A stretch of 64,000 nt of DNA, from the IMG/VR virus record IMGVR_UViG_3300030390_002309, positions 1 to 64,000 of that record. One strand, written 5' to 3'. Origin of the DNA: a virus. Positions 1 through 64,000 of the stretch are shown piece by piece. How positions within the stretch are numbered: the first letter of the stretch is position 1; the number at the start of each line of letters is the position of its first letter. The notes under the pieces are model-generated. The model made no database searches. It was not told where the DNA came from and saw only the letters and a program-made list of their open reading frames with translations. The translations under genes and the position numbers were made by a program.

Positions 1-78
1 TCCACTCAATGCTACAGGAGTAACTCCTACCTTTCCAAATCTATATTCTTCGCCGTTAGTTAAATTAATTATTGCCAT
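1..78 (-). CDS. 5' part of a gene running off the window (MAIINLTNGEEYRFGKVG...), probably structural
   Basis: ATG at 78 after AAGGA, frame open to the window edge, directly downstream of the tail fibre gene. Confidence 0.6.
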   Translation of the reverse strand, partial: MAIINLTNGEEYRFGKVGVTPVALSG

Positions 79-121
79 AAATTCCTTTTTTAAATTATTT
101 GTTGTTTAATCTTTATTAATA

Positions 122-3100
122 TTAATCACCAGCTGATAAATCAAGTGATCCTATTGTTCCGGAAATCTCTCCATCATCGAATTGTACATTGGCTACATTT
201 ATAAGAATCGATACTCCAATTCTAAACCCGGCTAGCTGTGCTGGTAATACAATATCTTGTATAGGTTTCTCTGTTCCATTGGCAAGTTGGGGTGCTACAT
301 TAAGTTTCATGTTCATTGTAACTTCTCCACCACCCGATCCATCAAATAATAGATTGACGCCATCTGTTCCGTTATCAGAAAAATATTCGGTTTTATTAGT
401 AGCAGTTACTGTAACAAGCTTCTCTCTGAAATTTGTTGCTGTTACAAACCCATCTGAATCAACAACAAATCCTGCATTTGATCCCGTACCTCCCATTTGG
501 ATTGTTCCATCTGATAAATTAATTCTAGATCCTACAGTATCTGTTACATTAGCAGATTGGATCATTCCGGTTGTTATTGCAGCTCCATTTATTGTAGTAC
601 TTCCACCGGTGGATACATTTGATAACAATGATTGAATTGTTGGCTCACTACCATCCATTTTGAAAAGACCAGGTCTTGCAAATTCTTGATATACGGTTGA
701 ACCATTTCCATTGGTATTATAAAAATGATATGCTCTTATATCTGCCTGAGCTGCGCCTGTATGCCACATAAAACTATCACCATTTGCGCCATCGTAAGAG
801 CCGGTTAAGCCTGTTGTTAGATCATAAACAGCACCCTTTCTAGTTAAATCAACTGGTGACCCGGATGGGTATACATATCCAATATGCAAGAACCATCTGT
901 CCAACGAATCAGCAACGGTCTCTCCATGCGGAGCTAAATCACCATGGAAGAAATAAGGATTGGTATTTACGGCCGGATAACTTGTACTAGTATTAGTTAT
1001 AATATAACCATTAGTTCCAGATGCATCATACCCATGAGTACCAAAATATGCTTTTCCGTGAGCAGCATTTGTTTTTCTCTTTATATACACAGTAAACATA
1101 TATGCAGAGGTTGGATCAATTGGGATCTTATTACTATCGAACCCACCATCATTATTAAAATCTTCATCTGGATAAGCAACAATAGCTAACTCTTGACCGC
1201 CCATAGGACCGACAACATATTCAATAGCATTATCGGTCTTATCACCAAAAGTAGCATTTGGTAGTAGTGAATCATTAACATCTCCATATGACCGCGGATG
1301 GAATGTTAGAGGGCCATGTTGATATATGCTAGATCCTGGTACTACGGAACCGTTTTCTATTTCTACTGTTCCTTTAAAGGTTGAACTACCATCTATCATT
1401 ATGCCAGATGCAGTAACACCTCCTTGTATTTTAGCATCACCATTGATCATTATACCGGATGCAGTAACATTACCTTGCATATTAAGATCACCATCTCTTT
1501 CCAAATGGAATGTACTAGATTTAATTTCTATATTTCCACCTGACCCGGATACGTATTGATCTGTTCTACCTAAATAAAATTGATCAACTTCTATATTAAC
1601 TGCTGATCCAGATATTAATAATGATCGATCAGAATTATTCCATGCAAAATATCCAAAGTCTCCACTAGCAGATATTCCGCTATCATTTCCTCCTAGATAA
1701 AAATTACCGCCGGCATCTAAGTATGATGTAAAATCACTCAATAGTGCATTTGTTCCATCTCCTGCAGCTATTGGTTTATGATATCCAAATACTTGAGATG
1801 TTTGTAATAATCCTGCAGCTATGCCACCGGTCGTGTTAACTGAATCCAATGAACCTGTCAAGAAATCAAATGTCGGTCCTGTTGGCCCTGTTGCGCCTGG
1901 ATCACCAGGTGCGCCATCACTACCAGTTGCACCAGCTCTTGATTTGGCTAATGACATTGTTTTAGCAGCAACAATTGATCCAGTTGCTAAAGTTCCGGCT
2001 GCATCTTTTACTTCTTTAACTTCTACATAATCAACCAGAACAATTCCAGGCTCGTTAACATAGTTAACTATAACCAATGGCGATATATATGTCGCATCAT
2101 CATGAACAGTACCAGGATCGTCTATATCTCTATGATATCCTCCATTACCACTAGAAGCATGTCCTGAGAAATAACCTTTTGTTGTAAACCATTCTGAGCC
2201 TGTAGGCTTATAATTAGATGCACCAAAATAATGTTGACTACTAAAATTATTTGCACCGGTGGCGTTTTCCTTTACACTAGTACTGCTCCATCCACTAACA
2301 CCAACATATATACTTCCAGTACCTTCTAATTGTTTTATTCTTGCTTCTACAGAATATACTTTAGTGTGATCATATGCTACTATATCTTTACCAACAAGCC
2401 AAGTATAATCTCTTTGTGCACCACCATCCCCTATTTGCATAAAATTATTATACAACTCTCCTTGGCCGGTACCAAATGTTATTGGACCATGAGTAACATT
2501 CTTATACCATTCGTTGGTCGTACCATTAATTGTAGCGTTTGCACTAGTAGATAAATTAGCAGCTGACCAAGTTTCTCCAGTATCAGATCCATATCCAGTA
2601 TGTTTAATTCCTCCACTAACTGCAGTTATAACAACCGATCCGCTATCATGGGCCATAGCTGTTACATTTAAACTTGATGAATTATTATTTCTAAAATGAG
2701 TATCAACTGATACACCATCTGATCCTACTCCATGAACCCCATACTTGTTAAGTTTATCTGTAACTCCTTCAAATATTAAAACATCTGTCGACCCACCATT
2801 AAAATCTATTCCTGTACCTTCTGAATCGGATACAAATGTATGTGACTCATTGCTCAATATAAATGTAAATCCTCCTGCACCGTCGCTACCATCTGTTCCA
2901 TCTGAACCGCCTGTTCCGCCTTCAATCTTGAATAAGGTGGATACATCTGTTAAATGTGTTGTTTGTTGGGCAGAACCTGTTGTTACAGATATGGTTACTG
3001 GAAATGCTGATTTGTCGTTTCCTAATCCTCCATTGCCAGGGTCGGGTTCATCATACGTAAAACTACCACTACCTATTCCGGAAAATAATGCTTGACTAAT

Positions 3101-6100
3101 TGATCCGGAGACTCCGGCGGTGTTGTATGAAAATCCTGTTACTGTCGCACCTGTTGCAGTAGTTATTGTTATATCCGAACCTGTTATTACGGTTGCTAAA
3201 TTTTGTTGACTTACACTAAATGTAATACTATTTGGATCTGCTGTATTATCAGATGAGCTTGCAAATGACATTACATTTGAATCTAATGATACTGCTAATA
3301 ACCTTCCTGGCTCTCCCGGGGCTCCATCATTACCAGGTTGTATAGTAGTACCATCTGATAACTGTAATTGTCCTTTTACTATTAGGTTTGTCCCATCCCA
3401 TGATAGCTTATCACCTAAACTAAATTTTCCTGATGCACTAGCAAAGAATCCTGTATCAGCATCATCATAAACTCCTTCTCCTGTAAACAATTTGTTGTCT
3501 AACATGTTTATGCCACCAATAGAACCTGTATTAGCAACTATTCCACCTTCTAAAAATACATTTTGTGAATATAATCCAAAGCCTGCAGATTCGGGAGCTG
3601 TTCCGTGTAATCTGGCTTGACTAAGGCCTGATAAATCTCCAAGTCTAGCTTTTAAATCTATATCATATATTGCCGATCCCGTTCTTTCTACGATGTCTAT
3701 ATATGGTGTAGTTGGGTCATTTGGGTTGGCATTTAATCTAATATATCCTGTGCCTATCTTCCCTGTCGATACTATTACTTGTGATCCTGAATATGATTGT
3801 GCATTAGATGCAATGTCGCCTAATGATCCTGTATCTCCGTTTGTTGATGATCCGCTGTATCCTCTTTCAACAAATATAAATCCAGCAAAATTAGTATCAC
3901 TATCAGCTTCAAATCTAGATGCAGAATTTACTCTTATATACTCGGTAGCAAACCCTGTGTTATCTACTTTCTTAGCAGTTAAAATTTCTCCTTGGGTAAA
4001 TCCGGATACATTTTCTAATGACATTGTTGTTGTTGTAGACGAATGTACACCATTTGGTGCTACTGCAGACCCTGTTAATACAGATGAATTAGCTACATAT
4101 AATTGCCCACCTACAGCATTAACTGCTTCTTTTTCAAATACAGCCGTTGACAATGTTCCCCTAATTCTTGCATTTTCGACTTCTAAAAATCCTCCATCAT
4201 TAGCAGTTAATCTAAACCCAGATCCAGCAACGTTCGAAGCAAAATTTGCAGATTCAATTGTTCCGGTTTTTCTAATGATCATCGACCCACCTATTAAAGA
4301 AGTTTCGGATAATGTCCATCCTGCTATTTCATTACCATTTTCACCTAACTTAAATATTTGATTACCGGATGAATCTAAACCTTCGATACCATATTTATTA
4401 GAACCTAAATTACCTATTTTAAGTACATTAGTATCTGCTAATGATCCGGTTCTAATTGTTATGTTTCTATTTGTCGAGTGAAATTGTATCCCACCTGTTG
4501 TATCAACTTTTTTAATGGTATTACTTGTAAGCTGCCATCCACCAATATCTCCTCCTAAAAACTGTACTTGACTACCTGTTATTTGACCAGATGATTTTAG
4601 ACGTAAATTTTCATCTGATGATTTAATTTCTGAATCAATTATTTCAAATGAGGCAATACTAGCTGATGCAAATTTTGCAAAACCATCTGAATTAATAGAT
4701 GAACTAGCATTTGTTACGGTTGATGGCACACCTCCTATTGTAGCAGGTGTTCTAATATTATCAACTGTGATATTACCTTGTACTGTTAATGTATCGTCAT
4801 CAAACTCTAAATAATTTCCTCCAACCTTTGAACCTAATAATACTGCACTACCTGTTATAGTTCCTCCGGCACTGACTTTGAAATTTGATGAACTTATAAA
4901 TGATACAGGGTCATTATTATTTTGTGATGATGATATTGAAAATACATCTGTTGATAATGATGAACTTTGAATTTCAAATCCTCCTATAGATCCTCCGGCA
5001 TCTGCTGTAATAGTTCCTTGTAATACTACATCTCCATCTCTATCTAAATGAAAATTACTAGATGTTATTTCTATATTACCATTTGATCCAGATATGAAAT
5101 TTCCTGCTTCTAAACTTCCTAGGAAGAAATTTGGTGTCTTTATTGATAATCCTGGATCATTTCCTGTTGAGAATCTTAAAAATGATTCTGAATTTTCTAC
5201 TATTTCTAAACCTGTACCTGTATACCCATCTGGTGCACCTGGCAGAACAGATCCGGTATATATCATAAACCCTCCGGCATTCTCAGGCTTAGATGCTGAT
5301 ATAAATCCTTCGTATCCTATCGACCTAATGAACCCGGAGTTTACACCGGCCAATTCTATACCTGACCCTACTGAATTACCAATATAAATAGAACCGGTAA
5401 ATAAATTATTTTCTCCGCCAACAACTACATTTTCTCCTGTAAATGTTACTGGATATATTAATGCCTCTGTCTCAGCTTGTTGATTGAGATAATCAAAGAA
5501 TATTATTTTAAATGTAAGTGGCGTTTTAAGAAATGCTGTTGGTATTCTAGTATTTATTTTGGTAAAATTAGGAGTAAACTTAGATTCGTTAAACGTCTTT
5601 ACACTTATATTACCAATATTAAATCTACCATTTCGTTGTACAAAATAAAACTCTGCATTTTGATCTATTAAACTTTCAAATCTAAATATTGCTGGAACTA
5701 TACTTCCGGAGTCATTAACTTGTACCGAACCTATTCGTGTTCCAAATACACCCTCGGATTCAAATATTCCTAATAACGAATCTTCATATCCAGGTATTGA
5801 TGGAGAAATTTGTGTTGCAAATGGCTGTTTAATATAAGCATTAACAGTCATTTCATCATTTCTAAAAGAGCCTTTACTTCCAGAAACATATATATCTAAT
5901 TGAGGGTATGTCGATACATTTGGATCTGTTGATGTATATGAATTATCACCGAATAAATTAACAGTCATTAAATACTGAGTATTCTTTGTTAATGGTGTTT
6001 CATATTCATCTTTAAGTCGTATATAAGAAAAATCATTAGGTCCGTAATTGCTATCTGGTGTAAGTCGTATTCCACTCAATAGATCATCAGGTTCAAATGT

Positions 6101-7663
6101 TTCTGTAATTCCTATTGTTGGTTGTATAATTCCTCCAGATCCGGTAAAGTATGTTTGATAATCTTCAAGACTTGAAAAGAATCCCATTCTATTATAATTT
6201 GCACCATCTGAAGCATTTGCTTCATATTCAAACGGATCTTCTAATATTTCTATTTGTTCTAAAATTGTTTCTCCTGCGTCAACAAAATCTCCAAATTGTC
6301 CGCCGGCTTTATAAAATGTTTTTAATTTATAAACATCTCCAGTTGATGGTTCAATATTTGCTAATTTAATTTCTGCAAATGATTGAGATTGTTCTGTCAT
6401 CTGCAATACATATGGTAATGTAAAACTACATGTATAATTTGCAGTTGGTTCAACTCTATCAACTGTTTGGCTAGCCTTTCCTTGGGCGTTTAGTGTTACT
6501 TGCCACTTCCCACCAGTATTAGAATCACTAAGATTTTTAAATCCTGGAGGCTGGTCTAATAATACTACCTGTGCTTTTGTTGTATTTAATACATTGTCAA
6601 TTACAAAATTATATGATCCGGATAATGAATGTATTCCACTGACTGCTAGACTTGACGGAATCCCATCATTCTCTTGAGATAATGGTCTTAATACTCCAGG
6701 GGATACTAAATGAGCTCCCAAATCAACATCTATTTGAGGATTAACTATTGTTATAACATCACCAGGCCCCATATCACCTGTAAAGAATGGTGTAGATGTT
6801 TCAAATATTGATTCATCTAAAGCTGTTATTAGTTGTGTCGTAGTAGCTACAATAGGTCCAAGTTCAGCTGATATCTCTGTTGCTGAATCTTTTCCGCCTG
6901 CCGCTGCTAATGCAAAAGATGCTGGATTAGCTTGTATCTGTGTTCCTAAGTAACTAGGTGGAGATTTAGATGTTCCGGATCCTTGAAATGATACTGGTAA
7001 ACTAGGAAAGCTTAATGTTGGTATTATTGTTTGTGTTGTCGAAACACTACCAGGCTTAGGTCTTATAGTACATGTACCAATACCAAAACTTTGTGTTGCA
7101 ACATTAGTTAAATTAACTGGCTGTAAATATGGTTGAACAACTTCTTGTAAAGTTAGTTGGGGCTTTTGAGTAAATATTATTTCTGTCGAGTTTAGCCTTT
7201 CTGGTGCTACAGTAACTGACCGAGACCATATGACATTTGGAAAATTAAAATAATCTCGAGATTTGTAATCTTTACTTGATCTTAATTGTCTGCCATTTTG
7301 GTCTATTCGAGCCCGGCCGGCAACATAAACAGTTGCTGTACCATATGGGGCATCTGGATATACATATATTGCAATAACTCTTGTACCATCTGCTTCAAGA
7401 TAATTAATTGGTTCATAGTATAATGGATTGCCATTTGAATCTAATACTTCAATATGAATTTTTGAATCTTTAACTAATGTATTAGCATTTGCCCTAATCT
7501 TAAATAAATTCTTCCCACCGGTTAATTGAGTCGGAAAAAATGAGATATTAAAGTATTTGTCAGAATTAACTGTTGTGTCAATATTTGATATACCTAAGTC
7601 TTTTAGACCTACATAATCAGCTCTTTTTCTTAAACGACCTAGATTCCATGTTCCTGCCGGCAT
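122..7663 (-). CDS. Very large tail fibre / virion structural protein (2513 aa)
   Basis: G/S/T-rich beta-repeat composition; collagen-like GxxGxx runs (GATGSDGAPGDPGATGPTGP); internal repeat F.LG...SGS.GNIEI.SS.FHL.RDGD...QG..TA twice; late-type motif upstream. Confidence 0.7.
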   Translation of the reverse strand: MPAGTWNLGRLRKRADYVGLKDLGISNIDTTVNSDKYFNISFFPTQLTGGKNLFKIRANANTLVKDSKIHIEVLDSNGNPLYYEPINYLEADGTRVIAIYVYPDAPYGTATVYVAGRARIDQNGRQLRSSKDYKSRDYFNFPNVIWSRSVTVAPERLNSTEIIFTQKPQLTLQEVVQPYLQPVNLTNVATQSFGIGTCTIRPKPGSVSTTQTIIPTLSFPSLPVSFQGSGTSKSPPSYLGTQIQANPASFALAAAGGKDSATEISAELGPIVATTTQLITALDESIFETSTPFFTGDMGPGDVITIVNPQIDVDLGAHLVSPGVLRPLSQENDGIPSSLAVSGIHSLSGSYNFVIDNVLNTTKAQVVLLDQPPGFKNLSDSNTGGKWQVTLNAQGKASQTVDRVEPTANYTCSFTLPYVLQMTEQSQSFAEIKLANIEPSTGDVYKLKTFYKAGGQFGDFVDAGETILEQIEILEDPFEYEANASDGANYNRMGFFSSLEDYQTYFTGSGGIIQPTIGITETFEPDDLLSGIRLTPDSNYGPNDFSYIRLKDEYETPLTKNTQYLMTVNLFGDNSYTSTDPNVSTYPQLDIYVSGSKGSFRNDEMTVNAYIKQPFATQISPSIPGYEDSLLGIFESEGVFGTRIGSVQVNDSGSIVPAIFRFESLIDQNAEFYFVQRNGRFNIGNISVKTFNESKFTPNFTKINTRIPTAFLKTPLTFKIIFFDYLNQQAETEALIYPVTFTGENVVVGGENNLFTGSIYIGNSVGSGIELAGVNSGFIRSIGYEGFISASKPENAGGFMIYTGSVLPGAPDGYTGTGLEIVENSESFLRFSTGNDPGLSIKTPNFFLGSLEAGNFISGSNGNIEITSSNFHLDRDGDVVLQGTITADAGGSIGGFEIQSSSLSTDVFSISSSQNNNDPVSFISSSNFKVSAGGTITGSAVLLGSKVGGNYLEFDDDTLTVQGNITVDNIRTPATIGGVPSTVTNASSSINSDGFAKFASASIASFEIIDSEIKSSDENLRLKSSGQITGSQVQFLGGDIGGWQLTSNTIKKVDTTGGIQFHSTNRNITIRTGSLADTNVLKIGNLGSNKYGIEGLDSSGNQIFKLGENGNEIAGWTLSETSLIGGSMIIRKTGTIESANFASNVAGSGFRLTANDGGFLEVENARIRGTLSTAVFEKEAVNAVGGQLYVANSSVLTGSAVAPNGVHSSTTTTMSLENVSGFTQGEILTAKKVDNTGFATEYIRVNSASRFEADSDTNFAGFIFVERGYSGSSTNGDTGSLGDIASNAQSYSGSQVIVSTGKIGTGYIRLNANPNDPTTPYIDIVERTGSAIYDIDLKARLGDLSGLSQARLHGTAPESAGFGLYSQNVFLEGGIVANTGSIGGINMLDNKLFTGEGVYDDADTGFFASASGKFSLGDKLSWDGTNLIVKGQLQLSDGTTIQPGNDGAPGEPGRLLAVSLDSNVMSFASSSDNTADPNSITFSVSQQNLATVITGSDITITTATGATVTGFSYNTAGVSGSISQALFSGIGSGSFTYDEPDPGNGGLGNDKSAFPVTISVTTGSAQQTTHLTDVSTLFKIEGGTGGSDGTDGSDGAGGFTFILSNESHTFVSDSEGTGIDFNGGSTDVLIFEGVTDKLNKYGVHGVGSDGVSVDTHFRNNNSSSLNVTAMAHDSGSVVITAVSGGIKHTGYGSDTGETWSAANLSTSANATINGTTNEWYKNVTHGPITFGTGQGELYNNFMQIGDGGAQRDYTWLVGKDIVAYDHTKVYSVEARIKQLEGTGSIYVGVSGWSSTSVKENATGANNFSSQHYFGASNYKPTGSEWFTTKGYFSGHASSGNGGYHRDIDDPGTVHDDATYISPLVIVNYVNEPGIVLVDYVEVKEVKDAAGTLATGSIVAAKTMSLAKSRAGATGSDGAPGDPGATGPTGPTFDFLTGSLDSVNTTGGIAAGLLQTSQVFGYHKPIAAGDGTNALLSDFTSYLDAGGNFYLGGNDSGISASGDFGYFAWNNSDRSLLISGSAVNIEVDQFYLGRTDQYVSGSGGNIEIKSSTFHLERDGDLNMQGNVTASGIMINGDAKIQGGVTASGIMIDGSSTFKGTVEIENGSVVPGSSIYQHGPLTFHPRSYGDVNDSLLPNATFGDKTDNAIEYVVGPMGGQELAIVAYPDEDFNNDGGFDSNKIPIDPTSAYMFTVYIKRKTNAAHGKAYFGTHGYDASGTNGYIITNTSTSYPAVNTNPYFFHGDLAPHGETVADSLDRWFLHIGYVYPSGSPVDLTRKGAVYDLTTGLTGSYDGANGDSFMWHTGAAQADIRAYHFYNTNGNGSTVYQEFARPGLFKMDGSEPTIQSLLSNVSTGGSTTINGAAITTGMIQSANVTDTVGSRINLSDGTIQMGGTGSNAGFVVDSDGFVTATNFREKLVTVTATNKTEYFSDNGTDGVNLLFDGSGGGEVTMNMKLNVAPQLANGTEKPIQDIVLPAQLAGFRIGVSILINVANVQFDDGEISGTIGSLDLSAGD

Positions 7664-7708
7664 ATAACTTACCCTTTATTTTATAATAAATATCAGGCTA
7701 ACCGGTTT

Positions 7709-10700
7709 CTAACGGTTAAAATTAATTTCAGAGTATCCATTAACTTTTTTGATTTCAATCAATTTATCTACTATATCTCTCATAGCATCTATATGAGAAA
7801 TACACATTAAAAATCCAAATTGAGATTTTAAATAATCAAATAGTAAGAACATTGAATTTAAGTTATCAGAATCCAATACCCCAAATCCTTCATCAATTGC
7901 TAAGAAGTTTGGTCTTGGTAAATTTGATACATTAATTAAAGAAGTTCTAATAGCTAATGATGAAATAAACTTTTCCATTCCGCTAGTTAATTCTAATGGC
8001 CAATAATTATCATCATCGTATACAATATGTGCATTTATATTTTTGCCATCTGTATGTAATACAATTGTAAATTCAACAACTTGATTAAGTATGTTATTAA
8101 TTTCTGATTCTATTTGTGGTAATGCTTTTGTTATTAAGTGATATGGCACCCCATCTCTATTAACAGCTTTCTGATAATATTCATATCCAGAATATTGTTG
8201 TTCTAATTCTTTTAACCTGTCTATACCTCCCTGAGCATCGCTCTTTGTCTTTTCTGCCATTTTTAGTTTGCCAGATAATTGTAACAAATTAGAATCTAAT
8301 TGCCCTAATTCTGTGTTTACAGTTGTTATCTCATCTCGAACTTCGGTTATTTCAGAATTTTTATTAATATTATATACTAAATTATCTTTTTGTTTTTGAG
8401 ACTTACTTAACTCTTTTCTTTTATCCTTAAGGTTATTTTGAATCGATTCTATTTCCCATTTAGTACTTTGTAAACCATGTTCCATTGTTACTAATGATTT
8501 TTCGTACCCCGTTAATAATGTTTCTAATGCATTTACAGCATCTAATTTTTCTTTTGGTTTATCTTGATGTTTAATTTTAACAATATTATCTTCAAAATGT
8601 TTAATGTCAAATTCTATAGCTTGTTCTTCATCAATTAATTTAGGTAAAAGGTCTGCAACTTCTTTGGTTTCTTTTAACCATGGATTAGCCATACAAAAAC
8701 TACAATCTTCGTCCCATTCATGTTTATCTAATTTAGATACCATTTTTTGGGCATGTTGAATTTTTAGTTGTTTCATTTTTAGATCGTTATTTAATTTAAT
8801 AACATTATCTTTATAGTCTTTTAATTTAACAATTAAATTTTCTAATTGTGCCTTATCAATTTTATTTATCTTTTGATTTGTCTCTTTAATTAATTTATTT
8901 TGACTTTTAATTAATTCTTTTTGTTGATCTCTATTTAATCTTGCATTTCCTACATCATCATTTAATTTAGTAATTTTATATTTAATATCATCTGGATCAT
9001 CTAATGTTTCGTCAACCTTTTTTAGTTCTTTGGTCATATTAAAAATAATATCATTAAGATTTGTCTTCATTTCTTCATGTTCTACCTTATCTAATTTCAT
9101 TTGTTCATATGATCCAGTATATTGAGTAATTACGTCATTTGCTCCTGATAAGTCGGTCGAGAAATCTTTTCTTTTATACTCTCTAATTAATGCAGCAGTT
9201 TCTCTAATATCTTCATGCCCGATACTATATAACTGTTCAAATATATCAATATCTAAAAATTGTGATAATAACTCTTTTCTTTCTCTCTGACTTTTGTCGA
9301 TAAACCCAGTATTGTTATTTTGTAATGATAATGCAGTTAATACAAAATCATCATACGTGCCTAAATATTGCTGTATTATTTTATTTGTAGAATCTCGTTG
9401 GTCGCCATTTAAGTTTTCTTCGTTACCAGAAGAATCAATTCTCCAAAAATTAACATTTACTTTAACATGTCCATTTCCGTGCTTTTTAGCCTTACGTTCA
9501 ATAAAGTAAGTATACTTGCCTAACTCAAATTCGAACTTACATTGGAAGTTAGATTTTTTATTATTCAATACATGTTTAGCTTTTTTAGTTCGACTACATT
9601 TATCAAAACACGCGAATGACAATGCATCTAACAACGTTGATTTACCAGATGCATTAGGAGCAAATAATCCATATAACCCATGCATATTTGTAAAATCAAT
9701 AACATTATTTGGTCCATAACTAAACATATTTGAAAATTCAAATTTCTTAGGCAACCATGTAATATTTCTAGTTAATGTACTTGTAGGCAATTTACTGTGT
9801 ACTGTCCTATTAATATGTCTTATCGTATCTAACAATGTATCATCTAATGCATATTCATCTGATAAATATTCTGTGATAACTTTGTTTTGCCATTCTACAT
9901 CTCGTATGTTTCCAAAATTAATTTTCTTTTTTGAATCGGTTGTATTTAATGCATTTATTTTTTGTATTGATATATCTTGTACTTTATATTCAGATTTTAT
10001 TTTTGCTACAATCTCTTTTAATGTAGCTGAATCTGTATCTTTTACTTTTAATCTCAACCTAGGTCGTATTGGAATTTTATCACTTGGGTTTGTAATCTTA
10101 CCATTATCAATTTGATAAGTGTAATATCCATAATCATTTGGTATGTCAATAAATTCACATTTCTTAGTATCTAGATCCCATACCATAATTCCATGTCCTA
10201 AGGCCTCCCCATGATTTTGTTGTATCAATGAGCCAGCATATGCAATTGTTTTATCATCATTTAAAAATTGTGGTTTATGTATATCACCTAACAATACTAA
10301 ATCATGTCCTTCAAATATTTTTGTGGTAACGTGTGTATTGCTAAGTACGAATCCCGCATCTGTAGAAGCATTATGTACCGACCCATGATGTAATGCTATC
10401 TTATAATCTCCCTCAAAACTATCAGCTCTTACATAATCAATTGGTTTATCGAACACCGATAATACGTTAAAGTGTATTCCTGATATATAATATATACCAT
10501 TGTCTTTAAGATAGTGTAGGCTTGGATGATTTAAGGCTTTAACGATCGGACTTAGGGCGTCCAGTCTATAACTATTATTTAAGTTACAGTCATGATTACC
10601 AGTTATTATTAATGTAGGTGCTAAATCTGCTAATTTTTTAAAGAATTCAGATACAACTGCTATTAATTCTGGTGACATATCTGTCTTTGCATGTACGATA

Positions 10701-10870
10701 TCACCGGCTACATATATTACAGAATTATCTGTTTTTGTCTTTTTTATATAAGAATATAATCTTTTAAATACTAATCGATATTCTTTATGTCGTTTAACAT
10801 TTCTAACATGTACATCTGCTATATGATAGATTTTATCTATCTTTTCAATTCCAATATCTATAGTGCGCAT
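7709..10870 (-). CDS. Fused Mre11/SbcD nuclease - Rad50/SbcC ATPase (T4 gp47+gp46-like)
   Basis: N-terminal phosphoesterase motifs ADVH, GD, GNHD, HH, GDIH; Walker A APNASGKS; coiled coil with CSFC zinc hook; TSGME signature; Walker B LAIDEGFG; ISH H-loop. Confidence 0.92.
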   Translation of the reverse strand: MRTIDIGIEKIDKIYHIADVHVRNVKRHKEYRLVFKRLYSYIKKTKTDNSVIYVAGDIVHAKTDMSPELIAVVSEFFKKLADLAPTLIITGNHDCNLNNSYRLDALSPIVKALNHPSLHYLKDNGIYYISGIHFNVLSVFDKPIDYVRADSFEGDYKIALHHGSVHNASTDAGFVLSNTHVTTKIFEGHDLVLLGDIHKPQFLNDDKTIAYAGSLIQQNHGEALGHGIMVWDLDTKKCEFIDIPNDYGYYTYQIDNGKITNPSDKIPIRPRLRLKVKDTDSATLKEIVAKIKSEYKVQDISIQKINALNTTDSKKKINFGNIRDVEWQNKVITEYLSDEYALDDTLLDTIRHINRTVHSKLPTSTLTRNITWLPKKFEFSNMFSYGPNNVIDFTNMHGLYGLFAPNASGKSTLLDALSFACFDKCSRTKKAKHVLNNKKSNFQCKFEFELGKYTYFIERKAKKHGNGHVKVNVNFWRIDSSGNEENLNGDQRDSTNKIIQQYLGTYDDFVLTALSLQNNNTGFIDKSQRERKELLSQFLDIDIFEQLYSIGHEDIRETAALIREYKRKDFSTDLSGANDVITQYTGSYEQMKLDKVEHEEMKTNLNDIIFNMTKELKKVDETLDDPDDIKYKITKLNDDVGNARLNRDQQKELIKSQNKLIKETNQKINKIDKAQLENLIVKLKDYKDNVIKLNNDLKMKQLKIQHAQKMVSKLDKHEWDEDCSFCMANPWLKETKEVADLLPKLIDEEQAIEFDIKHFEDNIVKIKHQDKPKEKLDAVNALETLLTGYEKSLVTMEHGLQSTKWEIESIQNNLKDKRKELSKSQKQKDNLVYNINKNSEITEVRDEITTVNTELGQLDSNLLQLSGKLKMAEKTKSDAQGGIDRLKELEQQYSGYEYYQKAVNRDGVPYHLITKALPQIESEINNILNQVVEFTIVLHTDGKNINAHIVYDDDNYWPLELTSGMEKFISSLAIRTSLINVSNLPRPNFLAIDEGFGVLDSDNLNSMFLLFDYLKSQFGFLMCISHIDAMRDIVDKLIEIKKVNGYSEINFNR

Positions 10871-11784
10871 AAAATCTTTTGTTCCATTAATTCGGTTTCA
10901 TTCATTACATGGGTTTCATGTAATACATTTGTTATTTTTTCAAATCCTAATTCACTAGGGTCTTTTCCTGTTATGTCTACAAAGAATACATTTAGTCCGT
11001 TTGACATAAAATATTCAGCTGTTTCTAAAGCTTGTTTTCTTGCATCTAAATCTAAACATATATAAATGTCTTTAACTCCCTTTTCAACAATTCTCTTTTT
11101 CAATGTATTAGATATTGTTTTTCCAAATAAAGGAATACAATTACGTTTAATTGCAATCGCATCAAATGCACCTTCAACTAATATAATAGGCATTTTCCAG
11201 TTAATGTGTAACTCAAACCCAACAATATCTTTCGAAGCAGGAGGATTTTTATGTTTATATTTATCTTCAGTATAATATGCTCGAGCTACGAAATAATTTA
11301 AACTACCATTTGCGTCATAACTAGGAATAATTATTTTGCCTTTATACGAACCCTTCCTACAATATCCTATTCTATATTTTAGTATATCATGAATAGTAAT
11401 ATTTCTACCTTTAAGATAATGTATAGCATTTCTATACTCCGGACTCATTTCTTGCAACTCCCATAATGGCCTATATCCTTCAGGTAAATGTAGTACCGGC
11501 GTATCTGTTGTGGTCTTTGTTGGTCTCCATTCTACATCACCAAGTAGTTCTATTAACTTAGCTATCTTCTCTCGTTGAACATTTAATTTACGAAATAATA
11601 TAGGAAGTTTTCTACCAGCAGCATTACATACCCAACAATGCCAATATTGAGTTACAATATTAACTTCCATCTTCTTTTTATCATGATGACAAAAAGGACA
11701 ATGAAATGCGATATTATCATTTGAATTTATCTTCCCGCGACCCATTACAGTTTCAAGAAGACTTATGATCGAGAATTTGCTCAT
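10858..11784 (-). CDS. DNA primase (zinc-binding domain + TOPRIM)
   Basis: CPFC...CWVC zinc finger, VEGAFD and LDLD TOPRIM motifs. Confidence 0.88.
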   Translation of the reverse strand: MSKFSIISLLETVMGRGKINSNDNIAFHCPFCHHDKKKMEVNIVTQYWHCWVCNAAGRKLPILFRKLNVQREKIAKLIELLGDVEWRPTKTTTDTPVLHLPEGYRPLWELQEMSPEYRNAIHYLKGRNITIHDILKYRIGYCRKGSYKGKIIIPSYDANGSLNYFVARAYYTEDKYKHKNPPASKDIVGFELHINWKMPIILVEGAFDAIAIKRNCIPLFGKTISNTLKKRIVEKGVKDIYICLDLDARKQALETAEYFMSNGLNVFFVDITGKDPSELGFEKITNVLHETHVMNETELMEQKILCAL

Positions 11785-11908
11785 TTGCTCATTTATTAGT
11801 TATACTTACTTCATTATCATTTTCAATACTTTCAATAATAATGTTTTTCTTAAATAAATTCAATAAAAAATTTTATTAATATGAATATATTAAAAATATC
11901 TCGTAAGA

Positions 11909-12337
11909 TCAACCTTTTGACGAGCTTTTTTTCTCCTTAAGCCAACTTTCTGGAATATTCTTTTCTGCCCATGGAATATCATGTTTATCACAATACATTG
12001 CATAAGTAGTTTTTGACCCTTTCCTTATTTTTGTCTTTGAAGATTGAAATACCATTCTAATATCTAATTCTGGATGTTGTTTCTTAATAAGTAAATGTTT
12101 CTTACGATCTTCAAGAACCCACCTACCCTTTGTTTCAACTAAGATGCCATTTGGTAATGTAAAATCAATTGTATATGTATGATTTGTTTCTGGTTTAATG
12201 TAATCTATAACTGTAGTTTCGTATTCAAATTTAATTTTGTTTTCTTTTAACTGGTCTGATACTTTATGTTCAAACCCGCTACGATAACCATGTTTAATTG
12301 CATTTGCGCGCAATTTGGATTTTGATCTCCATGCCAT
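11909..12337 (-). CDS. T7 endonuclease I-like Holliday junction resolvase
   Basis: YRSGFE, YTIDFTLPNGILVETKG, HPELDIRMVF motifs. Confidence 0.9.
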   Translation of the reverse strand: MAWRSKSKLRANAIKHGYRSGFEHKVSDQLKENKIKFEYETTVIDYIKPETNHTYTIDFTLPNGILVETKGRWVLEDRKKHLLIKKQHPELDIRMVFQSSKTKIRKGSKTTYAMYCDKHDIPWAEKNIPESWLKEKKSSSKG

Positions 12338-12364
12338 AACTTATTCCTCTATTTAATATAAATA

Positions 12365-14152
12365 TTAGTAGTCCCAACGAACAATGAAGTTCATATCAAT
12401 ATCTGGATTCTTTTGTATAGGTTGGGCCATCTTAGCTGTGGCTACCATCTCGGCTTTATCATTATATAAACCAATTGTTGTAATATATGGTTTTAATGTT
12501 CCGGATACAAATAAATTTTTACGTAATTCACCCGGGGGTAATGTTGTTTGACTTGCATCACACACATCTCCATTTGTTACTGGGCGGAATGTTGATGTAG
12601 GATTCATTGTAACATTAAATTGATCTTTTGGTACACGAACTAAACATTCATTTTCATATATTGTATGAGTTCCACGATATTTAACATCCCATATATTTCC
12701 AAAAATACCTGAACCAGAATTATGTTTAGGCAAAACTGATGTTGCAACGGCTTGACCATTCTTATAAAATACATTGCCGGCCACATTGGTTTGGTAACAC
12801 GAAGCTGACATATAATGATTATTTCCTAAAGATACTATTGCCTCATTATTTACAGCATAATCATACATTCTTATTTCTGCAAACGATTGATTCATGCCAT
12901 CAAAACGATCGGCATTTGCATTTCCAATCACTAAATCTGATGTATTAGAAGTAAAGTCTGGCAATGTAGCGTGTTCACCACTAGACCCTGTTATACCATT
13001 AACAAATACATCTAATTTGGAACCAGAATTTCTAACAGTTATATGATGCCATCCTAAAGGGTCACCCGCCACTGCACCAGATGTTGCAAAGGCAGCAATT
13101 TTTCCATCACTTGCTCCAAAACTATATACTACTGCATTACCCGATATTTGTGACGTTAAATTGATCGGCGTACGTATACCAGTTTCTGCTAAATTTTGTG
13201 CAGTTGTAAGAGCAGTGAGTAATGAAATATTATTTGGATTATTATTAACAGTACGTAACTTACGTTTTCCATCAACACTATCTAAAAATATTTCTTCTTT
13301 CACACCCCATTTGGACATTACACATTTTTTTGAGGTATCATTATTCTTATGCCATAATGATATTGTCCAATCATCACAACGACCGAATCTATCAAACTTA
13401 GTATTATGTGGTATTCTAATATGGCTACCTTGTGCACCTGTCAAAGAAATAGCAAGCCCTGAATCAGTTCTTGGTTGAGCACTACTAGTAACCTCAATAC
13501 CTGTAACAACATTGATAGAATTTTCTACAGTTGCAATCTTTTCTACTTTATTTAATTTGTAGGAAATTGTATTTTGAAATGATCCTATAGACTCATAGTC
13601 ATTAAATTGTTTATATAAATCATTAAATGACATGTAAAAGAAATTTCTACTACTTGATGCAAACTTTTTTGAATCAATTAATGGGTCTACTAAGTTACCA
13701 TTACCATCATCTGTTAAGTATGTATACGTATCTCCAATTGATGATGTTACTTGGAATGTTCCGTGTTTAATTTTTTCTCCTACTTGGCCATATGGTGCAG
13801 TAAATAACGAAGACGAATACCACAATAATCTTTGTTGTTTATCGATGTCTATAAAATCGGCAGCAAATGCTGGATTATTATTACGATAATATTTGTGATG
13901 AATTGCATTCCATACTACATGTTGATTGGTATTATCATCTGTATTAACAGGATATAATCTAGTACCAACTCCTAGTCCAGTATCTGAAAATATATGTGGA
14001 GTACTTTTTTGGTAAATTGCATTATGACGAAAATATCCATCGTTATTAGTAAAATTAGTGGATGTTACGTTATAATGCTTATAAGCTTTTACCGGCCTTT
14101 GCTGGTAATCATTTGCCTTGATAGGCTGAAATACTGACGGTATAATTGGCAT
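12365..14152 (-). CDS. Virion structural protein with LamG/ConA-like domain
   Basis: WTISLW...WHHITV...VFVNG...EIRMYDYA LamG pattern; C-terminal YITTIGLYN..AKMAQP shared with the neighbouring gene. Confidence 0.65.
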   Translation of the reverse strand: MPIIPSVFQPIKANDYQQRPVKAYKHYNVTSTNFTNNDGYFRHNAIYQKSTPHIFSDTGLGVGTRLYPVNTDDNTNQHVVWNAIHHKYYRNNNPAFAADFIDIDKQQRLLWYSSSLFTAPYGQVGEKIKHGTFQVTSSIGDTYTYLTDDGNGNLVDPLIDSKKFASSSRNFFYMSFNDLYKQFNDYESIGSFQNTISYKLNKVEKIATVENSINVVTGIEVTSSAQPRTDSGLAISLTGAQGSHIRIPHNTKFDRFGRCDDWTISLWHKNNDTSKKCVMSKWGVKEEIFLDSVDGKRKLRTVNNNPNNISLLTALTTAQNLAETGIRTPINLTSQISGNAVVYSFGASDGKIAAFATSGAVAGDPLGWHHITVRNSGSKLDVFVNGITGSSGEHATLPDFTSNTSDLVIGNANADRFDGMNQSFAEIRMYDYAVNNEAIVSLGNNHYMSASCYQTNVAGNVFYKNGQAVATSVLPKHNSGSGIFGNIWDVKYRGTHTIYENECLVRVPKDQFNVTMNPTSTFRPVTNGDVCDASQTTLPPGELRKNLFVSGTLKPYITTIGLYNDKAEMVATAKMAQPIQKNPDIDMNFIVRWDY

Positions 14153-14171
14153 ATCATCTTACTAATTTAAT

Positions 14172-15455
14172 TTAGAAGTCTAATTTAACTTTAATAAGAG
14201 CTTCTCTCGTATAATTTTTTAATAATGGTTGAGATAATTTAGCTGTTGCTAACAATTCTCTTCTTCCATTATATAATCCAACGGTTGTTATATATGCTTG
14301 AGGATCTTGTATCATAGTTTTGAAAAATAACTCTCCTAACGACCCTGTAACAAAAGAAGGATTATTAGAATAATTATATTCTGCATTCTTAACTCTAACA
14401 AAATAATAAGTTGATTTCACTTGTTCAGATGATCTAGCTTGAATACCACCATTTGTTCCAGAATCTGTTAAGTTATCTGACCCACTTAATGATGTAAATA
14501 TTTTCATTGCATTTTCACCTTGAACACCGGAGCCTGTAACTGAATTAAAATTAACACCACCTAATGATGTATCTTTATTTAATTGTTCGCCATTTAAAAT
14601 TGCTACACCATGTTGTGGATATAATAAACCATAATATACTGGTGATGTTGAACTATGAATAACTGTACCTTCATCAATTGAACCAGAAACTAGATTATAT
14701 ACCAATCCACCTTCTGTTACACTTCCTCCTGATGATAAAGATGAATCATCAATGATCTGGATAAAATTACTTGTTCCTGCTAATTTAACATTTGAACCGG
14801 TATGAGCAGAATTAGGATGTTCTGAAACAATTCCACTAGGAGCTGATCCAGATAATTGTGCTAACGATAATTCAAAATTCCCCGGATCTAATTTTTCTCT
14901 AACTCTAGATCTATTAAAGTTTAATATGTAAATCTCATTTGTATCTACTCCGTTAATTGTAAACTTCTTATCATTAGGTGCTAACAATAACTGTGCATAT
15001 TGTTTATATATTGCTCTTGTAGGAGTATCATTATTAAGATTACCTGTTAAATCTTTAGAACCTGATCCAGCAAAATGTCCATATGCTACAGATAGTTCTG
15101 AATTGGCATTTGAAGTTGAACTAGGATCACCTGTTGAAAATACTTCTTGGAAATATGTTTTTTGAGTGGAAGTTAAATTTGAAGAAGTAAACATAGAAGT
15201 TAAACTACCAGTATTGCCCGCAAACAATCCTCTTGTTACAGTTTCAATATTATTAGGTAATACATCATCAGTAGGATCAAAGTCAGTAAATATACGTCCT
15301 AATCTCTGACGTGCTTTTGCTTGCTCACGCTCTCTGATAATTTGATTAGCTAATTGTCTAGCTAAGTTCTCAACCTGAGATGTTGCAGAGACTGGATTTC
15401 TTCGTCTAAATGCTACTGGTCCTCTTCTACTTACTTTTCTATTGTATGTTGCCAT
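14172..15455 (-). CDS. Putative baseplate/tail structural protein
   Basis: C-terminal YITTVGLYN.RRELLATAKLSQP; located in the structural operon. Confidence 0.55.
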   Translation of the reverse strand: MATYNRKVSRRGPVAFRRRNPVSATSQVENLARQLANQIIREREQAKARQRLGRIFTDFDPTDDVLPNNIETVTRGLFAGNTGSLTSMFTSSNLTSTQKTYFQEVFSTGDPSSTSNANSELSVAYGHFAGSGSKDLTGNLNNDTPTRAIYKQYAQLLLAPNDKKFTINGVDTNEIYILNFNRSRVREKLDPGNFELSLAQLSGSAPSGIVSEHPNSAHTGSNVKLAGTSNFIQIIDDSSLSSGGSVTEGGLVYNLVSGSIDEGTVIHSSTSPVYYGLLYPQHGVAILNGEQLNKDTSLGGVNFNSVTGSGVQGENAMKIFTSLSGSDNLTDSGTNGGIQARSSEQVKSTYYFVRVKNAEYNYSNNPSFVTGSLGELFFKTMIQDPQAYITTVGLYNGRRELLATAKLSQPLLKNYTREALIKVKLDF

Positions 15456-15470
15456 TTCTATTTCCCTTTA

Positions 15471-16142
15471 TTATGATATTGCCGTATTTGCTGATGTAGC
15501 AGTTGTTGCAATCTCAACTTTTTTAACCGTTAATGTTACAGACGCTCTACCACCAGTCTCATTACCAATAAATAATATTGTAATTTGTTGATCTGCTGAT
15601 AACAATTCTTTTGCAGTTATTTCAAATTGCGTACCGGATACTGTAATTGATTGGGCTGCTTCTGAATCACCTATAAATTGTGGCACAGATGCAGCAGAAT
15701 TCAAAGCTCCTCTAGTTGCAACTATATCAGCGACATCTGAATCAGATAAAATTGCTGTATATCCAAATCTTCTATTACCGCCTCCAAAATTAACAGTTGA
15801 TGGAGTAATTATAGTACTTTCATTTGCATTTAATTCAATATTGTTTTGTGCAACTCTAACAACAGGAATACGTGCAGTGCCTTTTGGTAATGTAACAAGT
15901 TTATATTTTAGCATTTGAGTTTCATCTGCTAATGCTTCTACAACAGGCATATTTTCTATAGCCGCGCCGTAATATGCAGTACCTAATGGATGTTCTGGAT
16001 TATATAAGTCATAATCTATTTCATCATCTGCTAATGCAAATTGTGTAATTTTAAATTCGTCTCTACCTCTTGCTAAAAGTTCTCTACCTTTTTTAGTAAG
16101 AATTGCATCGACCGTGATTGTTGAGTTGTTTAAGTATCCCAT
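15471..16142 (-). CDS. Putative tail-fibre attachment / baseplate protein
   Basis: N-terminal ILTKKGRELLA...FKITQFALAD resembles tail-collar-fibre N-terminal domains. Confidence 0.5.
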   Translation of the reverse strand: MGYLNNSTITVDAILTKKGRELLARGRDEFKITQFALADDEIDYDLYNPEHPLGTAYYGAAIENMPVVEALADETQMLKYKLVTLPKGTARIPVVRVAQNNIELNANESTIITPSTVNFGGGNRRFGYTAILSDSDVADIVATRGALNSAASVPQFIGDSEAAQSITVSGTQFEITAKELLSADQQITILFIGNETGGRASVTLTVKKVEIATTATSANTAIS

Positions 16143-16183
16143 GTTATTCCCTATCTTTTTAATAAATATGCTTATGCATAAGT

Positions 16184-19100
16184 TTATCTAACTTCTAAAT
16201 TACCTGGATTTGTTGAATTTGGTTGATTATTAAATATCAACGTATTCGGATTAGTTTCAAACACTTCAACTACAGGTTTTTGTCCAAGTGCCATAATCGT
16301 TGTAGGTAAATTTATACCAGGTCCAATCAACCTACAACCGTCATATTTTTGATTCTCTGTCATTTGAATAAAGTCGTCCATATATCCCACTTCATCTAAA
16401 CTTCTTGAGTAATTATATTTACTAGGAACTCCCATTCCTAATGACCTACTAACTTCGGTAAATAAATTCCTAGTTCGTTTATCTAACTCTATACTTCCAG
16501 AATAATGTAATTTATCTAGACTAAAAATACTACTAGGCCTAGGTGTTAAAATAACACTTCCGGTAGGAGAGAATGTCAAAGGAGATAATGTACCTGTAAT
16601 TTCCATTGGCAAGTTTAACGCAGTTGCTGCAACTGGATCTCTTTGATATGGAAAGAATTTGTATATATGTTTATATATAGTAGCCTTATAAGGATCACCA
16701 CTAGTTAATATATGCATATTTGCAAGGTAATTACCTGTATCAGAATATCCACTACTTCCTACATTATATACTTGTACTGTATCTGTTACATTTATAGGAG
16801 AATCAATACTAGCCGTTAATAATAAGGTATCTCCTGAAACATCTTTAACTGGATCTTCTATACGACCATCATATTGAGGATTTGTAATTACTGGTTTTTT
16901 TGTTAATCTAACTTTTGCTCTTTCTAATGCATGCGGCTCAACCAAAAGTCCCATAGACTCATCAATACGTTCTGGCAATAATTGTTTTATTTGATTGAAT
17001 AGTGAATAATCAAATTGACTAAACACCCTTAGATATGCATTAATATCATTCTTATCAGAATATTTTTTCCAATACTCTTTTGAGAAGTGAGTTAAATCTG
17101 GATATTCAAATGTAAACTCATGATCTGGATCTCCAACATAATTATCTAACGTTACATCACCTATGTGATTAAATATTTCTTTATTGATTTGATCGGCTGC
17201 TGAATAAAATAAACCTAATTTATTTGTATCAATTGGAGCACGATCAAACCTAGATTTTTCTGCGGACGTTCTAGGCGAAAGTCTTCGTACTAATTCATTC
17301 TCTTCTAATCTAATTTTTTGTGACCGAGGAACATTTCCTCCTAACGAAACTCCTTGTACATAATATGTTTCTTCTACTGGCTCATAATTACCACGCTGTA
17401 CATTTGTCGGAATTGGAAAGTTTGACATTGTAGCGAAAGTACTACCCGATACTATAAAATTATCATATGGTAGTTGTGCGTCAACTATTGTTTGTGCAGG
17501 ATGTGATGATGATATTACATGATATGTTGAAACAGAATGATCAACAGCATTCAAATCAGTACCTAAAGGATAATGTCTTATTAATGTATCAAATGATGAT
17601 GTAGGATCAAGTCCGGACACATATGATGTAGGATTTGTTGTATGTAAATCAAATGCATTTTGTCCTATATCTTCTAGCCATTCTCTATATTCTTGCATCG
17701 AACCTGAATACATTATTATATCTGGTGTATTGTCATTAGAAAAAGATATAGAATTATCTTCTGCTACAAATCTTCTTAAATTTGTATTTACTTGAAACTG
17801 GTCTCTTGTAGATCCAATACCAGGATATCCACCCAAATATGCTTGTCTATTATCACTATCATTTGGCATTGCATTCCATCCATACCTATGTCCATTAAAT
17901 GTTGGCGTATAAGATGCACTAGCTCGATGGATAATTTTATCATCTATATAATCTGATGCTTGTTGTACTTGTATATGATATGTAGTATTTAAGTTTGTAT
18001 CTATATTATAAATTCCGGCATCGGATCCTGTTGCTTGCCAAAACCATCTTAAATTCCAAAAATTACCATCAAATAAAGGTACCCATTCTGTCGAACCTGT
18101 TGCCGGTTGCATATTAGCCATACCCTTACCATGGGAGTAAACAATTCTACCATACTGATCTGATCCAGAATATGAACCTGTATATTGTATTGCTATTTGA
18201 GAATTAATTCTTTCATCTGTTGACGAATAGCAATTTGTATGTGTATACAATAACATGTTTTGTTTGGTTCCTGGCCTAAATCTAAACTCCCTTGTTTGTG
18301 GAGGAATATCATCACCAGAACTTAAAAACGGCCTTACAAACCCCCATGTGCCAATATCTGTTGTATAATCTCTTACACCATGTTGTATCCTAGGAGCAAC
18401 TTCACTATTTGTTTCAGCAGCGTCGCCCGTTTGGATAAATTGTAATGCATATGAAAATCTGTCTTCAATTAACGTTGGAGCATCTTCTTGTACTTTAGGT
18501 CCTCCATATTCTCTTATACTCAATAAAGTTTGAGGAATACCATATGTATTCATTAACGCTTTAACTGATCTTGCAGTACCTTTTGTTTTAAGTAAGTATG
18601 GTAAGTTATTAACTATCCTTCTCCAAACTTCTGTTGTAATTTCTTCATCCGGCTTTGAAAATAAAGAACCGGTAGTTGCATATTCACCTGATCCAGAATG
18701 TATACCTAATTTATATTGCCATAACTGTGATGCCTGATTTCCATTTTCTAATTTCCATCCTAATGACTCTGCTATTTGATATAATGTATCCTTACTTTGA
18801 CCTAATTTAGGATGTTCTTCTGGTTTATATATTTTTGTCAAGTTTTCAATATGAGTATATAATATATCATAATGATGTCCAATCATATTAACAAATAATT
18901 CATATTCACTATTATTTGAATCTAATCTAATATGCTCTGGTATTGACCTTGTTAATGACTTATTGTTTTCAGTATCATAAAGAGAGGCAGAAGAATGCCA
19001 CCCAGTATACCATTCAGTTGCTATACTTGAAGTTGAAGGGTGTAAATATTGTTTACTACCAGATAAGTATTTAGGAAATGATTCTAAACGATAATGATCA

Positions 19101-20341
19101 GACCCTAAAAATCCTCCTTCGGCTGCATAAATTCCATCTTTGTTATTATTATCAGAATATGTAGTATGGTCTGTAAATAAACTAGATGTAGAATCATTAT
19201 ACAACCATCTTTCGAATCCATCAAAATTACCAATTACATCATTTTGTCTTTCTTGATTTGTAGTTATATTTCCTTGTAATGCATTAGCATCTTCACCAGT
19301 TGCATTACGTAATATTTCAATACGTCCGTCATAATATTCAATCAATTCTAACTTATACTTGAAGTTGGCCAATCTTTCTGCTGCCGATGAAAAATGAATA
19401 AAATTTTGAAATCCGGAATAATCTATATTTACTGCTTGGCCTAATGATCCGGAAAATATTCTATCAACTATTAATTGTGAAGTGGAAGTATTAGAAGAAA
19501 GTAAAGAGTTCCAAGTTTCAAAATCTGTTTCTGTTATAGTACCTTTTGATACATCAATATCAAAATTTGGACCTAATAATTCTCGGCTCTCACCTCCTTT
19601 AGCTCCTGGACCTGCTAATGATATATTATCAATATATGCATCTGATAATTGCTCTATTGTCCATAACTTTTGTTTTTCAAAAATATTATCTGGTAAAGGT
19701 TTATATAGCCTAGCAACAAAGTCATTTTCAGATTGCCATTCTTTTTGATTGATGATTTTTAATATTTGATTTTTGCCTAAGTTAAGAGCAATATCATCTG
19801 ATAAAGGTCTTTCTATGACCGCACCTATTATAGGATTGCCACTCTCATCATATATAATATTATCTTCAGCATCTCTCTCATATATTTTTTCTGCATATTG
19901 TCCTGACCCGAAACTTTCAATATATGATTTAACATCTAAATCTGCATCCGGAAATGCTTGTATCCATACTTCACGACGATCATCTGATATTTCTTTTATC
20001 CAAAGTCCTTGTTCTTCCTTAGACCCTAATAAATCTTTATATACATTAATTACAACTTCAAACTGGCCTCTTTCAATCCCTAATGATTGACAAGCCTTAC
20101 CATAATTAATATATATCTGACCATTTTTTACTTCAAAGTCTTCAATACAGCCACCGGCAATATAATTTGATTCAGACCCAATTGTATATAAATGTAATTC
20201 TACGACAGGTATTTGTTCAGGATTAATACGTTTAAGATCTAACTGTAATATGTCTAAATCGTCTTGATTCCATACAATGCCTCGTACTTGGCCATTGGTC
20301 TCTTGTATTTCTTCTATATTTGAAAATCTATCTAATGCCAT
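16184..20341 (-). CDS. Large baseplate wedge-like protein (1385 aa)
   Basis: LPYLLKTKGTARSVKALMNTYG resembles the P2 gpI / T4 gp7-type wedge KGT motif; baseplate context. Confidence 0.6.
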   Translation of the reverse strand: MALDRFSNIEEIQETNGQVRGIVWNQDDLDILQLDLKRINPEQIPVVELHLYTIGSESNYIAGGCIEDFEVKNGQIYINYGKACQSLGIERGQFEVVINVYKDLLGSKEEQGLWIKEISDDRREVWIQAFPDADLDVKSYIESFGSGQYAEKIYERDAEDNIIYDESGNPIIGAVIERPLSDDIALNLGKNQILKIINQKEWQSENDFVARLYKPLPDNIFEKQKLWTIEQLSDAYIDNISLAGPGAKGGESRELLGPNFDIDVSKGTITETDFETWNSLLSSNTSTSQLIVDRIFSGSLGQAVNIDYSGFQNFIHFSSAAERLANFKYKLELIEYYDGRIEILRNATGEDANALQGNITTNQERQNDVIGNFDGFERWLYNDSTSSLFTDHTTYSDNNNKDGIYAAEGGFLGSDHYRLESFPKYLSGSKQYLHPSTSSIATEWYTGWHSSASLYDTENNKSLTRSIPEHIRLDSNNSEYELFVNMIGHHYDILYTHIENLTKIYKPEEHPKLGQSKDTLYQIAESLGWKLENGNQASQLWQYKLGIHSGSGEYATTGSLFSKPDEEITTEVWRRIVNNLPYLLKTKGTARSVKALMNTYGIPQTLLSIREYGGPKVQEDAPTLIEDRFSYALQFIQTGDAAETNSEVAPRIQHGVRDYTTDIGTWGFVRPFLSSGDDIPPQTREFRFRPGTKQNMLLYTHTNCYSSTDERINSQIAIQYTGSYSGSDQYGRIVYSHGKGMANMQPATGSTEWVPLFDGNFWNLRWFWQATGSDAGIYNIDTNLNTTYHIQVQQASDYIDDKIIHRASASYTPTFNGHRYGWNAMPNDSDNRQAYLGGYPGIGSTRDQFQVNTNLRRFVAEDNSISFSNDNTPDIIMYSGSMQEYREWLEDIGQNAFDLHTTNPTSYVSGLDPTSSFDTLIRHYPLGTDLNAVDHSVSTYHVISSSHPAQTIVDAQLPYDNFIVSGSTFATMSNFPIPTNVQRGNYEPVEETYYVQGVSLGGNVPRSQKIRLEENELVRRLSPRTSAEKSRFDRAPIDTNKLGLFYSAADQINKEIFNHIGDVTLDNYVGDPDHEFTFEYPDLTHFSKEYWKKYSDKNDINAYLRVFSQFDYSLFNQIKQLLPERIDESMGLLVEPHALERAKVRLTKKPVITNPQYDGRIEDPVKDVSGDTLLLTASIDSPINVTDTVQVYNVGSSGYSDTGNYLANMHILTSGDPYKATIYKHIYKFFPYQRDPVAATALNLPMEITGTLSPLTFSPTGSVILTPRPSSIFSLDKLHYSGSIELDKRTRNLFTEVSRSLGMGVPSKYNYSRSLDEVGYMDDFIQMTENQKYDGCRLIGPGINLPTTIMALGQKPVVEVFETNPNTLIFNNQPNSTNPGNLEVR

Positions 20342-20344
20342 ATC

Positions 20345-23119
20345 TTAAACTCTCGGTACATAATTATCAAAACTACACCCTGGTACATATTGATTTAAAA
20401 TATCTTGAGGACCTTTTGGCCATACCAATCCATATTTCCTTTTCTTCTTCCAGAAGTTACCAGACTTATAAACTCTTTTCCTTAAATACTGAATAGCATC
20501 ATACTGTCCTTTTAACTTCTTACTTAGATAAATATCTATCTCAGCCTTTAATTCAGTTCCTAATGCATACAATCCGGAATTATTTAATTCGTCTACTAAT
20601 GTCTGGAGTGATAATAAATATTCATATATTGATGTAAATTCTTCTACATTAGTAGATTTCATTATTGCATTATCTATTGAATCCATTTGATCATGAAATT
20701 GTGCAATTGCGTCTGCAATAAATGGAATGGCAGTATCTGCAGCATCTGCTGCTTGCTTAAATCCTTCTACATGATCATCTACTTCATTTAATATACAGGC
20801 CTGTAAATACCATTGGTCATCAACAAATCTCCATGGCGGTAAATCATATTCATCAGCCGGAACTTCTCCCATTAATGCATCTGTCAATATTAATGCGCCT
20901 GCTAGTGCTGCAACACCTATTGTAATAGGATTGGTTGCTAATGCACCTAATGTTGCTCCTAGGGTTGGTCCGGCAGCCGCAACTGTTACAGAAGGTAATA
21001 AACTTATTCCAGATGCTATTAAACTTGCTTCAAATGCAGCTACTCCTGCTGCTGCTGCTGCAACCCCAATTTGGCCAGCTAAATAAACTCCAGCTCCGGC
21101 TGCTACTATTGAACCAGCACCTAATCCTGCTTTTGCTCCTCCAGATGCCCATGCCATAAATTTGTCACGCTTAACCGTCTTCATCCATTTATATTTTTCA
21201 ACTAATCTTTTTTCTTGTGACTCACTTAATGAGGCTTTAATACCAACTCTTCTGCTACATACCTTAAACAACTTACCATCACTAGTTTTAGTTTTTATCT
21301 TATCCTTACCAAACCATGTCTTCTTTTTAACATACTTCCATGAACCATTTTTAGATATCATTATTCGATATAAAGGACTTTTAGGACCTAAATTCTTAAC
21401 AACATACTCTCCATAGTCTGCAGGAAGCGCATCAAACTGAGTTTTAATACTTACAATATTAGAAACAATTGATGGCCATAATTCAAAAATTTGTTCTTTA
21501 ACAGCATCTATCTGTTCCTGTTCAAGTGCCTGAGCAATTAAATCTTGATATTGTTTTTGTGGATAATATTTTATAGAACCTGCAGGCTCATAAGGTAATA
21601 GGTATTCAATACCAAATGGATCACCTCCGTTAGAGAAGTTATCTAAATATTCTCTATATTCTGCTTCATCTAATCCACTTCTTCCATCATCGTCAGCTTC
21701 TACAATATGAGGAAATGCATTCCATAATGGCTCAACTTTACGATACATGTCAGAATTTTTAATTGGATCTTGTACGTCATTTGTAAACGGTGTTCCTCCA
21801 TTAGGTTGTACTACTACAACTCCTCCGCCTTCTATTAATATTTGAATATAACCAGTTTCACTATAACGGCCTTGGCCAGGTTCATATTCACTCAAGTCAA
21901 TTTCTTGCATGTATGCATATAACTTCATAGTTCTGCCGGAAGTTACACGCTTCCAGTGACCATTAATCATCATACGTAAATTTAAAACAGCATCATCTGA
22001 TGCAATTGACGTGCCCATGCCTACCTCTTTGCCGACATAATCAGGAGAAGGCCAATCTGCAATAATCATCTTGCCTTCATGAATCTCTCTTAATCTTTCA
22101 CGATGTGTTTGTTTTTGAAATACTCGATCAAAATATTTATCTTCCGGATCTTCAATTACATATCTATCGGCTGGTAACTCGTTGCCATCTTCATCAACTG
22201 GATTACGGCCGTTAACAGCACGCATATTTTCAGGCTTGATATAATCTCCCGGATCTCTTACGAAAGGTTCCTTAGGTCTATATCCACTTCTAAATCTAAT
22301 AGATTGAGACCAATCACTATCACGTGTTGGCATTGATCGTGCACGAAACTCTTCTAATGCACTAACATCTCCGTCATCGTCGTCATCTAAATCCGCACCA
22401 TCATAATCTACCTCATCACTTGTCTCACCATCTAATAATAAATCAAACTTTTTAATTTGTTCGGAAGTTGCTTCTTGAATTATATCATAATTTGCACCAC
22501 GTTCAACTAACATTACTTCTAATGTTTTATATGTTGGTATAGGATATGCAGTGCCATTAAGAATAAAGAATACACAAAATGGGTTAAACTCATCATCTTC
22601 ATCATCGGATATATTTTGAGGACCTCTATTAATATATGCATCATGTATGTCTCCTAAATCAACATCTTGATTAACTAAAAACAATCCCGTCTCTTTAACT
22701 TCTGCTACCACTTCTATATCTTCTTCTTCAGAATCTTCAAAATATTCCCATTCTTCATCAATCAAGTCGTCTAATATATCTTCATCTACAGTAGGATATG
22801 ACTTCAATAAAGAATATTTTGCAAACTCATCTTTTTCAGTCGTTACATCTAATACATTTTTTCCGTTACGAATTGCTGGGTTACCTATTTTAGCTGACGT
22901 CGGCGCCTTTCCGTCTTTAAAAGCTTCAAACGCTTGTATATCTTTTGATGGAGGTCTTAATCTATCAACCGAATATAATATATCATCTGGATATTCATCT
23001 TTCATAATATCTAAGAGCATCTCATTCAAGTCTGGCTGAATACTCTCTTCTTTTGAAGATGCGGCAGTATATCTGTTATTCGCAATCTTTTCATTAGATT
23101 TATCTTTTTCACTTGCCAT
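20345..23119 (-). CDS. Acidic 924-aa protein with a long Ala/Gly hydrophobic segment; function unknown
   Basis: Long ORF within the baseplate operon; D/E-rich N-half; about 95-aa almost uncharged segment. Confidence 0.6.
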   Translation of the reverse strand: MASEKDKSNEKIANNRYTAASSKEESIQPDLNEMLLDIMKDEYPDDILYSVDRLRPPSKDIQAFEAFKDGKAPTSAKIGNPAIRNGKNVLDVTTEKDEFAKYSLLKSYPTVDEDILDDLIDEEWEYFEDSEEEDIEVVAEVKETGLFLVNQDVDLGDIHDAYINRGPQNISDDEDDEFNPFCVFFILNGTAYPIPTYKTLEVMLVERGANYDIIQEATSEQIKKFDLLLDGETSDEVDYDGADLDDDDDGDVSALEEFRARSMPTRDSDWSQSIRFRSGYRPKEPFVRDPGDYIKPENMRAVNGRNPVDEDGNELPADRYVIEDPEDKYFDRVFQKQTHRERLREIHEGKMIIADWPSPDYVGKEVGMGTSIASDDAVLNLRMMINGHWKRVTSGRTMKLYAYMQEIDLSEYEPGQGRYSETGYIQILIEGGGVVVVQPNGGTPFTNDVQDPIKNSDMYRKVEPLWNAFPHIVEADDDGRSGLDEAEYREYLDNFSNGGDPFGIEYLLPYEPAGSIKYYPQKQYQDLIAQALEQEQIDAVKEQIFELWPSIVSNIVSIKTQFDALPADYGEYVVKNLGPKSPLYRIMISKNGSWKYVKKKTWFGKDKIKTKTSDGKLFKVCSRRVGIKASLSESQEKRLVEKYKWMKTVKRDKFMAWASGGAKAGLGAGSIVAAGAGVYLAGQIGVAAAAAGVAAFEASLIASGISLLPSVTVAAAGPTLGATLGALATNPITIGVAALAGALILTDALMGEVPADEYDLPPWRFVDDQWYLQACILNEVDDHVEGFKQAADAADTAIPFIADAIAQFHDQMDSIDNAIMKSTNVEEFTSIYEYLLSLQTLVDELNNSGLYALGTELKAEIDIYLSKKLKGQYDAIQYLRKRVYKSGNFWKKKRKYGLVWPKGPQDILNQYVPGCSFDNYVPRV

Positions 23120-23120
23120 A

Positions 23121-24278
23121 TTAGTTCACTACCTTAAAGTAAAAGTCATCAAATGTTTGTACATCATATGCCCTTCTACATGTTAACTTTATTTTATAAT
23201 ACCTTTCCGGCATAAATGAATCCATTCTTAAATTAAAGAAATTTCCATCACCGTCATTACTTATTTTTGTTGTACTATTTGAAAATATTTTTTCATCTTT
23301 TATAATAACATCATTTGTTACTGAATCAATTATTTCATATGAACTTGATATAGGCAGGATATCTTCTGTTATAAAAAATGATGATGTTGCATATGACTTA
23401 ACAGGAAATTCAGGACGAACTCCTAATCTAAATCGAGCTTCTTCTGTTGTTCTATATTCTGATTTGATATTTTTAATATAAGGAATATATGTGTTAGCTA
23501 AAATTCCTGTAGTCGATGTTATACTCTGATCATCCCAGCATACTTCTAATTTTGGAACAAATATTGTATGAGACTCTCTACCAAAAAACTTTATAGACCC
23601 GCCTAAATCTCCGTTTATTTCATCGGAATAAGGTCTTTTAATAATGAAACCATTGTTAGATATATTAGAATTTACCCATTGCTTCACTACGTCAGTAACA
23701 TCTATTCTAATATCAGGTGATTGGTTTTGGAATGATTGAGAAGCCTCATACCCTGATCCTGTAATCCATGTTCCTCCTCCTAATTCGTTACTTGTGCCTG
23801 CTGAAGTATTTTCACTATGTGCATCACTAACGTTCCAAGCTATACCACTTTGTGCAACAGCATCACCAGATCTATTAAACCAAGATGCGCCAACTTTTGT
23901 TGGAGGAGTATCACTATCATATCCAGCACCATTATCCCATGACTCTGATATAGGATATGCTTTAATTGTATAGGATTGTAATAAATCGGACGCATCCGAA
24001 GCATGTAAATTTAAGAATACAGAGCCTGATGATATATGACCTGTATCCAATGATGGTATTTTACCGTCAGTAATTGATTGTCCTAAACTAGTTATTTCAG
24101 TACCAAAATCAAGTAAAATTCTACTATTATATGTATTAGCATCTATTAAGCCAGTCTTACTATTTACCGACCCAGATGTTATTTTTTCTAGCTCTAATAT
24201 TTCATCAATACCTGTATTACGTTCTGGGTATTGTTCGTATATTGTAGTATCTCTTTCTGCGTAATATATTCTATTCAT
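23121..24278 (-). CDS. Structural protein, DNRLRE/CBM96-like domain
   Basis: DTTIYE.YP..NTG, SRILLDF, IDVTDVVKQW..NNGFIIK, PKLEVCW pattern. Confidence 0.5.
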   Translation of the reverse strand: MNRIYYAERDTTIYEQYPERNTGIDEILELEKITSGSVNSKTGLIDANTYNSRILLDFGTEITSLGQSITDGKIPSLDTGHISSGSVFLNLHASDASDLLQSYTIKAYPISESWDNGAGYDSDTPPTKVGASWFNRSGDAVAQSGIAWNVSDAHSENTSAGTSNELGGGTWITGSGYEASQSFQNQSPDIRIDVTDVVKQWVNSNISNNGFIIKRPYSDEINGDLGGSIKFFGRESHTIFVPKLEVCWDDQSITSTTGILANTYIPYIKNIKSEYRTTEEARFRLGVRPEFPVKSYATSSFFITEDILPISSSYEIIDSVTNDVIIKDEKIFSNSTTKISNDGDGNFFNLRMDSFMPERYYKIKLTCRRAYDVQTFDDFYFKVVN

Positions 24279-24287
24279 AATTTATCC

Positions 24288-26147
24288 CTATGGCTTAACC
24301 ACTTTTCCTTTAATATCTGCATTAGGATATTTTATTTCAAATATACTAGGATCTAATGACGGATATAAAATATTATTTTTTATTGCACTATTAATATCAT
24401 ATTGATTTCCGGAATAACCTTTACTTGTAGAATGAAGATTTATAAACTCAAAAAGCGGAACACTTTGTACCCCATCTAACCCATCTAAGTCAGAGATGAT
24501 AGATGAAATATTTAATGGACCGTTGATTTGCATTCTATCATTTGATAATAATGTTTTTAGTCTATCAATACACTTCAACACAACCTCATTAGAATTAATA
24601 TTAGGACTAGGAATTACTTCAAAGTTAACACCTAAGTTAATAATAAATGCTGTTTTAATATTAAGTGCATCTGTTAACATTCTATATTGTGATAAATAAG
24701 TTCTTAAATTTTCTAATAACGCCTGATTACCATCTGTAAAATTATTATTTGCATCTTGTGCTAAAATATATAAATTTAACGCATATGGATTTGATATAGT
24801 TTCTGCAGGATATGTTTTATCTGCCGTATTAATCTGTGTATCGCCTATCACATATGCCTTTCCTACAGTACCAAATCTAGATGGCATAGAATATACTCTT
24901 GAAATATAATCTTCTCTTGTAATTGCTCTATTTTGTGCTGCAAACGCTGCCATTGCATTTTGTCGAATTGAATCTAAGTCTTGTCTAGATCTAGCTCCAA
25001 CTGCAGGTTCATTATTTATAACTGCTAAAGATGCCTTAGTTGCTGTTAAATCTACTAATCCTGTTTCGTTTAAATACGCTGCACTATTTACATTTATAAT
25101 AGAACTGATGCCTACATTTTCTTCTAATTTTCCACCATATGAATATCTAATAGTCAATATTGTATTTGATGGAGCAATGCCATATGTACTAGTATATAAA
25201 AAGTTTGTAGGATCAATATTTGATGTTGTAGTACGTCTTAGATATTCTAAACCATGTCCTACATTTTTAGGATTAGGTATAATCTCTTCATCTGCATCAG
25301 AAGACACTCCTGATCCAAATAATAACTCAACACGATTATCATCACGCAATCTAGATACAAATCTTCTAGCTGTTTTTCGTAATTTTAATATATATGGAAC
25401 TGTTGATCTATATTGTGATAGATCAGGATCATTAAATGGTATATTAGCAATATCTTCAAAAATTGTATCTTGTGCTAAATAATCTGTTTCATGCCACTTG
25501 TTACCAGCACTATCAGTACAACTAATAACATCTATCAAGTTTGTATCTGGCAAGACAATTTTATCATATGGCTTAGGATCTGAAAAGCTAAATGTTGTTG
25601 ATTTGATAGTTCCAGAAATAACTTTAACTTGTTTTTTCAATAAATAACGAACAACATTACCTGCACCATCTATCTCATATACTGATATATCTGGGCTTTG
25701 TGAAAAATCTATAGATTCTTCTGTATGAAATATAATACCCGTATCTGTTGATACTTCCATTCCGCTTGCAATCGTCAATGCATATGCCATATCAGGTGCA
25801 GCCGATGTACCTGTACCAATTGCTGGCACTAGATGAAATACATCTAATGTACATGTTGCTGGAGCATTTAATCTTGGCTTATAACCAAATAATTGTGATA
25901 ACATCAATACATTAGATGATTCTTCTGCTGTCGATAACAAAGATTCTTTAAAAGAATTATCGGTATAGTATGATAATACATCTCCTACGTAAGAAGACAT
26001 TTCCATAAACATCATACCAGGTGATGATTCATTAAAATCTTGATATGTATCTGGAAAATAATTCTTTGCAAAGTTTATTAAATTTTGTCTAAACTGAGCA
26101 AAATCTTTATTTAAGTATTTTACATCTTTCTTAATTAAGTCTGCCAT
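24288..26147 (-). CDS. Baseplate wedge protein (T4 gp6 / baseplate J-like)
   Basis: KDFAQFRQNLINF, DFNESSPG, QNRAITREDY motifs. Confidence 0.85.
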   Translation of the reverse strand: MADLIKKDVKYLNKDFAQFRQNLINFAKNYFPDTYQDFNESSPGMMFMEMSSYVGDVLSYYTDNSFKESLLSTAEESSNVLMLSQLFGYKPRLNAPATCTLDVFHLVPAIGTGTSAAPDMAYALTIASGMEVSTDTGIIFHTEESIDFSQSPDISVYEIDGAGNVVRYLLKKQVKVISGTIKSTTFSFSDPKPYDKIVLPDTNLIDVISCTDSAGNKWHETDYLAQDTIFEDIANIPFNDPDLSQYRSTVPYILKLRKTARRFVSRLRDDNRVELLFGSGVSSDADEEIIPNPKNVGHGLEYLRRTTTSNIDPTNFLYTSTYGIAPSNTILTIRYSYGGKLEENVGISSIINVNSAAYLNETGLVDLTATKASLAVINNEPAVGARSRQDLDSIRQNAMAAFAAQNRAITREDYISRVYSMPSRFGTVGKAYVIGDTQINTADKTYPAETISNPYALNLYILAQDANNNFTDGNQALLENLRTYLSQYRMLTDALNIKTAFIINLGVNFEVIPSPNINSNEVVLKCIDRLKTLLSNDRMQINGPLNISSIISDLDGLDGVQSVPLFEFINLHSTSKGYSGNQYDINSAIKNNILYPSLDPSIFEIKYPNADIKGKVVKP

Positions 26148-26172
26148 ATCTTTAACCTATCTCTTTAGTTCT

Positions 26173-26736
26173 TTAATAAGACCCTCCCAGGCCTGTGTTA
26201 AAAGCTGTATCACTTCCGAATGTCCCAACTTGTTCTAATCTATCGCCTTGTTCTACAGATTCAATTTGAAGTGCATTTTCATTTGCTAACACATTAATAA
26301 CAACATTTGCTCCTATAGTATCAATTCTAAAAGTTAACTTGATTCCTATTGTATGCATATCATCGGATGATTTTAGAACAACTTCTTTTAATTGCACATA
26401 TGGTAACCAATATTGAACGTCTTGTTCAATAGTCTCTTGTAATAAACTTTTCATATCATCTGTATTGTTTTCAAATAATATTGATTGTATATTAGTACCA
26501 AAATTTGGTTGCATATATCGTTCGCCTTTTGCAGTTAGAATAAGATTTTTAAGATTTGATACAACAGCTTCTTGAGTAGAATAAGATGATTCAAATACAC
26601 CTTTACCAGAATGATTAGTACTATTATACGCGGCCGATACTGACTTACCTTTTGCATCTTTATTAAAAGGTAGTAATATGCCTAATGCACTATCACTATC
26701 TTCAATTGGCTTATATTGGTATATCGGACGTGCCAT
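26173..26736 (-). CDS. gp25-like baseplate wedge / sheath initiator
   Basis: NLKNLILTAKGERYMQPNFG motif; adjacent to the gp6-like gene. Confidence 0.85.
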   Translation of the reverse strand: MARPIYQYKPIEDSDSALGILLPFNKDAKGKSVSAAYNSTNHSGKGVFESSYSTQEAVVSNLKNLILTAKGERYMQPNFGTNIQSILFENNTDDMKSLLQETIEQDVQYWLPYVQLKEVVLKSSDDMHTIGIKLTFRIDTIGANVVINVLANENALQIESVEQGDRLEQVGTFGSDTAFNTGLGGSY

Positions 26737-26739
26737 TTA

Positions 26740-27177
26740 TTATATTCCTTTTTTCTTATCTATTGCTTTCATTAAAGCTGAATAATCTTTTGTCATTGCT
26801 GATACTGTAGATGCAACCGCTTCATTACTCATATCAACCGATTCTCCATTAATTCCTTTTGTTGCTAACGGAGTATCAGATGTTTGCATTCCAAATGCCT
26901 CAGCCATATCTGATCTAAAATTTACTGAATTCCATTCTCCTGGCGGTGTTGCTGCCGTTTCATTTAAAATATCATTCAATGCAGTATTTTTTGTATACTG
27001 TTTTTTCATAACTGGTTTTGTTTTTGTGTTAGGGACATCTGCTATCTCTTGAAGATTGGTATTATGTTTATTAATATTCACTTCATTTAAGATAGGCTTT
27101 AGTTCTTTAACAATAACGTTACGAACTTCCTCCCTAATTACCTTACGTAATAACTTTACGAATCCTTGTGCTTTCAT
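26740..27177 (-). CDS. Hypothetical late protein (possible internal head protein)
   Basis: N-terminal LLRKVIREEV motif; late-type motif at 27194. Confidence 0.5.
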   Translation of the reverse strand: MKAQGFVKLLRKVIREEVRNVIVKELKPILNEVNINKHNTNLQEIADVPNTKTKPVMKKQYTKNTALNDILNETAATPPGEWNSVNFRSDMAEAFGMQTSDTPLATKGINGESVDMSNEAVASTVSAMTKDYSALMKAIDKKKGI

Positions 27178-27220
27178 TGTAATTCCCTTTTTAATAAATA
27201 TGGATTAGACCAACAATTGG

Positions 27221-27502
27221 TTATATAACACGGCCTGTTCCAGTCGAACTAGTTGCACCTGCACCTGCACCTCCTTGATTAGTTGCGGTACCTGCAGTTG
27301 CAACCACCGTAGCTACTAATTGACCTGGGTCTGTAACTACTAGTCCCGATTTTATATATTTGTCAATTGCTATCGATAAATCATTTGCAATCCTTTCAAT
27401 TGCTGCATCTTGGTCACCAGTATTCTTTTTCTGTGCTTCAAATGCCATTTTAATATCTTTAAATAATACTATTCTTTTTAATCCTGTTCCTGCTGTACTC
27501 AT
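27221..27502 (-). CDS. Small baseplate-associated protein
   Basis: Follows the spike-like gene; G/A/T-rich C-terminus. Confidence 0.4.
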   Translation of the reverse strand: MSTAGTGLKRIVLFKDIKMAFEAQKKNTGDQDAAIERIANDLSIAIDKYIKSGLVVTDPGQLVATVVATAGTATNQGGAGAGATSSTGTGRVI

Positions 27503-27520
27503 AAGCTTGCTCCTTTATTC

Positions 27521-28531
27521 TTATTGTTTCATTTTCTTTAATGCTGTTTGTATTTTTTGTAATTCTGGTAATGCTGAACTAGGTCCTGTTGGGCCGGCAG
27601 GAGTAGAATATGGTTTAGCTCCTTGTGCTTGCTCGACACAAACAGTAATAAATGCTTCCATTTGAGTAAAGAATTCATCCATATCTGTTTGCCATTTAGG
27701 AGTAGCTATTTTAACATCCTTTTTAGATACTAATAATAATTCATCTTTTCGTGCATCAAATACTAATCTGTCAGATCCAATTATTACTTGAGATGTTTTA
27801 TAATCTTTTAAAGTTTTTACATTTTTACCAACTTTCTTTTGAGAAAACTTTAATGTCTCAAAGTATTGAGTAGATGTAAGATATATAAAAGCTGCATCTT
27901 TTTTAGGATCTTCTATTACATAATATTTATCTAAACTACCTCCTTCTGTCGATTGTTTAACTCCGCATGTTAAAGAAACAAACGGGTCGCCAGGCTTTTC
28001 ACCTTTCCAAAAAGGTTTATTTTGATATTTATCTAACTTACCTTGATCATGTGTTGACGAAAATCGTAACAAACTTCCAAATCGATCTGGATAATTTGTA
28101 TCACCTTGAAATGGCTGAATATATACAATATCCTTTTCTGTAAAACTGAGTTGTTCTGGTCTCTTACCTACACCGGTTTTTACAATAGGATCGGTACCTG
28201 TTGCTGGACCAAGTACTGTCGCATCTTGTATAAATGGTAGAAGTGCATTATTAACATTTCCATGAGTATTAAGTATCTGTGTATAATACCATTGATTTTG
28301 ACTACGAACTTCTGACGTACCTGCAGGTATATTAATACAGAATACCTGCTCCCCGTATAATGGTATAGGCATTCTATTAGGATCGGAAGGAAATGCATAT
28401 ACTTCTTCGCCTACAAATCGTACACGAATAGTGCCCGGAGGCATATCATTGCCTTGAAGGTCTTTAGTCTTTTTGAATTGGGTCGGTAACCATGTCTCTA
28501 TTACCTGGCCTACTTCCGATAGTGGTTGCAT
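27521..28531 (-). CDS. Putative baseplate hub/spike protein (gp5/gpV-like)
   Basis: N-terminal GTIRVRF...IPLYGEQV OB-fold-like pattern; C-terminal STPAGPTGP. Confidence 0.55.
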   Translation of the reverse strand: MQPLSEVGQVIETWLPTQFKKTKDLQGNDMPPGTIRVRFVGEEVYAFPSDPNRMPIPLYGEQVFCINIPAGTSEVRSQNQWYYTQILNTHGNVNNALLPFIQDATVLGPATGTDPIVKTGVGKRPEQLSFTEKDIVYIQPFQGDTNYPDRFGSLLRFSSTHDQGKLDKYQNKPFWKGEKPGDPFVSLTCGVKQSTEGGSLDKYYVIEDPKKDAAFIYLTSTQYFETLKFSQKKVGKNVKTLKDYKTSQVIIGSDRLVFDARKDELLLVSKKDVKIATPKWQTDMDEFFTQMEAFITVCVEQAQGAKPYSTPAGPTGPSSALPELQKIQTALKKMKQ

Positions 28532-28892
28532 CTGGTGCCTCTGTTTGTGGTTTTAACTTTTCAATTTCAGCTTCTGCTTCTTCTAATAAACGTGCTCTTT
28601 CCTCATCTGTTAAGCCGTATTCATTACCTTCATCATCTTTACCAGATGCAGATACTAAACGTTGGCATACAGCTGCTAACTTAACTAATGCATCGTCATT
28701 CTTAACAGAAACTTCTAAATAGTCTTTTATCATAGGAACAATGACAGTTGCATCGCCAGTATTCTTAATCATAGGCTCAAGGCTTTTAATTAATGTATCA
28801 ATTTGTCTAGATTTCTTTTTTGAATTGTGATAAATGTCTTTCATCAAATCAGAAAAATTAGTTCCTTTAAAAAGTTCGAATTCTGTACTCAT
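28464..28892 (-). CDS. Hypothetical protein
   Basis: ORF with late-type motif at 28910. Confidence 0.55.
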   Translation of the reverse strand: MSTEFELFKGTNFSDLMKDIYHNSKKKSRQIDTLIKSLEPMIKNTGDATVIVPMIKDYLEVSVKNDDALVKLAAVCQRLVSASGKDDEGNEYGLTDEERARLLEEAEAEIEKLKPQTEAPDATTIGSRPGNRDMVTDPIQKD

Positions 28893-28936
28893 ATTATAGT
28901 CCCTTTATTATAAATATAAAGGACTACTAATTTAGA

Positions 28937-29752
28937 TTAGGATATCTTGTTTGCATTAACAATAAACCCAGATTTAGAATATACACCATACATCTTAGCA
29001 TAATCTCTTTTCATAACATTAATAACTTTGGTAATATTCTGAGTTTTAAGACCTGTTCTTTCTCTTATCAATATATACAATGCCTTTTTATTAAAGTTTT
29101 CTATATTATCACGCATTCTAAATAATTCCAATATTGTATCTGCTACAATAATGTCTCGTTTATTTGAAAAGATATAATTAAGATTTTCATCATACCATTC
29201 ACACCATTGATTGGTAAAATCTCTTAAAGATTCTTGATGTTCATTAAGTGTTATCTCACCTTGAATATTTCTATTTTCATCAACTGCCGTTAAATCCGAA
29301 CGTTGTTTTAGTTTAGCATAATTAGCATTATTTTGAATAATGAGATAATTTTTAGCTACAATAGAAAAATAAGAAAATGCCTTACCCTTTCCTTCTTTAA
29401 ATTTACCTATTTTTTCTGTTAAGAATGCAACTACTTCAGCTTTAATGTCTTCATAAGGAACATCGAAATAACTAAATCTAAATGTATAATATATATTCTC
29501 TACTAACTTGTTAAATGGGTAATTAATATACTCACGAAATACTTTATTTCTTTTTGCAAACGAAGGTTCAAAATTATATGCAATAATTGCTTGGTCTGTT
29601 ATATAAGTAAAATATTGTTTTTTACTAGGCTTTCTCCCTCTACGCTTTTTAGGACCATTTTCCTCGAGGTCTTTCATTTCTGCTGCATGCCATATGTAGA
29701 ACTTATCTACTGCACTTAAATCTTCTCCTTCTACTTTATCAAGTATATCCAT
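28937..29752 (-). CDS. Phage sigma factor (T4 gp55-like, late transcription)
   Basis: KQYFT, KIGKFKEGKGKAFSYFSIVAKN resemble sigma region 2 of gp55-like proteins. Confidence 0.65.
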   Translation of the reverse strand: MDILDKVEGEDLSAVDKFYIWHAAEMKDLEENGPKKRRGRKPSKKQYFTYITDQAIIAYNFEPSFAKRNKVFREYINYPFNKLVENIYYTFRFSYFDVPYEDIKAEVVAFLTEKIGKFKEGKGKAFSYFSIVAKNYLIIQNNANYAKLKQRSDLTAVDENRNIQGEITLNEHQESLRDFTNQWCEWYDENLNYIFSNKRDIIVADTILELFRMRDNIENFNKKALYILIRERTGLKTQNITKVINVMKRDYAKMYGVYSKSGFIVNANKIS

Positions 29753-30033
29753 TAAAATCCTTTATTTAATTCATCATATATATCACGTAATTCTTTAAAA
29801 GCAAATCCCGTCTCATCATCTGCTTCAAATGACCCTACTCTATCAATTTGTTTTAATTGAGAATTTGATTGTCCTACTCGAGTCTTTAAACTTTGAAAAA
29901 AAGTATAATACTCAGTATTGGAATTTTCTAACTCTTCAATATACTCAGATTGAGATTCTTGTTTACGTAATTGATTGATATTAACACCTATTGATATTGC
30001 TAATAAAATTGATAATATTATAATTGTTGTCAT
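29752..30033 (-). CDS. Hypothetical membrane-anchored coiled-coil protein
   Basis: Start MTTIIILSILLAISIG (30033) avoids overlap with the upstream gene; N-terminal TM helix. Confidence 0.55.
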   Translation of the reverse strand: MTTIIILSILLAISIGVNINQLRKQESQSEYIEELENSNTEYYTFFQSLKTRVGQSNSQLKQIDRVGSFEADDETGFAFKELRDIYDELNKGF

Positions 30034-30034
30034 A

Positions 30035-30796
30035 TTATTTTTCTCCAAATAAATCTTTAAACATTTCTTTTGCATTTACATTATCTGTTGTATTCGATAA
30101 CGATCTTTTTGCAAATTGTTTTTTGACAGGTGCTGACTGATCTGGTCTTGTTTTATACCACATTTCAAATTCAATTCTAGCTGCCATCAAATCTGCTTGA
30201 TGCATAACATAGCCTAAGTTTGTTTTTAGTTTTGAATCTGCTGTCCTTGACATAAAATATGGTTTATTAGATTCATCAAACAGGCCATCTGTCAATTTAA
30301 TACCTATCATTTCGTTCCAAGTGATACTAATATTATAATGTTGCAATAACCATATTGATAGGTCATTTACGAGGCTAAAAGGGTTGTTAGGATTGACCTT
30401 ATACATCTTTCCTTGATTCTTTCTATGCCATTCTGAATCATTAGGAATATATACTTCATTGCCGTCTCCCGGAAATCCCATCTTACCTATATCATGATTC
30501 AATGCAACAAATATTAATTCTTCTTTTGTATATCCGTCCATATCCCCACCCATTTCAGTCCATAATGAATGAACCTTTTCGGCACATCTAATAACTCTTA
30601 AAACATGGTCTACATATCCGCCTTCAAATGCATTATGATAATGATCAAAACTAGATGCAGGCTGTACAGACATTCTATCTTCTAGATCTGTATACATTGC
30701 TTTTAGTTTATCTTTTCTTTCGCCCACAAAATTATTATCAATAACTTTATTAAGGTCTTCCCAATTCTGTACTATTTGTTCTGCTGTTAATTTCAT
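30035..30796 (-). CDS. HD-domain phosphohydrolase (YhaM-like)
   Basis: PAS..HYHNAFEGGYVDH, HDIGK, HQAD motifs. Confidence 0.8.
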   Translation of the reverse strand: MKLTAEQIVQNWEDLNKVIDNNFVGERKDKLKAMYTDLEDRMSVQPASSFDHYHNAFEGGYVDHVLRVIRCAEKVHSLWTEMGGDMDGYTKEELIFVALNHDIGKMGFPGDGNEVYIPNDSEWHRKNQGKMYKVNPNNPFSLVNDLSIWLLQHYNISITWNEMIGIKLTDGLFDESNKPYFMSRTADSKLKTNLGYVMHQADLMAARIEFEMWYKTRPDQSAPVKKQFAKRSLSNTTDNVNAKEMFKDLFGEK

Positions 30797-30799
30797 ATT

Positions 30800-31408
30800 T
30801 TATATAATTTGATCTATTACTCCAATTTCTAATAATTCTTCTGATGTAAAAAACGAATCATTTCTCATTTTTTCTCTCCACCAATCTGCATCCTTCTTTG
30901 TTTTTTCTGCTAACATACTGTATATAAGAACTTCTAAACTTTTAATATTATCTAAGTAAGCTGTTATGTCGCTCATCTTACCTCCCATAAAGCTAGATGA
31001 TTGATGGAACATTACGGTTGAACGCTTACTCATCATCCTATTACCAGTACCACATGCTAATATAACTGCTGCAGCACTCATGGCTCTACCTCTACATATA
31101 GTATTTACTTTAACATCTAGAGATTCTATATAATCAATAATACCAAACATTTCATACACATCTCCACCTGGACTATTAATCATTAAATTAACTGGTACTG
31201 TTTTATCTTTTCTATGTTGTAAAAGACTTCTCATGCGAATAATAAAATCTGTCAATGTTGTATCATTAATTTCATCATTAATAAAGATTACAGAATCTTC
31301 ATAATCTAATAATGTTCCTAGTTGATTATGTAGTGCTTCATACAACTTACCTTGCGGCTCTTCAATAATCAAAGGCTCTTTAGGATCTTCTTCTTCGTAT
31401 ATACTCAT
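30800..31408 (-). CDS. clpP: ClpP-family ATP-dependent protease proteolytic subunit
   Basis: INSPGG, catalytic Ser in AMSAA, MFHQ, ND.FFT.EE..E.G.ID.I. Confidence 0.85.
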   Translation of the reverse strand: MSIYEEEDPKEPLIIEEPQGKLYEALHNQLGTLLDYEDSVIFINDEINDTTLTDFIIRMRSLLQHRKDKTVPVNLMINSPGGDVYEMFGIIDYIESLDVKVNTICRGRAMSAAAVILACGTGNRMMSKRSTVMFHQSSSFMGGKMSDITAYLDNIKSLEVLIYSMLAEKTKKDADWWREKMRNDSFFTSEELLEIGVIDQII

Positions 31409-31461
31409 ATCTTTTTTTTATTTATACTTAATATAATAAAAAATTATCGTACGTCCAAAGA

Positions 31462-31989
31462 TTATCGGATCTTTTTCAACTGCCTATTCAATCTTTTCAA
31501 TTGCGTATTACCAGATTGTATATCTTTTTTAAATGTTGCCTTGTTAAGTTTACCTTTAACTAATGCCATTTGCTGATATATTGCTTGTTTAAGATCTAAC
31601 TTCTCTTGTTTAGATAATTTCTTTTTAGGAGTAGTATCAATTTTAGTTGGACTCAATGTACCTTTAAGATTAACTTGTTCTTTACCTTTATGGAATACAT
31701 TACCTTGCGGGTCAACAAATTCTTTCATGAACTGCCAACCTCGAGGTCTACCTTTTGATACATACCCGCCTTTCATCTCCGGAGGACCTACAGTCTTATT
31801 AACACAATGGGAGCATAATACAGCTGTTGTATTAGGATTTACTTCTGCCCAATTACTACACCTAGGCTTGTCGCCTAAAAACTGCCATCCCCAATATGAC
31901 TGATCTGGAATACTATTCCTACATATCATGTATGTTTTATTATTTTTCTTTTTTGTTCTAAACGAATGTGTAACTTTTTTCTTTGCCAT
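31462..31989 (-). CDS. Basic hypothetical protein with Cys cluster
   Basis: C..C..CSHC, PRGWQFMKEFVD. Confidence 0.55.
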   Translation of the reverse strand: MAKKKVTHSFRTKKKNNKTYMICRNSIPDQSYWGWQFLGDKPRCSNWAEVNPNTTAVLCSHCVNKTVGPPEMKGGYVSKGRPRGWQFMKEFVDPQGNVFHKGKEQVNLKGTLSPTKIDTTPKKKLSKQEKLDLKQAIYQQMALVKGKLNKATFKKDIQSGNTQLKRLNRQLKKIR

Positions 31990-32006
31990 TTTTTTAATTT
32001 ATAAAT

Positions 32007-33014
32007 TTACCAATAACTTTTTTTGCCCTTATCCTGTTCTGGATTAGGTTTTTCTTTATATATATCTTCTTTCGGTGTTGCTAATATCTTTTCATTCTTT
32101 TTAATCATTTCTTCTTGGTCTAACATTAACTGATCCTCCTTTACCTTTACTTCTTCTGGAATATCGTCTATTTCTTTTTGTAAAGGAATTTCATTTATAG
32201 ATTCGGTATCATCTTCTTTAATCATAGTAAATGCCATATTAGCTGCAACTACCAATGCAATTGCTAATGGGTCGAATACAAATATAATAAGCAATAGAAA
32301 CCAGTTAACAACTGTATTCATATCTTGTCCTGTTGTTTCTGCTAAATATTTTAAAGGACCTAATTCTCTCTGATCCTCATTATCTATTTGTTTATCTAAA
32401 ATACTTATATCTGTTTTAGATATAGAATCTTCAATCGCCTCTAGCTTATCATTTATAATATTTCTATCACCTAATGTTCTGGCTAATTCATTTTGCAATG
32501 CCCTTCTACTCGATGAAGATGTTGTTGTTATCAATTGACCACTTTCTCTATCAACATATTGTACTTGTGCAGGATTCGAAAGAGATATTCTTAAATTTGA
32601 AATAGATTTAGTTAATCCTTCTTTTTCATATTTAAGGTCTTGTTTATTCTCTTCAAACCTAATTTGCTTCTGTTGTAATATTGCCAATGATTTATCAAGC
32701 AATTCTGATTGAGTTGCAGTTGATTGATAAGCGCCAGATAAAAATCCATATATACCTCCCGATGTTATTATCATAAGTATTAGTGTAGCAATAGATAAAT
32801 ATAATCTTAACGCTTTATTTATTGTATCCCAGTATTGATATAATAAAGATGCGACAACTAATTTAGCAAATTCTAATGAACCTGCCATTATTATTACTTG
32901 CAAACTTGCGCCTGCGAACAACTTGCTTAATCCAAATACAGAATAAAATGCTGCACTACCAGATACTGATAATGCTGCTAATCCTATTACTATTGGAAAA
33001 AGCATTTTCTTCAT
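32007..33014 (-). CDS. Multi-pass membrane protein with large coiled-coil loop
   Basis: Three N-terminal TM helices, coiled coil, C-terminal IIFVFDPLAIAL TM helix. Confidence 0.65.
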   Translation of the reverse strand: MKKMLFPIVIGLAALSVSGSAAFYSVFGLSKLFAGASLQVIIMAGSLEFAKLVVASLLYQYWDTINKALRLYLSIATLILMIITSGGIYGFLSGAYQSTATQSELLDKSLAILQQKQIRFEENKQDLKYEKEGLTKSISNLRISLSNPAQVQYVDRESGQLITTTSSSSRRALQNELARTLGDRNIINDKLEAIEDSISKTDISILDKQIDNEDQRELGPLKYLAETTGQDMNTVVNWFLLLIIFVFDPLAIALVVAANMAFTMIKEDDTESINEIPLQKEIDDIPEEVKVKEDQLMLDQEEMIKKNEKILATPKEDIYKEKPNPEQDKGKKSYW

Positions 33015-33188
33015 TTAACTGCCCGATACTCGATCTGTAATTGTTGCTATCTTATGACGAATATTCATGAACCGGTTTCTTGCATCCATTGGGTCTATCT
33101 TCATGCCTCTTTCGATTGATTGGTTCATGATCATAATCATGTTATCCACTTCATCTAAGAGTCTTAATACATTGTCTTTATCTTTCAT
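33015..33188 (-). CDS. 57-aa hypothetical protein (not in ORF track)
   Basis: MKDKDNVLRLLDEVDNM...DRVSGS*, exactly fills the gap between neighbours. Confidence 0.6.
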   Translation of the reverse strand: MKDKDNVLRLLDEVDNMIMIMNQSIERGMKIDPMDARNRFMNIRHKIATITDRVSGS

Positions 33189-34180
33189 AGTAAAACTTCT
33201 TTTTTATTATTATTATTTTTATACGCATAAATATTGCGATATTCTAAAAGTGCCAACTCTTTTGCTTTGGCTTCTATTACAATATCTAGATCTAGCCCGT
33301 ACGTCTCAATCTCATCACGTATATAATCTGAATGAGCTTGTGCTCTAATCGTAGGGTCTTGAAACTCTCTTGCTCTACTTTCTGAATAATGTGTACATTG
33401 TCTAATACCTTCAGGCCATGTAGTTGCGGCTAATTTTAATGCTTGTTCTTCTGATAATTCATCTGGGTGAAATGTATGGTGATGATAGTCGAATGTGATT
33501 GGGATGCCAATCTCTTTATGGAAGTACTCATAAATCATCTTTGTCGACCACATACTAGGTTTGTCATCATTTTCTAATACTAAACGCTTTTTACAATTAT
33601 CAGATAATCTATGCCAACCTGCAATCCATCTTTTTGCAGTACCTACAAAGTCGCCACCATATGAGCCACCAACATGAATATTAATTTTATTTTCAAATGA
33701 TGGTTCAAATCCCATAATATCAAATGTTTCAGAATGTCGTTCTAGACTTATAATTGTACGTTCTACAACATCTAATTTAGGAGAACCTAATACATTAAAT
33801 GGTCCAGGATGAGTTGTAATACGTATACCATTCTTACGTGCATAGTCACCACATTCTAATAACTTTTTTGCTATTTCATTGAACTGCGGAAGTTGATGTA
33901 ACTCATATTGGTCATGCCATGGAAATAATTCAGAACCTAATCTAAATACTTTTATCTTATGTTCATTGTTCCATTCAAGGTAATGTAATAAGTCATTTGC
34001 ATTTAATAAAGTCCTTTCACCTAATAAATGTAAGTCCCAATCTTTAGGGTCTTCAGATCCTTTTTTCCAAGTTACCTTTCTAGCGGTTCTTGATGTTGTA
34101 ATTCTACCACCGGCCTTTTTTGGACGGTTAGTTAATGTCATGTTGACACATGCATATCCTAATCTCATTTTTTTGTTCAT
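33185..34180 (-). CDS. uvsE: UV-damage endonuclease (UvsE/UVDE)
   Basis: RLGYAC, FRLGS, HPGPFNVLGS, NIHVGG, LENDD, FDYHHH, HSDY, EAKAKE. Confidence 0.92.
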   Translation of the reverse strand: MNKKMRLGYACVNMTLTNRPKKAGGRITTSRTARKVTWKKGSEDPKDWDLHLLGERTLLNANDLLHYLEWNNEHKIKVFRLGSELFPWHDQYELHQLPQFNEIAKKLLECGDYARKNGIRITTHPGPFNVLGSPKLDVVERTIISLERHSETFDIMGFEPSFENKINIHVGGSYGGDFVGTAKRWIAGWHRLSDNCKKRLVLENDDKPSMWSTKMIYEYFHKEIGIPITFDYHHHTFHPDELSEEQALKLAATTWPEGIRQCTHYSESRAREFQDPTIRAQAHSDYIRDEIETYGLDLDIVIEAKAKELALLEYRNIYAYKNNNNKKEVLL

Positions 34181-34211
34181 ATATTAATATAATAAATTTA
34201 TCTCGTAATTC

Positions 34212-35507
34212 CTAAACATTTCTCCCATTTTCAAAAACATGTTTAACGGTCGGGAACCGTAAACTTAATTCTCCTTTCTGATTTTTTGTCTCTTCAAAGT
34301 ATTGAACGGTAATTTCTTTTCCAACAATTAAATCTGGATTAGCATTATATTTAATTCTTTGCTCTTGATTCCATCCTGACCCAACTGCTACTTCATATCC
34401 TTTATGACTAATATATGCTTGAGCCATCATTGGAATAACAACTTCTTTACCTTCTCTAATAACTCTATGGTCTTCAAAGTCGATACTTTCTACTACATAT
34501 TCTGCATCAAAGAATTTTTTAACCTTCAATAAGTTTTGAGACCTCTTACCTTCATACCCAACATTTTTTCTTAACATAACTCCTTCATGACCATCTTTCT
34601 CTGCATCTGCTTTTAATTTTGCAAAATAGTCATCTCCAGAAACTACATGTTGATCTAAAACACTTAAGCACGAATTATTTTCTAAATGCAAAATATGTTT
34701 TCCAAATCTAGCAATTCTCATTGTCAATGTTGTTTCACTTTCTTTTGCATTAAATTCATTTAAGGTTAAGTAATCAAACATTACATATTTAGGATTAGTA
34801 ATTGTATGATTCTTTCTTTTGATTTGTTTCATTATACCTTGAAAATCTTCATTACCATTTTCATCCATTAAACAAATCTCTCCATCAAACACAACTCCTA
34901 CAACACCTAATTTTTTAATAGCATCTTTAACTACCTGTAATGTTTCAAATTCATTACCTACTCTAGAATATGATTTTACATTACCTTGATAATCAACTAT
35001 TGTTAAACATCTTACGCCATCTAATTTTCTAGATGCTAACCATATATCATCCCAATCAACTCTCTTTGGGTCAAATTTATTTGCTAATGCTACATCAAAG
35101 GTTGGAACTAAATTTGGAATAACCTTATTAATAACCGATTCAGATGCTCTAATTTCTAAATTCCTATCTATAATAGAGAAAATTAAATCTTCATATTCAT
35201 TATATTCGGCTACAAATGCATTAACCATTGCAATTGCATCATGGCCGGTAAACACTCTATTATTAAGATCATCGAATAAATCAAATATATCATCATAATT
35301 TGAATTCATATCACATAAATCTGCATTCTTTTTGCAATTCTTACTGGTCAAATAATACTTTTTATATGGGTCTAAGGCATAATTTAAAGCCTTTTTAATG
35401 AACTTATCTTCCTTAATGGTATCAATAATAACCTTTTTCTCATTAAGAGAACTGGTATTCTTCATATTATTAACAAAATCTTGGAGTTTTTCTAGGTTTT
35501 TCTTCAT
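34212..35507 (-). CDS. ATP-dependent DNA ligase
   Basis: KLDGVR, FDGE, EGVMLR, LLKVK, SLRFP motifs. Confidence 0.93.
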   Translation of the reverse strand: MKKNLEKLQDFVNNMKNTSSLNEKKVIIDTIKEDKFIKKALNYALDPYKKYYLTSKNCKKNADLCDMNSNYDDIFDLFDDLNNRVFTGHDAIAMVNAFVAEYNEYEDLIFSIIDRNLEIRASESVINKVIPNLVPTFDVALANKFDPKRVDWDDIWLASRKLDGVRCLTIVDYQGNVKSYSRVGNEFETLQVVKDAIKKLGVVGVVFDGEICLMDENGNEDFQGIMKQIKRKNHTITNPKYVMFDYLTLNEFNAKESETTLTMRIARFGKHILHLENNSCLSVLDQHVVSGDDYFAKLKADAEKDGHEGVMLRKNVGYEGKRSQNLLKVKKFFDAEYVVESIDFEDHRVIREGKEVVIPMMAQAYISHKGYEVAVGSGWNQEQRIKYNANPDLIVGKEITVQYFEETKNQKGELSLRFPTVKHVFENGRNV

Positions 35508-35532
35508 ATCTTATGGTTTTTATTTAATATCT

Positions 35533-35590
35533 TATATATAAAGATAAGGATAATATCCCTAATAACCTAATCTTTTTGAAGCTTTTTTAC
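35533..35590 (-). promoter_or_regulatory. Repeated early-type promoter copy upstream of the ligase
   Basis: AAAAAGCTTCAAAAAGATTAGG-N19-TATCTTTATATATA on the minus strand. Confidence 0.7.
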
Positions 35591-35736
35591 ATAAATGTTA
35601 ACTTAATCTTTTCTTAATCATTACATAATATGGTTTAGTTAGTGACATGTTATTTATATATGAATATGAAACGTAAAATAGACATATCTAGCATATTATA
35701 TATTGCCATAATGATCATGGTATTTGCATTAGCAAT

Positions 35737-35964
35737 CTAAGGTTTTTGCTTTACATTACCTTTTTGGTTATCCCATGAAATGATTTCAGCTTCTTGAAGT
35801 GTTTCACAACAATAAAAATACCCATCCTTCTTTAATAAAGTATCAGATTGAGTCCATCCCTTAAGGTCTTGTTGATTAAAGTCTGGCTTTAGTTTAGATA
35901 CCTTGATAATACGTTTAACTAAGTATTTGTTTCCGTTATAATCTATAAATTTATGATTGATCAT
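35737..35964 (-). CDS. Hypothetical protein
   Basis: ORF in a tightly packed minus-strand run. Confidence 0.55.
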   Translation of the reverse strand: MINHKFIDYNGNKYLVKRIIKVSKLKPDFNQQDLKGWTQSDTLLKKDGYFYCCETLQEAEIISWDNQKGNVKQKP

Positions 35965-35972
35965 TGATATAT

Positions 35973-36377
35973 TTAATTACTACAAATAGGATCTACTTTA
36001 CCTATAATATCATATACTCGTAAATACTTGTATATGTCAAACTCTGTTTTCTTTTCTTTTACTTTTTGTAATAACATGCCATCGTTCCATAATTTTTCAA
36101 CAAACCTTTTTATTGCTGCTAAACTATTAGAATTGATATGTAATTTATTTGGAAATTCTGTTACAGATAATCTATATGGTCCTACCTCATAATCCGTTAC
36201 TTGAATTGCTGGTGGAGATGTTACCCATTTTTCTGTTAGTTTTGAAACTTGTTTTATAACAGCTGCTTCGGTACCTATTTGTATTGCATCAAATAAAAAT
36301 TCAACTTTATCTAAATCATCTAATGCTACAAATAAATCAAAATCGTCTTCCAGTATTTCGAGTTCATTTAGTTTCAT
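35973..36377 (-). CDS. Hypothetical protein
   Basis: ORF; start overlaps the upstream stop. Confidence 0.6.
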   Translation of the reverse strand: MKLNELEILEDDFDLFVALDDLDKVEFLFDAIQIGTEAAVIKQVSKLTEKWVTSPPAIQVTDYEVGPYRLSVTEFPNKLHINSNSLAAIKRFVEKLWNDGMLLQKVKEKKTEFDIYKYLRVYDIIGKVDPICSN

Positions 36378-36574
36378 TAGCCTAGTAGTAAATTTTTATT
36401 ATTTTGATTTGTCTGAATTTCTCTTACATCAAATAGATTATTAAACTGATTTAATGATAATTTTTTAACACCAGCAAAGTACGCAACTGCCTGGTTTTTA
36501 GAAGGCATCTCAATTAAACTAATATGATGTCTTCCCTCGTTTGTTCCCTTCGTGTACATTCCAAATTTTGACAT
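36377..36574 (-). CDS. Hypothetical protein
   Basis: ORF with late-type motif at 36589. Confidence 0.55.
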   Translation of the reverse strand: MSKFGMYTKGTNEGRHHISLIEMPSKNQAVAYFAGVKKLSLNQFNNLFDVREIQTNQNNKNLLLG

Positions 36575-36609
36575 ATTGTTCCTTTTATATAAATATCATA
36601 ATCATCAAC

Positions 36610-36834
36610 CTAGGTTGACTGATAATTGTTAATCTTAAACTCTATCTTATCTATAGTACTTTTTTTATTATAAGGCAAAGTGGTCATTAACAAATCAACT
36701 TCTTCGGCCAATGTTCCTGATAATATTAAAGCATCTACTCCCTGTGTATACCATTTTAAAACAGCATCAACTCCACCATTACGGTAGAGCCTGATTACCT
36801 GTTCATCATTGATATGTCGTTTATGAAATCCCAT
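36610..36834 (-). CDS. Hypothetical protein
   Basis: ORF with TAATG coupling to the upstream gene. Confidence 0.55.
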   Translation of the reverse strand: MGFHKRHINDEQVIRLYRNGGVDAVLKWYTQGVDALILSGTLAEEVDLLMTTLPYNKKSTIDKIEFKINNYQST

Positions 36835-37097
36835 TAACGCATCATGCCCATCTTATATTTTCTATTAACAATATCCTTCGAAGAATTCATTGTTCTAGCA
36901 ATCATATCTAATTCTTGATATGTTACTTCAAATGATCTACTACCAATATGTAACTTACCTACTACCGGTGTTTCATTTGTTTCAAAATTATGTGCAGTTA
37001 AATTATCGTTAATTTCAAAATCAATCGTTCCATATAGTTTTCCAAATTTTTGAACTTTCTTTTGATCGTACTGTGCCGTATTGTTTACGTATCCCAT
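36834..37097 (-). CDS. Hypothetical protein
   Basis: ORF in operon. Confidence 0.55.
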   Translation of the reverse strand: MGYVNNTAQYDQKKVQKFGKLYGTIDFEINDNLTAHNFETNETPVVGKLHIGSRSFEVTYQELDMIARTMNSSKDIVNRKYKMGMMR

Positions 37098-37101
37098 GTC
37101 T

Positions 37102-37893
37102 TTAGTTTTTATAAATTATTAATGTAAATATATCATTTGAAAATGTATGGTCTAATGCTACATTTCCAAATTGTTCTTGTGCCCAATTAAATACTGTCCC
37201 AGCATTATAATTAGTAAGACCATCCTCTATTTTTGTTATATCAGAAGCAAGTAATATTACACTTCCTTTTTCACAATGTTTCATCATTGCTGTAATTGTA
37301 TCTTGAAGATATTTCATGTCATCACGAACCGTATCTCCATCATATCTTAAATTATTTGAGCCTATATTAATAGACCAATCTTGTTTAAGATCATCATCTA
37401 ATTTAAACCAATCTTCACTACGAAGTTCAACCTCATTTTCATATACCTTTTTGCCGGCATCTATCAATTGTTGATTCATATCAATACCAATATAGTCTAA
37501 TGTTTCGTTATATTCTTGTTCATAGAATCTTTCAAAATCTCCTCTAGCACAGCCAAAATCTAAAACACTATCTTCTTCACTAATATAATTAGAGATGATA
37601 CGATAAGTATCCCATTGTTGTTCTCGATTTTCATATCCTACAGCCTCTGATGAATACTCTAAATATTCTGGGTCTATACTTGCTTGATCATTCATTTCAG
37701 AAACCTCTTCTTTAGTAGGTTCAATTTCTTCCATTTCTAAATCAACTTCTTCATAATGTAATCCATCATTTCCATTTTGACCAATCACATTCATTCGTTG
37801 TTCTGCATCTGATTCTAGATTATTATCTGTCAATTCGAGGTTCGTACCCTCTAGTTCCTTATTGTCCATTACTGGATCTGGATTCTTTTTCAT
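37102..37893 (-). CDS. Class I SAM-dependent methyltransferase with acidic N-terminal extension
   Basis: VLDFGCARG motif I, YIGIDMN motif II; start placed at 37893 to avoid overlap. Confidence 0.75.
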   Translation of the reverse strand: MKKNPDPVMDNKELEGTNLELTDNNLESDAEQRMNVIGQNGNDGLHYEEVDLEMEEIEPTKEEVSEMNDQASIDPEYLEYSSEAVGYENREQQWDTYRIISNYISEEDSVLDFGCARGDFERFYEQEYNETLDYIGIDMNQQLIDAGKKVYENEVELRSEDWFKLDDDLKQDWSINIGSNNLRYDGDTVRDDMKYLQDTITAMMKHCEKGSVILLASDITKIEDGLTNYNAGTVFNWAQEQFGNVALDHTFSNDIFTLIIYKN

Positions 37894-37909
37894 AAGTAAT
37901 TTTTTTAAT

Positions 37910-38191
37910 TTATTTAACACGTCTTCCTCTCTTTTTTCGTTTATGTATTCTTTGCAATTTACTTTCAACATCTGAGAGGTCCATTCTTGCAGGATGAGCT
38001 CTATTAAAGTTTTGCGTTAACCTACATGACATTGCAGCATGTTCCCATGCTACATCATCATTATTGGTACGCGGCATATAGAACTCTGCTGCTAAGAATT
38101 TATCTCCGTTCATTACTCGTACTCCATCCGTACTCTGTTCTACATATGCATTCGGATATTGTTTAAGTACTTTCTTTTGAAATTTATTCAT
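37910..38191 (-). CDS. Hypothetical protein
   Basis: Likely start MNKFQKK at 38191, just after the upstream stop. Confidence 0.55.
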   Translation of the reverse strand: MNKFQKKVLKQYPNAYVEQSTDGVRVMNGDKFLAAEFYMPRTNNDDVAWEHAAMSCRLTQNFNRAHPARMDLSDVESKLQRIHKRKKRGRRVK

Positions 38192-38192
38192 A

Positions 38193-38612
38193 TTAATATG
38201 ACCTAGGTCCTTGCGTCGGAAATATAAAATCATTTCTTTTTTCAATTTGCTGAACTGATACATTTGGTGATACATTTTCTCCATCAAACCATAATTCAAT
38301 ATTCTCAGCATAATTTGCTCTCGTATGGCCTACACCATCCTTTGCAAATAATTTAGTAGGTTCAACATCTCCAACTTCTGCTGCCCCATTCCATATACTT
38401 GTTAGATTAGAATCAATTAACGCATATGATTCAGAAAACTTATTCTTAGCTTTATCTACTGATACTAATAAGAATCCTTGACCCTTTTCACTTCTTAAGT
38501 CATAGAATACCTTTGAGTCTACTGATCTAACATTTGTTATAACTCCTACTTGAGCAACTCCTTCTGTCTTAAAGACAACCTTATCATCTATTTCATATCT
38601 CACTTTACTCAT
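38193..38612 (-). CDS. Hypothetical protein (SH3/KOW-like N-terminus)
   Basis: YEIDDKVVFK...VGVITNV. Confidence 0.5.
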   Translation of the reverse strand: MSKVRYEIDDKVVFKTEGVAQVGVITNVRSVDSKVFYDLRSEKGQGFLLVSVDKAKNKFSESYALIDSNLTSIWNGAAEVGDVEPTKLFAKDGVGHTRANYAENIELWFDGENVSPNVSVQQIEKRNDFIFPTQGPRSY

Positions 38613-38613
38613 C

Positions 38614-38826
38614 TTAAACGTTTTTAGAATTATTAATTACTTTACAGATTTGAGATGAACTAACTGACTTAACTTCAAATTCAACTCCGTCATTTTTAAA
38701 ATCTTCAACTACTAATGCTTCTGCATGAGTAACTGATACTGCATTAACTAAATACGTCTCCGTTTGCCATTTAACTCCCTTAGGTGTATCGGTTGCAATC
38801 TTTACCTTACTTACATAATAACTCAT
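38614..38826 (-). CDS. DUF4494-like protein (Bacteroidota family)
   Basis: ETYLVNAVSVTHAEALV...FEVKSV pattern. Confidence 0.6.
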   Translation of the reverse strand: MSYYVSKVKIATDTPKGVKWQTETYLVNAVSVTHAEALVVEDFKNDGVEFEVKSVSSSQICKVINNSKNV

Positions 38827-38902
38827 AATTTTTATTTTTTTAATTTATATTAATTTAATATAAGGACTTTTTTTCAAAGATCCTAATTTTTTTACAACTT
38901 TT

Positions 38903-39208
38903 TTAAATAGATTCATTATACATTGCATTATCCAATTCTGCCGAACATTCTATATTTGGAGTATTGGTTGCAAAATATATAAACTTATCTCTACCATATT
39001 TAATAGCATTTGAAGGCCATTCTATTCTATCAATTAAGCCTTTCTTAACACCTCTTCGTAACATGGTTGCATATTTATGATTGGCTTGCAATTTATTGTT
39101 ATTTCGGTCATAACCAAATGCTGCTTTATTAATTTCATTTTCGGTCATAGGTCCTATTCTTTTTAAGACATCTACCATTTCATGAACTGAGTTTCTCTCT
39201 TTTGTCAT
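38903..39208 (-). CDS. Hypothetical early protein
   Basis: ORF behind the repeated promoter at 39263-39318. Confidence 0.55.
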   Translation of the reverse strand: MTKERNSVHEMVDVLKRIGPMTENEINKAAFGYDRNNNKLQANHKYATMLRRGVKKGLIDRIEWPSNAIKYGRDKFIYFATNTPNIECSAELDNAMYNESI

Positions 39209-39262
39209 TTTTTATTTATTAATTTTAGATCAATTTAAGGCTTGATCTTTAACCTTTTTATT

Positions 39263-39318
39263 ATATATAAAGATAAGGAATATATTTCATATAACCTAAT
39301 CTTTTTGAAGCTTTTTTA
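39263..39318 (-). promoter_or_regulatory. Repeated early-type promoter copy
   Basis: Near-identical to the 35533-35590 copy. Confidence 0.7.
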
Positions 39319-39319
39319 A

Positions 39320-39727
39320 TTATATTTGTTCACTATAATCATGCTTCTGCCAATCAAATCCTATCATCATTTTAGATGTTCTAGGAACAATATCTTCAAA
39401 GCATAAGTAACTATACTCTTCATGTAATTGCCAATTAGCACAATCATTTAATGCAATGATGCCTTGCTCTCTAACATCTATTAATTCATATCCATCACCA
39501 TAACCGAATCCTGTAATACATTCTACTAGTTTTCTAAGGTCCTTTTCTCCTTTATCCATTCCACCATTAGCAGCAAAGTTGCCTATAGCTCTTTGATAAG
39601 CGCCATATATCTTTTCTGCTACATTGATTCTCATCTCTTCAGCAATCTTATCATTATGTTTATACATTGCCGTTGAATGTGGCTTTGTAATTTCGATTCC
39701 GTACTTAATTTGGTTTTTCTTTTTCAT
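39320..39727 (-). CDS. Hypothetical early protein
   Basis: ORF behind the repeated promoter at 39747-39790. Confidence 0.6.
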   Translation of the reverse strand: MKKKNQIKYGIEITKPHSTAMYKHNDKIAEEMRINVAEKIYGAYQRAIGNFAANGGMDKGEKDLRKLVECITGFGYGDGYELIDVREQGIIALNDCANWQLHEEYSYLCFEDIVPRTSKMMIGFDWQKHDYSEQI

Positions 39728-39746
39728 ATCTATTACTTTTTTATTT

Positions 39747-39790
39747 ATATATAAAGATAAGAAATATATTTCAATTAGGCAAATCTTTTA
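39747..39790 (-). promoter_or_regulatory. Repeated early-type promoter (Bacteroidota -33/-7-like)
   Basis: TTTG-CCTAATTGAAATATATTTCT(20 nt)-TATCTTTA. Confidence 0.75.
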
Positions 39791-39815
39791 CCAAAAATGT
39801 TTAGAAAAAGTTAAC

Positions 39816-39844
39816 AAAAGGAAAGACGCATTAAGCGCCTTTCC
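39816..39844 (-). terminator. Intrinsic terminator
   Basis: GGAAAGGCGC-TTAAT-GCGTCTTTCC followed by TTTTGTT, just after the stop at 39859. Confidence 0.75.
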
Positions 39845-39858
39845 AATTATATATAAAA

Positions 39859-40083
39859 CTACTTCTTTACAAAGAATGATGCAACGATCACTAATACAAC
39901 TAAACCTACAAACCCACCATTACCTAGTGAAGTTACAAGTGCTGATAAATTAGCAATTACATCCATTCCAAATACTGAACCACCTGTTAAGATAGTCCAA
40001 AGAATTGTTACCGGTAATACAGCCATCATGATAGTCATTAGACCACCAAAAAATCCTGTAATGTATTTAATAATACTTTCCAT
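39859..40083 (-). CDS. Small hydrophobic membrane protein
   Basis: Almost entirely hydrophobic, 2-3 TM helices, ends in KK. Confidence 0.7.
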   Translation of the reverse strand: MESIIKYITGFFGGLMTIMMAVLPVTILWTILTGGSVFGMDVIANLSALVTSLGNGGFVGLVVLVIVASFFVKK

Positions 40084-40159
40084 AATAATTTCCTCTTTTA
40101 TTTGTTGTTATTTGACACTATTGTCGAATCGGGGTGTTTAGAGAGATCGCTTATTTTTA

Positions 40160-40570
40160 TTAGAATTTAAGACCGAAACCTAACCCTAAGTTAGTTGTCT
40201 TATCTTCTGTATTATAAACGATTCTTGGATCTACAAACACATTCTTATGTATTGTAAACATCCTACCTACTCCGAGACTCAATGTCTCAGTATCAAATCC
40301 ATTTGCTGAAGCATATGCAAAATATCCTTTGTAGAAATATCTTGCATGAAGATCTATCTCCATATCAACAGTTGAATCCATTTGTGAAATTGCTAAACCT
40401 ATCATTAGGTTATCATTAATTCCATATCCTACAGTTGGACTAACTGCCCATTCTGTCCAGGATACGTTGCTTATATCACTAGCACCTACGTACCAGTCAC
40501 CTTTCGTTTGCGCGTCAGATGCAACAACTGTTGCAAATATTAACGCTATTGTTAAAATCAAATTTTTCAT
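40160..40570 (-). CDS. Small outer-membrane beta-barrel protein
   Basis: Signal peptide (…VASDA/Q), alternating aromatic beta strands, C-terminal beta signal LGFGLKF. Confidence 0.75.
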   Translation of the reverse strand: MKNLILTIALIFATVVASDAQTKGDWYVGASDISNVSWTEWAVSPTVGYGINDNLMIGLAISQMDSTVDMEIDLHARYFYKGYFAYASANGFDTETLSLGVGRMFTIHKNVFVDPRIVYNTEDKTTNLGLGFGLKF

Positions 40571-40725
40571 AATTATTTTTCTCCTTTATTATATTGTGCC
40601 ACTATTGGCTTTTACCTTAAGGATCTCTCTAATTATACGCTACACCCATAGCGTATTTCTTAATACCTTTTTACTTATTATTATTATTAATATATAAAAA
40701 CTATTTCGTAAAACCTAATAAAACT

Positions 40726-41124
40726 TTAAAATTGTTTTGGTATTGGCTGACTTCTTCTGCCGCCCTTTTCTCGTAAACCTTCTAATTGCTGTGCAATCTC
40801 TATTTCTGCTTTGATTTGAAGCATAAGGACTCCCTTATCTTCAAACACTCCTTCGAGTGACTTATATTTGTTGTAACTATTAGTATCACCTGCAGACGCA
40901 TCTTGTGCCGTCTTAAGTGCTCCTTCTATTCTTGTTGCTATTTCTGTTCTTAATGATGACCTATTCATTGTCCCAAATCCAACGATATGAATCTCTGGAT
41001 CTATTGGGTCAAAGTCTTCTGCATCAAGCAGTCCACCATATTTGTAAGTTCTTTCGTTAAGTACCGAATCAACTTCTTCCCTAACTAAACCTCTTATTCT
41101 ATTTGCTAAATCTTGTTTGTCCAT
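40726..41124 (-). CDS. Hypothetical late protein (possible internal head protein)
   Basis: N-terminal IRGLVREEV..VLNE. Confidence 0.5.
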   Translation of the reverse strand: MDKQDLANRIRGLVREEVDSVLNERTYKYGGLLDAEDFDPIDPEIHIVGFGTMNRSSLRTEIATRIEGALKTAQDASAGDTNSYNKYKSLEGVFEDKGVLMLQIKAEIEIAQQLEGLREKGGRRSQPIPKQF

Positions 41125-41337
41125 TTAATTCCAAAATATTAATTTAGCAAGGACGCCTATCATCGCTACCCATACCGACCATAGGGCGCCATTTGCTTTT
41201 TTTCTAAATTCTGTATTGCGATTAACTCTAGATATAGTTCCATCATCTGGATCTAATAATCTAATTTTTATCTCTCTTACATCAGCTTTAAGTTCTACAA
41301 GCTCTTCATGTAATTGTTCATTTGTTAATCGTGCCAT
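41125..41337 (-). CDS. Small coiled-coil protein with C-terminal TM helix
   Basis: ALWSVWVAMIGVLAKLIFW. Confidence 0.55.
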   Translation of the reverse strand: MARLTNEQLHEELVELKADVREIKIRLLDPDDGTISRVNRNTEFRKKANGALWSVWVAMIGVLAKLIFWN

Positions 41338-41346
41338 AATACAGTT

Positions 41347-41532
41347 TTAAGATCTTTTTGATTCTGTAACAGATGCCTTTCTATATTCTGTTACTAGTTT
41401 TTTTAATTCACCAACTGCCTTCCTTGCTCTTGTTGCAGCTGCTTTATTTCCCTTCTCTAAAAACTTTGAATGGTTCTCACTAAACTCTGTCCAAAATCCT
41501 TCCATCTTTGTATATAACTCTTCTGATGCCAT
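41347..41532 (-). CDS. Histone H1-like (Hc1-family) nucleoid protein
   Basis: KGNKAAATRARKA..ELKKL..EYRKASV pattern. Confidence 0.7.
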   Translation of the reverse strand: MASEELYTKMEGFWTEFSENHSKFLEKGNKAAATRARKAVGELKKLVTEYRKASVTESKRS

Positions 41533-41567
41533 AATAACTCTCCTTTTGTTAATTTAATATAAATATG

Positions 41568-41792
41568 CTACTCTTGATTAAAATCAGAAAAAATATCCTC
41601 GGCTTGTTTTGAAACTTTAAAGTCTAATTTCAACGCATGTTCTAATTGGTGGTCATTCATTACATCTAGTGCTTGAAATACTAAATCTCCATCTAGATAG
41701 ACCTCACCAATTAGGGTTTCATCGTCGACAAAAAACTCTAGTTCTTCGCCTTCAAATACTTCGCCGGTGGATATGTTTTCTATTGTAATCAT
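41568..41792 (-). CDS. Acidic hypothetical protein
   Basis: ORF; late-type motif 5 nt upstream of ATG. Confidence 0.55.
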   Translation of the reverse strand: MITIENISTGEVFEGEELEFFVDDETLIGEVYLDGDLVFQALDVMNDHQLEHALKLDFKVSKQAEDIFSDFNQE

Positions 41793-41829
41793 TTATAATA
41801 AATATGCTATTACACCGGTTTTAAACCTA

Positions 41830-42021
41830 TTACGCCTTAGAAGCAGCGGCTATTATACAACTAATTCCTGATATAGAAATTAAACCAAAGAATGCCATTT
41901 CATTTAATGGTCCTGCAAAGTTAATATAATCTAAAATTGCTCCGGTTCCGGTCATATATGCTAATTTTAAACAAACATAACCTCCGATAATTAACGATAA
42001 ATTTGTGATGAACTTTTTCAT
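41830..42021 (-). CDS. Small membrane protein
   Basis: Two hydrophobic helices; early-type promoter at 42041-42095. Confidence 0.55.
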   Translation of the reverse strand: MKKFITNLSLIIGGYVCLKLAYMTGTGAILDYINFAGPLNEMAFFGLISISGISCIIAAASKA

Positions 42022-42077
42022 ATTTTTTACTTTTTATTTATATAATAAAGATAAGAAATATATTTCAATTAGGCAAA

Positions 42078-42269
42078 TTATTTTGAAGCTTTTTTCCTAT
42101 ATATATCAGTTATTTTAGTATGGGCATATGACCATCTTTCTTTAACTTCTTTATATTGATGATGAGGCTGTGTTCTCATTTTTTGCAATTGTTCATCAAA
42201 TTCTTTTTTCATGTCCATTGAATCAATTGATTCAGTTATCTCGTACCAAAAATCTTCATAATGCCCCAT
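42078..42269 (-). CDS. Hypothetical protein
   Basis: ORF with late-type motif at 42301. Confidence 0.55.
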   Translation of the reverse strand: MGHYEDFWYEITESIDSMDMKKEFDEQLQKMRTQPHHQYKEVKERWSYAHTKITDIYRKKASK

Positions 42270-42307
42270 AACGTAACTCCTATATTAATTTGTTAAAACT
42301 ATAAATA

Positions 42308-42634
42308 TTACTTACTTATTGTTCCTTTTATAAATTTCTTCTGTTTTTCTATGGCTTCATTAAGCTCGGTTTTATCCGTAGTGTGCTTTCTGGTAATCTT
42401 ATCTTCTGTTAACTTTCCAACATCAGTACTACCTACATATGAATCAATAAACCATACAGATTTCTTATCCATATCTTTCTTCCATTTAACAGATGGCAAA
42501 ATAGTACCGGATTGTACACACTTTAATTTGTAAGTTATCTTGTCTAGAACTTCAATTACAGAATATAATGAAGTGGTTGATAGGAAAGATGCAATTACTG
42601 TATCTCCTATATTTAGTTTTTTCTTTCTGCCCAT
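42308..42634 (-). CDS. Hypothetical protein
   Basis: ORF behind the early-type promoter at 42650-42690. Confidence 0.55.
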   Translation of the reverse strand: MGRKKKLNIGDTVIASFLSTTSLYSVIEVLDKITYKLKCVQSGTILPSVKWKKDMDKKSVWFIDSYVGSTDVGKLTEDKITRKHTTDKTELNEAIEKQKKFIKGTISK

Positions 42635-42708
42635 ATCTTTGTTTTATTTATATATAAAGATAAAAAATATATTTCAATTAGGCAAATATTTTAATAGGAA
42701 TGTTTTTA

Positions 42709-43587
42709 TTAGTTTTGATCGTATTCATCAATTTCGGCCATTATTGATGAAAATTGTTTTCTTAATGATTCATGTTCCATTTGAAGTTTTTCAAGTACTG
42801 CACCATATCTATCTGTAGTAGGTCCTCCTTCTGGACTAGCTTCTTGCTCCATATCTTTTTGTGTTTGAATAATCTCTTTAGTCTTTTGTAGCATTTCCAT
42901 TTCAATGTCCATTGCTTCATTTCGTTTATTCATTATCCAATCATATGCTTCAAATGGTGTTTTAAAGTTAGGTAGTGCTTCATTTACCTCACCACCTTTG
43001 GCAACATGTTTATCTAGTAGATGTTTCAATGTTATAGTGAATTCGGTATCATCATTTGCTTCTACTTCTTTAAGTTCAAGTTCTGCATCTGCATGAAGAC
43101 CACTAATTTTATCTTCATATGCTTTATATGTTGAATTAGCTAATTCAGAAGCAGATCTTTTCTTCTTACTCAAATCAGCAGCAATCTTAGTATGTTTTGC
43201 AATTGCCTTTTCATTACCACTTGCTTTAGCTGATTTATATTTTTCTAAGTTAACTAATAATAAGGAAGATAATGCTTGTTCCTTTTTAACAGCTTTATCA
43301 TAATCAGACTTTAATGATCTAGCACTTTTTGCTTCCCTCATTTGTTCTGGATCAGAAAATCCTTCATCAGGTAGTTCAGCTTCAATAAGAGATTTAATCT
43401 CTTCTTCTACCATTTCTTTAATCTTATTAACAAGACCTTTATGTTTTGTTGATGCCATTTTATCTACTTCTTTTTTAGTCATATCATCTGCAACTTCTCC
43501 GGCTTCACCTTTTTTAGGTATATCACCTTTTTGCATAGCTTTCACTACACCAAAGAACTTTTGCTGTTGTTTACTTTTGGATGGCAT
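42709..43587 (-). CDS. DUF3008-like N-terminus plus coiled coil; possible internal head protein
   Basis: MPSKSKQQQKFFG...MTKKEVDKMASTKHKGL; start at 43587 coupled to the upstream stop. Confidence 0.55.
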   Translation of the reverse strand: MPSKSKQQQKFFGVVKAMQKGDIPKKGEAGEVADDMTKKEVDKMASTKHKGLVNKIKEMVEEEIKSLIEAELPDEGFSDPEQMREAKSARSLKSDYDKAVKKEQALSSLLLVNLEKYKSAKASGNEKAIAKHTKIAADLSKKKRSASELANSTYKAYEDKISGLHADAELELKEVEANDDTEFTITLKHLLDKHVAKGGEVNEALPNFKTPFEAYDWIMNKRNEAMDIEMEMLQKTKEIIQTQKDMEQEASPEGGPTTDRYGAVLEKLQMEHESLRKQFSSIMAEIDEYDQN

Positions 43588-44579
43588 TAATACCAACCAT
43601 CTAATTTACCAGATTTGAATTTGTTCAATATAACTTTAATATCACCTGCCTTCTGTTTCATTCTGTCTTCACTATATTTTTTACTATATTGATCATCTTC
43701 TTGCTTTTCAGCTTCATTTTGCAATTGGATATATTCACCATAATAATATAATGCCTTACTCATTCCTTTAGTAACATTTTCTAATTCAACTTCATTACCA
43801 TTAACAGTTGCCATTATCTGACTATATCTACCTAGTTTAGGTAATCCCATTGACTCTGCAACAACCTTATTAGATATTTGAACTATTTTAGCAACCATTG
43901 CATCTACCTGATCTCTACCACCTACTCTTGCATTTAGTATTTCTTTATATCTAGATAGGTTTGCTGCTTTCCATGCCTTAGCATCTTTGAAAGTATCTTT
44001 ACCTAATTTCAAATCAGCTCTTTTAGCTTTCAATGCTGAAGTTCCTCCTCTATAAGAATCTAAATCAAATACATATACTACATCAGCAAGTTCTCTTAAC
44101 TTCTTAACCATCATAGTACCAAAAGCACCTTTTCCAATTGGATCTGCTGAACCTTTATAGGATGAAGTAGCTGTCTTACTTCCTACACCACCTTGACGGC
44201 CATGGTATTGAATTTTATTATCAACGGTAACAGCTAATACTGCAGGACCTCTTAATGTTCTATCATATGCCCATCCTTTGCTACTTGCAAATGGATTAGC
44301 TATATCTTGATTAATAACATAGAATGCCATTCCTTTTTTAACATCTGGAGAAGTTGGTTGAACTTTACGGAAACTACCTTTTGGTAATTTATCCCAAGCA
44401 ATGTCATATGTTTTAGCAGCTGCATCCCAAAACTTTCTATAGTTAGTATTTAATGATCCTCTACCTAGCTTATCTAGTTTAGCAATCAATGGATCACCAA
44501 ATGCTTCATTAATTGAAGAAGCACGAAGTTCTTTGATCAACTCTTCTTTAATGATTCTTCTTATGTCTGATTTTTTCAT
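43587..44579 (-). CDS. Basic hypothetical late protein (possible internal head protein)
   Basis: MKKSDIRRIIKEELIKE..SINEA; late-type motif at 44607. Confidence 0.55.
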   Translation of the reverse strand: MKKSDIRRIIKEELIKELRASSINEAFGDPLIAKLDKLGRGSLNTNYRKFWDAAAKTYDIAWDKLPKGSFRKVQPTSPDVKKGMAFYVINQDIANPFASSKGWAYDRTLRGPAVLAVTVDNKIQYHGRQGGVGSKTATSSYKGSADPIGKGAFGTMMVKKLRELADVVYVFDLDSYRGGTSALKAKRADLKLGKDTFKDAKAWKAANLSRYKEILNARVGGRDQVDAMVAKIVQISNKVVAESMGLPKLGRYSQIMATVNGNEVELENVTKGMSKALYYYGEYIQLQNEAEKQEDDQYSKKYSEDRMKQKAGDIKVILNKFKSGKLDGWY

Positions 44580-44721
44580 CTTTATTCCTCTTAAGGTTTC
44601 TTTTTAATAAATATGCCGGGGCAGGAGATTACCGGCGGTTACGGTTAAGAAAAGGTGGTGGTTAGGGAGGTGTGGTAAAAAAAGAATTAGTGTGGTTTTA
44701 AAAAGGTATAGTGAGGTTAAA

Positions 44722-44780
44722 AAAAGCTTGCCAATAATTAGGTTATATGAGATTAATTTCTTATCTTTATATATAATAAA
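44722..44780 (+). promoter_or_regulatory. Early-type promoter copy in + orientation
   Basis: AAAAAAGCTT...TTAGGTTATATGAGATTAATTTCTTATCTTTATATATA, upstream of the only clear + strand operon. Confidence 0.75.
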
Positions 44781-44792
44781 AAGGTAGAAATT

Positions 44793-44981
44793 ATGAGCAA
44801 ATTATTAGATGAAATAATTAAAGAAAGTGAAAGGTTGAAGGCCTTAGGTTGGAAGCCTCAATTTAGAGGAGATACCGGAATCAATATTGCCCAAGTTATG
44901 ATTGATAACAATATCAAAGCAAGGAACCAATGGGATGCCGCTTTTATGGAAACCTTCCAAGAAATTAAAAATAACAAATAA
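44793..44981 (+). CDS. Hypothetical early protein
   Basis: ORF directly behind the promoter. Confidence 0.65.
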   Translation: MSKLLDEIIKESERLKALGWKPQFRGDTGINIAQVMIDNNIKARNQWDAAFMETFQEIKNNK

Positions 44982-44986
44982 CAGAT

Positions 44987-45124
44987 ATGAAAATAATTGA
45001 AAGATTCAAATGTGAAATGACCGGAGATCATTGTGTTGTAATACGTGATAAGGACGGTGATGAAATGTGTATGTTGGTAGAAGATTACAACTTCTTTTAT
45101 AGTCCAACCAAACCATTAGTATAA
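44987..45124 (+). CDS. 45-aa hypothetical protein (not in ORF track)
   Basis: MKIIERFKCEMTGDHCVVIRD...KPLV*, TAATG-coupled to the next gene. Confidence 0.6.
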   Translation: MKIIERFKCEMTGDHCVVIRDKDGDEMCMLVEDYNFFYSPTKPLV

Positions 45125-45510
45125 TGAGTAAAGTATTAGTTAGTGAATTTGCAGTTGCCGGAAAAGAGGTGCAAAGAACATATGCAATACATGGCGGATT
45201 GATTCCGCCCTTTACAATGACATGTAACGGAGAACGTTATATTATGCCCGGATGGTATAAGCTAAAAGCGAATGAAGCTACACCAGATATAAAGGATATT
45301 GCTTATTATCCATATAAGCCTAAAAAAGCTAATATACCTAATTTACCTAATATAAAGAGCAATAAGGTATATAAGGTAAAGAGCTCTAAAGGTAATAGCT
45401 TTTATGAAGTTCAATTGAACACCTCTGGATCATTGGAATGTTCATGCCCAGGTTATGGGTTTAGGCGTAAGTGCCGTCATGTAACCGAATTAATGCAAAC
45501 ATCTATTTAA
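45124..45510 (+). CDS. SWIM zinc-finger protein
   Basis: CSCPGYGFRRKCRH (CxCx8CxH). Confidence 0.8.
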   Translation: MSKVLVSEFAVAGKEVQRTYAIHGGLIPPFTMTCNGERYIMPGWYKLKANEATPDIKDIAYYPYKPKKANIPNLPNIKSNKVYKVKSSKGNSFYEVQLNTSGSLECSCPGYGFRRKCRHVTELMQTSI

Positions 45511-45875
45511 TGCCCTCTCCCCTTATTATAGCATGCAGTATCGAATAGAATGTCTTTTATAATATATATAATGAAAAAAATGTTTACGTTAGGTTAAACA
45601 TAGCTTTGTTATGATTCAATAGCATGCTTACCAGCATGGAGGCGCAGCCTCTATCCACCGAATACCATCTATATAGCAAAAAAGCTATGAACGCGATAAA
45701 AATATATATATCGCCCCCCAGAGCACCAAGATCACCTGGTATGTTAAGGATAACCGGTATATGCCCCTATATATGGTGGTTTTAGGGCTATATAGGGCTT
45801 TATAGGGTGATATGGTGGTATTAGCCCCAGTATGGGTGCAGTACGGTCTGGTATGAATAGGTATGACCTGCTTCC

Positions 45876-45930
45876 CTCTATATAGTATATGCTCTCTTTA
45901 TATATGATTGCTCTCTATATATAGTATGCT
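45876..45930. repeat. Three imperfect 18-19 bp tandem repeats
   Basis: ctctatatagtatatgct / ctctttatatatgattgct / ctctatatatagtatgct. Confidence 0.6.
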
Positions 45931-46107
45931 CATCATCTCTATCTCTTGCTACTGCATATTCTTCTAACAGCTTCCGGACACTTACGACAGTACTTGATAG
46001 ATAGTGCGATAGACCAGGAACCACCCTAGCCTATCTGAGATATGATATATACTACTAGCCGGTATATAAGCGGTCTACATCTTTATATAAAGATCTCTCT
46101 ATATATA

Positions 46108-46425
46108 CTATAGTTCTTCTTCTCCAAAGAATGCTGGATGACCATTATATGCTAATTGGTCTTCTATACTTGCCAACATATACTTTGCTCTTTGCTTAAA
46201 GAAGCCTACAAACAAACTATGGTTCTCACTCGCCTTAGGATATATAGTCTCGGTATGCTCACATTCACCATAGGTAGCATCATTATACTTACCTACCAAT
46301 ATATTACATCTATACTCTGAATCATACTTAGTACTTACTACAACTTTACCAGGAACTATACTATCTAACATCACTTGGGCTACTTTTACTACTTGGTTGA
46401 TTGGGTCTATTTGGTTTTTTATCAT
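46108..46425 (-). CDS. Hypothetical early protein
   Basis: ORF behind a promoter variant at 46456-46490. Confidence 0.6.
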   Translation of the reverse strand: MIKNQIDPINQVVKVAQVMLDSIVPGKVVVSTKYDSEYRCNILVGKYNDATYGECEHTETIYPKASENHSLFVGFFKQRAKYMLASIEDQLAYNGHPAFFGEEEL

Positions 46426-47075
46426 ATCTTTATTTTTTATTTCTTTTAATTATACTATAAATATAAGGACTTTTTTTCAATTAGGCAAATGATCTAACAG
46501 CTTTATTCCGGAAATAAACAAAAAAAAGCTAACAATTTATTAGGAATTACGAAGAATAGTTTGCACCACGTCTAACGATCTCTATACAAAATCCTATATA
46601 TAATGGCCTATACATTGAGATCTCTTATATAAAGGATAGCAAGCAAGCCTTAATGCAGTTTAAAATGTTATGTAATTTTTTTTCTATAGGAAATATTTGG
46701 AAGAACGACATATATTTATATACATTTTCTGGAGATCATCCTATACATAGACTCTGATAAGGCCTATCAATCTATCCTATGCGTATAGTACAATCTATTA
46801 TATAGGATTAATTGTTTTAAAGGTTCAATTACACTATCGATATATGGTAAAGGTTCTGTTATCACCATACTTTGATAGGTCATTACATGTTCGGATAACA
46901 TGGTGTACTAGGGTCTTTGACCCTCTGTATAGATCCATATACCAGAGTCCATTTAATCCTTATCCTGTAATGCAATATAAGCCAATATTGCTAATGCAAT
47001 GGATAAGCATAACCCTATATATGCTATAAATCCCATACACTACCTCTTCGCTTCTTGGCTATATAGCATCTTATT

Positions 47076-47264
47076 CTATATAAAAGGTTCTTCATCTCCT
47101 AATCCTTTGTATATGCCATAAGCCATATAGCCTATTAAGCCTATTGTTATCATCGCTGGTATTATATTGAACAATATAGTTGCTACTATCAATACTGCTA
47201 TTGGCCATATGGCTATTGCTATCAATATACTTGCTATCATCTTATATAGCTTACTTCTATTCAT
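47076..47264 (-). CDS. Small membrane protein
   Basis: Long hydrophobic stretch; last gene of a minus-strand run. Confidence 0.55.
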   Translation of the reverse strand: MNRSKLYKMIASILIAIAIWPIAVLIVATILFNIIPAMITIGLIGYMAYGIYKGLGDEEPFI

Positions 47265-47685
47265 CGGTAGGTAGCTTCTCTCTATTCATGCTACTCAATT
47301 CACCGTCCACCTTATTGGTCTTTGGTTTAAATTTACTTGGCTGAACTTTAATACTATCCCAACTACCGTCTGGATAATCTATTCTCCTAAGCATTATCTC
47401 ATCAATCTTTCTATCTATTCTATTCACCGATTGATTCAATTCAAGTACATCATCCTCCGTTCTCTTCACTTGCTCATAAAGAGAGTCCAACCATAACTTG
47501 TCTGCTTCACTTGGTATCCAATAATTGTTTTCCGGTGTTTCTATATGAGTATTCCAATAATGACGTTCACAATGTTTATACAATTCAATTGATCCATATA
47601 CCAACATAAGTACAATGGCACCGCATATAGCTATAAATGCTCCACGGCCTGAATCTTTTATTTGTTTATTTGTTTTTCCTTGCAT
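47257..47685 (-). CDS. Membrane-anchored coiled-coil protein
   Basis: N-terminal TM helix. Confidence 0.55.
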   Translation of the reverse strand: MQGKTNKQIKDSGRGAFIAICGAIVLMLVYGSIELYKHCERHYWNTHIETPENNYWIPSEADKLWLDSLYEQVKRTEDDVLELNQSVNRIDRKIDEIMLRRIDYPDGSWDSIKVQPSKFKPKTNKVDGELSSMNREKLPTDE

Positions 47686-47959
47686 AATCTTCTCCTAATA
47701 TTTCACATACATCCGATAAGTTCACATACCATTTACCATCCATCATATGTTTATCCGCTGCCCATATTTCATCAAGTATCTCTGACCTGCTAATAGCTGA
47801 TTGAGCACTTGTTGTAATTTTTTCTCGAGTAGGGAAGTTATACTTTGATTGGTTTCTTGTACCTTTCTTAACTATCTTTTCACTACCAATTGGTCCTCCA
47901 ACATCTCTTGATCTTATCTCTCCCGTATCTGGGTTTCTTTCATATATCTTCTTTGCCAT
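47666..47959 (-). CDS. Hypothetical protein
   Basis: KIYERNPDTGEIRSR N-terminus. Confidence 0.55.
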   Translation of the reverse strand: MAKKIYERNPDTGEIRSRDVGGPIGSEKIVKKGTRNQSKYNFPTREKITTSAQSAISRSEILDEIWAADKHMMDGKWYVNLSDVCEILGEDYARKNK

Positions 47960-47962
47960 AAC

Positions 47963-48145
47963 TTAATCCTTAATAGTCCCTTCAATGCGAGCGAAGCGAG
48001 CTAATACCGGCTTCCCAAACTTAACCGCACACCACACCACTCCTACGGCTGCCAATCCAATCACTGATAAATTTATTAAATTCGGATGCCAATGTTCTCC
48101 ACATAGTCCCGTTGCATGATATAAAAATTCTAATACTGTCTCCAT
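47963..48145 (-). CDS. Small membrane protein
   Basis: H..GLCGEHWHPNL followed by a TM helix. Confidence 0.55.
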   Translation of the reverse strand: METVLEFLYHATGLCGEHWHPNLINLSVIGLAAVGVVWCAVKFGKPVLARFARIEGTIKD

Positions 48146-48151
48146 AATTTA

Positions 48152-48403
48152 CTATTTGTTTTGTGGCGTCATCGTTGCTTGTTGATTAGCCTGATTTGAT
48201 ACACCCACTATTGTTTGTACCGTTTCTCTTAATTCTTTTGCTTCAGCAATATCTTTAACCAACTTGCTACATTCTCCTACGATATCTGGATGTTCTCCAA
48301 TACCAGCAGCTCTATCCATATAGTTTTGTAAATTAGCTATTGCCTTTGCTTCTTTTGCATTTGCTTCTGCAATGATTGCATTCATAATTAGTTGTCCGTT
48401 CAT
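48152..48403 (-). CDS. Small helical phage protein
   Basis: AAGIGEHPDIV motif recalled from small proteins of T4-like marine phages. Confidence 0.6.
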   Translation of the reverse strand: MNGQLIMNAIIAEANAKEAKAIANLQNYMDRAAGIGEHPDIVGECSKLVKDIAEAKELRETVQTIVGVSNQANQQATMTPQNK

Positions 48404-48451
48404 ATTATTTTCTTTTTATTATTAATATATTTAATATACTGTAATCTATCA

Positions 48452-48760
48452 TTATTGTATATACTCTGTTAAATATTTTGCTAACCAATATGATACCTTA
48501 TATCCTGTGAACCCACCTAATGCAGTTGGTATTGGAAATAAAATAAACTTGGCTAATGATGTTGTGTATTTAGGTCTATTGATTACTCTGCTAATATAAA
48601 AGTAATGTACCATATATCCTATCAACACTGCTATATCTATTCTTAGTGCAATGAATGGTACTATAATTGCTCCACTAAATCCAAATAGAAAGTTTTCTAA
48701 TATTGCAACACCTATATCTTTCTTAGGTGCTTCTTTATATTCTTTTCTTATCGTATTCAT
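48452..48760 (-). CDS. Membrane protein
   Basis: Three hydrophobic segments. Confidence 0.6.
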   Translation of the reverse strand: MNTIRKEYKEAPKKDIGVAILENFLFGFSGAIIVPFIALRIDIAVLIGYMVHYFYISRVINRPKYTTSLAKFILFPIPTALGGFTGYKVSYWLAKYLTEYIQ

Positions 48761-48761
48761 A

Positions 48762-48956
48762 TTAAAACGGCATTCCGTTATCCTTATCTAATTGATCTTC
48801 ATAATCTCTCATTTGCCTAAACCAATCCGAAGATACTGTTATACATATAGCATCTGTATCACTTGGAGATTGTCTCCACCAAGTTGATGGATACTGTTTC
48901 CTTGCAATTGTATCCAATCCTTTTTCTTTAATCCAAATTTGTACTACTGGTTTCAT
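48762..48956 (-). CDS. Hypothetical protein
   Basis: ORF in tight operon. Confidence 0.55.
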   Translation of the reverse strand: MKPVVQIWIKEKGLDTIARKQYPSTWWRQSPSDTDAICITVSSDWFRQMRDYEDQLDKDNGMPF

Positions 48957-48957
48957 G

Positions 48958-49197
48958 TTATTTCTTTTTATTTTCTACTACTGCAATATCATCATATCCA
49001 CGTGCAATATATTTCTTAACTAATCTCATGGACTCTTCTAATGTCAATTTTTCTCTTCCGTCTATATCAATTGGAATGCCGCCTAACCAAAATGTATATG
49101 TTATATTATTCATCTCTTCGATTATCACATTCCTTACATTTGCTCTTACTATTGAATTTGATATCCATTCTTTTAATTTACGGTCTACTAATTTCAT
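48958..49197 (-). CDS. Hypothetical protein
   Basis: ORF in tight operon. Confidence 0.55.
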   Translation of the reverse strand: MKLVDRKLKEWISNSIVRANVRNVIIEEMNNITYTFWLGGIPIDIDGREKLTLEESMRLVKKYIARGYDDIAVVENKKK

Positions 49198-49481
49198 TTC
49201 TTAAATTTATTTTGTTTCTTTTGAAACTTAATAAAATCTTTATCCTTGTCAGCACTTAAGCCTCCTATCGTAAAACTCTTATCATGTTCTTTAGGCCATG
49301 GTCCTTGCTTATCAGCTTGTTCTAGAAACTCTTGTACATCTGGATCATCTGCCCATAGTTCAATATGATCTTTAATTTTTGGTTTGTTATCATTCTCTTC
49401 TGGTGTTATGGGAGTATTCATTGCTTCTATTATACACCAAATCCATATTACAACAAACCCTATTCCTATTATCATTTCCAT
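49194..49481 (-). CDS. Membrane-anchored hypothetical protein
   Basis: N-terminal TM helix; promoter-like motif immediately upstream. Confidence 0.55.
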   Translation of the reverse strand: MEMIIGIGFVVIWIWCIIEAMNTPITPEENDNKPKIKDHIELWADDPDVQEFLEQADKQGPWPKEHDKSFTIGGLSADKDKDFIKFQKKQNKFKK

Positions 49482-49514
49482 ATTACTTAATATAACAAAT
49501 TAATTTCAATTATC

Positions 49515-50027
49515 CTAATCTTTATGCAGATATTTTAAATACCTTTTATTCATATTATCATAATACTTAGTATTCGTCAATATATTATGTGCCTTATCTA
49601 ATGCCTCTCTTGTTGCTATATTGATTAAGAAATAAGGAGCATGGCTTCTTGCATTGAATCCATTTATATCTTCCTTATCATTTGGATTAAAACATATACA
49701 TTTCAAATGTCCGTAACCATTCTCCTTCATCGTACTATTAATGAAATCTTGATATCTTACTGTATCAACATTTGATAGTTCTTCTTCTGATACTTGTACA
49801 AATAAAGCACTATCATATTCTGAGTCATCGTATAACTTAATCTTGTCTAATAATGTAGACTCATTAGGATCAAATTTATCTATCATTAGTTTGTCCTTAT
49901 CCAATTCAGCTCCTACAAATGGACATGTAGGTAATCCTCCATACTCTTCCCTAGGCTCTCTGAGTATTCCAATGTAATCTAATACCTTACTCTTAAAATT
50001 AGTATATGGACATTTTGATTTAGTCAT
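49515..50027 (-). CDS. Hypothetical protein (DUF1415-like CPF motif)
   Basis: GGLPTCPF ... APYFLINI. Confidence 0.45.
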   Translation of the reverse strand: MTKSKCPYTNFKSKVLDYIGILREPREEYGGLPTCPFVGAELDKDKLMIDKFDPNESTLLDKIKLYDDSEYDSALFVQVSEEELSNVDTVRYQDFINSTMKENGYGHLKCICFNPNDKEDINGFNARSHAPYFLINIATREALDKAHNILTNTKYYDNMNKRYLKYLHKD

Positions 50028-50177
50028 CTATTTGATTCTCTTCTGGTTGATTACAACCTTCTCCTCCGTAGTGTTCATAGTTTTTGGCTATTACTTTTTT
50101 TTCATTCTTGGCTTCCCATAATATACCTACTATAAAAATAGTAAATATTGCTCCGCCTACTATAAACATTACTATAT

Positions 50178-50981
50178 TCATCTATCTGATTTTGTTTTTT
50201 CAAAACCTTCCCACTTTGGATCATACCAAAACATTCTAGCATTTTTATCTTTTATTTTTAACATACTATCATTACCATAACATTTCATAAACCTGCCAGG
50301 CTCTTTACCAAATGGATTTTTCCAATCCTTAATCCGGCCTCCTCCACGAACATAAGCTAAATTAGGAATATCTCTGCATAGTTCTAATATCTTTGGCTCT
50401 TCTAAAATTGCTTCTCTTGCTGATAAGAATGGATTCAAGTAAGGCAATCTATATAATATTTCTGCTCTTAAATAATTTCCTATGCCATTGAAATATTTTT
50501 GATTCATCAGTAAAAGATAAATAGGATGGTTGAATGCTGCTTTATTAATATTAACTAATATGTTTTCTTTGAATGATTTAAACTCTTTAGTTGGGTCTGG
50601 GCCTCTTTTATCATTCCACAAACCTGCTGCCTTCCATTTACCAAATCTTCTTACGTCAACAAATGATAATGTAGTTCCATTTTTCCTATAAAATTTTAGA
50701 TGAGCATGTTTTGGTTCATGACCTGTTGTTGTAACTTTAAAATGTCCAGTCATTCCCATTGTCATCTGAATAGGTAAATCTACATTATCACAATGCATCC
50801 AAACAATTAACTCTTTACCTCTAGACTCTGATGTTACAGTAAATTGTTTATCTTGAAACCAAGGTGCATCTATATCTTCACATTTATGTATTGGATTCTT
50901 TTGTACACCAATATATGTTTGACCTTTTGATGCTTCATTAATAAAGTCCGCTGTAAATTTTAATTCTGCTAATTCTGGCAT
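50178..50981 (-). CDS. Fpg/Nei-family DNA glycosylase (NEIL1-like, no zinc finger)
   Basis: N-terminal MPELAE, RGKEL, GMTG, FVDVRRFG, H2TH NQKYFNGIGNYLRAEILY. Confidence 0.9.
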   Translation of the reverse strand: MPELAELKFTADFINEASKGQTYIGVQKNPIHKCEDIDAPWFQDKQFTVTSESRGKELIVWMHCDNVDLPIQMTMGMTGHFKVTTTGHEPKHAHLKFYRKNGTTLSFVDVRRFGKWKAAGLWNDKRGPDPTKEFKSFKENILVNINKAAFNHPIYLLLMNQKYFNGIGNYLRAEILYRLPYLNPFLSAREAILEEPKILELCRDIPNLAYVRGGGRIKDWKNPFGKEPGRFMKCYGNDSMLKIKDKNARMFWYDPKWEGFEKTKSDR

Positions 50982-50984
50982 ATT

Positions 50985-51548
50985 TTATTCTATTACTATT
51001 TCTATCATCTTTTCATCACTAACAACTCCATCTGCAAAAGATGCTTGACCTGTTATTGTTATAGTATCTCCTTCCATTGTCTGTACTGGAGCAAACATTG
51101 TATTAATTTCTCCATCCATTGTACTATAAGATGCTTCATTAATTGTTGGCACTTCTTGTCCATCAAACCATGTTACATAACTTGTATCATTATTTAGATA
51201 TAGATAACTAGAGTCATTCAATGTCCAATTCTGATGTACAACATATCCTAATGTATCTCCTATAACCCAATAATGACTACTTGTCCACTGTATTTTAGTT
51301 AATTCATATTCATTTGCTACTTCAGACACTTTACCTGATATTCTATGTAATGTCTGCCATTCCTGTCCTAAATCTAAATGATAATATCCATTGTTATCAA
51401 CATTTAATCTAGCATCTATTTCAAAGTCATGGCCTACAATGTATAAGTCATCTTTACTACATGAAGGTGTACAAAACAATATTATAAATAACACTGCCCA
51501 TAGTATTAAAATTTTCATATATTCTGGCATATCATCATTACTACTCAT
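50985..51548 (-). CDS. Putative lipoprotein
   Basis: Hydrophobic signal followed by SC-SKDD, Bacteroidota lipoprotein style. Confidence 0.6.
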   Translation of the reverse strand: MSSNDDMPEYMKILILWAVLFIILFCTPSCSKDDLYIVGHDFEIDARLNVDNNGYYHLDLGQEWQTLHRISGKVSEVANEYELTKIQWTSSHYWVIGDTLGYVVHQNWTLNDSSYLYLNNDTSYVTWFDGQEVPTINEASYSTMDGEINTMFAPVQTMEGDTITITGQASFADGVVSDEKMIEIVIE

Positions 51549-51937
51549 TATTTATCTTCTCCTTTATTAATATGACTATACCACCAAACAGATATGATTG
51601 TTAATAATAATACAGAACCAAATGTGTAAAGAAGAAACCATGGTGAATCTGCATCAGCAAATATTGCAGGTGCTCCCATTACTACTAACCATACTAAGAA
51701 TATCAATCCTACATTAGATTCTAATCTTCTTTCAACCTTAACCGTAAGTTCCTTTTTAATAACACGGCTCAATGCATCCTGCATATCTTTTCCATATACT
51801 GGTTGTTTCCATATTGTACCATCCTTCTCTCCAATAGTTATCAAATATTTACAATAACCTTCATGAGAACTAGAACGTTTCAATAACTCTGCTTTCATAG
51901 CACGCCTTCTATCGTACTTTTGTTTTTTAATGCTCAT
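51548..51937 (-). CDS. Membrane protein (two C-terminal TM helices)
   Basis: VYGKDMQDAL followed by two TM helices. Confidence 0.6.
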   Translation of the reverse strand: MSIKKQKYDRRRAMKAELLKRSSSHEGYCKYLITIGEKDGTIWKQPVYGKDMQDALSRVIKKELTVKVERRLESNVGLIFLVWLVVMGAPAIFADADSPWFLLYTFGSVLLLTIISVWWYSHINKGEDK

Positions 51938-51938
51938 A

Positions 51939-52268
51939 TTAATTTACAAATGCTATATTATATAATTCTTTTCCATATGATGCTTTATCACGATTCTTTC
52001 CTATAGCAATATCATATTTAGTCTTAACATCATTTAACTTTGTTAAACATTGTTCCTTTGTTCTACAATAGAATGATAATGTTGTATAAGTCTTGAACCT
52101 GCCTTTAGAATCTTCATTCTTTATTCCAGCCTTATGTTGAGATGAATTCTCTCTAGCTCTATCTACTGCAGACTTTTCAGGTCCTTTCTTCTTAAACACT
52201 ATAGGTGCTTTAGTATCAACTTTAGGTTGGTTTGTTACATGTACTGTTAATCGGTAATTGTTATTCAT
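51939..52268 (-). CDS. Basic hypothetical protein
   Basis: ORF in operon. Confidence 0.5.
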   Translation of the reverse strand: MNNNYRLTVHVTNQPKVDTKAPIVFKKKGPEKSAVDRARENSSQHKAGIKNEDSKGRFKTYTTLSFYCRTKEQCLTKLNDVKTKYDIAIGKNRDKASYGKELYNIAFVN

Positions 52269-52448
52269 AATTGTTTACTTTTTGTTATTAATTTTAGTTG
52301 TTTTTCTTTTGTCATAATTATCCATGTTCTTCATGAACTCTTTATGTTGTATTCTATTATCAATCCAATGACTGATCTGAGTTGTTACATACATTCCCAA
52401 GACGAAGCATCCGCCTCCAAATAATATTATTGCTATTGTTTCCATAAT

Positions 52449-54554
52449 TTATATTAATTCTAAAAATTTCTTATTCATTGATTTTGCTACTTCATTAATC
52501 TTTTTGGTATTGATATATTGAGCTTCTTTGCCGTACATTGCATTGAATGCCTTTTCTTCAGTATCACTAATACCATATGACCCTGTAATAAAATAACTAA
52601 TTACTTTAATACCTTCTCTGGTCATCTTCTTTACTTGCTCTCTCGTATGTTTATGAGCACTTTCACCATAATAATCACCATAATAAGGCATTCCATCACT
52701 CATATTAACAAAATATGCATCTTTACCTTTTGATGCATCTAATACTTCTTTCATTATTGCATCAAAACATAATCCTTCTGGCGTCACTCCTGATACAATA
52801 CAATGAGGAAAATTAGTTTTAAGTTGACTTATACCATGCTTTCTACTATCATATGCAATTAATATCACTGGCATATCCTTTCCACTAAAATATGCTCCGG
52901 CTCTGAAACTAATAACACAATCCATATTCTCTATCATGCTACATGCTTTTGCAATTGCTACTGAGGTTGTAAATGCGTTATTAAATCTCTCTCCATTCAT
53001 TGAACCACTATTATCAATTGATATATGAATCATACCTGGATTATATGCAAATGATTCTACTTTTGCAAATATATTTTCTATACCAAATCCTGCACTTGAT
53101 ATTCTACGTTTATCAATCTTACCTGATCTTAATCTATTGAACTTAGTATCTTTCTGTTCTGCCCTTACCTTTAACTTCTTACCTAATACAATACCTCTTC
53201 TTAATCCTTCATTCACTAATTGACTATTTGCTTCTATTCTATGATCACCCCATGCTCCTTGAGTGGCCCACATATCACATTCAACATTGTTAATTAAATC
53301 TTTGGTAAAATTCTTAATAACAGCTACATCTTCATGTTTAGGAATAGAACCACCATCCCAATAATTTTCTCGCTGGTATTCAACTTTCTTAATTTCTGTA
53401 CCACTATCTTCCATCGATGAAATTGTCTTTTGTAACTTCTTACTTACACTGGTCTTCTTAATATCTTGGTTCTGAAATTCTTCTTGCTTCTTAATTGCTT
53501 TCTTAAGTTGATCTATTTGCCTTTGATTCAATTCTTCTAAATCATTTGGTGCCTTTACTCCTCCTAAATTTCTACCATCACCTTTCTTAGCCTCTTCGCC
53601 TTCTGCCTTTGAACCATCATCACTATCAACATCTCCTTCTGGTTTCTTTGCTTCTCCATTTCCATCAACTGGCTCTCCATCTTCTGCTCCACTACCTTCT
53701 CCATTACCTTCTCCTTCTCCTTCGTTTTTCTTATCTAATTCTAATGATGGTATTTGACTTTCAATAACCTTAAATACTTCATATGCTAAATCTCTAACTT
53801 CATTGGTATTCTTTAGTCTTGCAATATTCTTAAGATCGATCATCTTCCATATCTTATCTAATTCTAATACATCTAATCTACGATTTGGATTAGTTAAATT
53901 ACAAATACGGAATAAGAATGAATCCCAATCTGCACTTGTATACTCATCACTCTTAAGACCTTTATCAATAATCTTTGCATTGAAGAATTTTTCATACAAT
54001 GCTTGATAGTAACCTTTATACCCTGGTGCATTTTTATATACCCAAGCATCGATTCTTCTATCTTCTATAATATTAATAAGGCTACTTAACTTAGATATTA
54101 CATATTCTGGTGACCACCATTTGTCATATCCTTCTAAATCAGATGCTATTGCTCCATGCTTATCAGCTAATGATGACATATATTTATGATCATCAAATAA
54201 CCATGTATCTAAGTTTCTTAATGTATCAAAGTCGGTCAATTTAATATGCGATCCTTCATGTAATGCTAATCCAACGGCTGGATCAAAATCTTTATCTTTC
54301 AATGATGCTGATATAACAACTGACTTACCATCGGTATAACTATCACCACTTGTTTGAAACTTAACTGGAATGGATTCTCCTGTAACAATTCTAACAAAGT
54401 TACCTATTGCTCTACGGTAACCTGCTAACTTCATAGGGTCTTTACCTTTTGGCTTTGCAATTTCTTCTCCTAACATATCAAATTGATCATCATTAAAGAA
54501 GTCATTATCTAACCAAAAACTTGAATTGGAATCTGAATAACTGGTTTTTTTCAT
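52449..54554 (-). CDS. VWA-domain protein with N-terminal HExxH module (CobT-like partner of the AAA+ ATPase)
   Basis: LHEGSH, NIIEDRRI, acidic linker, MIDAS IDNSGSM, TPEG, SDGMP. Confidence 0.82.
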   Translation of the reverse strand: MKKTSYSDSNSSFWLDNDFFNDDQFDMLGEEIAKPKGKDPMKLAGYRRAIGNFVRIVTGESIPVKFQTSGDSYTDGKSVVISASLKDKDFDPAVGLALHEGSHIKLTDFDTLRNLDTWLFDDHKYMSSLADKHGAIASDLEGYDKWWSPEYVISKLSSLINIIEDRRIDAWVYKNAPGYKGYYQALYEKFFNAKIIDKGLKSDEYTSADWDSFLFRICNLTNPNRRLDVLELDKIWKMIDLKNIARLKNTNEVRDLAYEVFKVIESQIPSLELDKKNEGEGEGNGEGSGAEDGEPVDGNGEAKKPEGDVDSDDGSKAEGEEAKKGDGRNLGGVKAPNDLEELNQRQIDQLKKAIKKQEEFQNQDIKKTSVSKKLQKTISSMEDSGTEIKKVEYQRENYWDGGSIPKHEDVAVIKNFTKDLINNVECDMWATQGAWGDHRIEANSQLVNEGLRRGIVLGKKLKVRAEQKDTKFNRLRSGKIDKRRISSAGFGIENIFAKVESFAYNPGMIHISIDNSGSMNGERFNNAFTTSVAIAKACSMIENMDCVISFRAGAYFSGKDMPVILIAYDSRKHGISQLKTNFPHCIVSGVTPEGLCFDAIMKEVLDASKGKDAYFVNMSDGMPYYGDYYGESAHKHTREQVKKMTREGIKVISYFITGSYGISDTEEKAFNAMYGKEAQYINTKKINEVAKSMNKKFLELI

Positions 54555-54572
54555 ATCTATTTCTTTTTATTT

Positions 54573-54630
54573 ATATAATAAAGATAAGGACTTTTTCTGT
54601 ATTAGGCAAATCTTTTTGATGCTTTTTTTC
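54573..54630 (-). promoter_or_regulatory. Repeated early-type promoter copy
   Basis: AAAAGATTTGCCTAATACAGAAAAAGTCCTTATCTTTA. Confidence 0.7.
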
Positions 54631-54640
54631 ATAAATGTTA

Positions 54641-55069
54641 TCATGATATCATTGCATTTAATGGTGGTACTTTATCATATTCATTCTTATATTCTTTTAA
54701 AAGATTATGTTCTAATCCTTTAACATATGATGTCTCACATTTGTATCCTAATACCTTACTAGTTACAATAGGCATAGGTAATACATATACCCAAATACTT
54801 TCTACATCCTTTATATGTTGTCTAATACGGTTATTTGTTATATTAGATATACATCTATAGCCTTTATGGAATCTCTGAGTTAAGTTTTGTGTTTCTCCTA
54901 TCTTTAATAACTCACCCTTATCATTTGTCATTACATATACGCCTGGCTGGTTATCTGATTTGATAGGATTACTAGGATACATTATTTCAATACCTTGCGT
55001 ATATTTAGATGATTTAATCATACATGCATATAATTCAAATCCTTTGTTTATGTAATATTCTTTATTCAT
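54641..55069 (-). CDS. GIY-YIG-like nuclease
   Basis: PGVY...LKIGETQNLTQR...LE..LL..Y.....VPPLN. Confidence 0.65.
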   Translation of the reverse strand: MNKEYYINKGFELYACMIKSSKYTQGIEIMYPSNPIKSDNQPGVYVMTNDKGELLKIGETQNLTQRFHKGYRCISNITNNRIRQHIKDVESIWVYVLPMPIVTSKVLGYKCETSYVKGLEHNLLKEYKNEYDKVPPLNAMIS

Positions 55070-55082
55070 ATTATTATTTTTG

Positions 55083-55156
55083 TGATCGAGAAAGGATTCG
55101 AACCTTTGACCTATTGCTTAGAAGGCAATTGCTCTATCCAACTGAGCTACTCGACC
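55083..55156 (-). tRNA. tRNA-Arg(UCU), CCA not encoded
   Basis: GGTCGAG/CTCGATC acceptor stem, AGCTCAGTTGGATAGAGC D arm, ATTGC-CTTCTAA-GCAAT anticodon arm, AAAGG-TTCGAAT-CCTTT T arm. Confidence 0.95.
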
Positions 55157-55234
55157 ATTTCAAAAAGGAAGGGAGGCTCAAGAATTAACCTGATCTTTGT
55201 ACTTCCTCCCAACCTATACTAATCACCAAATTAG

Positions 55235-56401
55235 TTATACATTTAATTCTTCTTCTTCTTCAACGCCTTCTGCATTAAAGATATCCTCATCTTCTATACT
55301 ACCACAATACTTTTGAACTACTTGCTTCATAAAGGTTCTTTCACTATCTACTCCTCCATCTTCATCAAAGAAAGGATAAATACAAACCTCTGCCGATTCA
55401 GCTAATGTAAATCCATCTTCTAACAATCCTGCCATCTCAACACTTAACCTTGTACTTATTGAATTTGTTATTCTAGGAGCATCACCTTTTATTTCTTTTC
55501 TAGTCATTGATGCTATCTCTGCAATATTATCAGCTTGCTCTTGAGTCACTCCTGGATGAAGATCTTTTAATAATCCTGACTCTTGTTCTTTATCTAATGT
55601 CTCCATTTCAACAATAATAAATCTATCAACTAATGCTCTATCCATTGCTCTGGTTGCGGTATATTCATTACCTATATTTGCAGTGGCTACAAATGTAACT
55701 CCTTCTGCTACCTTAATGGTCGGTGCATCTTGATGTTCATCTAATCTTAAATATCTTTGTCCGGCATCTAATACCGTCATCAATATGTTCCATGCTTCTG
55801 GATGTGCTCTTGATATCTCATCTAATAATATAATAGCATCTTTGGTCTGGATTGCTTTTACAAATAATGATTCACTAAACATTGTACCTTCTTCTTTCTT
55901 AAAATGGGTGTTGCCAATCAATGTCCCTCTTGGATCTTGAGTGGCACCTAAATTAAAATAGAATTCTGGTCTATCTAATGCTTCTACTAATCTCTTAGCG
56001 GCCATTGTCTTACCACAACCTGCTGCTCCGGTCATCATAATATTCTTACCTCTCATTGCTGATCGAACTAAATACTTCCATTTCAAATCAGGCATTACCA
56101 ATGTCTTAGGACGAAGGTCTATTGATTCATTATGGATAAAATTCAATATTGGATCTGCTTCTAATTGTTCTGCCATTTTTACTTCTTCTACTTTTGGTTT
56201 CATATCATTAAACAATGCCATATCCTTACGTCTTGATCTTCCGGTTTCCATATCATATTCTATACATTGATTATTCTCAACACAATGTGAACACATAATA
56301 TCTCTAACATATAAATCATTACGTACATTCCCTTTTGTATCTTTTAGGATGTACTTACCATTTTTTGCTTCAACGGTTAAATAGATTATTTTTTCTTTCA
56401 T
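55235..56401 (-). CDS. MoxR/CobS-like AAA+ ATPase
   Basis: GAAGCGKT Walker A, ILLDEISRA Walker B, ATAN, DRALVDRF arginine finger. Confidence 0.88.
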   Translation of the reverse strand: MKEKIIYLTVEAKNGKYILKDTKGNVRNDLYVRDIMCSHCVENNQCIEYDMETGRSRRKDMALFNDMKPKVEEVKMAEQLEADPILNFIHNESIDLRPKTLVMPDLKWKYLVRSAMRGKNIMMTGAAGCGKTMAAKRLVEALDRPEFYFNLGATQDPRGTLIGNTHFKKEEGTMFSESLFVKAIQTKDAIILLDEISRAHPEAWNILMTVLDAGQRYLRLDEHQDAPTIKVAEGVTFVATANIGNEYTATRAMDRALVDRFIIVEMETLDKEQESGLLKDLHPGVTQEQADNIAEIASMTRKEIKGDAPRITNSISTRLSVEMAGLLEDGFTLAESAEVCIYPFFDEDGGVDSERTFMKQVVQKYCGSIEDEDIFNAEGVEEEEELNV

Positions 56402-56440
56402 AATTTGGTGATTTTTGGTTATTTATTAATTTTTATTTCT

Positions 56441-56497
56441 TATATATAAAGATAAGAAAAAGATCTCATTTAGGCAAATCTTTTTCAAGCTTTTTTT
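56441..56497 (-). promoter_or_regulatory. Repeated early-type promoter copy
   Basis: AAAAAGCTTGAAAAAGATTTGCCTAAATGAGATCTTTTTCTTATCTTTATATATA. Confidence 0.7.
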
Positions 56498-56583
56498 AAC
56501 TTTGTTTCATTTATTTTTTTGATAGCCTCTTCCATTGTAAGACCGAATTTGTCCATTAACATTTTAATTGCTACTATATTCAT
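56485..56583 (-). CDS. 32-aa peptide (not in ORF track)
   Basis: MNIVAIKMLMDKFGLTMEEAIKKINETKLKKA*, with its own promoter/leader copy. Confidence 0.55.
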   Translation of the reverse strand: MNIVAIKMLMDKFGLTMEEAIKKINETKLKKA

Positions 56584-56600
56584 AATTTCTACCTTTTTAT

Positions 56601-56645
56601 TATATATAAAGATAAGAAAAATATCTGTAATAGGCAAATCTTTTA
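56601..56645 (-). promoter_or_regulatory. Repeated early-type promoter copy
   Basis: TTTGCCTATTACAGATATTTTTCTTATCTTTATATATA. Confidence 0.7.
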
Positions 56646-56660
56646 CCAGGAAAGTTTAAA

Positions 56661-56876
56661 TTATTTTAGGAATTTTTCTATCTCTAGTTTGGATGGCCAG
56701 CCGAGATTAAGACCACAACTTTCACAAACGTACCTTATCATTGTACTACTTTCATCTGCTACTTGTTTTATAACTTGTTGTTCGTGTTTGCATTTGTGCT
56801 GGAGTTCATTGATTTCTAAATCAATTTTCCGCTTTTCAGAAAGTAGTTTTTCCACCTTCATCTTGTTCGCATCCAT
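56661..56876 (-). CDS. Small zinc-ribbon-like protein
   Basis: CKH...CESC. Confidence 0.55.
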   Translation of the reverse strand: MDANKMKVEKLLSEKRKIDLEINELQHKCKHEQQVIKQVADESSTMIRYVCESCGLNLGWPSKLEIEKFLK

Positions 56877-56901
56877 ATCAATAAATATGTGAGATGCTGT
56901 A

Positions 56902-57453
56902 TTATTCTTTGATCTGAATTGTTATATCATGGGGTGCAAATTCATTGCCTCCAAAATAAGGATATAGATAATATCTTCTAATTAACCCCCAATTACCTTG
57001 TGGTCTTCTTCTTACTTCGGTAGTATCATTGTCTATAACTATTATATAATAGAATGTCTGAATATCAATTGTTACATCATATATTGTATTTATATCAATA
57101 TTTTTTATTTTACCGGATGTATGAACTCCTTCTGCATGTCTTAGCCAACATAATTCTATTTCATTATTCAAATACCTCCATCCTAATCTTATAGAGTATT
57201 TTTGATGACTCTTTCCAAAATCACTAACACCATATATTTTATTAACATCAGATTGATTCTCAGGTATTTCTGATTCATATATTGCTGAATCATCTAATAT
57301 GAATTGAAAATTTATTCTAGAATTTGTTGGATGATTAAAATAGGTTCCTGACCTATGTTCGCCTTCTGGTATTATATAAGTTCTAAAGCCTAGATCATCT
57401 TTATCTTTACCACATGATGTGCATATCAATAAGAGTAATATTAGCCTTTTCAT
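56902..57453 (-). CDS. Putative lipoprotein
   Basis: MKRLILLLLICTSC-GKDKDD lipobox; YPYFGGNE.APH. Confidence 0.65.
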   Translation of the reverse strand: MKRLILLLLICTSCGKDKDDLGFRTYIIPEGEHRSGTYFNHPTNSRINFQFILDDSAIYESEIPENQSDVNKIYGVSDFGKSHQKYSIRLGWRYLNNEIELCWLRHAEGVHTSGKIKNIDINTIYDVTIDIQTFYYIIVIDNDTTEVRRRPQGNWGLIRRYYLYPYFGGNEFAPHDITIQIKE

Positions 57454-57496
57454 ATATCAATAAATATATGAGTTGATATGGTATATCTACAAGTTC

Positions 57497-58018
57497 TTAA
57501 TAACTATTTTTCATCCTACCACCTAATGGATTACCCACTTCTTGATAGTAACAATTGTAACATAATAACCTTAAGTTATCTCTTATATGATTTGTCCTAT
57601 CTCCATCAATCCAATCTAGTAATAATGGCACTGAATAATCTGATACCCTTCTTACACAATAACCACATGAGTTACATTCTTCTTCAAGAATAGCATTTTT
57701 AAGTAATCTTATCTTTAATCTGCTATGTGGATAATTAGGATACTTACCTTCTAGTATATCTAATAAACCATAATGGCCTCTTAGTCTAGGCTTTGTTGCT
57801 CTAGGTATTCCTTTTCCAGCCTTGTTCTTATGTAGTTCAAACAATGTTTTACCAGTTTCTGAATCTACATATAGTTTAGAATATTTCCTAAATGCTTCAT
57901 ATGAAACTTTAAGGAAACGAGCTGCGCCTGCACAAGATTGAGTATTGACCATTGCATATCGAATCTCAGACTCTGATATGTTCATTGGTGGTCTACCCTC
58001 TCCTGGCTTGAACGGCAT
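57497..58018 (-). CDS. HNH-like zinc-finger protein with N-terminal HTH (degenerate active site)
   Basis: CNSC...LDWIDGDRTNHIRDNLRLLCYNC. Confidence 0.65.
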   Translation of the reverse strand: MPFKPGEGRPPMNISESEIRYAMVNTQSCAGAARFLKVSYEAFRKYSKLYVDSETGKTLFELHKNKAGKGIPRATKPRLRGHYGLLDILEGKYPNYPHSRLKIRLLKNAILEEECNSCGYCVRRVSDYSVPLLLDWIDGDRTNHIRDNLRLLCYNCYYQEVGNPLGGRMKNSY

Positions 58019-58022
58019 TATA

Positions 58023-58331
58023 TTATCCTTTTAGTAATTCTTTTGAATCATCTACTAAGTTGCGACTATTATAAAATTTATCTCTAGCCTTTGCTCTCAT
58101 AGACTCAACATATGTTTTTTCGTCCTTAGATAATGAACTCCAAAATGATTCAAACTCTCCACCTGGAGTATTCATATATCTAGTATATGCATCTTCAGTT
58201 TTGTCATCATTCATATGCTTAGCTAAAACTGTACCTAAAATAGTTGATGCTTTAGGTTGAACTGATATTCCGTTCTTCCCCATTGCAGTATACCATTCGT
58301 CCATAATCTGTGTTACTTTGTCTTTACTCAT
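58023..58331 (-). CDS. Hypothetical protein
   Basis: ORF with upstream AAGGA. Confidence 0.55.
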   Translation of the reverse strand: MSKDKVTQIMDEWYTAMGKNGISVQPKASTILGTVLAKHMNDDKTEDAYTRYMNTPGGEFESFWSSLSKDEKTYVESMRAKARDKFYNSRNLVDDSKELLKG

Positions 58332-58364
58332 AACTTATTCCTTTTTTTTATTATTTCCTCTATA

Positions 58365-58509
58365 TCCTCCGAAGCTTAAACGGCATGCTTCTTCAACCGT
58401 CGGTCTTGGGTGCTTAATTAAGCAGCCATCGCCATGTTAACATGTTCGCCTGTTATTGCGTTGATCTTCATTATATCCTTATCATCATGTCAAATACCTG
58501 TTCATCCCC
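58365..58509 (-). ncRNA. ssrA: tmRNA coding piece (5' acceptor strand + tag ORF GEHVNMAMAA*); 3' boundary approximate
   Basis: Starts GGGGATG-AACAGGTATTTGAC; ATAACA-GGC resume context; tag 58450-58418 ends in AA*; GCTTAATTAAGC hairpin at the stop. Confidence 0.88.
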
Positions 58510-58514
58510 ATTTG

Positions 58515-58586
58515 TAGCCCGACGGAGAATCGAACTCCGGTTACATGGATGAAAACCATGCGTCCTAACCACTAGACGACCGGGCC
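58515..58586 (-). tRNA. tRNA-Glu(UUC), CCA not encoded, nested in the tmRNA intervening segment
   Basis: GGCCCGG/TCGGGCT acceptor stem, GTCTAGTGGTTAGGAC D arm, CATGG-TTTTCAT-CCATG anticodon arm, CGGAG-TTCGATT-CTCCG T arm. Confidence 0.95.
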
Positions 58587-58600
58587 AATTTCCTACTTAG

Positions 58601-58660
58601 TGGAGATGGTGGGAGTCGAACCCACGTCCATTAATGCAGCTAATATAACTACTAACGATC
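58601..58660 (-). ncRNA. ssrA: tmRNA acceptor piece (T arm + 3' acceptor strand); 5' boundary approximate
   Basis: GGAC-GTGGG-TTCGACT-CCCAC-CATCTCC-A; CATCTCC pairs with GGGGATG giving G3.U70 and A73 (alanine identity). Confidence 0.88.
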
Positions 58661-58664
58661 ATTT

Positions 58665-58672
58665 ATAAATAT
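58665..58672 (-). promoter_or_regulatory. Putative late promoter ATATTTAT driving the tmRNA/tRNA unit (one of about 14 intergenic copies)
   Basis: Same motif found just upstream of many structural and late genes. Confidence 0.6.
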
Positions 58673-58673
58673 G

Positions 58674-59237
58674 CTACTTCAATCGTATATACTTCTTACC
58701 ACCTTTAAAATATATTGTACCAATTGGTATTTCATCTGTCAATGCCTTTCCTAACATATCATATGCTATATCATTATACCATCTAATACCATCTTCTTCA
58801 ATTACAAATCCAGGAATTCCTGTAGGAGTATTTCTCAACATTACAACCCATGTAAATAAATTGAAATCATATACTACCGAGTCACAGTAATTACACATCA
58901 TTATTGTTGAATCTAATTGATATATAAAAGCATCATAACATAATTTAACTGTATCTGATATTTGTATTAATGGAAATGAGTATGGATTATTTCCTTGACC
59001 TACATAACATGCAACATCATTACATGCAGTGAAGCTCCAATCTATTGCACCTACCATATTACCTATACCACCTGAACTTGGAGTTACAGTTAATGTTGTA
59101 TTTGGAAATATTGAATATGATAAAGAGTCACACCAATTATTAGTTTGTGCCTGTGACCTTGTTGACCATAATGTCAATACTGCTAGCCAAAATATAGCTA
59201 CTATAAAATAGCCTTTGTTCTTGTTAATTTTTTTCAT
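58674..59237 (-). CDS. Secreted Cys-rich protein with T9SS C-terminal-domain-like tail
   Basis: Signal peptide ...RSQA/Q; C-terminus TGI...YDMLGK...GTIYFKGGKKYIRLK. Confidence 0.55.
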   Translation of the reverse strand: MKKINKNKGYFIVAIFWLAVLTLWSTRSQAQTNNWCDSLSYSIFPNTTLTVTPSSGGIGNMVGAIDWSFTACNDVACYVGQGNNPYSFPLIQISDTVKLCYDAFIYQLDSTIMMCNYCDSVVYDFNLFTWVVMLRNTPTGIPGFVIEEDGIRWYNDIAYDMLGKALTDEIPIGTIYFKGGKKYIRLK

Positions 59238-59245
59238 TTTTTCTT

Positions 59246-59593
59246 TTAAATAAATATTTCTGCCCCATTTTCATTATCTTCAAATACCGAGACATAGTTG
59301 CATTTGAACTCTTCTAATATTTCCTTCGCCAACATTTCACATGACTTGGCTCCGAACTCATGAGTTCTAGATTCAGAGTTAAAATATTCATGTTCTAGAT
59401 ATTGTATAATATCTCGTTTGAACATAATAAACTCTACATCTCTATCATCATGATGTACTTCTTTCTTAGCAGTTATAAACCATTTATGTCTATGCATGTT
59501 TGCTAAGAATCCTACTTCAGGAAATACAGCTTCAGCATCTGGCCAATTATGTAATCCTTCTATTTCTAATTTTGCTATAACGTTTGTTTTCAT
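59246..59593 (-). CDS. QueD/6-pyruvoyl-tetrahydropterin synthase-like T-fold protein
   Basis: EGLHNW, HRH, DRDVEF, SCEMLA, VSVFEDNENGA. Confidence 0.65.
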   Translation of the reverse strand: MKTNVIAKLEIEGLHNWPDAEAVFPEVGFLANMHRHKWFITAKKEVHHDDRDVEFIMFKRDIIQYLEHEYFNSESRTHEFGAKSCEMLAKEILEEFKCNYVSVFEDNENGAEIFI

Positions 59594-59616
59594 ATACTTA
59601 ATATAATAAATTTATT

Positions 59617-60171
59617 TCAACTATCCAAATAATCTTGAACTTTATTCCAATAATATGTTGTTGCATTTTTATTCATGCCTCGAGGGCCGCCATTCCAACA
59701 TCTTGCAATCTCTTCATCTGACGTTAAATTATAATGGTTACAATAAATTTCAAACATCTGTATTGATTTATATCTCATCCATCGATCATGATATACAAAT
59801 CTTGCCATCTTACCCTTTCGTTTTAATATCCTATTGACATCATCAACCATTGTCTTTCTTATCTGTAAACACCCTACTGCATCTTCACCTCTTGCATGTG
59901 CAGAATCATTACCCAAACTCTCTACCATTATAAGAGCTGATAATAAATTGGTGGCATTGTATTGTATATCTATAGTATGTTCCCATATCTCTCGATCCCA
60001 TATTAATGTATCAATTTCTAATAGTAAACTATCAATCTTATAATTTAAACTATCTGTTCGTATTTCTAAACTTTCAATTTGTTTTTCATAGTGAACTAAA
60101 GATGATATTGTCCATACTGAACCTAAGAATATTAAGGCAATGTATAAAAATACTTGTACTGAATTTTTCAT
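59617..60171 (-). CDS. Membrane-anchored lysozyme-like / lytic transglycosylase
   Basis: N-terminal TM helix, coiled coil, LIMVES catalytic Glu, GCLQI, ARCWNGGPRG; start taken as MKNSVQ. Confidence 0.75.
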   Translation of the reverse strand: MKNSVQVFLYIALIFLGSVWTISSLVHYEKQIESLEIRTDSLNYKIDSLLLEIDTLIWDREIWEHTIDIQYNATNLLSALIMVESLGNDSAHARGEDAVGCLQIRKTMVDDVNRILKRKGKMARFVYHDRWMRYKSIQMFEIYCNHYNLTSDEEIARCWNGGPRGMNKNATTYYWNKVQDYLDS

Positions 60172-60172
60172 A

Positions 60173-60463
60173 TTATTTACGTTTTGTTTTATATTGTCTG
60201 ATTTGTACTTCAAATCCTAATTTTTGAAAGTTTGCATATAAAATATATATCTCCGGAGCAAATCCTGAATATATTTGACATTCACCTTTACCGTCAGTTA
60301 GTAATACTATCTGATGAGCCCGTAGTGAATTACACATAGGTAGAAGTGACTTCAATGCTTCTGTAGCATATTTGAATGAATTTACCTCATCATTGATAAG
60401 ATATAACTCCATACGTTTTCTTCTACGCCTTGGTATATTCCCAAATAACTCTGATATCTCCAT
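60173..60463 (-). CDS. clpS: ClpS-like N-degron adaptor (start uncertain)
   Basis: LYLINDEVNSF.Y...AL...A.QI.L..DGKG.C.I matches the ClpS LxNDDxxTFxxV...AxxIxxxVHxxG pattern. Confidence 0.7.
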   Translation of the reverse strand: MEISELFGNIPRRRRKRMELYLINDEVNSFKYATEALKSLLPMCNSLRAHQIVLLTDGKGECQIYSGFAPEIYILYANFQKLGFEVQIRQYKTKRK

Positions 60464-60495
60464 AGGTGGTGGTTGTTGTCCAATATGTCATAACT

Positions 60496-60708
60496 TTATT
60501 CTTGATGTTCTATTTTGTTAATTCCATAAGCTTGATACTTATGAATAAATTCTTTTGTAACCTCTGTTCTATGACCAATGCCATATGCTACTTTAGCTTC
60601 TATATTATCGCCATTGTCATCTTGAACATATACTAAATATATATCTTGATGATCAGTTTGGCTCAACTCCGCTACATCTGTCTTCTTGCTTACTATTTTC
60701 CAGTTCAT
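60496..60708 (-). CDS. Hypothetical protein
   Basis: Likely start MNWKIV. Confidence 0.45.
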   Translation of the reverse strand: MNWKIVSKKTDVAELSQTDHQDIYLVYVQDDNGDNIEAKVAYGIGHRTEVTKEFIHKYQAYGINKIEHQE

Positions 60709-60895
60709 CGACGATCCTTTGTAAAATTGCACATTTTTCATATTCTTCTTTTTCAATAAAATATTTAATCATGGAGTTTATGAATTTCATCTTTTTACCT
60801 GTATCAAAACTTGGTGGCCATACATTGATCTTAGATATAACATCGTATACCTCTTCAATTGTAAGATCTAGATAATTCTCCACTAGTAACTCCAT
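60653..60895 (-). CDS. Small protein with UVR (UvrB/C-type) motif
   Basis: MIKYFIEKEEYEKCAILQRI. Confidence 0.5.
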   Translation of the reverse strand: MELLVENYLDLTIEEVYDVISKINVWPPSFDTGKKMKFINSMIKYFIEKEEYEKCAILQRIVDELENSKQEDRCSGVEPN

Positions 60896-60957
60896 ATTCT
60901 TTTTATTTAATATAAATATAAGAAAAATTTAGCGTACTAACAAATATTTGAGATGCT

Positions 60958-61095
60958 TTATTTGCCTTGCCCTCTATACTTTTTCTTGTAGTTTTTTGAC
61001 TTCTTTGAATTCGAAGTATTATTTTTTGAATGGATGCCTGGACGTTTCCTTTTTTTAGCATCTGTATGTGAAAATGTATTTACTCCTCTAGCCAT
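60958..61095 (-). CDS. 45-aa highly basic protein ending KKYRGQGK (not in ORF track)
   Basis: MARGVNTFSHTDAKKRKRPGIHSKNNTSNSKKSKNYKKKYRGQGK*, TAATG-coupled to the upstream gene. Confidence 0.7.
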   Translation of the reverse strand: MARGVNTFSHTDAKKRKRPGIHSKNNTSNSKKSKNYKKKYRGQGK

Positions 61096-61415
61096 TATGA
61101 AACATCCATATTATCATTATGACTTGCGTCAATACCCTTGTCTTGTAATTTTTTAACTATCATGTCAAGTTTATCGTCATCTCCAGAATTATATCTCATT
61201 GGTAAACCATTTGGCCAAATGTTTATGCCCAATTCCTTCATTAACTCTTCTGTCTCTTTTATACTTAGTTTTGAATCGTGGCTTTTTTTAGCATCTGAAT
61301 ATACATATGTGCCATAAAATCTACCACCTTGTTCTGTATATACTATAGTTATTTTTTCTGGTAATGGTGCCATTCTTATTGGAATCTCAGATAATATGTC
61401 TTTCAATTTCATCAT
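61095..61415 (-). CDS. Hypothetical late protein
   Basis: N-terminal MKLKDILSE. Confidence 0.55.
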   Translation of the reverse strand: MMKLKDILSEIPIRMAPLPEKITIVYTEQGGRFYGTYVYSDAKKSHDSKLSIKETEELMKELGINIWPNGLPMRYNSGDDDKLDMIVKKLQDKGIDASHNDNMDVS

Positions 61416-61639
61416 TTCTTATTTCCTGCAAATTTTTCTAATCCTGCAATTCCAAAACAACCTAATACGATAAGTGTGAATGAGTCATATATTGTTTCAT
61501 TGATTACTAAGTCCTTTCCCAAATAACCTGTAAACAAGTCTAACAAGGCAAATAATACCATTACTAGGAACGCAATAAATCCTACCACATTCTTTTCATT
61601 CCACTCATTATCATTTTTAAATATATTAAACATACCCAT
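61412..61639 (-). CDS. Two-TM membrane protein (holin-like candidate)
   Basis: Two TM helices, GLEKF C-terminus. Confidence 0.5.
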   Translation of the reverse strand: MGMFNIFKNDNEWNEKNVVGFIAFLVMVLFALLDLFTGYLGKDLVINETIYDSFTLIVLGCFGIAGLEKFAGNKK

Positions 61640-61641
61640 AT

Positions 61642-61947
61642 CTATCCTCTAGATTCGCCTTCTGCGAAATTCATTAATAGTTTTAATGTATCTGCTAATT
61701 CTTTACCCATATCAGGTCCACTTGCTGCAACTGCTGCGCCAATGTATTGTCTCATATCATCTAGCATTGTTTCTGTACTATCCCATTTCTGGTCGATGTT
61801 AGATTTAAGTCTCATTGTTGAATAATCAACTTCATTAACTTGTTTAGCTTGATGTGCTGCAGTTACGCTACTTAATGTAGGTAACTTATCTCCGAACTTT
61901 CTATTTTCAAATCCCGGTGTACTTTCTAATAATTTTTTTAATTTCAT
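61642..61947 (-). CDS. Hypothetical late protein
   Basis: N-terminal MKLKKLLE, QVNE. Confidence 0.55.
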   Translation of the reverse strand: MKLKKLLESTPGFENRKFGDKLPTLSSVTAAHQAKQVNEVDYSTMRLKSNIDQKWDSTETMLDDMRQYIGAAVAASGPDMGKELADTLKLLMNFAEGESRG

Positions 61948-61951
61948 AATA

Positions 61952-62368
61952 TTACCTCTGTATATCTTTTAATGTTTTAGCTGCTGATTTAATATGAGAT
62001 TCTAAGAACTCTTGAGCTTTTTCTAATTCCATTCTCATTTTTTGTACATCATCTCTTTTGACTGCATCTTGGATCCAATCAATTGCATTACCTAAATCTC
62101 GTGCTTCCGTATGGTAATTAACATCTGTATATGATTCATATAAATCATTAAGAATTTGTATAAACTCTGGACTTGAAAATTTTGATAAATCTTCCGGTAT
62201 TTTCATTTCAGCACTAAATCTTAACATGCCAACGTAGTCAAACTCGTTACTGTACATATCACCAGGTGTAAAGGCCTCTCTAATACTTGTCTTCTTTTGA
62301 TGGCTAGTAACTTCATTTACTTTACTGTATTTGAAGTCTTTTATCCATTTGTGTGCGTTAAATTTCAT
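61952..62368 (-). CDS. Hypothetical late protein
   Basis: Late-type motif at 62387; KVNE and IREA sites. Confidence 0.55.
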   Translation of the reverse strand: MKFNAHKWIKDFKYSKVNEVTSHQKKTSIREAFTPGDMYSNEFDYVGMLRFSAEMKIPEDLSKFSSPEFIQILNDLYESYTDVNYHTEARDLGNAIDWIQDAVKRDDVQKMRMELEKAQEFLESHIKSAAKTLKDIQR

Positions 62369-62393
62369 TGTTCTTTCCTCTTTTATATAAATA

Positions 62394-62759
62394 TTAGAAG
62401 CTATCCATTAATACTTCATCTATGGCACCCTGAACATCTTTTTTTGTTGCTGCCATATGAAAACTAATATCTGCTTGGAATCTTTTTACTTCTTCTCCGT
62501 TATTAAAAATAATAATTGTAGGTACAACTACTATTTTCCACTTTTGTTGTAGTTCTTTATCTACAGCTATATCAGCAGTTAATTTTGCTGCATCGCCTAA
62601 TTTTGAAAACCATTCTACATCATTTGCAGAATTCCATCCAGCATTAAAATGAACTACTGTTAGGTCATTGGTTATCTTTATAGTCTGTGCTGTTATACCA
62701 CTGCTACATAGTAATACTAATAAGTATCCACCAAATAATTTCCATATTGTATTCTTCAT
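62394..62759 (-). CDS. Exported thioredoxin-fold protein lacking CxxC
   Basis: Signal peptide; VVHFNAGWNSAN replaces F.A.WCxxC; IVVVPTIIIFNNGEEVKRF. Confidence 0.7.
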   Translation of the reverse strand: MKNTIWKLFGGYLLVLLCSSGITAQTIKITNDLTVVHFNAGWNSANDVEWFSKLGDAAKLTADIAVDKELQQKWKIVVVPTIIIFNNGEEVKRFQADISFHMAATKKDVQGAIDEVLMDSF

Positions 62760-62771
62760 AACTTGCTCTCC

Positions 62772-63056
62772 TTATCTAAGTCTATCAATTTTTTCTTCTA
62801 ATCGTTTAATATCTTCTTTGATCTCAGCAACATCATCTGCCGTTGTCTGAATTGTTTGTCTAATCAATTGATCTTTCATATCATATTCCATACGTGATAT
62901 TTCTGGACTAGGTGGTACTGGTAATTCTTTTGCTTCTTGTATATCTGCTTGAAGCGCAAACCACATACCTACCACAGTTGCTATAGCTACTGCAATTCCT
63001 GCTAATGTTTTTATACTTACATTTAAACTCGTATCCTCATTTAATTCTTTTGCCAT
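62772..63056 (-). CDS. TM + coiled-coil protein
   Basis: LAGIAVAIATVVGMWFAL then coiled coil. Confidence 0.6.
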   Translation of the reverse strand: MAKELNEDTSLNVSIKTLAGIAVAIATVVGMWFALQADIQEAKELPVPPSPEISRMEYDMKDQLIRQTIQTTADDVAEIKEDIKRLEEKIDRLR

Positions 63057-63072
63057 TGTCTCTTCCCTGTTA

Positions 63073-64000
63073 CTAAAATATTATATAGTTAACGCCTACA
63101 CTAAAATCGTGCCAATTACGATTCCAGTACTTATTATATTTCCCTTCTAAAAATATACCTAAACTTTTATTAAACTTATGTCCAAATATTAAACCACCAC
63201 TATAATCAAACCACTGACCGCCATTGTATTTATGGTATGAGAACTGGCTATTGTCATTATAATGAAATGGTAATAAATTACCCCATGAATGTAACCAAAA
63301 TGTTTTTGTATAATGATAAAAGTCAAATCCAATTACTAATGAATGTTGCAAAGTATTATCTTGACCATCTCTTTTTCTTTCCGTGTAATCTGCTAACATT
63401 TTAGGTATGACTACACCTTCCCAAATTTCCGAACTTGTTGCAACTGAATTACCTGATGGGTCTAAATATTCAACTCCACCCTGTCCATCAAATTCTACAC
63501 TATATCCTTCTTGTATAGCTAAGAATGTATAATGTAAGTTGCCATTATCTAATAACCATTCTTCTAATGGATTATATCCATATGGTTCTGATAATCTCTG
63601 TGCTGCTCCTATATTAAAAGATAACTTACTGCCTACATTATATCTATATCTCTCTGATGCCTCAAAGTATCTAATATCAGCAAACCCATCTTCTAAATAT
63701 TCTACCTTTGCAATCCAATCATCAGCAACATATCTTAAAAAATGATGTTGATTTAAAAAAGATTGTCCTTGTTGTCGTTTCCAATCAACTTCAAATAGAA
63801 ATTCAAATCCTTTAACCTTTCCAATAGTTGCTGCATCTGAATATGAATTTTCTGTACCATCATAAAATACATCTGCTCTATTTTCATATCCTAGTCTAGC
63901 TATCTTCCTTAAACCTAATGTCATTGAATAATCAAATGGAGTTTCAATTGTTGTTGTAGTTAATCCATTTGTAACACTATATACATCTAAATCTGATACT
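63073..64000 (-). CDS. Outer-membrane beta-barrel-like protein, 5'-truncated by the window
   Basis: Frame stays open from 63924 to the window edge; aromatic alternating strands; C-terminal VGVNYIIF. Confidence 0.6.
   Translation of the reverse strand, partial: VSDLDVYSVTNGLTTTTIETPFDYSMTLGLRKIARLGYENRADVFYDGTENSYSDAATIGKVKGFEFLFEVDWKRQQGQSFLNQHHFLRYVADDWIAKVEYLEDGFADIRYFEASERYRYNVGSKLSFNIGAAQRLSEPYGYNPLEEWLLDNGNLHYTFLAIQEGYSVEFDGQGGVEYLDPSGNSVATSSEIWEGVVIPKMLADYTERKRDGQDNTLQHSLVIGFDFYHYTKTFWLHSWGNLLPFHYNDNSQFSYHKYNGGQWFDYSGGLIFGHKFNKSLGIFLEGKYNKYWNRNWHDFSVGVNYIIF

Follow-up and report, generated by a model that had tools for sequence, protein, structure and literature searches.

A permuted two-piece tmRNA gene of an uncultured marine phage with a tRNA-Glu in its intervening segment

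Results

A complete tRNA-Glu lies between the two pieces of a permuted tmRNA gene

The window analyzed here, the first 64,000 nucleotides of the viral record IMGVR_UViG_3300030390_002309, contains on its minus strand a circularly permuted tmRNA gene with a complete tRNA-Glu nested between its two pieces, an observation that our analysis confirms. We think it likely that the phage encodes a functional two-piece tmRNA here, that the gene belongs to a family restricted to uncultured phages of marine origin, and that it carries tRNA-Glu(UUC) as cargo in its intervening segment.

ARAGORN called a permuted tmRNA (tmRNA*) at 58327-58692, and together with Rfam it places the gene at 58660-58356. The Rfam model tmRNA_permuted (RF04321, a merger of RF01849-51) matches 58660-58418 over its full length (1-213) with 58.8 bits (E 7e-9) against a gathering cut-off of 47 bits. 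The one-piece tmRNA model RF00023 reached only 28.2 bits, on the acceptor part, and the old alpha, beta and cyano permuted-tmRNA models gave no separate match at the locus in the Rfam copy used. The nested tRNA-Glu folds as a canonical cloverleaf, scores 59.3 bits with RF00005 (cut-off 29), and is a standard ARAGORN call with the anticodon ttc at position 34 in an intact anticodon loop. A first, sequence-only reading of this DNA had claimed both a permuted two-piece tmRNA gene in a phage and a complete tRNA-Glu within its intervening segment, and these calls and scores bear it out on both points; its coordinates for the locus also all hold on the minus strand when re-read from the sequence. 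It had further proposed de-permuting the gene as a check, and on the de-permuted sequence ARAGORN calls a standard tmRNA with the same tag, GEHVNMAMAA.

All parts of the gene are on the minus strand. The upstream coding sequence (ORF 58674-59237) ends with a TAG stop codon at 58676-58674 and is followed by an exact copy of a promoter-like motif, ATATTTATA, at 58672-58664, which lies 3 nt 5' of the acceptor piece. The acceptor piece (58660-58601) is delimited by the RF04321 alignment, ARAGORN and the covariation of helices 1-5. It supplies the 3' strands of helix 2 (GATCG, TTATAT and ATTAATG), the T arm GTGGG/TTCGACT/CCCAC (58625-58609) and the 3' acceptor strand CATCTCC (58608-58602), and it ends with the discriminator A at 58601 as ...CATCTCCA, after which the genome reads CTA and not CCA. 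The intervening segment comprises 91 nt in total. Read from the sequence, its first part is a 14-nt spacer (58600-58587) that serves as both the 3' trailer of the acceptor piece and the 5' leader of tRNA-Glu. The 72-nt tRNA-Glu(UUC) itself, as placed by ARAGORN and RF00005, occupies 58586-58515 and has no encoded CCA; it ends as ...GGGCTA, and the genome then reads CAA. A second spacer of 5 nt, CAAAT (58514-58510), separates the discriminator of tRNA-Glu from G1 of the coding piece.

The coding piece runs from 58509 to approximately 58356, an extent taken from Rfam, ARAGORN, covariation and an RNA contig. We detected no intrinsic terminator 3' of it, the sole search match being a spurious one in the tRNA D arm, so that the 3' end of the coding piece is undefined. 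The piece begins with the 5' acceptor strand GGGGATG (58509-58503), which pairs with CATCTCC of the other piece in a 7-bp acceptor stem with G3.U70 and a discriminator A; the 5' strands of helix 2 come after it. The tag reading frame called by ARAGORN at 58450-58418 (GGC GAA CAT GTT AAC ATG GCG ATG GCT GCT TAA) encodes GEHVNMAMAA, with GGC (Gly) as the resume codon and Ala-Ala before the stop. A stop-codon hairpin (58424-58411) and a single pseudoknot after the tag (58400-58371) complete the piece. Only 59 nt separate G1 from the resume codon, which leaves no room for pseudoknot 1, and for this reason tmRNA activity is assumed from conservation.

The pieces covary across a family of marine phages

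The tmRNA gene is a member of a large family of uncultured marine phages with more than 100 sequences. The tag-region pattern matched 115 viral loci, 103 of which ARAGORN called as permuted. Family tags follow GE[HQ]V[EN][LM]AMAA, and both the tag frame and the stop-codon hairpin are conserved.

We examined covariation in 108 sequences, namely 107 distinct ones from viral and metagenome loci plus the window. Over 38 structural pairs, none of which is broken in the window, pairing holds in 97.2% of 4079 cells, compared with 86.2% in shuffles (0/500 reach 97.2%) and 43-52% when partners are slid. Changes on both sides occur in 20 of the 38 pairs, and each of the four helices between the pieces is supported by covariation. 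Helices 1-3, which make up helix 2 between the pieces, contain 17 pairs, 14 of them changed on both sides, with 92-97% of cells paired. One pair of the GATC/GATC helix is UA in 44 sequences, CG in 43 and AU in 13. Acceptor pair 5:68 is similarly variable (UA in 53, CG in 49, GC in 4), while G3.U70 is kept in 108/108. The T stem is paired in 100% of cells, and two of its pairs covary. Pairing between the pieces in this family is thus far beyond chance. The earlier proposal that the pieces pair in an acceptor stem and three helix-2 segments is upheld by the conservation and covariation of these helices in the 108 relatives, and the covariation check suggested along with it came out positive, with an acceptor stem that covaries between pieces and 20/38 pairs compensatory.

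These data bear on whether the tmRNA gene is a decaying relic that was broken by insertion of a tRNA, with tRNA-Glu the only functional product. The low score of the one-piece model (28.2 bits), the lack of pseudoknot 1 in a family with a single pseudoknot after the tag, and the lack of phage-specific acceptor-piece RNA among RNA contigs are what such a relic would predict. However, the window retains every one of the 38 structural pairs, which the family maintains by compensatory changes, the tag frame and stop-codon hairpin are conserved, the tmRNA pieces are near-invariant among six contigs in which the flanking coding DNA diverges, and an RNA contig equals the coding piece. We therefore regard a relic as very unlikely.

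No bacterial genome among ~185,000 species representatives contains the family; its sole genome match in that set is a contig in a marine archaeal bin. A blastn search of the locus against isolate phages (INPHARED) returned no match to the tmRNA pieces of the family beyond the tRNA-Glu and T-arm part. By baseplate protein, the isolate phages nearest to this one are Mel-JY01 and immuto, which infect Microcystis (49% identity) and Flavobacterium (38%). Neither has an RF04321 match, and so they do not provide a cultured model.

The tRNA is an optional occupant of the spacer

Among the 108 distinct sequences the spacer is short in 72, contains two hairpins in 12, tRNA-Ala in 17, tRNA-Glu in 6 and other content in 1, class counts that are biased because the pattern used to choose metagenome loci demands a nested tRNA. 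Just 1 of the 115 viral loci has a nested tRNA, and the metagenome loci fetched by the architecture pattern contain one in 42 of 118 instances. These at least 42 further cases include six tRNA identities and 36 distinct gene sequences. On this comparison the spacer is labile in evolution and has been empty or occupied by two hairpins, tRNA-Ala or tRNA-Glu.

The arrangement and the tag of the window recur in six metagenome contigs. Their tRNA-Glu is identical in 6/6 and their tmRNA pieces differ at 0-4 positions, whereas the tail of the upstream coding sequence differs at ~20 positions in four of the six. Near-invariant tmRNA pieces and tRNA next to a diverging coding sequence suggest selection on the arrangement. 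The 14-nt spacer varies among these six close relatives, with CCA directly after the discriminator in 4/6. The recurrence of the same junctions also speaks to the concern that a metagenome-assembled viral contig such as this one could be a chimera in which a tRNA was joined into a tmRNA gene during assembly. As six further contigs share the junctions and an RNA-library contig bridges the one between tRNA and coding piece, we attach practically no weight to an assembly artefact. In a tree of ~228 columns, read by topology alone, the Glu clade nests within tRNA-Ala-bearing tmRNAs, which indicates that the tRNA-Glu of the window probably replaced a tRNA-Ala.

The sequence-only reading held that excising a functional tRNA is what matures the tmRNA. 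In its strongest form this would make the nested tRNA a required processing module, one that by folding and being excised brings RNase P and RNase Z into place and without which the tmRNA stays immature. The tRNA does lie close to both tmRNA ends, at distances of 14 and 5 nt, the six contigs show exactly the same arrangement, and the minimum-free-energy fold of the precursor, which is energetically no more favorable than shuffled sequence (z 0.29), shows the tRNA-Glu cloverleaf directly inside the tmRNA acceptor stem. Dependence on the tRNA is nevertheless contradicted by the 72 of 108 family members that have only a 16-22 nt spacer but share the acceptor stem, discriminator and G1. In addition, tRNA-Ala occurs in relatives at other offsets (4-5 nt, found in several subclades, and 11-12 nt), and the tRNA-like domain of a tmRNA is itself already a substrate of RNase P, to our knowledge in all known tmRNAs. 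We thus find it improbable that the tRNA is a required module. Since most relatives have a 16-22 nt spacer and others two hairpins, tRNA-Ala or tRNA-Glu, the tRNA would be unneeded for tmRNA maturation and is, on this comparative evidence, best described as a passenger in a segment that is removed anyway. No new mechanism of tmRNA biogenesis emerges from the locus.

RNA contigs, promoter motif and codon usage

RNA-library data available for the locus are assembled contigs, from which neither ends nor strand nor level can be proven, and an RNA library may contain DNA. With this in mind, a 157-nt metatranscriptome contig from library X3 corresponds to 58356-58509 with 0 mismatches and ends at 58509, the predicted 5' G1, and a contig from library X4 bridges 58366-58565, covering tRNA and coding piece. 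Contigs from libraries X1 and X5 match the upstream coding sequence with 0 mismatches. The perfect-match contigs in runs X1, X3 and X5, in preference to small word shares, also give the habitat as marine. No acceptor-piece RNA specific to the phage was present among the RNA-library contigs. Contigs at 58600-58634 have 2-3 mismatches and probably derive from other tmRNAs, and those at 58541-58586 have mismatches or adapter-joined foreign ends and probably represent tRNA-Glu of other organisms; both groups were for these reasons left out of the expression count, and positions that no RNA contig covers are given no weight in either direction. The earlier suggestion that one transcript yields three RNAs is the most likely reading, given one RNA contig that bridges tRNA and coding piece and another that ends exactly at G1.

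At the same place the motif ATATTTATA is conserved, as a consensus, in the majority of the 108 sequences. Of its 23 copies in the 129.6-kb genome, 20 are on the gene strand, and 12 of these 20 end 1-30 nt before the start of an ORF. In the window it was not over-represented by number (10 copies versus 7.8 expected). Strand and position, which are the support for it, suggest that ATATTTATA acts as a promoter.

The only tRNA genes in the 129.6-kb genome are tRNA-Glu(UUC) and tRNA-Arg(UCU). GAA is the dominant Glu codon of the phage (51.3 per 1000, versus 11.2 for GAG), and AGA, which matches tRNA-Arg(UCU), is the dominant Arg codon (23.4 per 1000). This codon usage is relevant to the alternative that the nested tRNA-Glu has the shape of a tRNA but serves in processing or as a decoy, being neither aminoacylated nor used in translation. 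Two G.U pairs in its acceptor stem, 1:72 and 7:66, would be compatible with such a role. Its high score (59.3 bits), intact UUC anticodon loop and standard ARAGORN call, its identity in six contigs, and the fit of its anticodon to the dominant GAA, paralleled by the fit of the other tRNA to the dominant Arg codon, all argue against a decoy, and we hold that alternative to be doubtful at best. No member of the SmpB or CCA-adding enzyme families was found in the 129.6 kb, a record ~73% complete, and tmRNA maturation and function would presumably rely on the SmpB and CCA-adding enzyme of the host.

Origin of the permutation

The gene had been interpreted as an independent permutation of a Bacteroidota-type tmRNA. 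This assignment is not sustained, as none of the ~185,000 species representatives that are bacterial has the family and a weak profile comparison alone points away from the alpha and cyano permuted lineages. In that comparison, a rough one with loci fetched for other reasons, the coding-piece profile of the family gave a median of 4.9 bits with alpha-like permuted tmRNAs (8/39 matched) and 10.5 bits with cyano-like ones (4/14 matched), versus 86 bits within the family. By this rough test a kinship in sequence and structure with one of the alpha-, beta- or cyano-type lineages is not apparent beyond the tRNA-like domain. The tag does start with GE and the resume codon is GGC, as in the claimed Bacteroidota type; a Bacteroides tag that starts with Gly-Glu is reported in one preprint.

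One scenario is that the family arose by its own permutation, in which a one-piece phage tmRNA and an adjoining 3' tRNA gene were duplicated in tandem and the outer halves were then lost. The nested tRNA would be the original spacer content, the halves would since have acted as processing signals and homology arms, and the spacer would be a slot in which co-infecting phages swap (Ala, Glu) or lose tRNA cargo. There are several pointers to it. One-piece viral tmRNAs with ...AMAA tags (L007, L016) have a tRNA-Glu or tRNA-Met 4-5 nt downstream, outside the family the coding-piece profile matches tmRNAs of this type best, and in several subclades tRNA-Ala shares the 4-5 nt offset. We offer this scenario tentatively and consider it unlikely as a whole.

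Discussion

Starting from the observed gene anatomy, its conservation and covariation, and its presence in RNA libraries, we propose a route in which promoter, enzymes, charging and tagging are predicted. Transcription would start just 3' of the phage motif ATATTTATA and give a single precursor composed of acceptor piece, 14 nt, tRNA-Glu, 5 nt and coding piece. Host RNase P would cleave on the 5' side of both tRNA-Glu and the G1 that opens the coding piece, and host 3'-end enzymes (RNase Z or exonucleases) would trim after both discriminator A residues. Because neither CCA is encoded, both 3' ends would need to be completed by the host CCA-adding enzyme. The two tmRNA pieces would be held together by the 7-bp acceptor stem, with G3.U70 as the alanine identity pair, and by three helix-2 segments. 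This complex may then be charged with alanine and, with host SmpB, tag stalled nascent chains with GEHVNMAMAA, while the freed tRNA-Glu would read GAA, the commonest Glu codon of the phage. The same cuts would be made in relatives with a spacer of ~20 nt.

If so, a two-piece tmRNA gene can house a functional tRNA in its excised spacer without any further promoter or processing signals, and the locus is a compact natural example in which host tRNA enzymes obtain three RNAs from a single precursor; it should also be simple to reconstitute in vitro. The family, over 100 sequences of which some have cargo and others lack it, provides material to ask whether maturation of the tmRNA is influenced by cargo. 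For annotation, such genes are missed by pipelines that discard a tmRNA call when it overlaps a tRNA.

In large phages such as T4, tRNA gene clusters are transcribed as polycistronic precursors that are cut by host RNase P. As in T4-type clusters, several tRNA-shaped RNAs would be produced here from one precursor by host enzymes, and the tRNAs fit codons favored by an AT-rich phage. Unlike in those clusters, one "tRNA" consists of the tRNA-like domain of a tmRNA in split form, with its halves flanking a true tRNA.

Two-piece tmRNAs are known from Alphaproteobacteria, some Betaproteobacteria and marine cyanobacteria (Keiler et al. 2000; Sharkady and Williams 2004; as related in PMC3978253 and PMC11915505). 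The phage gene shares with them the order of acceptor piece, intervening segment and coding piece, the acceptor stem and helix 2 that join the pieces, a break 3' of the tag, and an RF04321 score above the gathering threshold. It differs from them in that its tag opens with Gly, from a GGC resume codon, and closes with AMAA, and in that it has no room for pseudoknot 1 (59 nt) and one pseudoknot after the tag.

The sequence-only reading took this arrangement, with reserve, to be undescribed, which the literature contradicts in two respects. Permuted tmRNAs of phages have been published: marine phages including Melnitz, pelagimyophages and cyanophages carry two-piece tmRNA genes, which are of alphaproteobacterial or cyanobacterial type and in some cases accompanied by a glutamine riboswitch (Buchholz et al. 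2022, PMC9004378). Like these, the present gene is a permuted tmRNA in a marine virus located just 3' of a phage promoter, in our case a promoter-like motif; unlike here, no tRNA in the intervening segment is reported for those genes.

A tRNA in the spacer has also been published once, in 2025. Nawrocki, Petrov and Williams (2025, PMC11915505) describe one record, called "unique", of a permuted tmRNA with an intact, high-scoring tRNA-Ala gene in the intervening sequence; it comes from an archaeal-labelled genome bin that the authors suspect to be mis-binned. Both genes are permuted and have a complete tRNA within a segment absent from the mature tmRNA, and the sole genome match of our family likewise lies in a marine archaeal bin, as their record does in a nominally archaeal one. 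The present case differs in that the tRNA is Glu(UUC) and not Ala, that the carrier is clearly a phage, and that the arrangement is set within a family of over 100 sequences, some bearing cargo and others none. What was published a single time as "unique" thus recurs in environmental phages.

Anatomy of the locus

On the minus strand, an upstream 187-aa ORF ends in a TAG stop at 58676-58674 and is followed by the motif ATATTTATA (58672-58664), by a 60-nt tmRNA acceptor piece (58660-58601) that holds the T arm GTGGG/TTCGACT/CCCAC, the strand CATCTCC and an A discriminator, by a 14-nt spacer (58587-58600) and by a 72-nt tRNA-Glu(UUC) (58586-58515) recognized by both ARAGORN and Rfam. Five further nucleotides lead to the coding piece, which opens with GGGGATG from 58509 and contains the tag frame GEHVNMAMAA* at 58450-58418 (ARAGORN). 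ARAGORN called a permuted tmRNA (tmRNA*) at 58327-58692 with this tag and with the tRNA-Glu nested within it. The Rfam model tmRNA_permuted (RF04321) was covered in full at 58.8 bits (gathering 47, E 7e-9) and the tRNA model scored the nested tRNA-Glu at 59.3 bits against a gathering value of 29; the one-piece tmRNA model gave 28.2 bits over the acceptor part only. Sequence, ARAGORN and Rfam confirm every detail of the sequence-only observation, namely a permuted two-piece tmRNA with a complete tRNA-Glu in its intervening segment. When the coding and acceptor pieces were joined in the normal order, the ARAGORN call was a standard tmRNA, again with the tag GEHVNMAMAA.

Pseudoknot 1 is present in most tmRNAs. 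The distance from G1, the first base of the coding piece, to the resume codon is only 59 nt (58450-58509, minus strand), with the acceptor piece's first helix pairing immediately before that codon, because of which the tmRNA family seems to be without pseudoknot 1.

Covariation between the two pieces

An alignment was built from the window and 107 distinct members of the family (n=108), on which we tested the RNAalifold consensus structure together with the GATC/GATC helix proposed from the sequence. Standard pairs occupied 97.2% of 4079 cells across the 108 sequences, compared with 86.2% in shuffles (0/500 reaching the observed value), and sliding the partners by 1-3 columns lowered standard pairing to 43-52%. 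Changes on both sides were seen in 20 of 38 pairs against a shuffle mean of 12.5 (0/500). Pair counts support all four helices that join the pieces, as exemplified by acceptor stem pair 5:68 (UA 53, CG 49, GC 4), two pairs of helix 2a (UA 49 and AU 39; UA 59 and CG 34), a helix 2b pair (CG 59, GU 35, UA 10) and a GATC helix pair (UA 44, CG 43, AU 13), while G3.U70 of the acceptor stem is conserved in 108/108. The proposed piece-to-piece pairing, including GATC/GATC within helix 2, is therefore borne out by covariation across the 108 sequences. Covariation also appears in the stop-codon hairpin and in a pseudoknot stem 3' of the tag. In the precursor fold the tRNA-Glu cloverleaf forms a closed domain directly within the tmRNA acceptor stem. 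In folding energy the window's precursor shows no gain over shuffled sequence (z 0.29), and the case for the tmRNA therefore stands on covariation rather than on thermodynamics.

Other contigs and RNA libraries

The tag GEHVNMAMAA occurs together with a tRNA-Glu in 6 metagenome contigs. All six have an identical tRNA-Glu and show 0-4 differences in the tmRNA pieces, with about 20 differing positions in the last ~60 nt of the upstream CDS in four of the six, a pattern that points to purifying selection on both the tRNA-Glu and the tmRNA. The 14-nt leader is variable among the six, and the tmRNA discriminator is followed by CCA in four of them and by CTA in the window. Mis-assembly was excluded by the recurrence of the arrangement in six contigs and by conservation of the RNAs against a diverging CDS tail. 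The two-piece tmRNA gene is real, and so is its nested tRNA-Glu, which is probably functional.

Four marine metatranscriptome runs with parts of the stretch were compared over 58000-59000 as assembled contigs, which attest presence in RNA libraries and are not proof of ends, strand or level. Run X3 holds a 157-nt contig matching 58356-58509 with no mismatch, the end of which at 58509 coincides with G1 of the coding piece, where RNase P is predicted to cut. A contig of 259 nt in run X4, from a close strain, covers 58366-58565 and spans the junction of tRNA-Glu and coding piece, as a precursor would. Contigs of runs X1 and X5 match the upstream CDS with no mismatch, and none specific to the acceptor piece of this phage was seen in the four runs over this interval.

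Most members of the family have the motif ATATTTATA ahead of the acceptor piece. It lies on the gene strand in 20 of 23 genome copies, 12 of these 20 ending 1-30 nt before an ORF start, and its count within the window is not above chance. A sigma-70-like site was placed at 58742-58714, and no terminator was found after the coding piece. Most likely, one promoter and the tRNA-processing enzymes of the host would yield three RNAs.

Phage and family distribution

The window belongs to a viral, linear contig of 129,594 bases (~73% complete, 31.6% G+C) that carries baseplate genes of myovirus type. By baseplate wedge protein the closest isolates, both distant, are Microcystis phage Mel-JY01 (49%) and the Flavobacterium immuto phages (38%); no permuted tmRNA was found in either. 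The only tRNAs encoded in the 129.6 kb are tRNA-Glu(UUC) and tRNA-Arg(UCU), which fit the dominant codons (GAA 51.3 vs GAG 11.2 per 1000; AGA 23.4), and neither SmpB nor CCA-adding enzyme families were found in this ~73% complete contig.

Two genes downstream of the tmRNA lies an HNH endonuclease-like ORF (57497-58018, minus strand; PHROG E 1e-13), and a weak GIY-YIG-like ORF (54641-55069, minus strand) directly adjoins tRNA-Arg(UCU) at 55082-55156, so that genes of homing-endonuclease type stand beside the RNA genes of the phage. Elsewhere in the window, a 2513-aa ORF (122-7663, minus strand) is followed by a 1053-aa SbcC-like ORF (7709-10870), and several ORFs (385-1385 aa) at 12365-24278 are without a PHROG match.

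A tag-region pattern retrieved 115 loci from the viral collection, with tags GEQVELAMAA, GEQVEMAMAA, GEHVEMAMAA and GAQVEMAMAA; ARAGORN called a permuted tmRNA in 103 and made no call in 12. The same pattern gave a single match among ~185,000 species-representative genomes, the short-spacer locus L304 on a 15.4-kb contig binned as the marine archaeon Candidatus Nitrosopelagicus. Since the pattern found the family in no bacterial genome among these representatives, the family looks phage-borne. L304 is probably a phage contig placed in the wrong bin, a problem that the available text of PMC11915505 discusses for 'archaeal' tmRNAs.

Intervening segment across the family

The 108 distinct sequences comprise 72 with a short segment (16-22 nt), 12 with a two-hairpin segment (68-70 nt), 17 with tRNA-Ala(UGC), 6 with tRNA-Glu(UUC) and one with an 87-nt insert closed by a stem, proportions that are biased because the metagenome loci were fetched by a pattern requiring a nested tRNA. 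The viral set is free of this bias, and with the window's own record excluded only one of its 115 loci encloses a tRNA, which is tRNA-Ala. Acceptor stem, discriminator and G1 are the same in short-spacer and tRNA-bearing genes, and tmRNA maturation is therefore independent of the tRNA. The earlier proposal that excision of the tRNA matures the tmRNA is overstated where it suggests dependence, as the tRNA lies in a segment that is removed in any case. The spacer is changeable, and the tRNA is its optional cargo.

The tRNA-Ala begins 4-5 nt after the tmRNA discriminator and ends 11-12 nt before G1; the corresponding distances for tRNA-Glu are 14 nt and 5 nt. Compensatory changes in the alignment maintain the stems of the nested tRNA-Ala. 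In a tree restricted to the tmRNA columns (~228 columns, topology only), the Glu-bearing clade is nested among Ala-bearing genes, which themselves occur at several places among short-spacer genes. This topology fits cargo replacement and repeated gain or loss, possibly by recombination through the conserved tmRNA halves. The window's 14-nt leader (58587-58600, …GTAGGAAATT) resembles the start of the nested tRNA-Ala (GGGGAATTAG…) in L002 and other Ala-bearing loci, and may be what is left of a tRNA-Ala that was replaced.

The two-hairpin segment (loci L004, L069, L080, L081, L083, L100, L101, L122, L142-L144 and L164) consists of two copies of a short hairpin, e.g. ATTATAT...ATATAAT or ATTATATG...CATATAAT, with compensatory changes in the stems between variants; the same insert recurs in different tmRNA subclades. 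The 87-nt segment of the family member L173:89-418 has a long closing stem, TAGTGGT...ACCACTA, drew no tRNA call from ARAGORN and may be another kind of cargo.

Origin of the permutation

The presumed origin of two-piece genes is tandem duplication followed by loss of the outer halves (PMC3978253, PMC11915505, as far as their available text goes). A separate permutation event in a tmRNA of Bacteroidota type is a candidate origin for this family. In its favour, the window's tag starts with Gly-Glu, as does a Bacteroides tag in the accessible part of one preprint. Also in favour, coding-piece profiles of the family score one-piece viral ...AMAA-tag tmRNAs at ~22 bits (4/4 matched), against 4.9 bits for alpha-like (8/39) and 10.5 bits for cyano-like (4/14) permuted genes, a rough comparison given that the loci were chosen for other reasons. 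A third point in favour is that two of these one-piece viral tmRNAs (L007:405-807 and L016:404-808; tags GNTSYAMAA and GNTSLAMAA) are followed after 4-5 nt by tRNA-Glu(UUC) or tRNA-Met, a layout from which tandem duplication would make a tRNA-bearing spacer and thus a possible precursor for the permutation. Against such an origin, the tag-region pattern found no cellular source of the family among the ~185,000 species-representative genomes.

Comparison with known systems

In the metagenome collection at least 118 loci match a generic pattern made up of a tmRNA 3' end, a tRNA T loop and GGGGNTG. Among the 118 matches listed, ARAGORN called 42 permuted tmRNAs that enclose a tRNA, the other 76 being tRNA arrays, truncated loci or chance matches. 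Once identical sequences are merged, these 42 listed cases give 36 genes, with Ala as cargo in 20, Tyr in 5, Glu in 5, Asn in 2, Asp in 2, Arg in 1 and Ala+Thr+Val together in one; they include both this family and genes with cyanobacterial-style tags. The nested-tRNA arrangement is not rare in nature, and tmRNA calls that overlap tRNAs should not be discarded in annotation. As a clean natural series, the family lends itself to tests of how cargo acts.

The established carriers of two-piece tmRNA genes are Alphaproteobacteria, some Betaproteobacteria and marine cyanobacteria (available text of PMC3978253 and PMC11915505). Phage-borne genes of this type have also been published, with 53 ARAGORN calls in isolate phages that are for the most part marine (PMC9004378, in the portion available). 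The supposition that the nested arrangement was undescribed does not hold, as the available text of PMC11915505 mentions one permuted tmRNA, nominally archaeal, that has a tRNA-Ala gene inside its intervening sequence, and calls this 'a unique feature'. A full-text literature search found no further description of a tRNA within a tmRNA intervening sequence, and the accessible text of PMC4131195 does not describe it. A tRNA gene is nested in both the printed case and the window, tRNA-Ala in the former and tRNA-Glu(UUC) in the latter, and the window's gene is a further example of a kind printed once.
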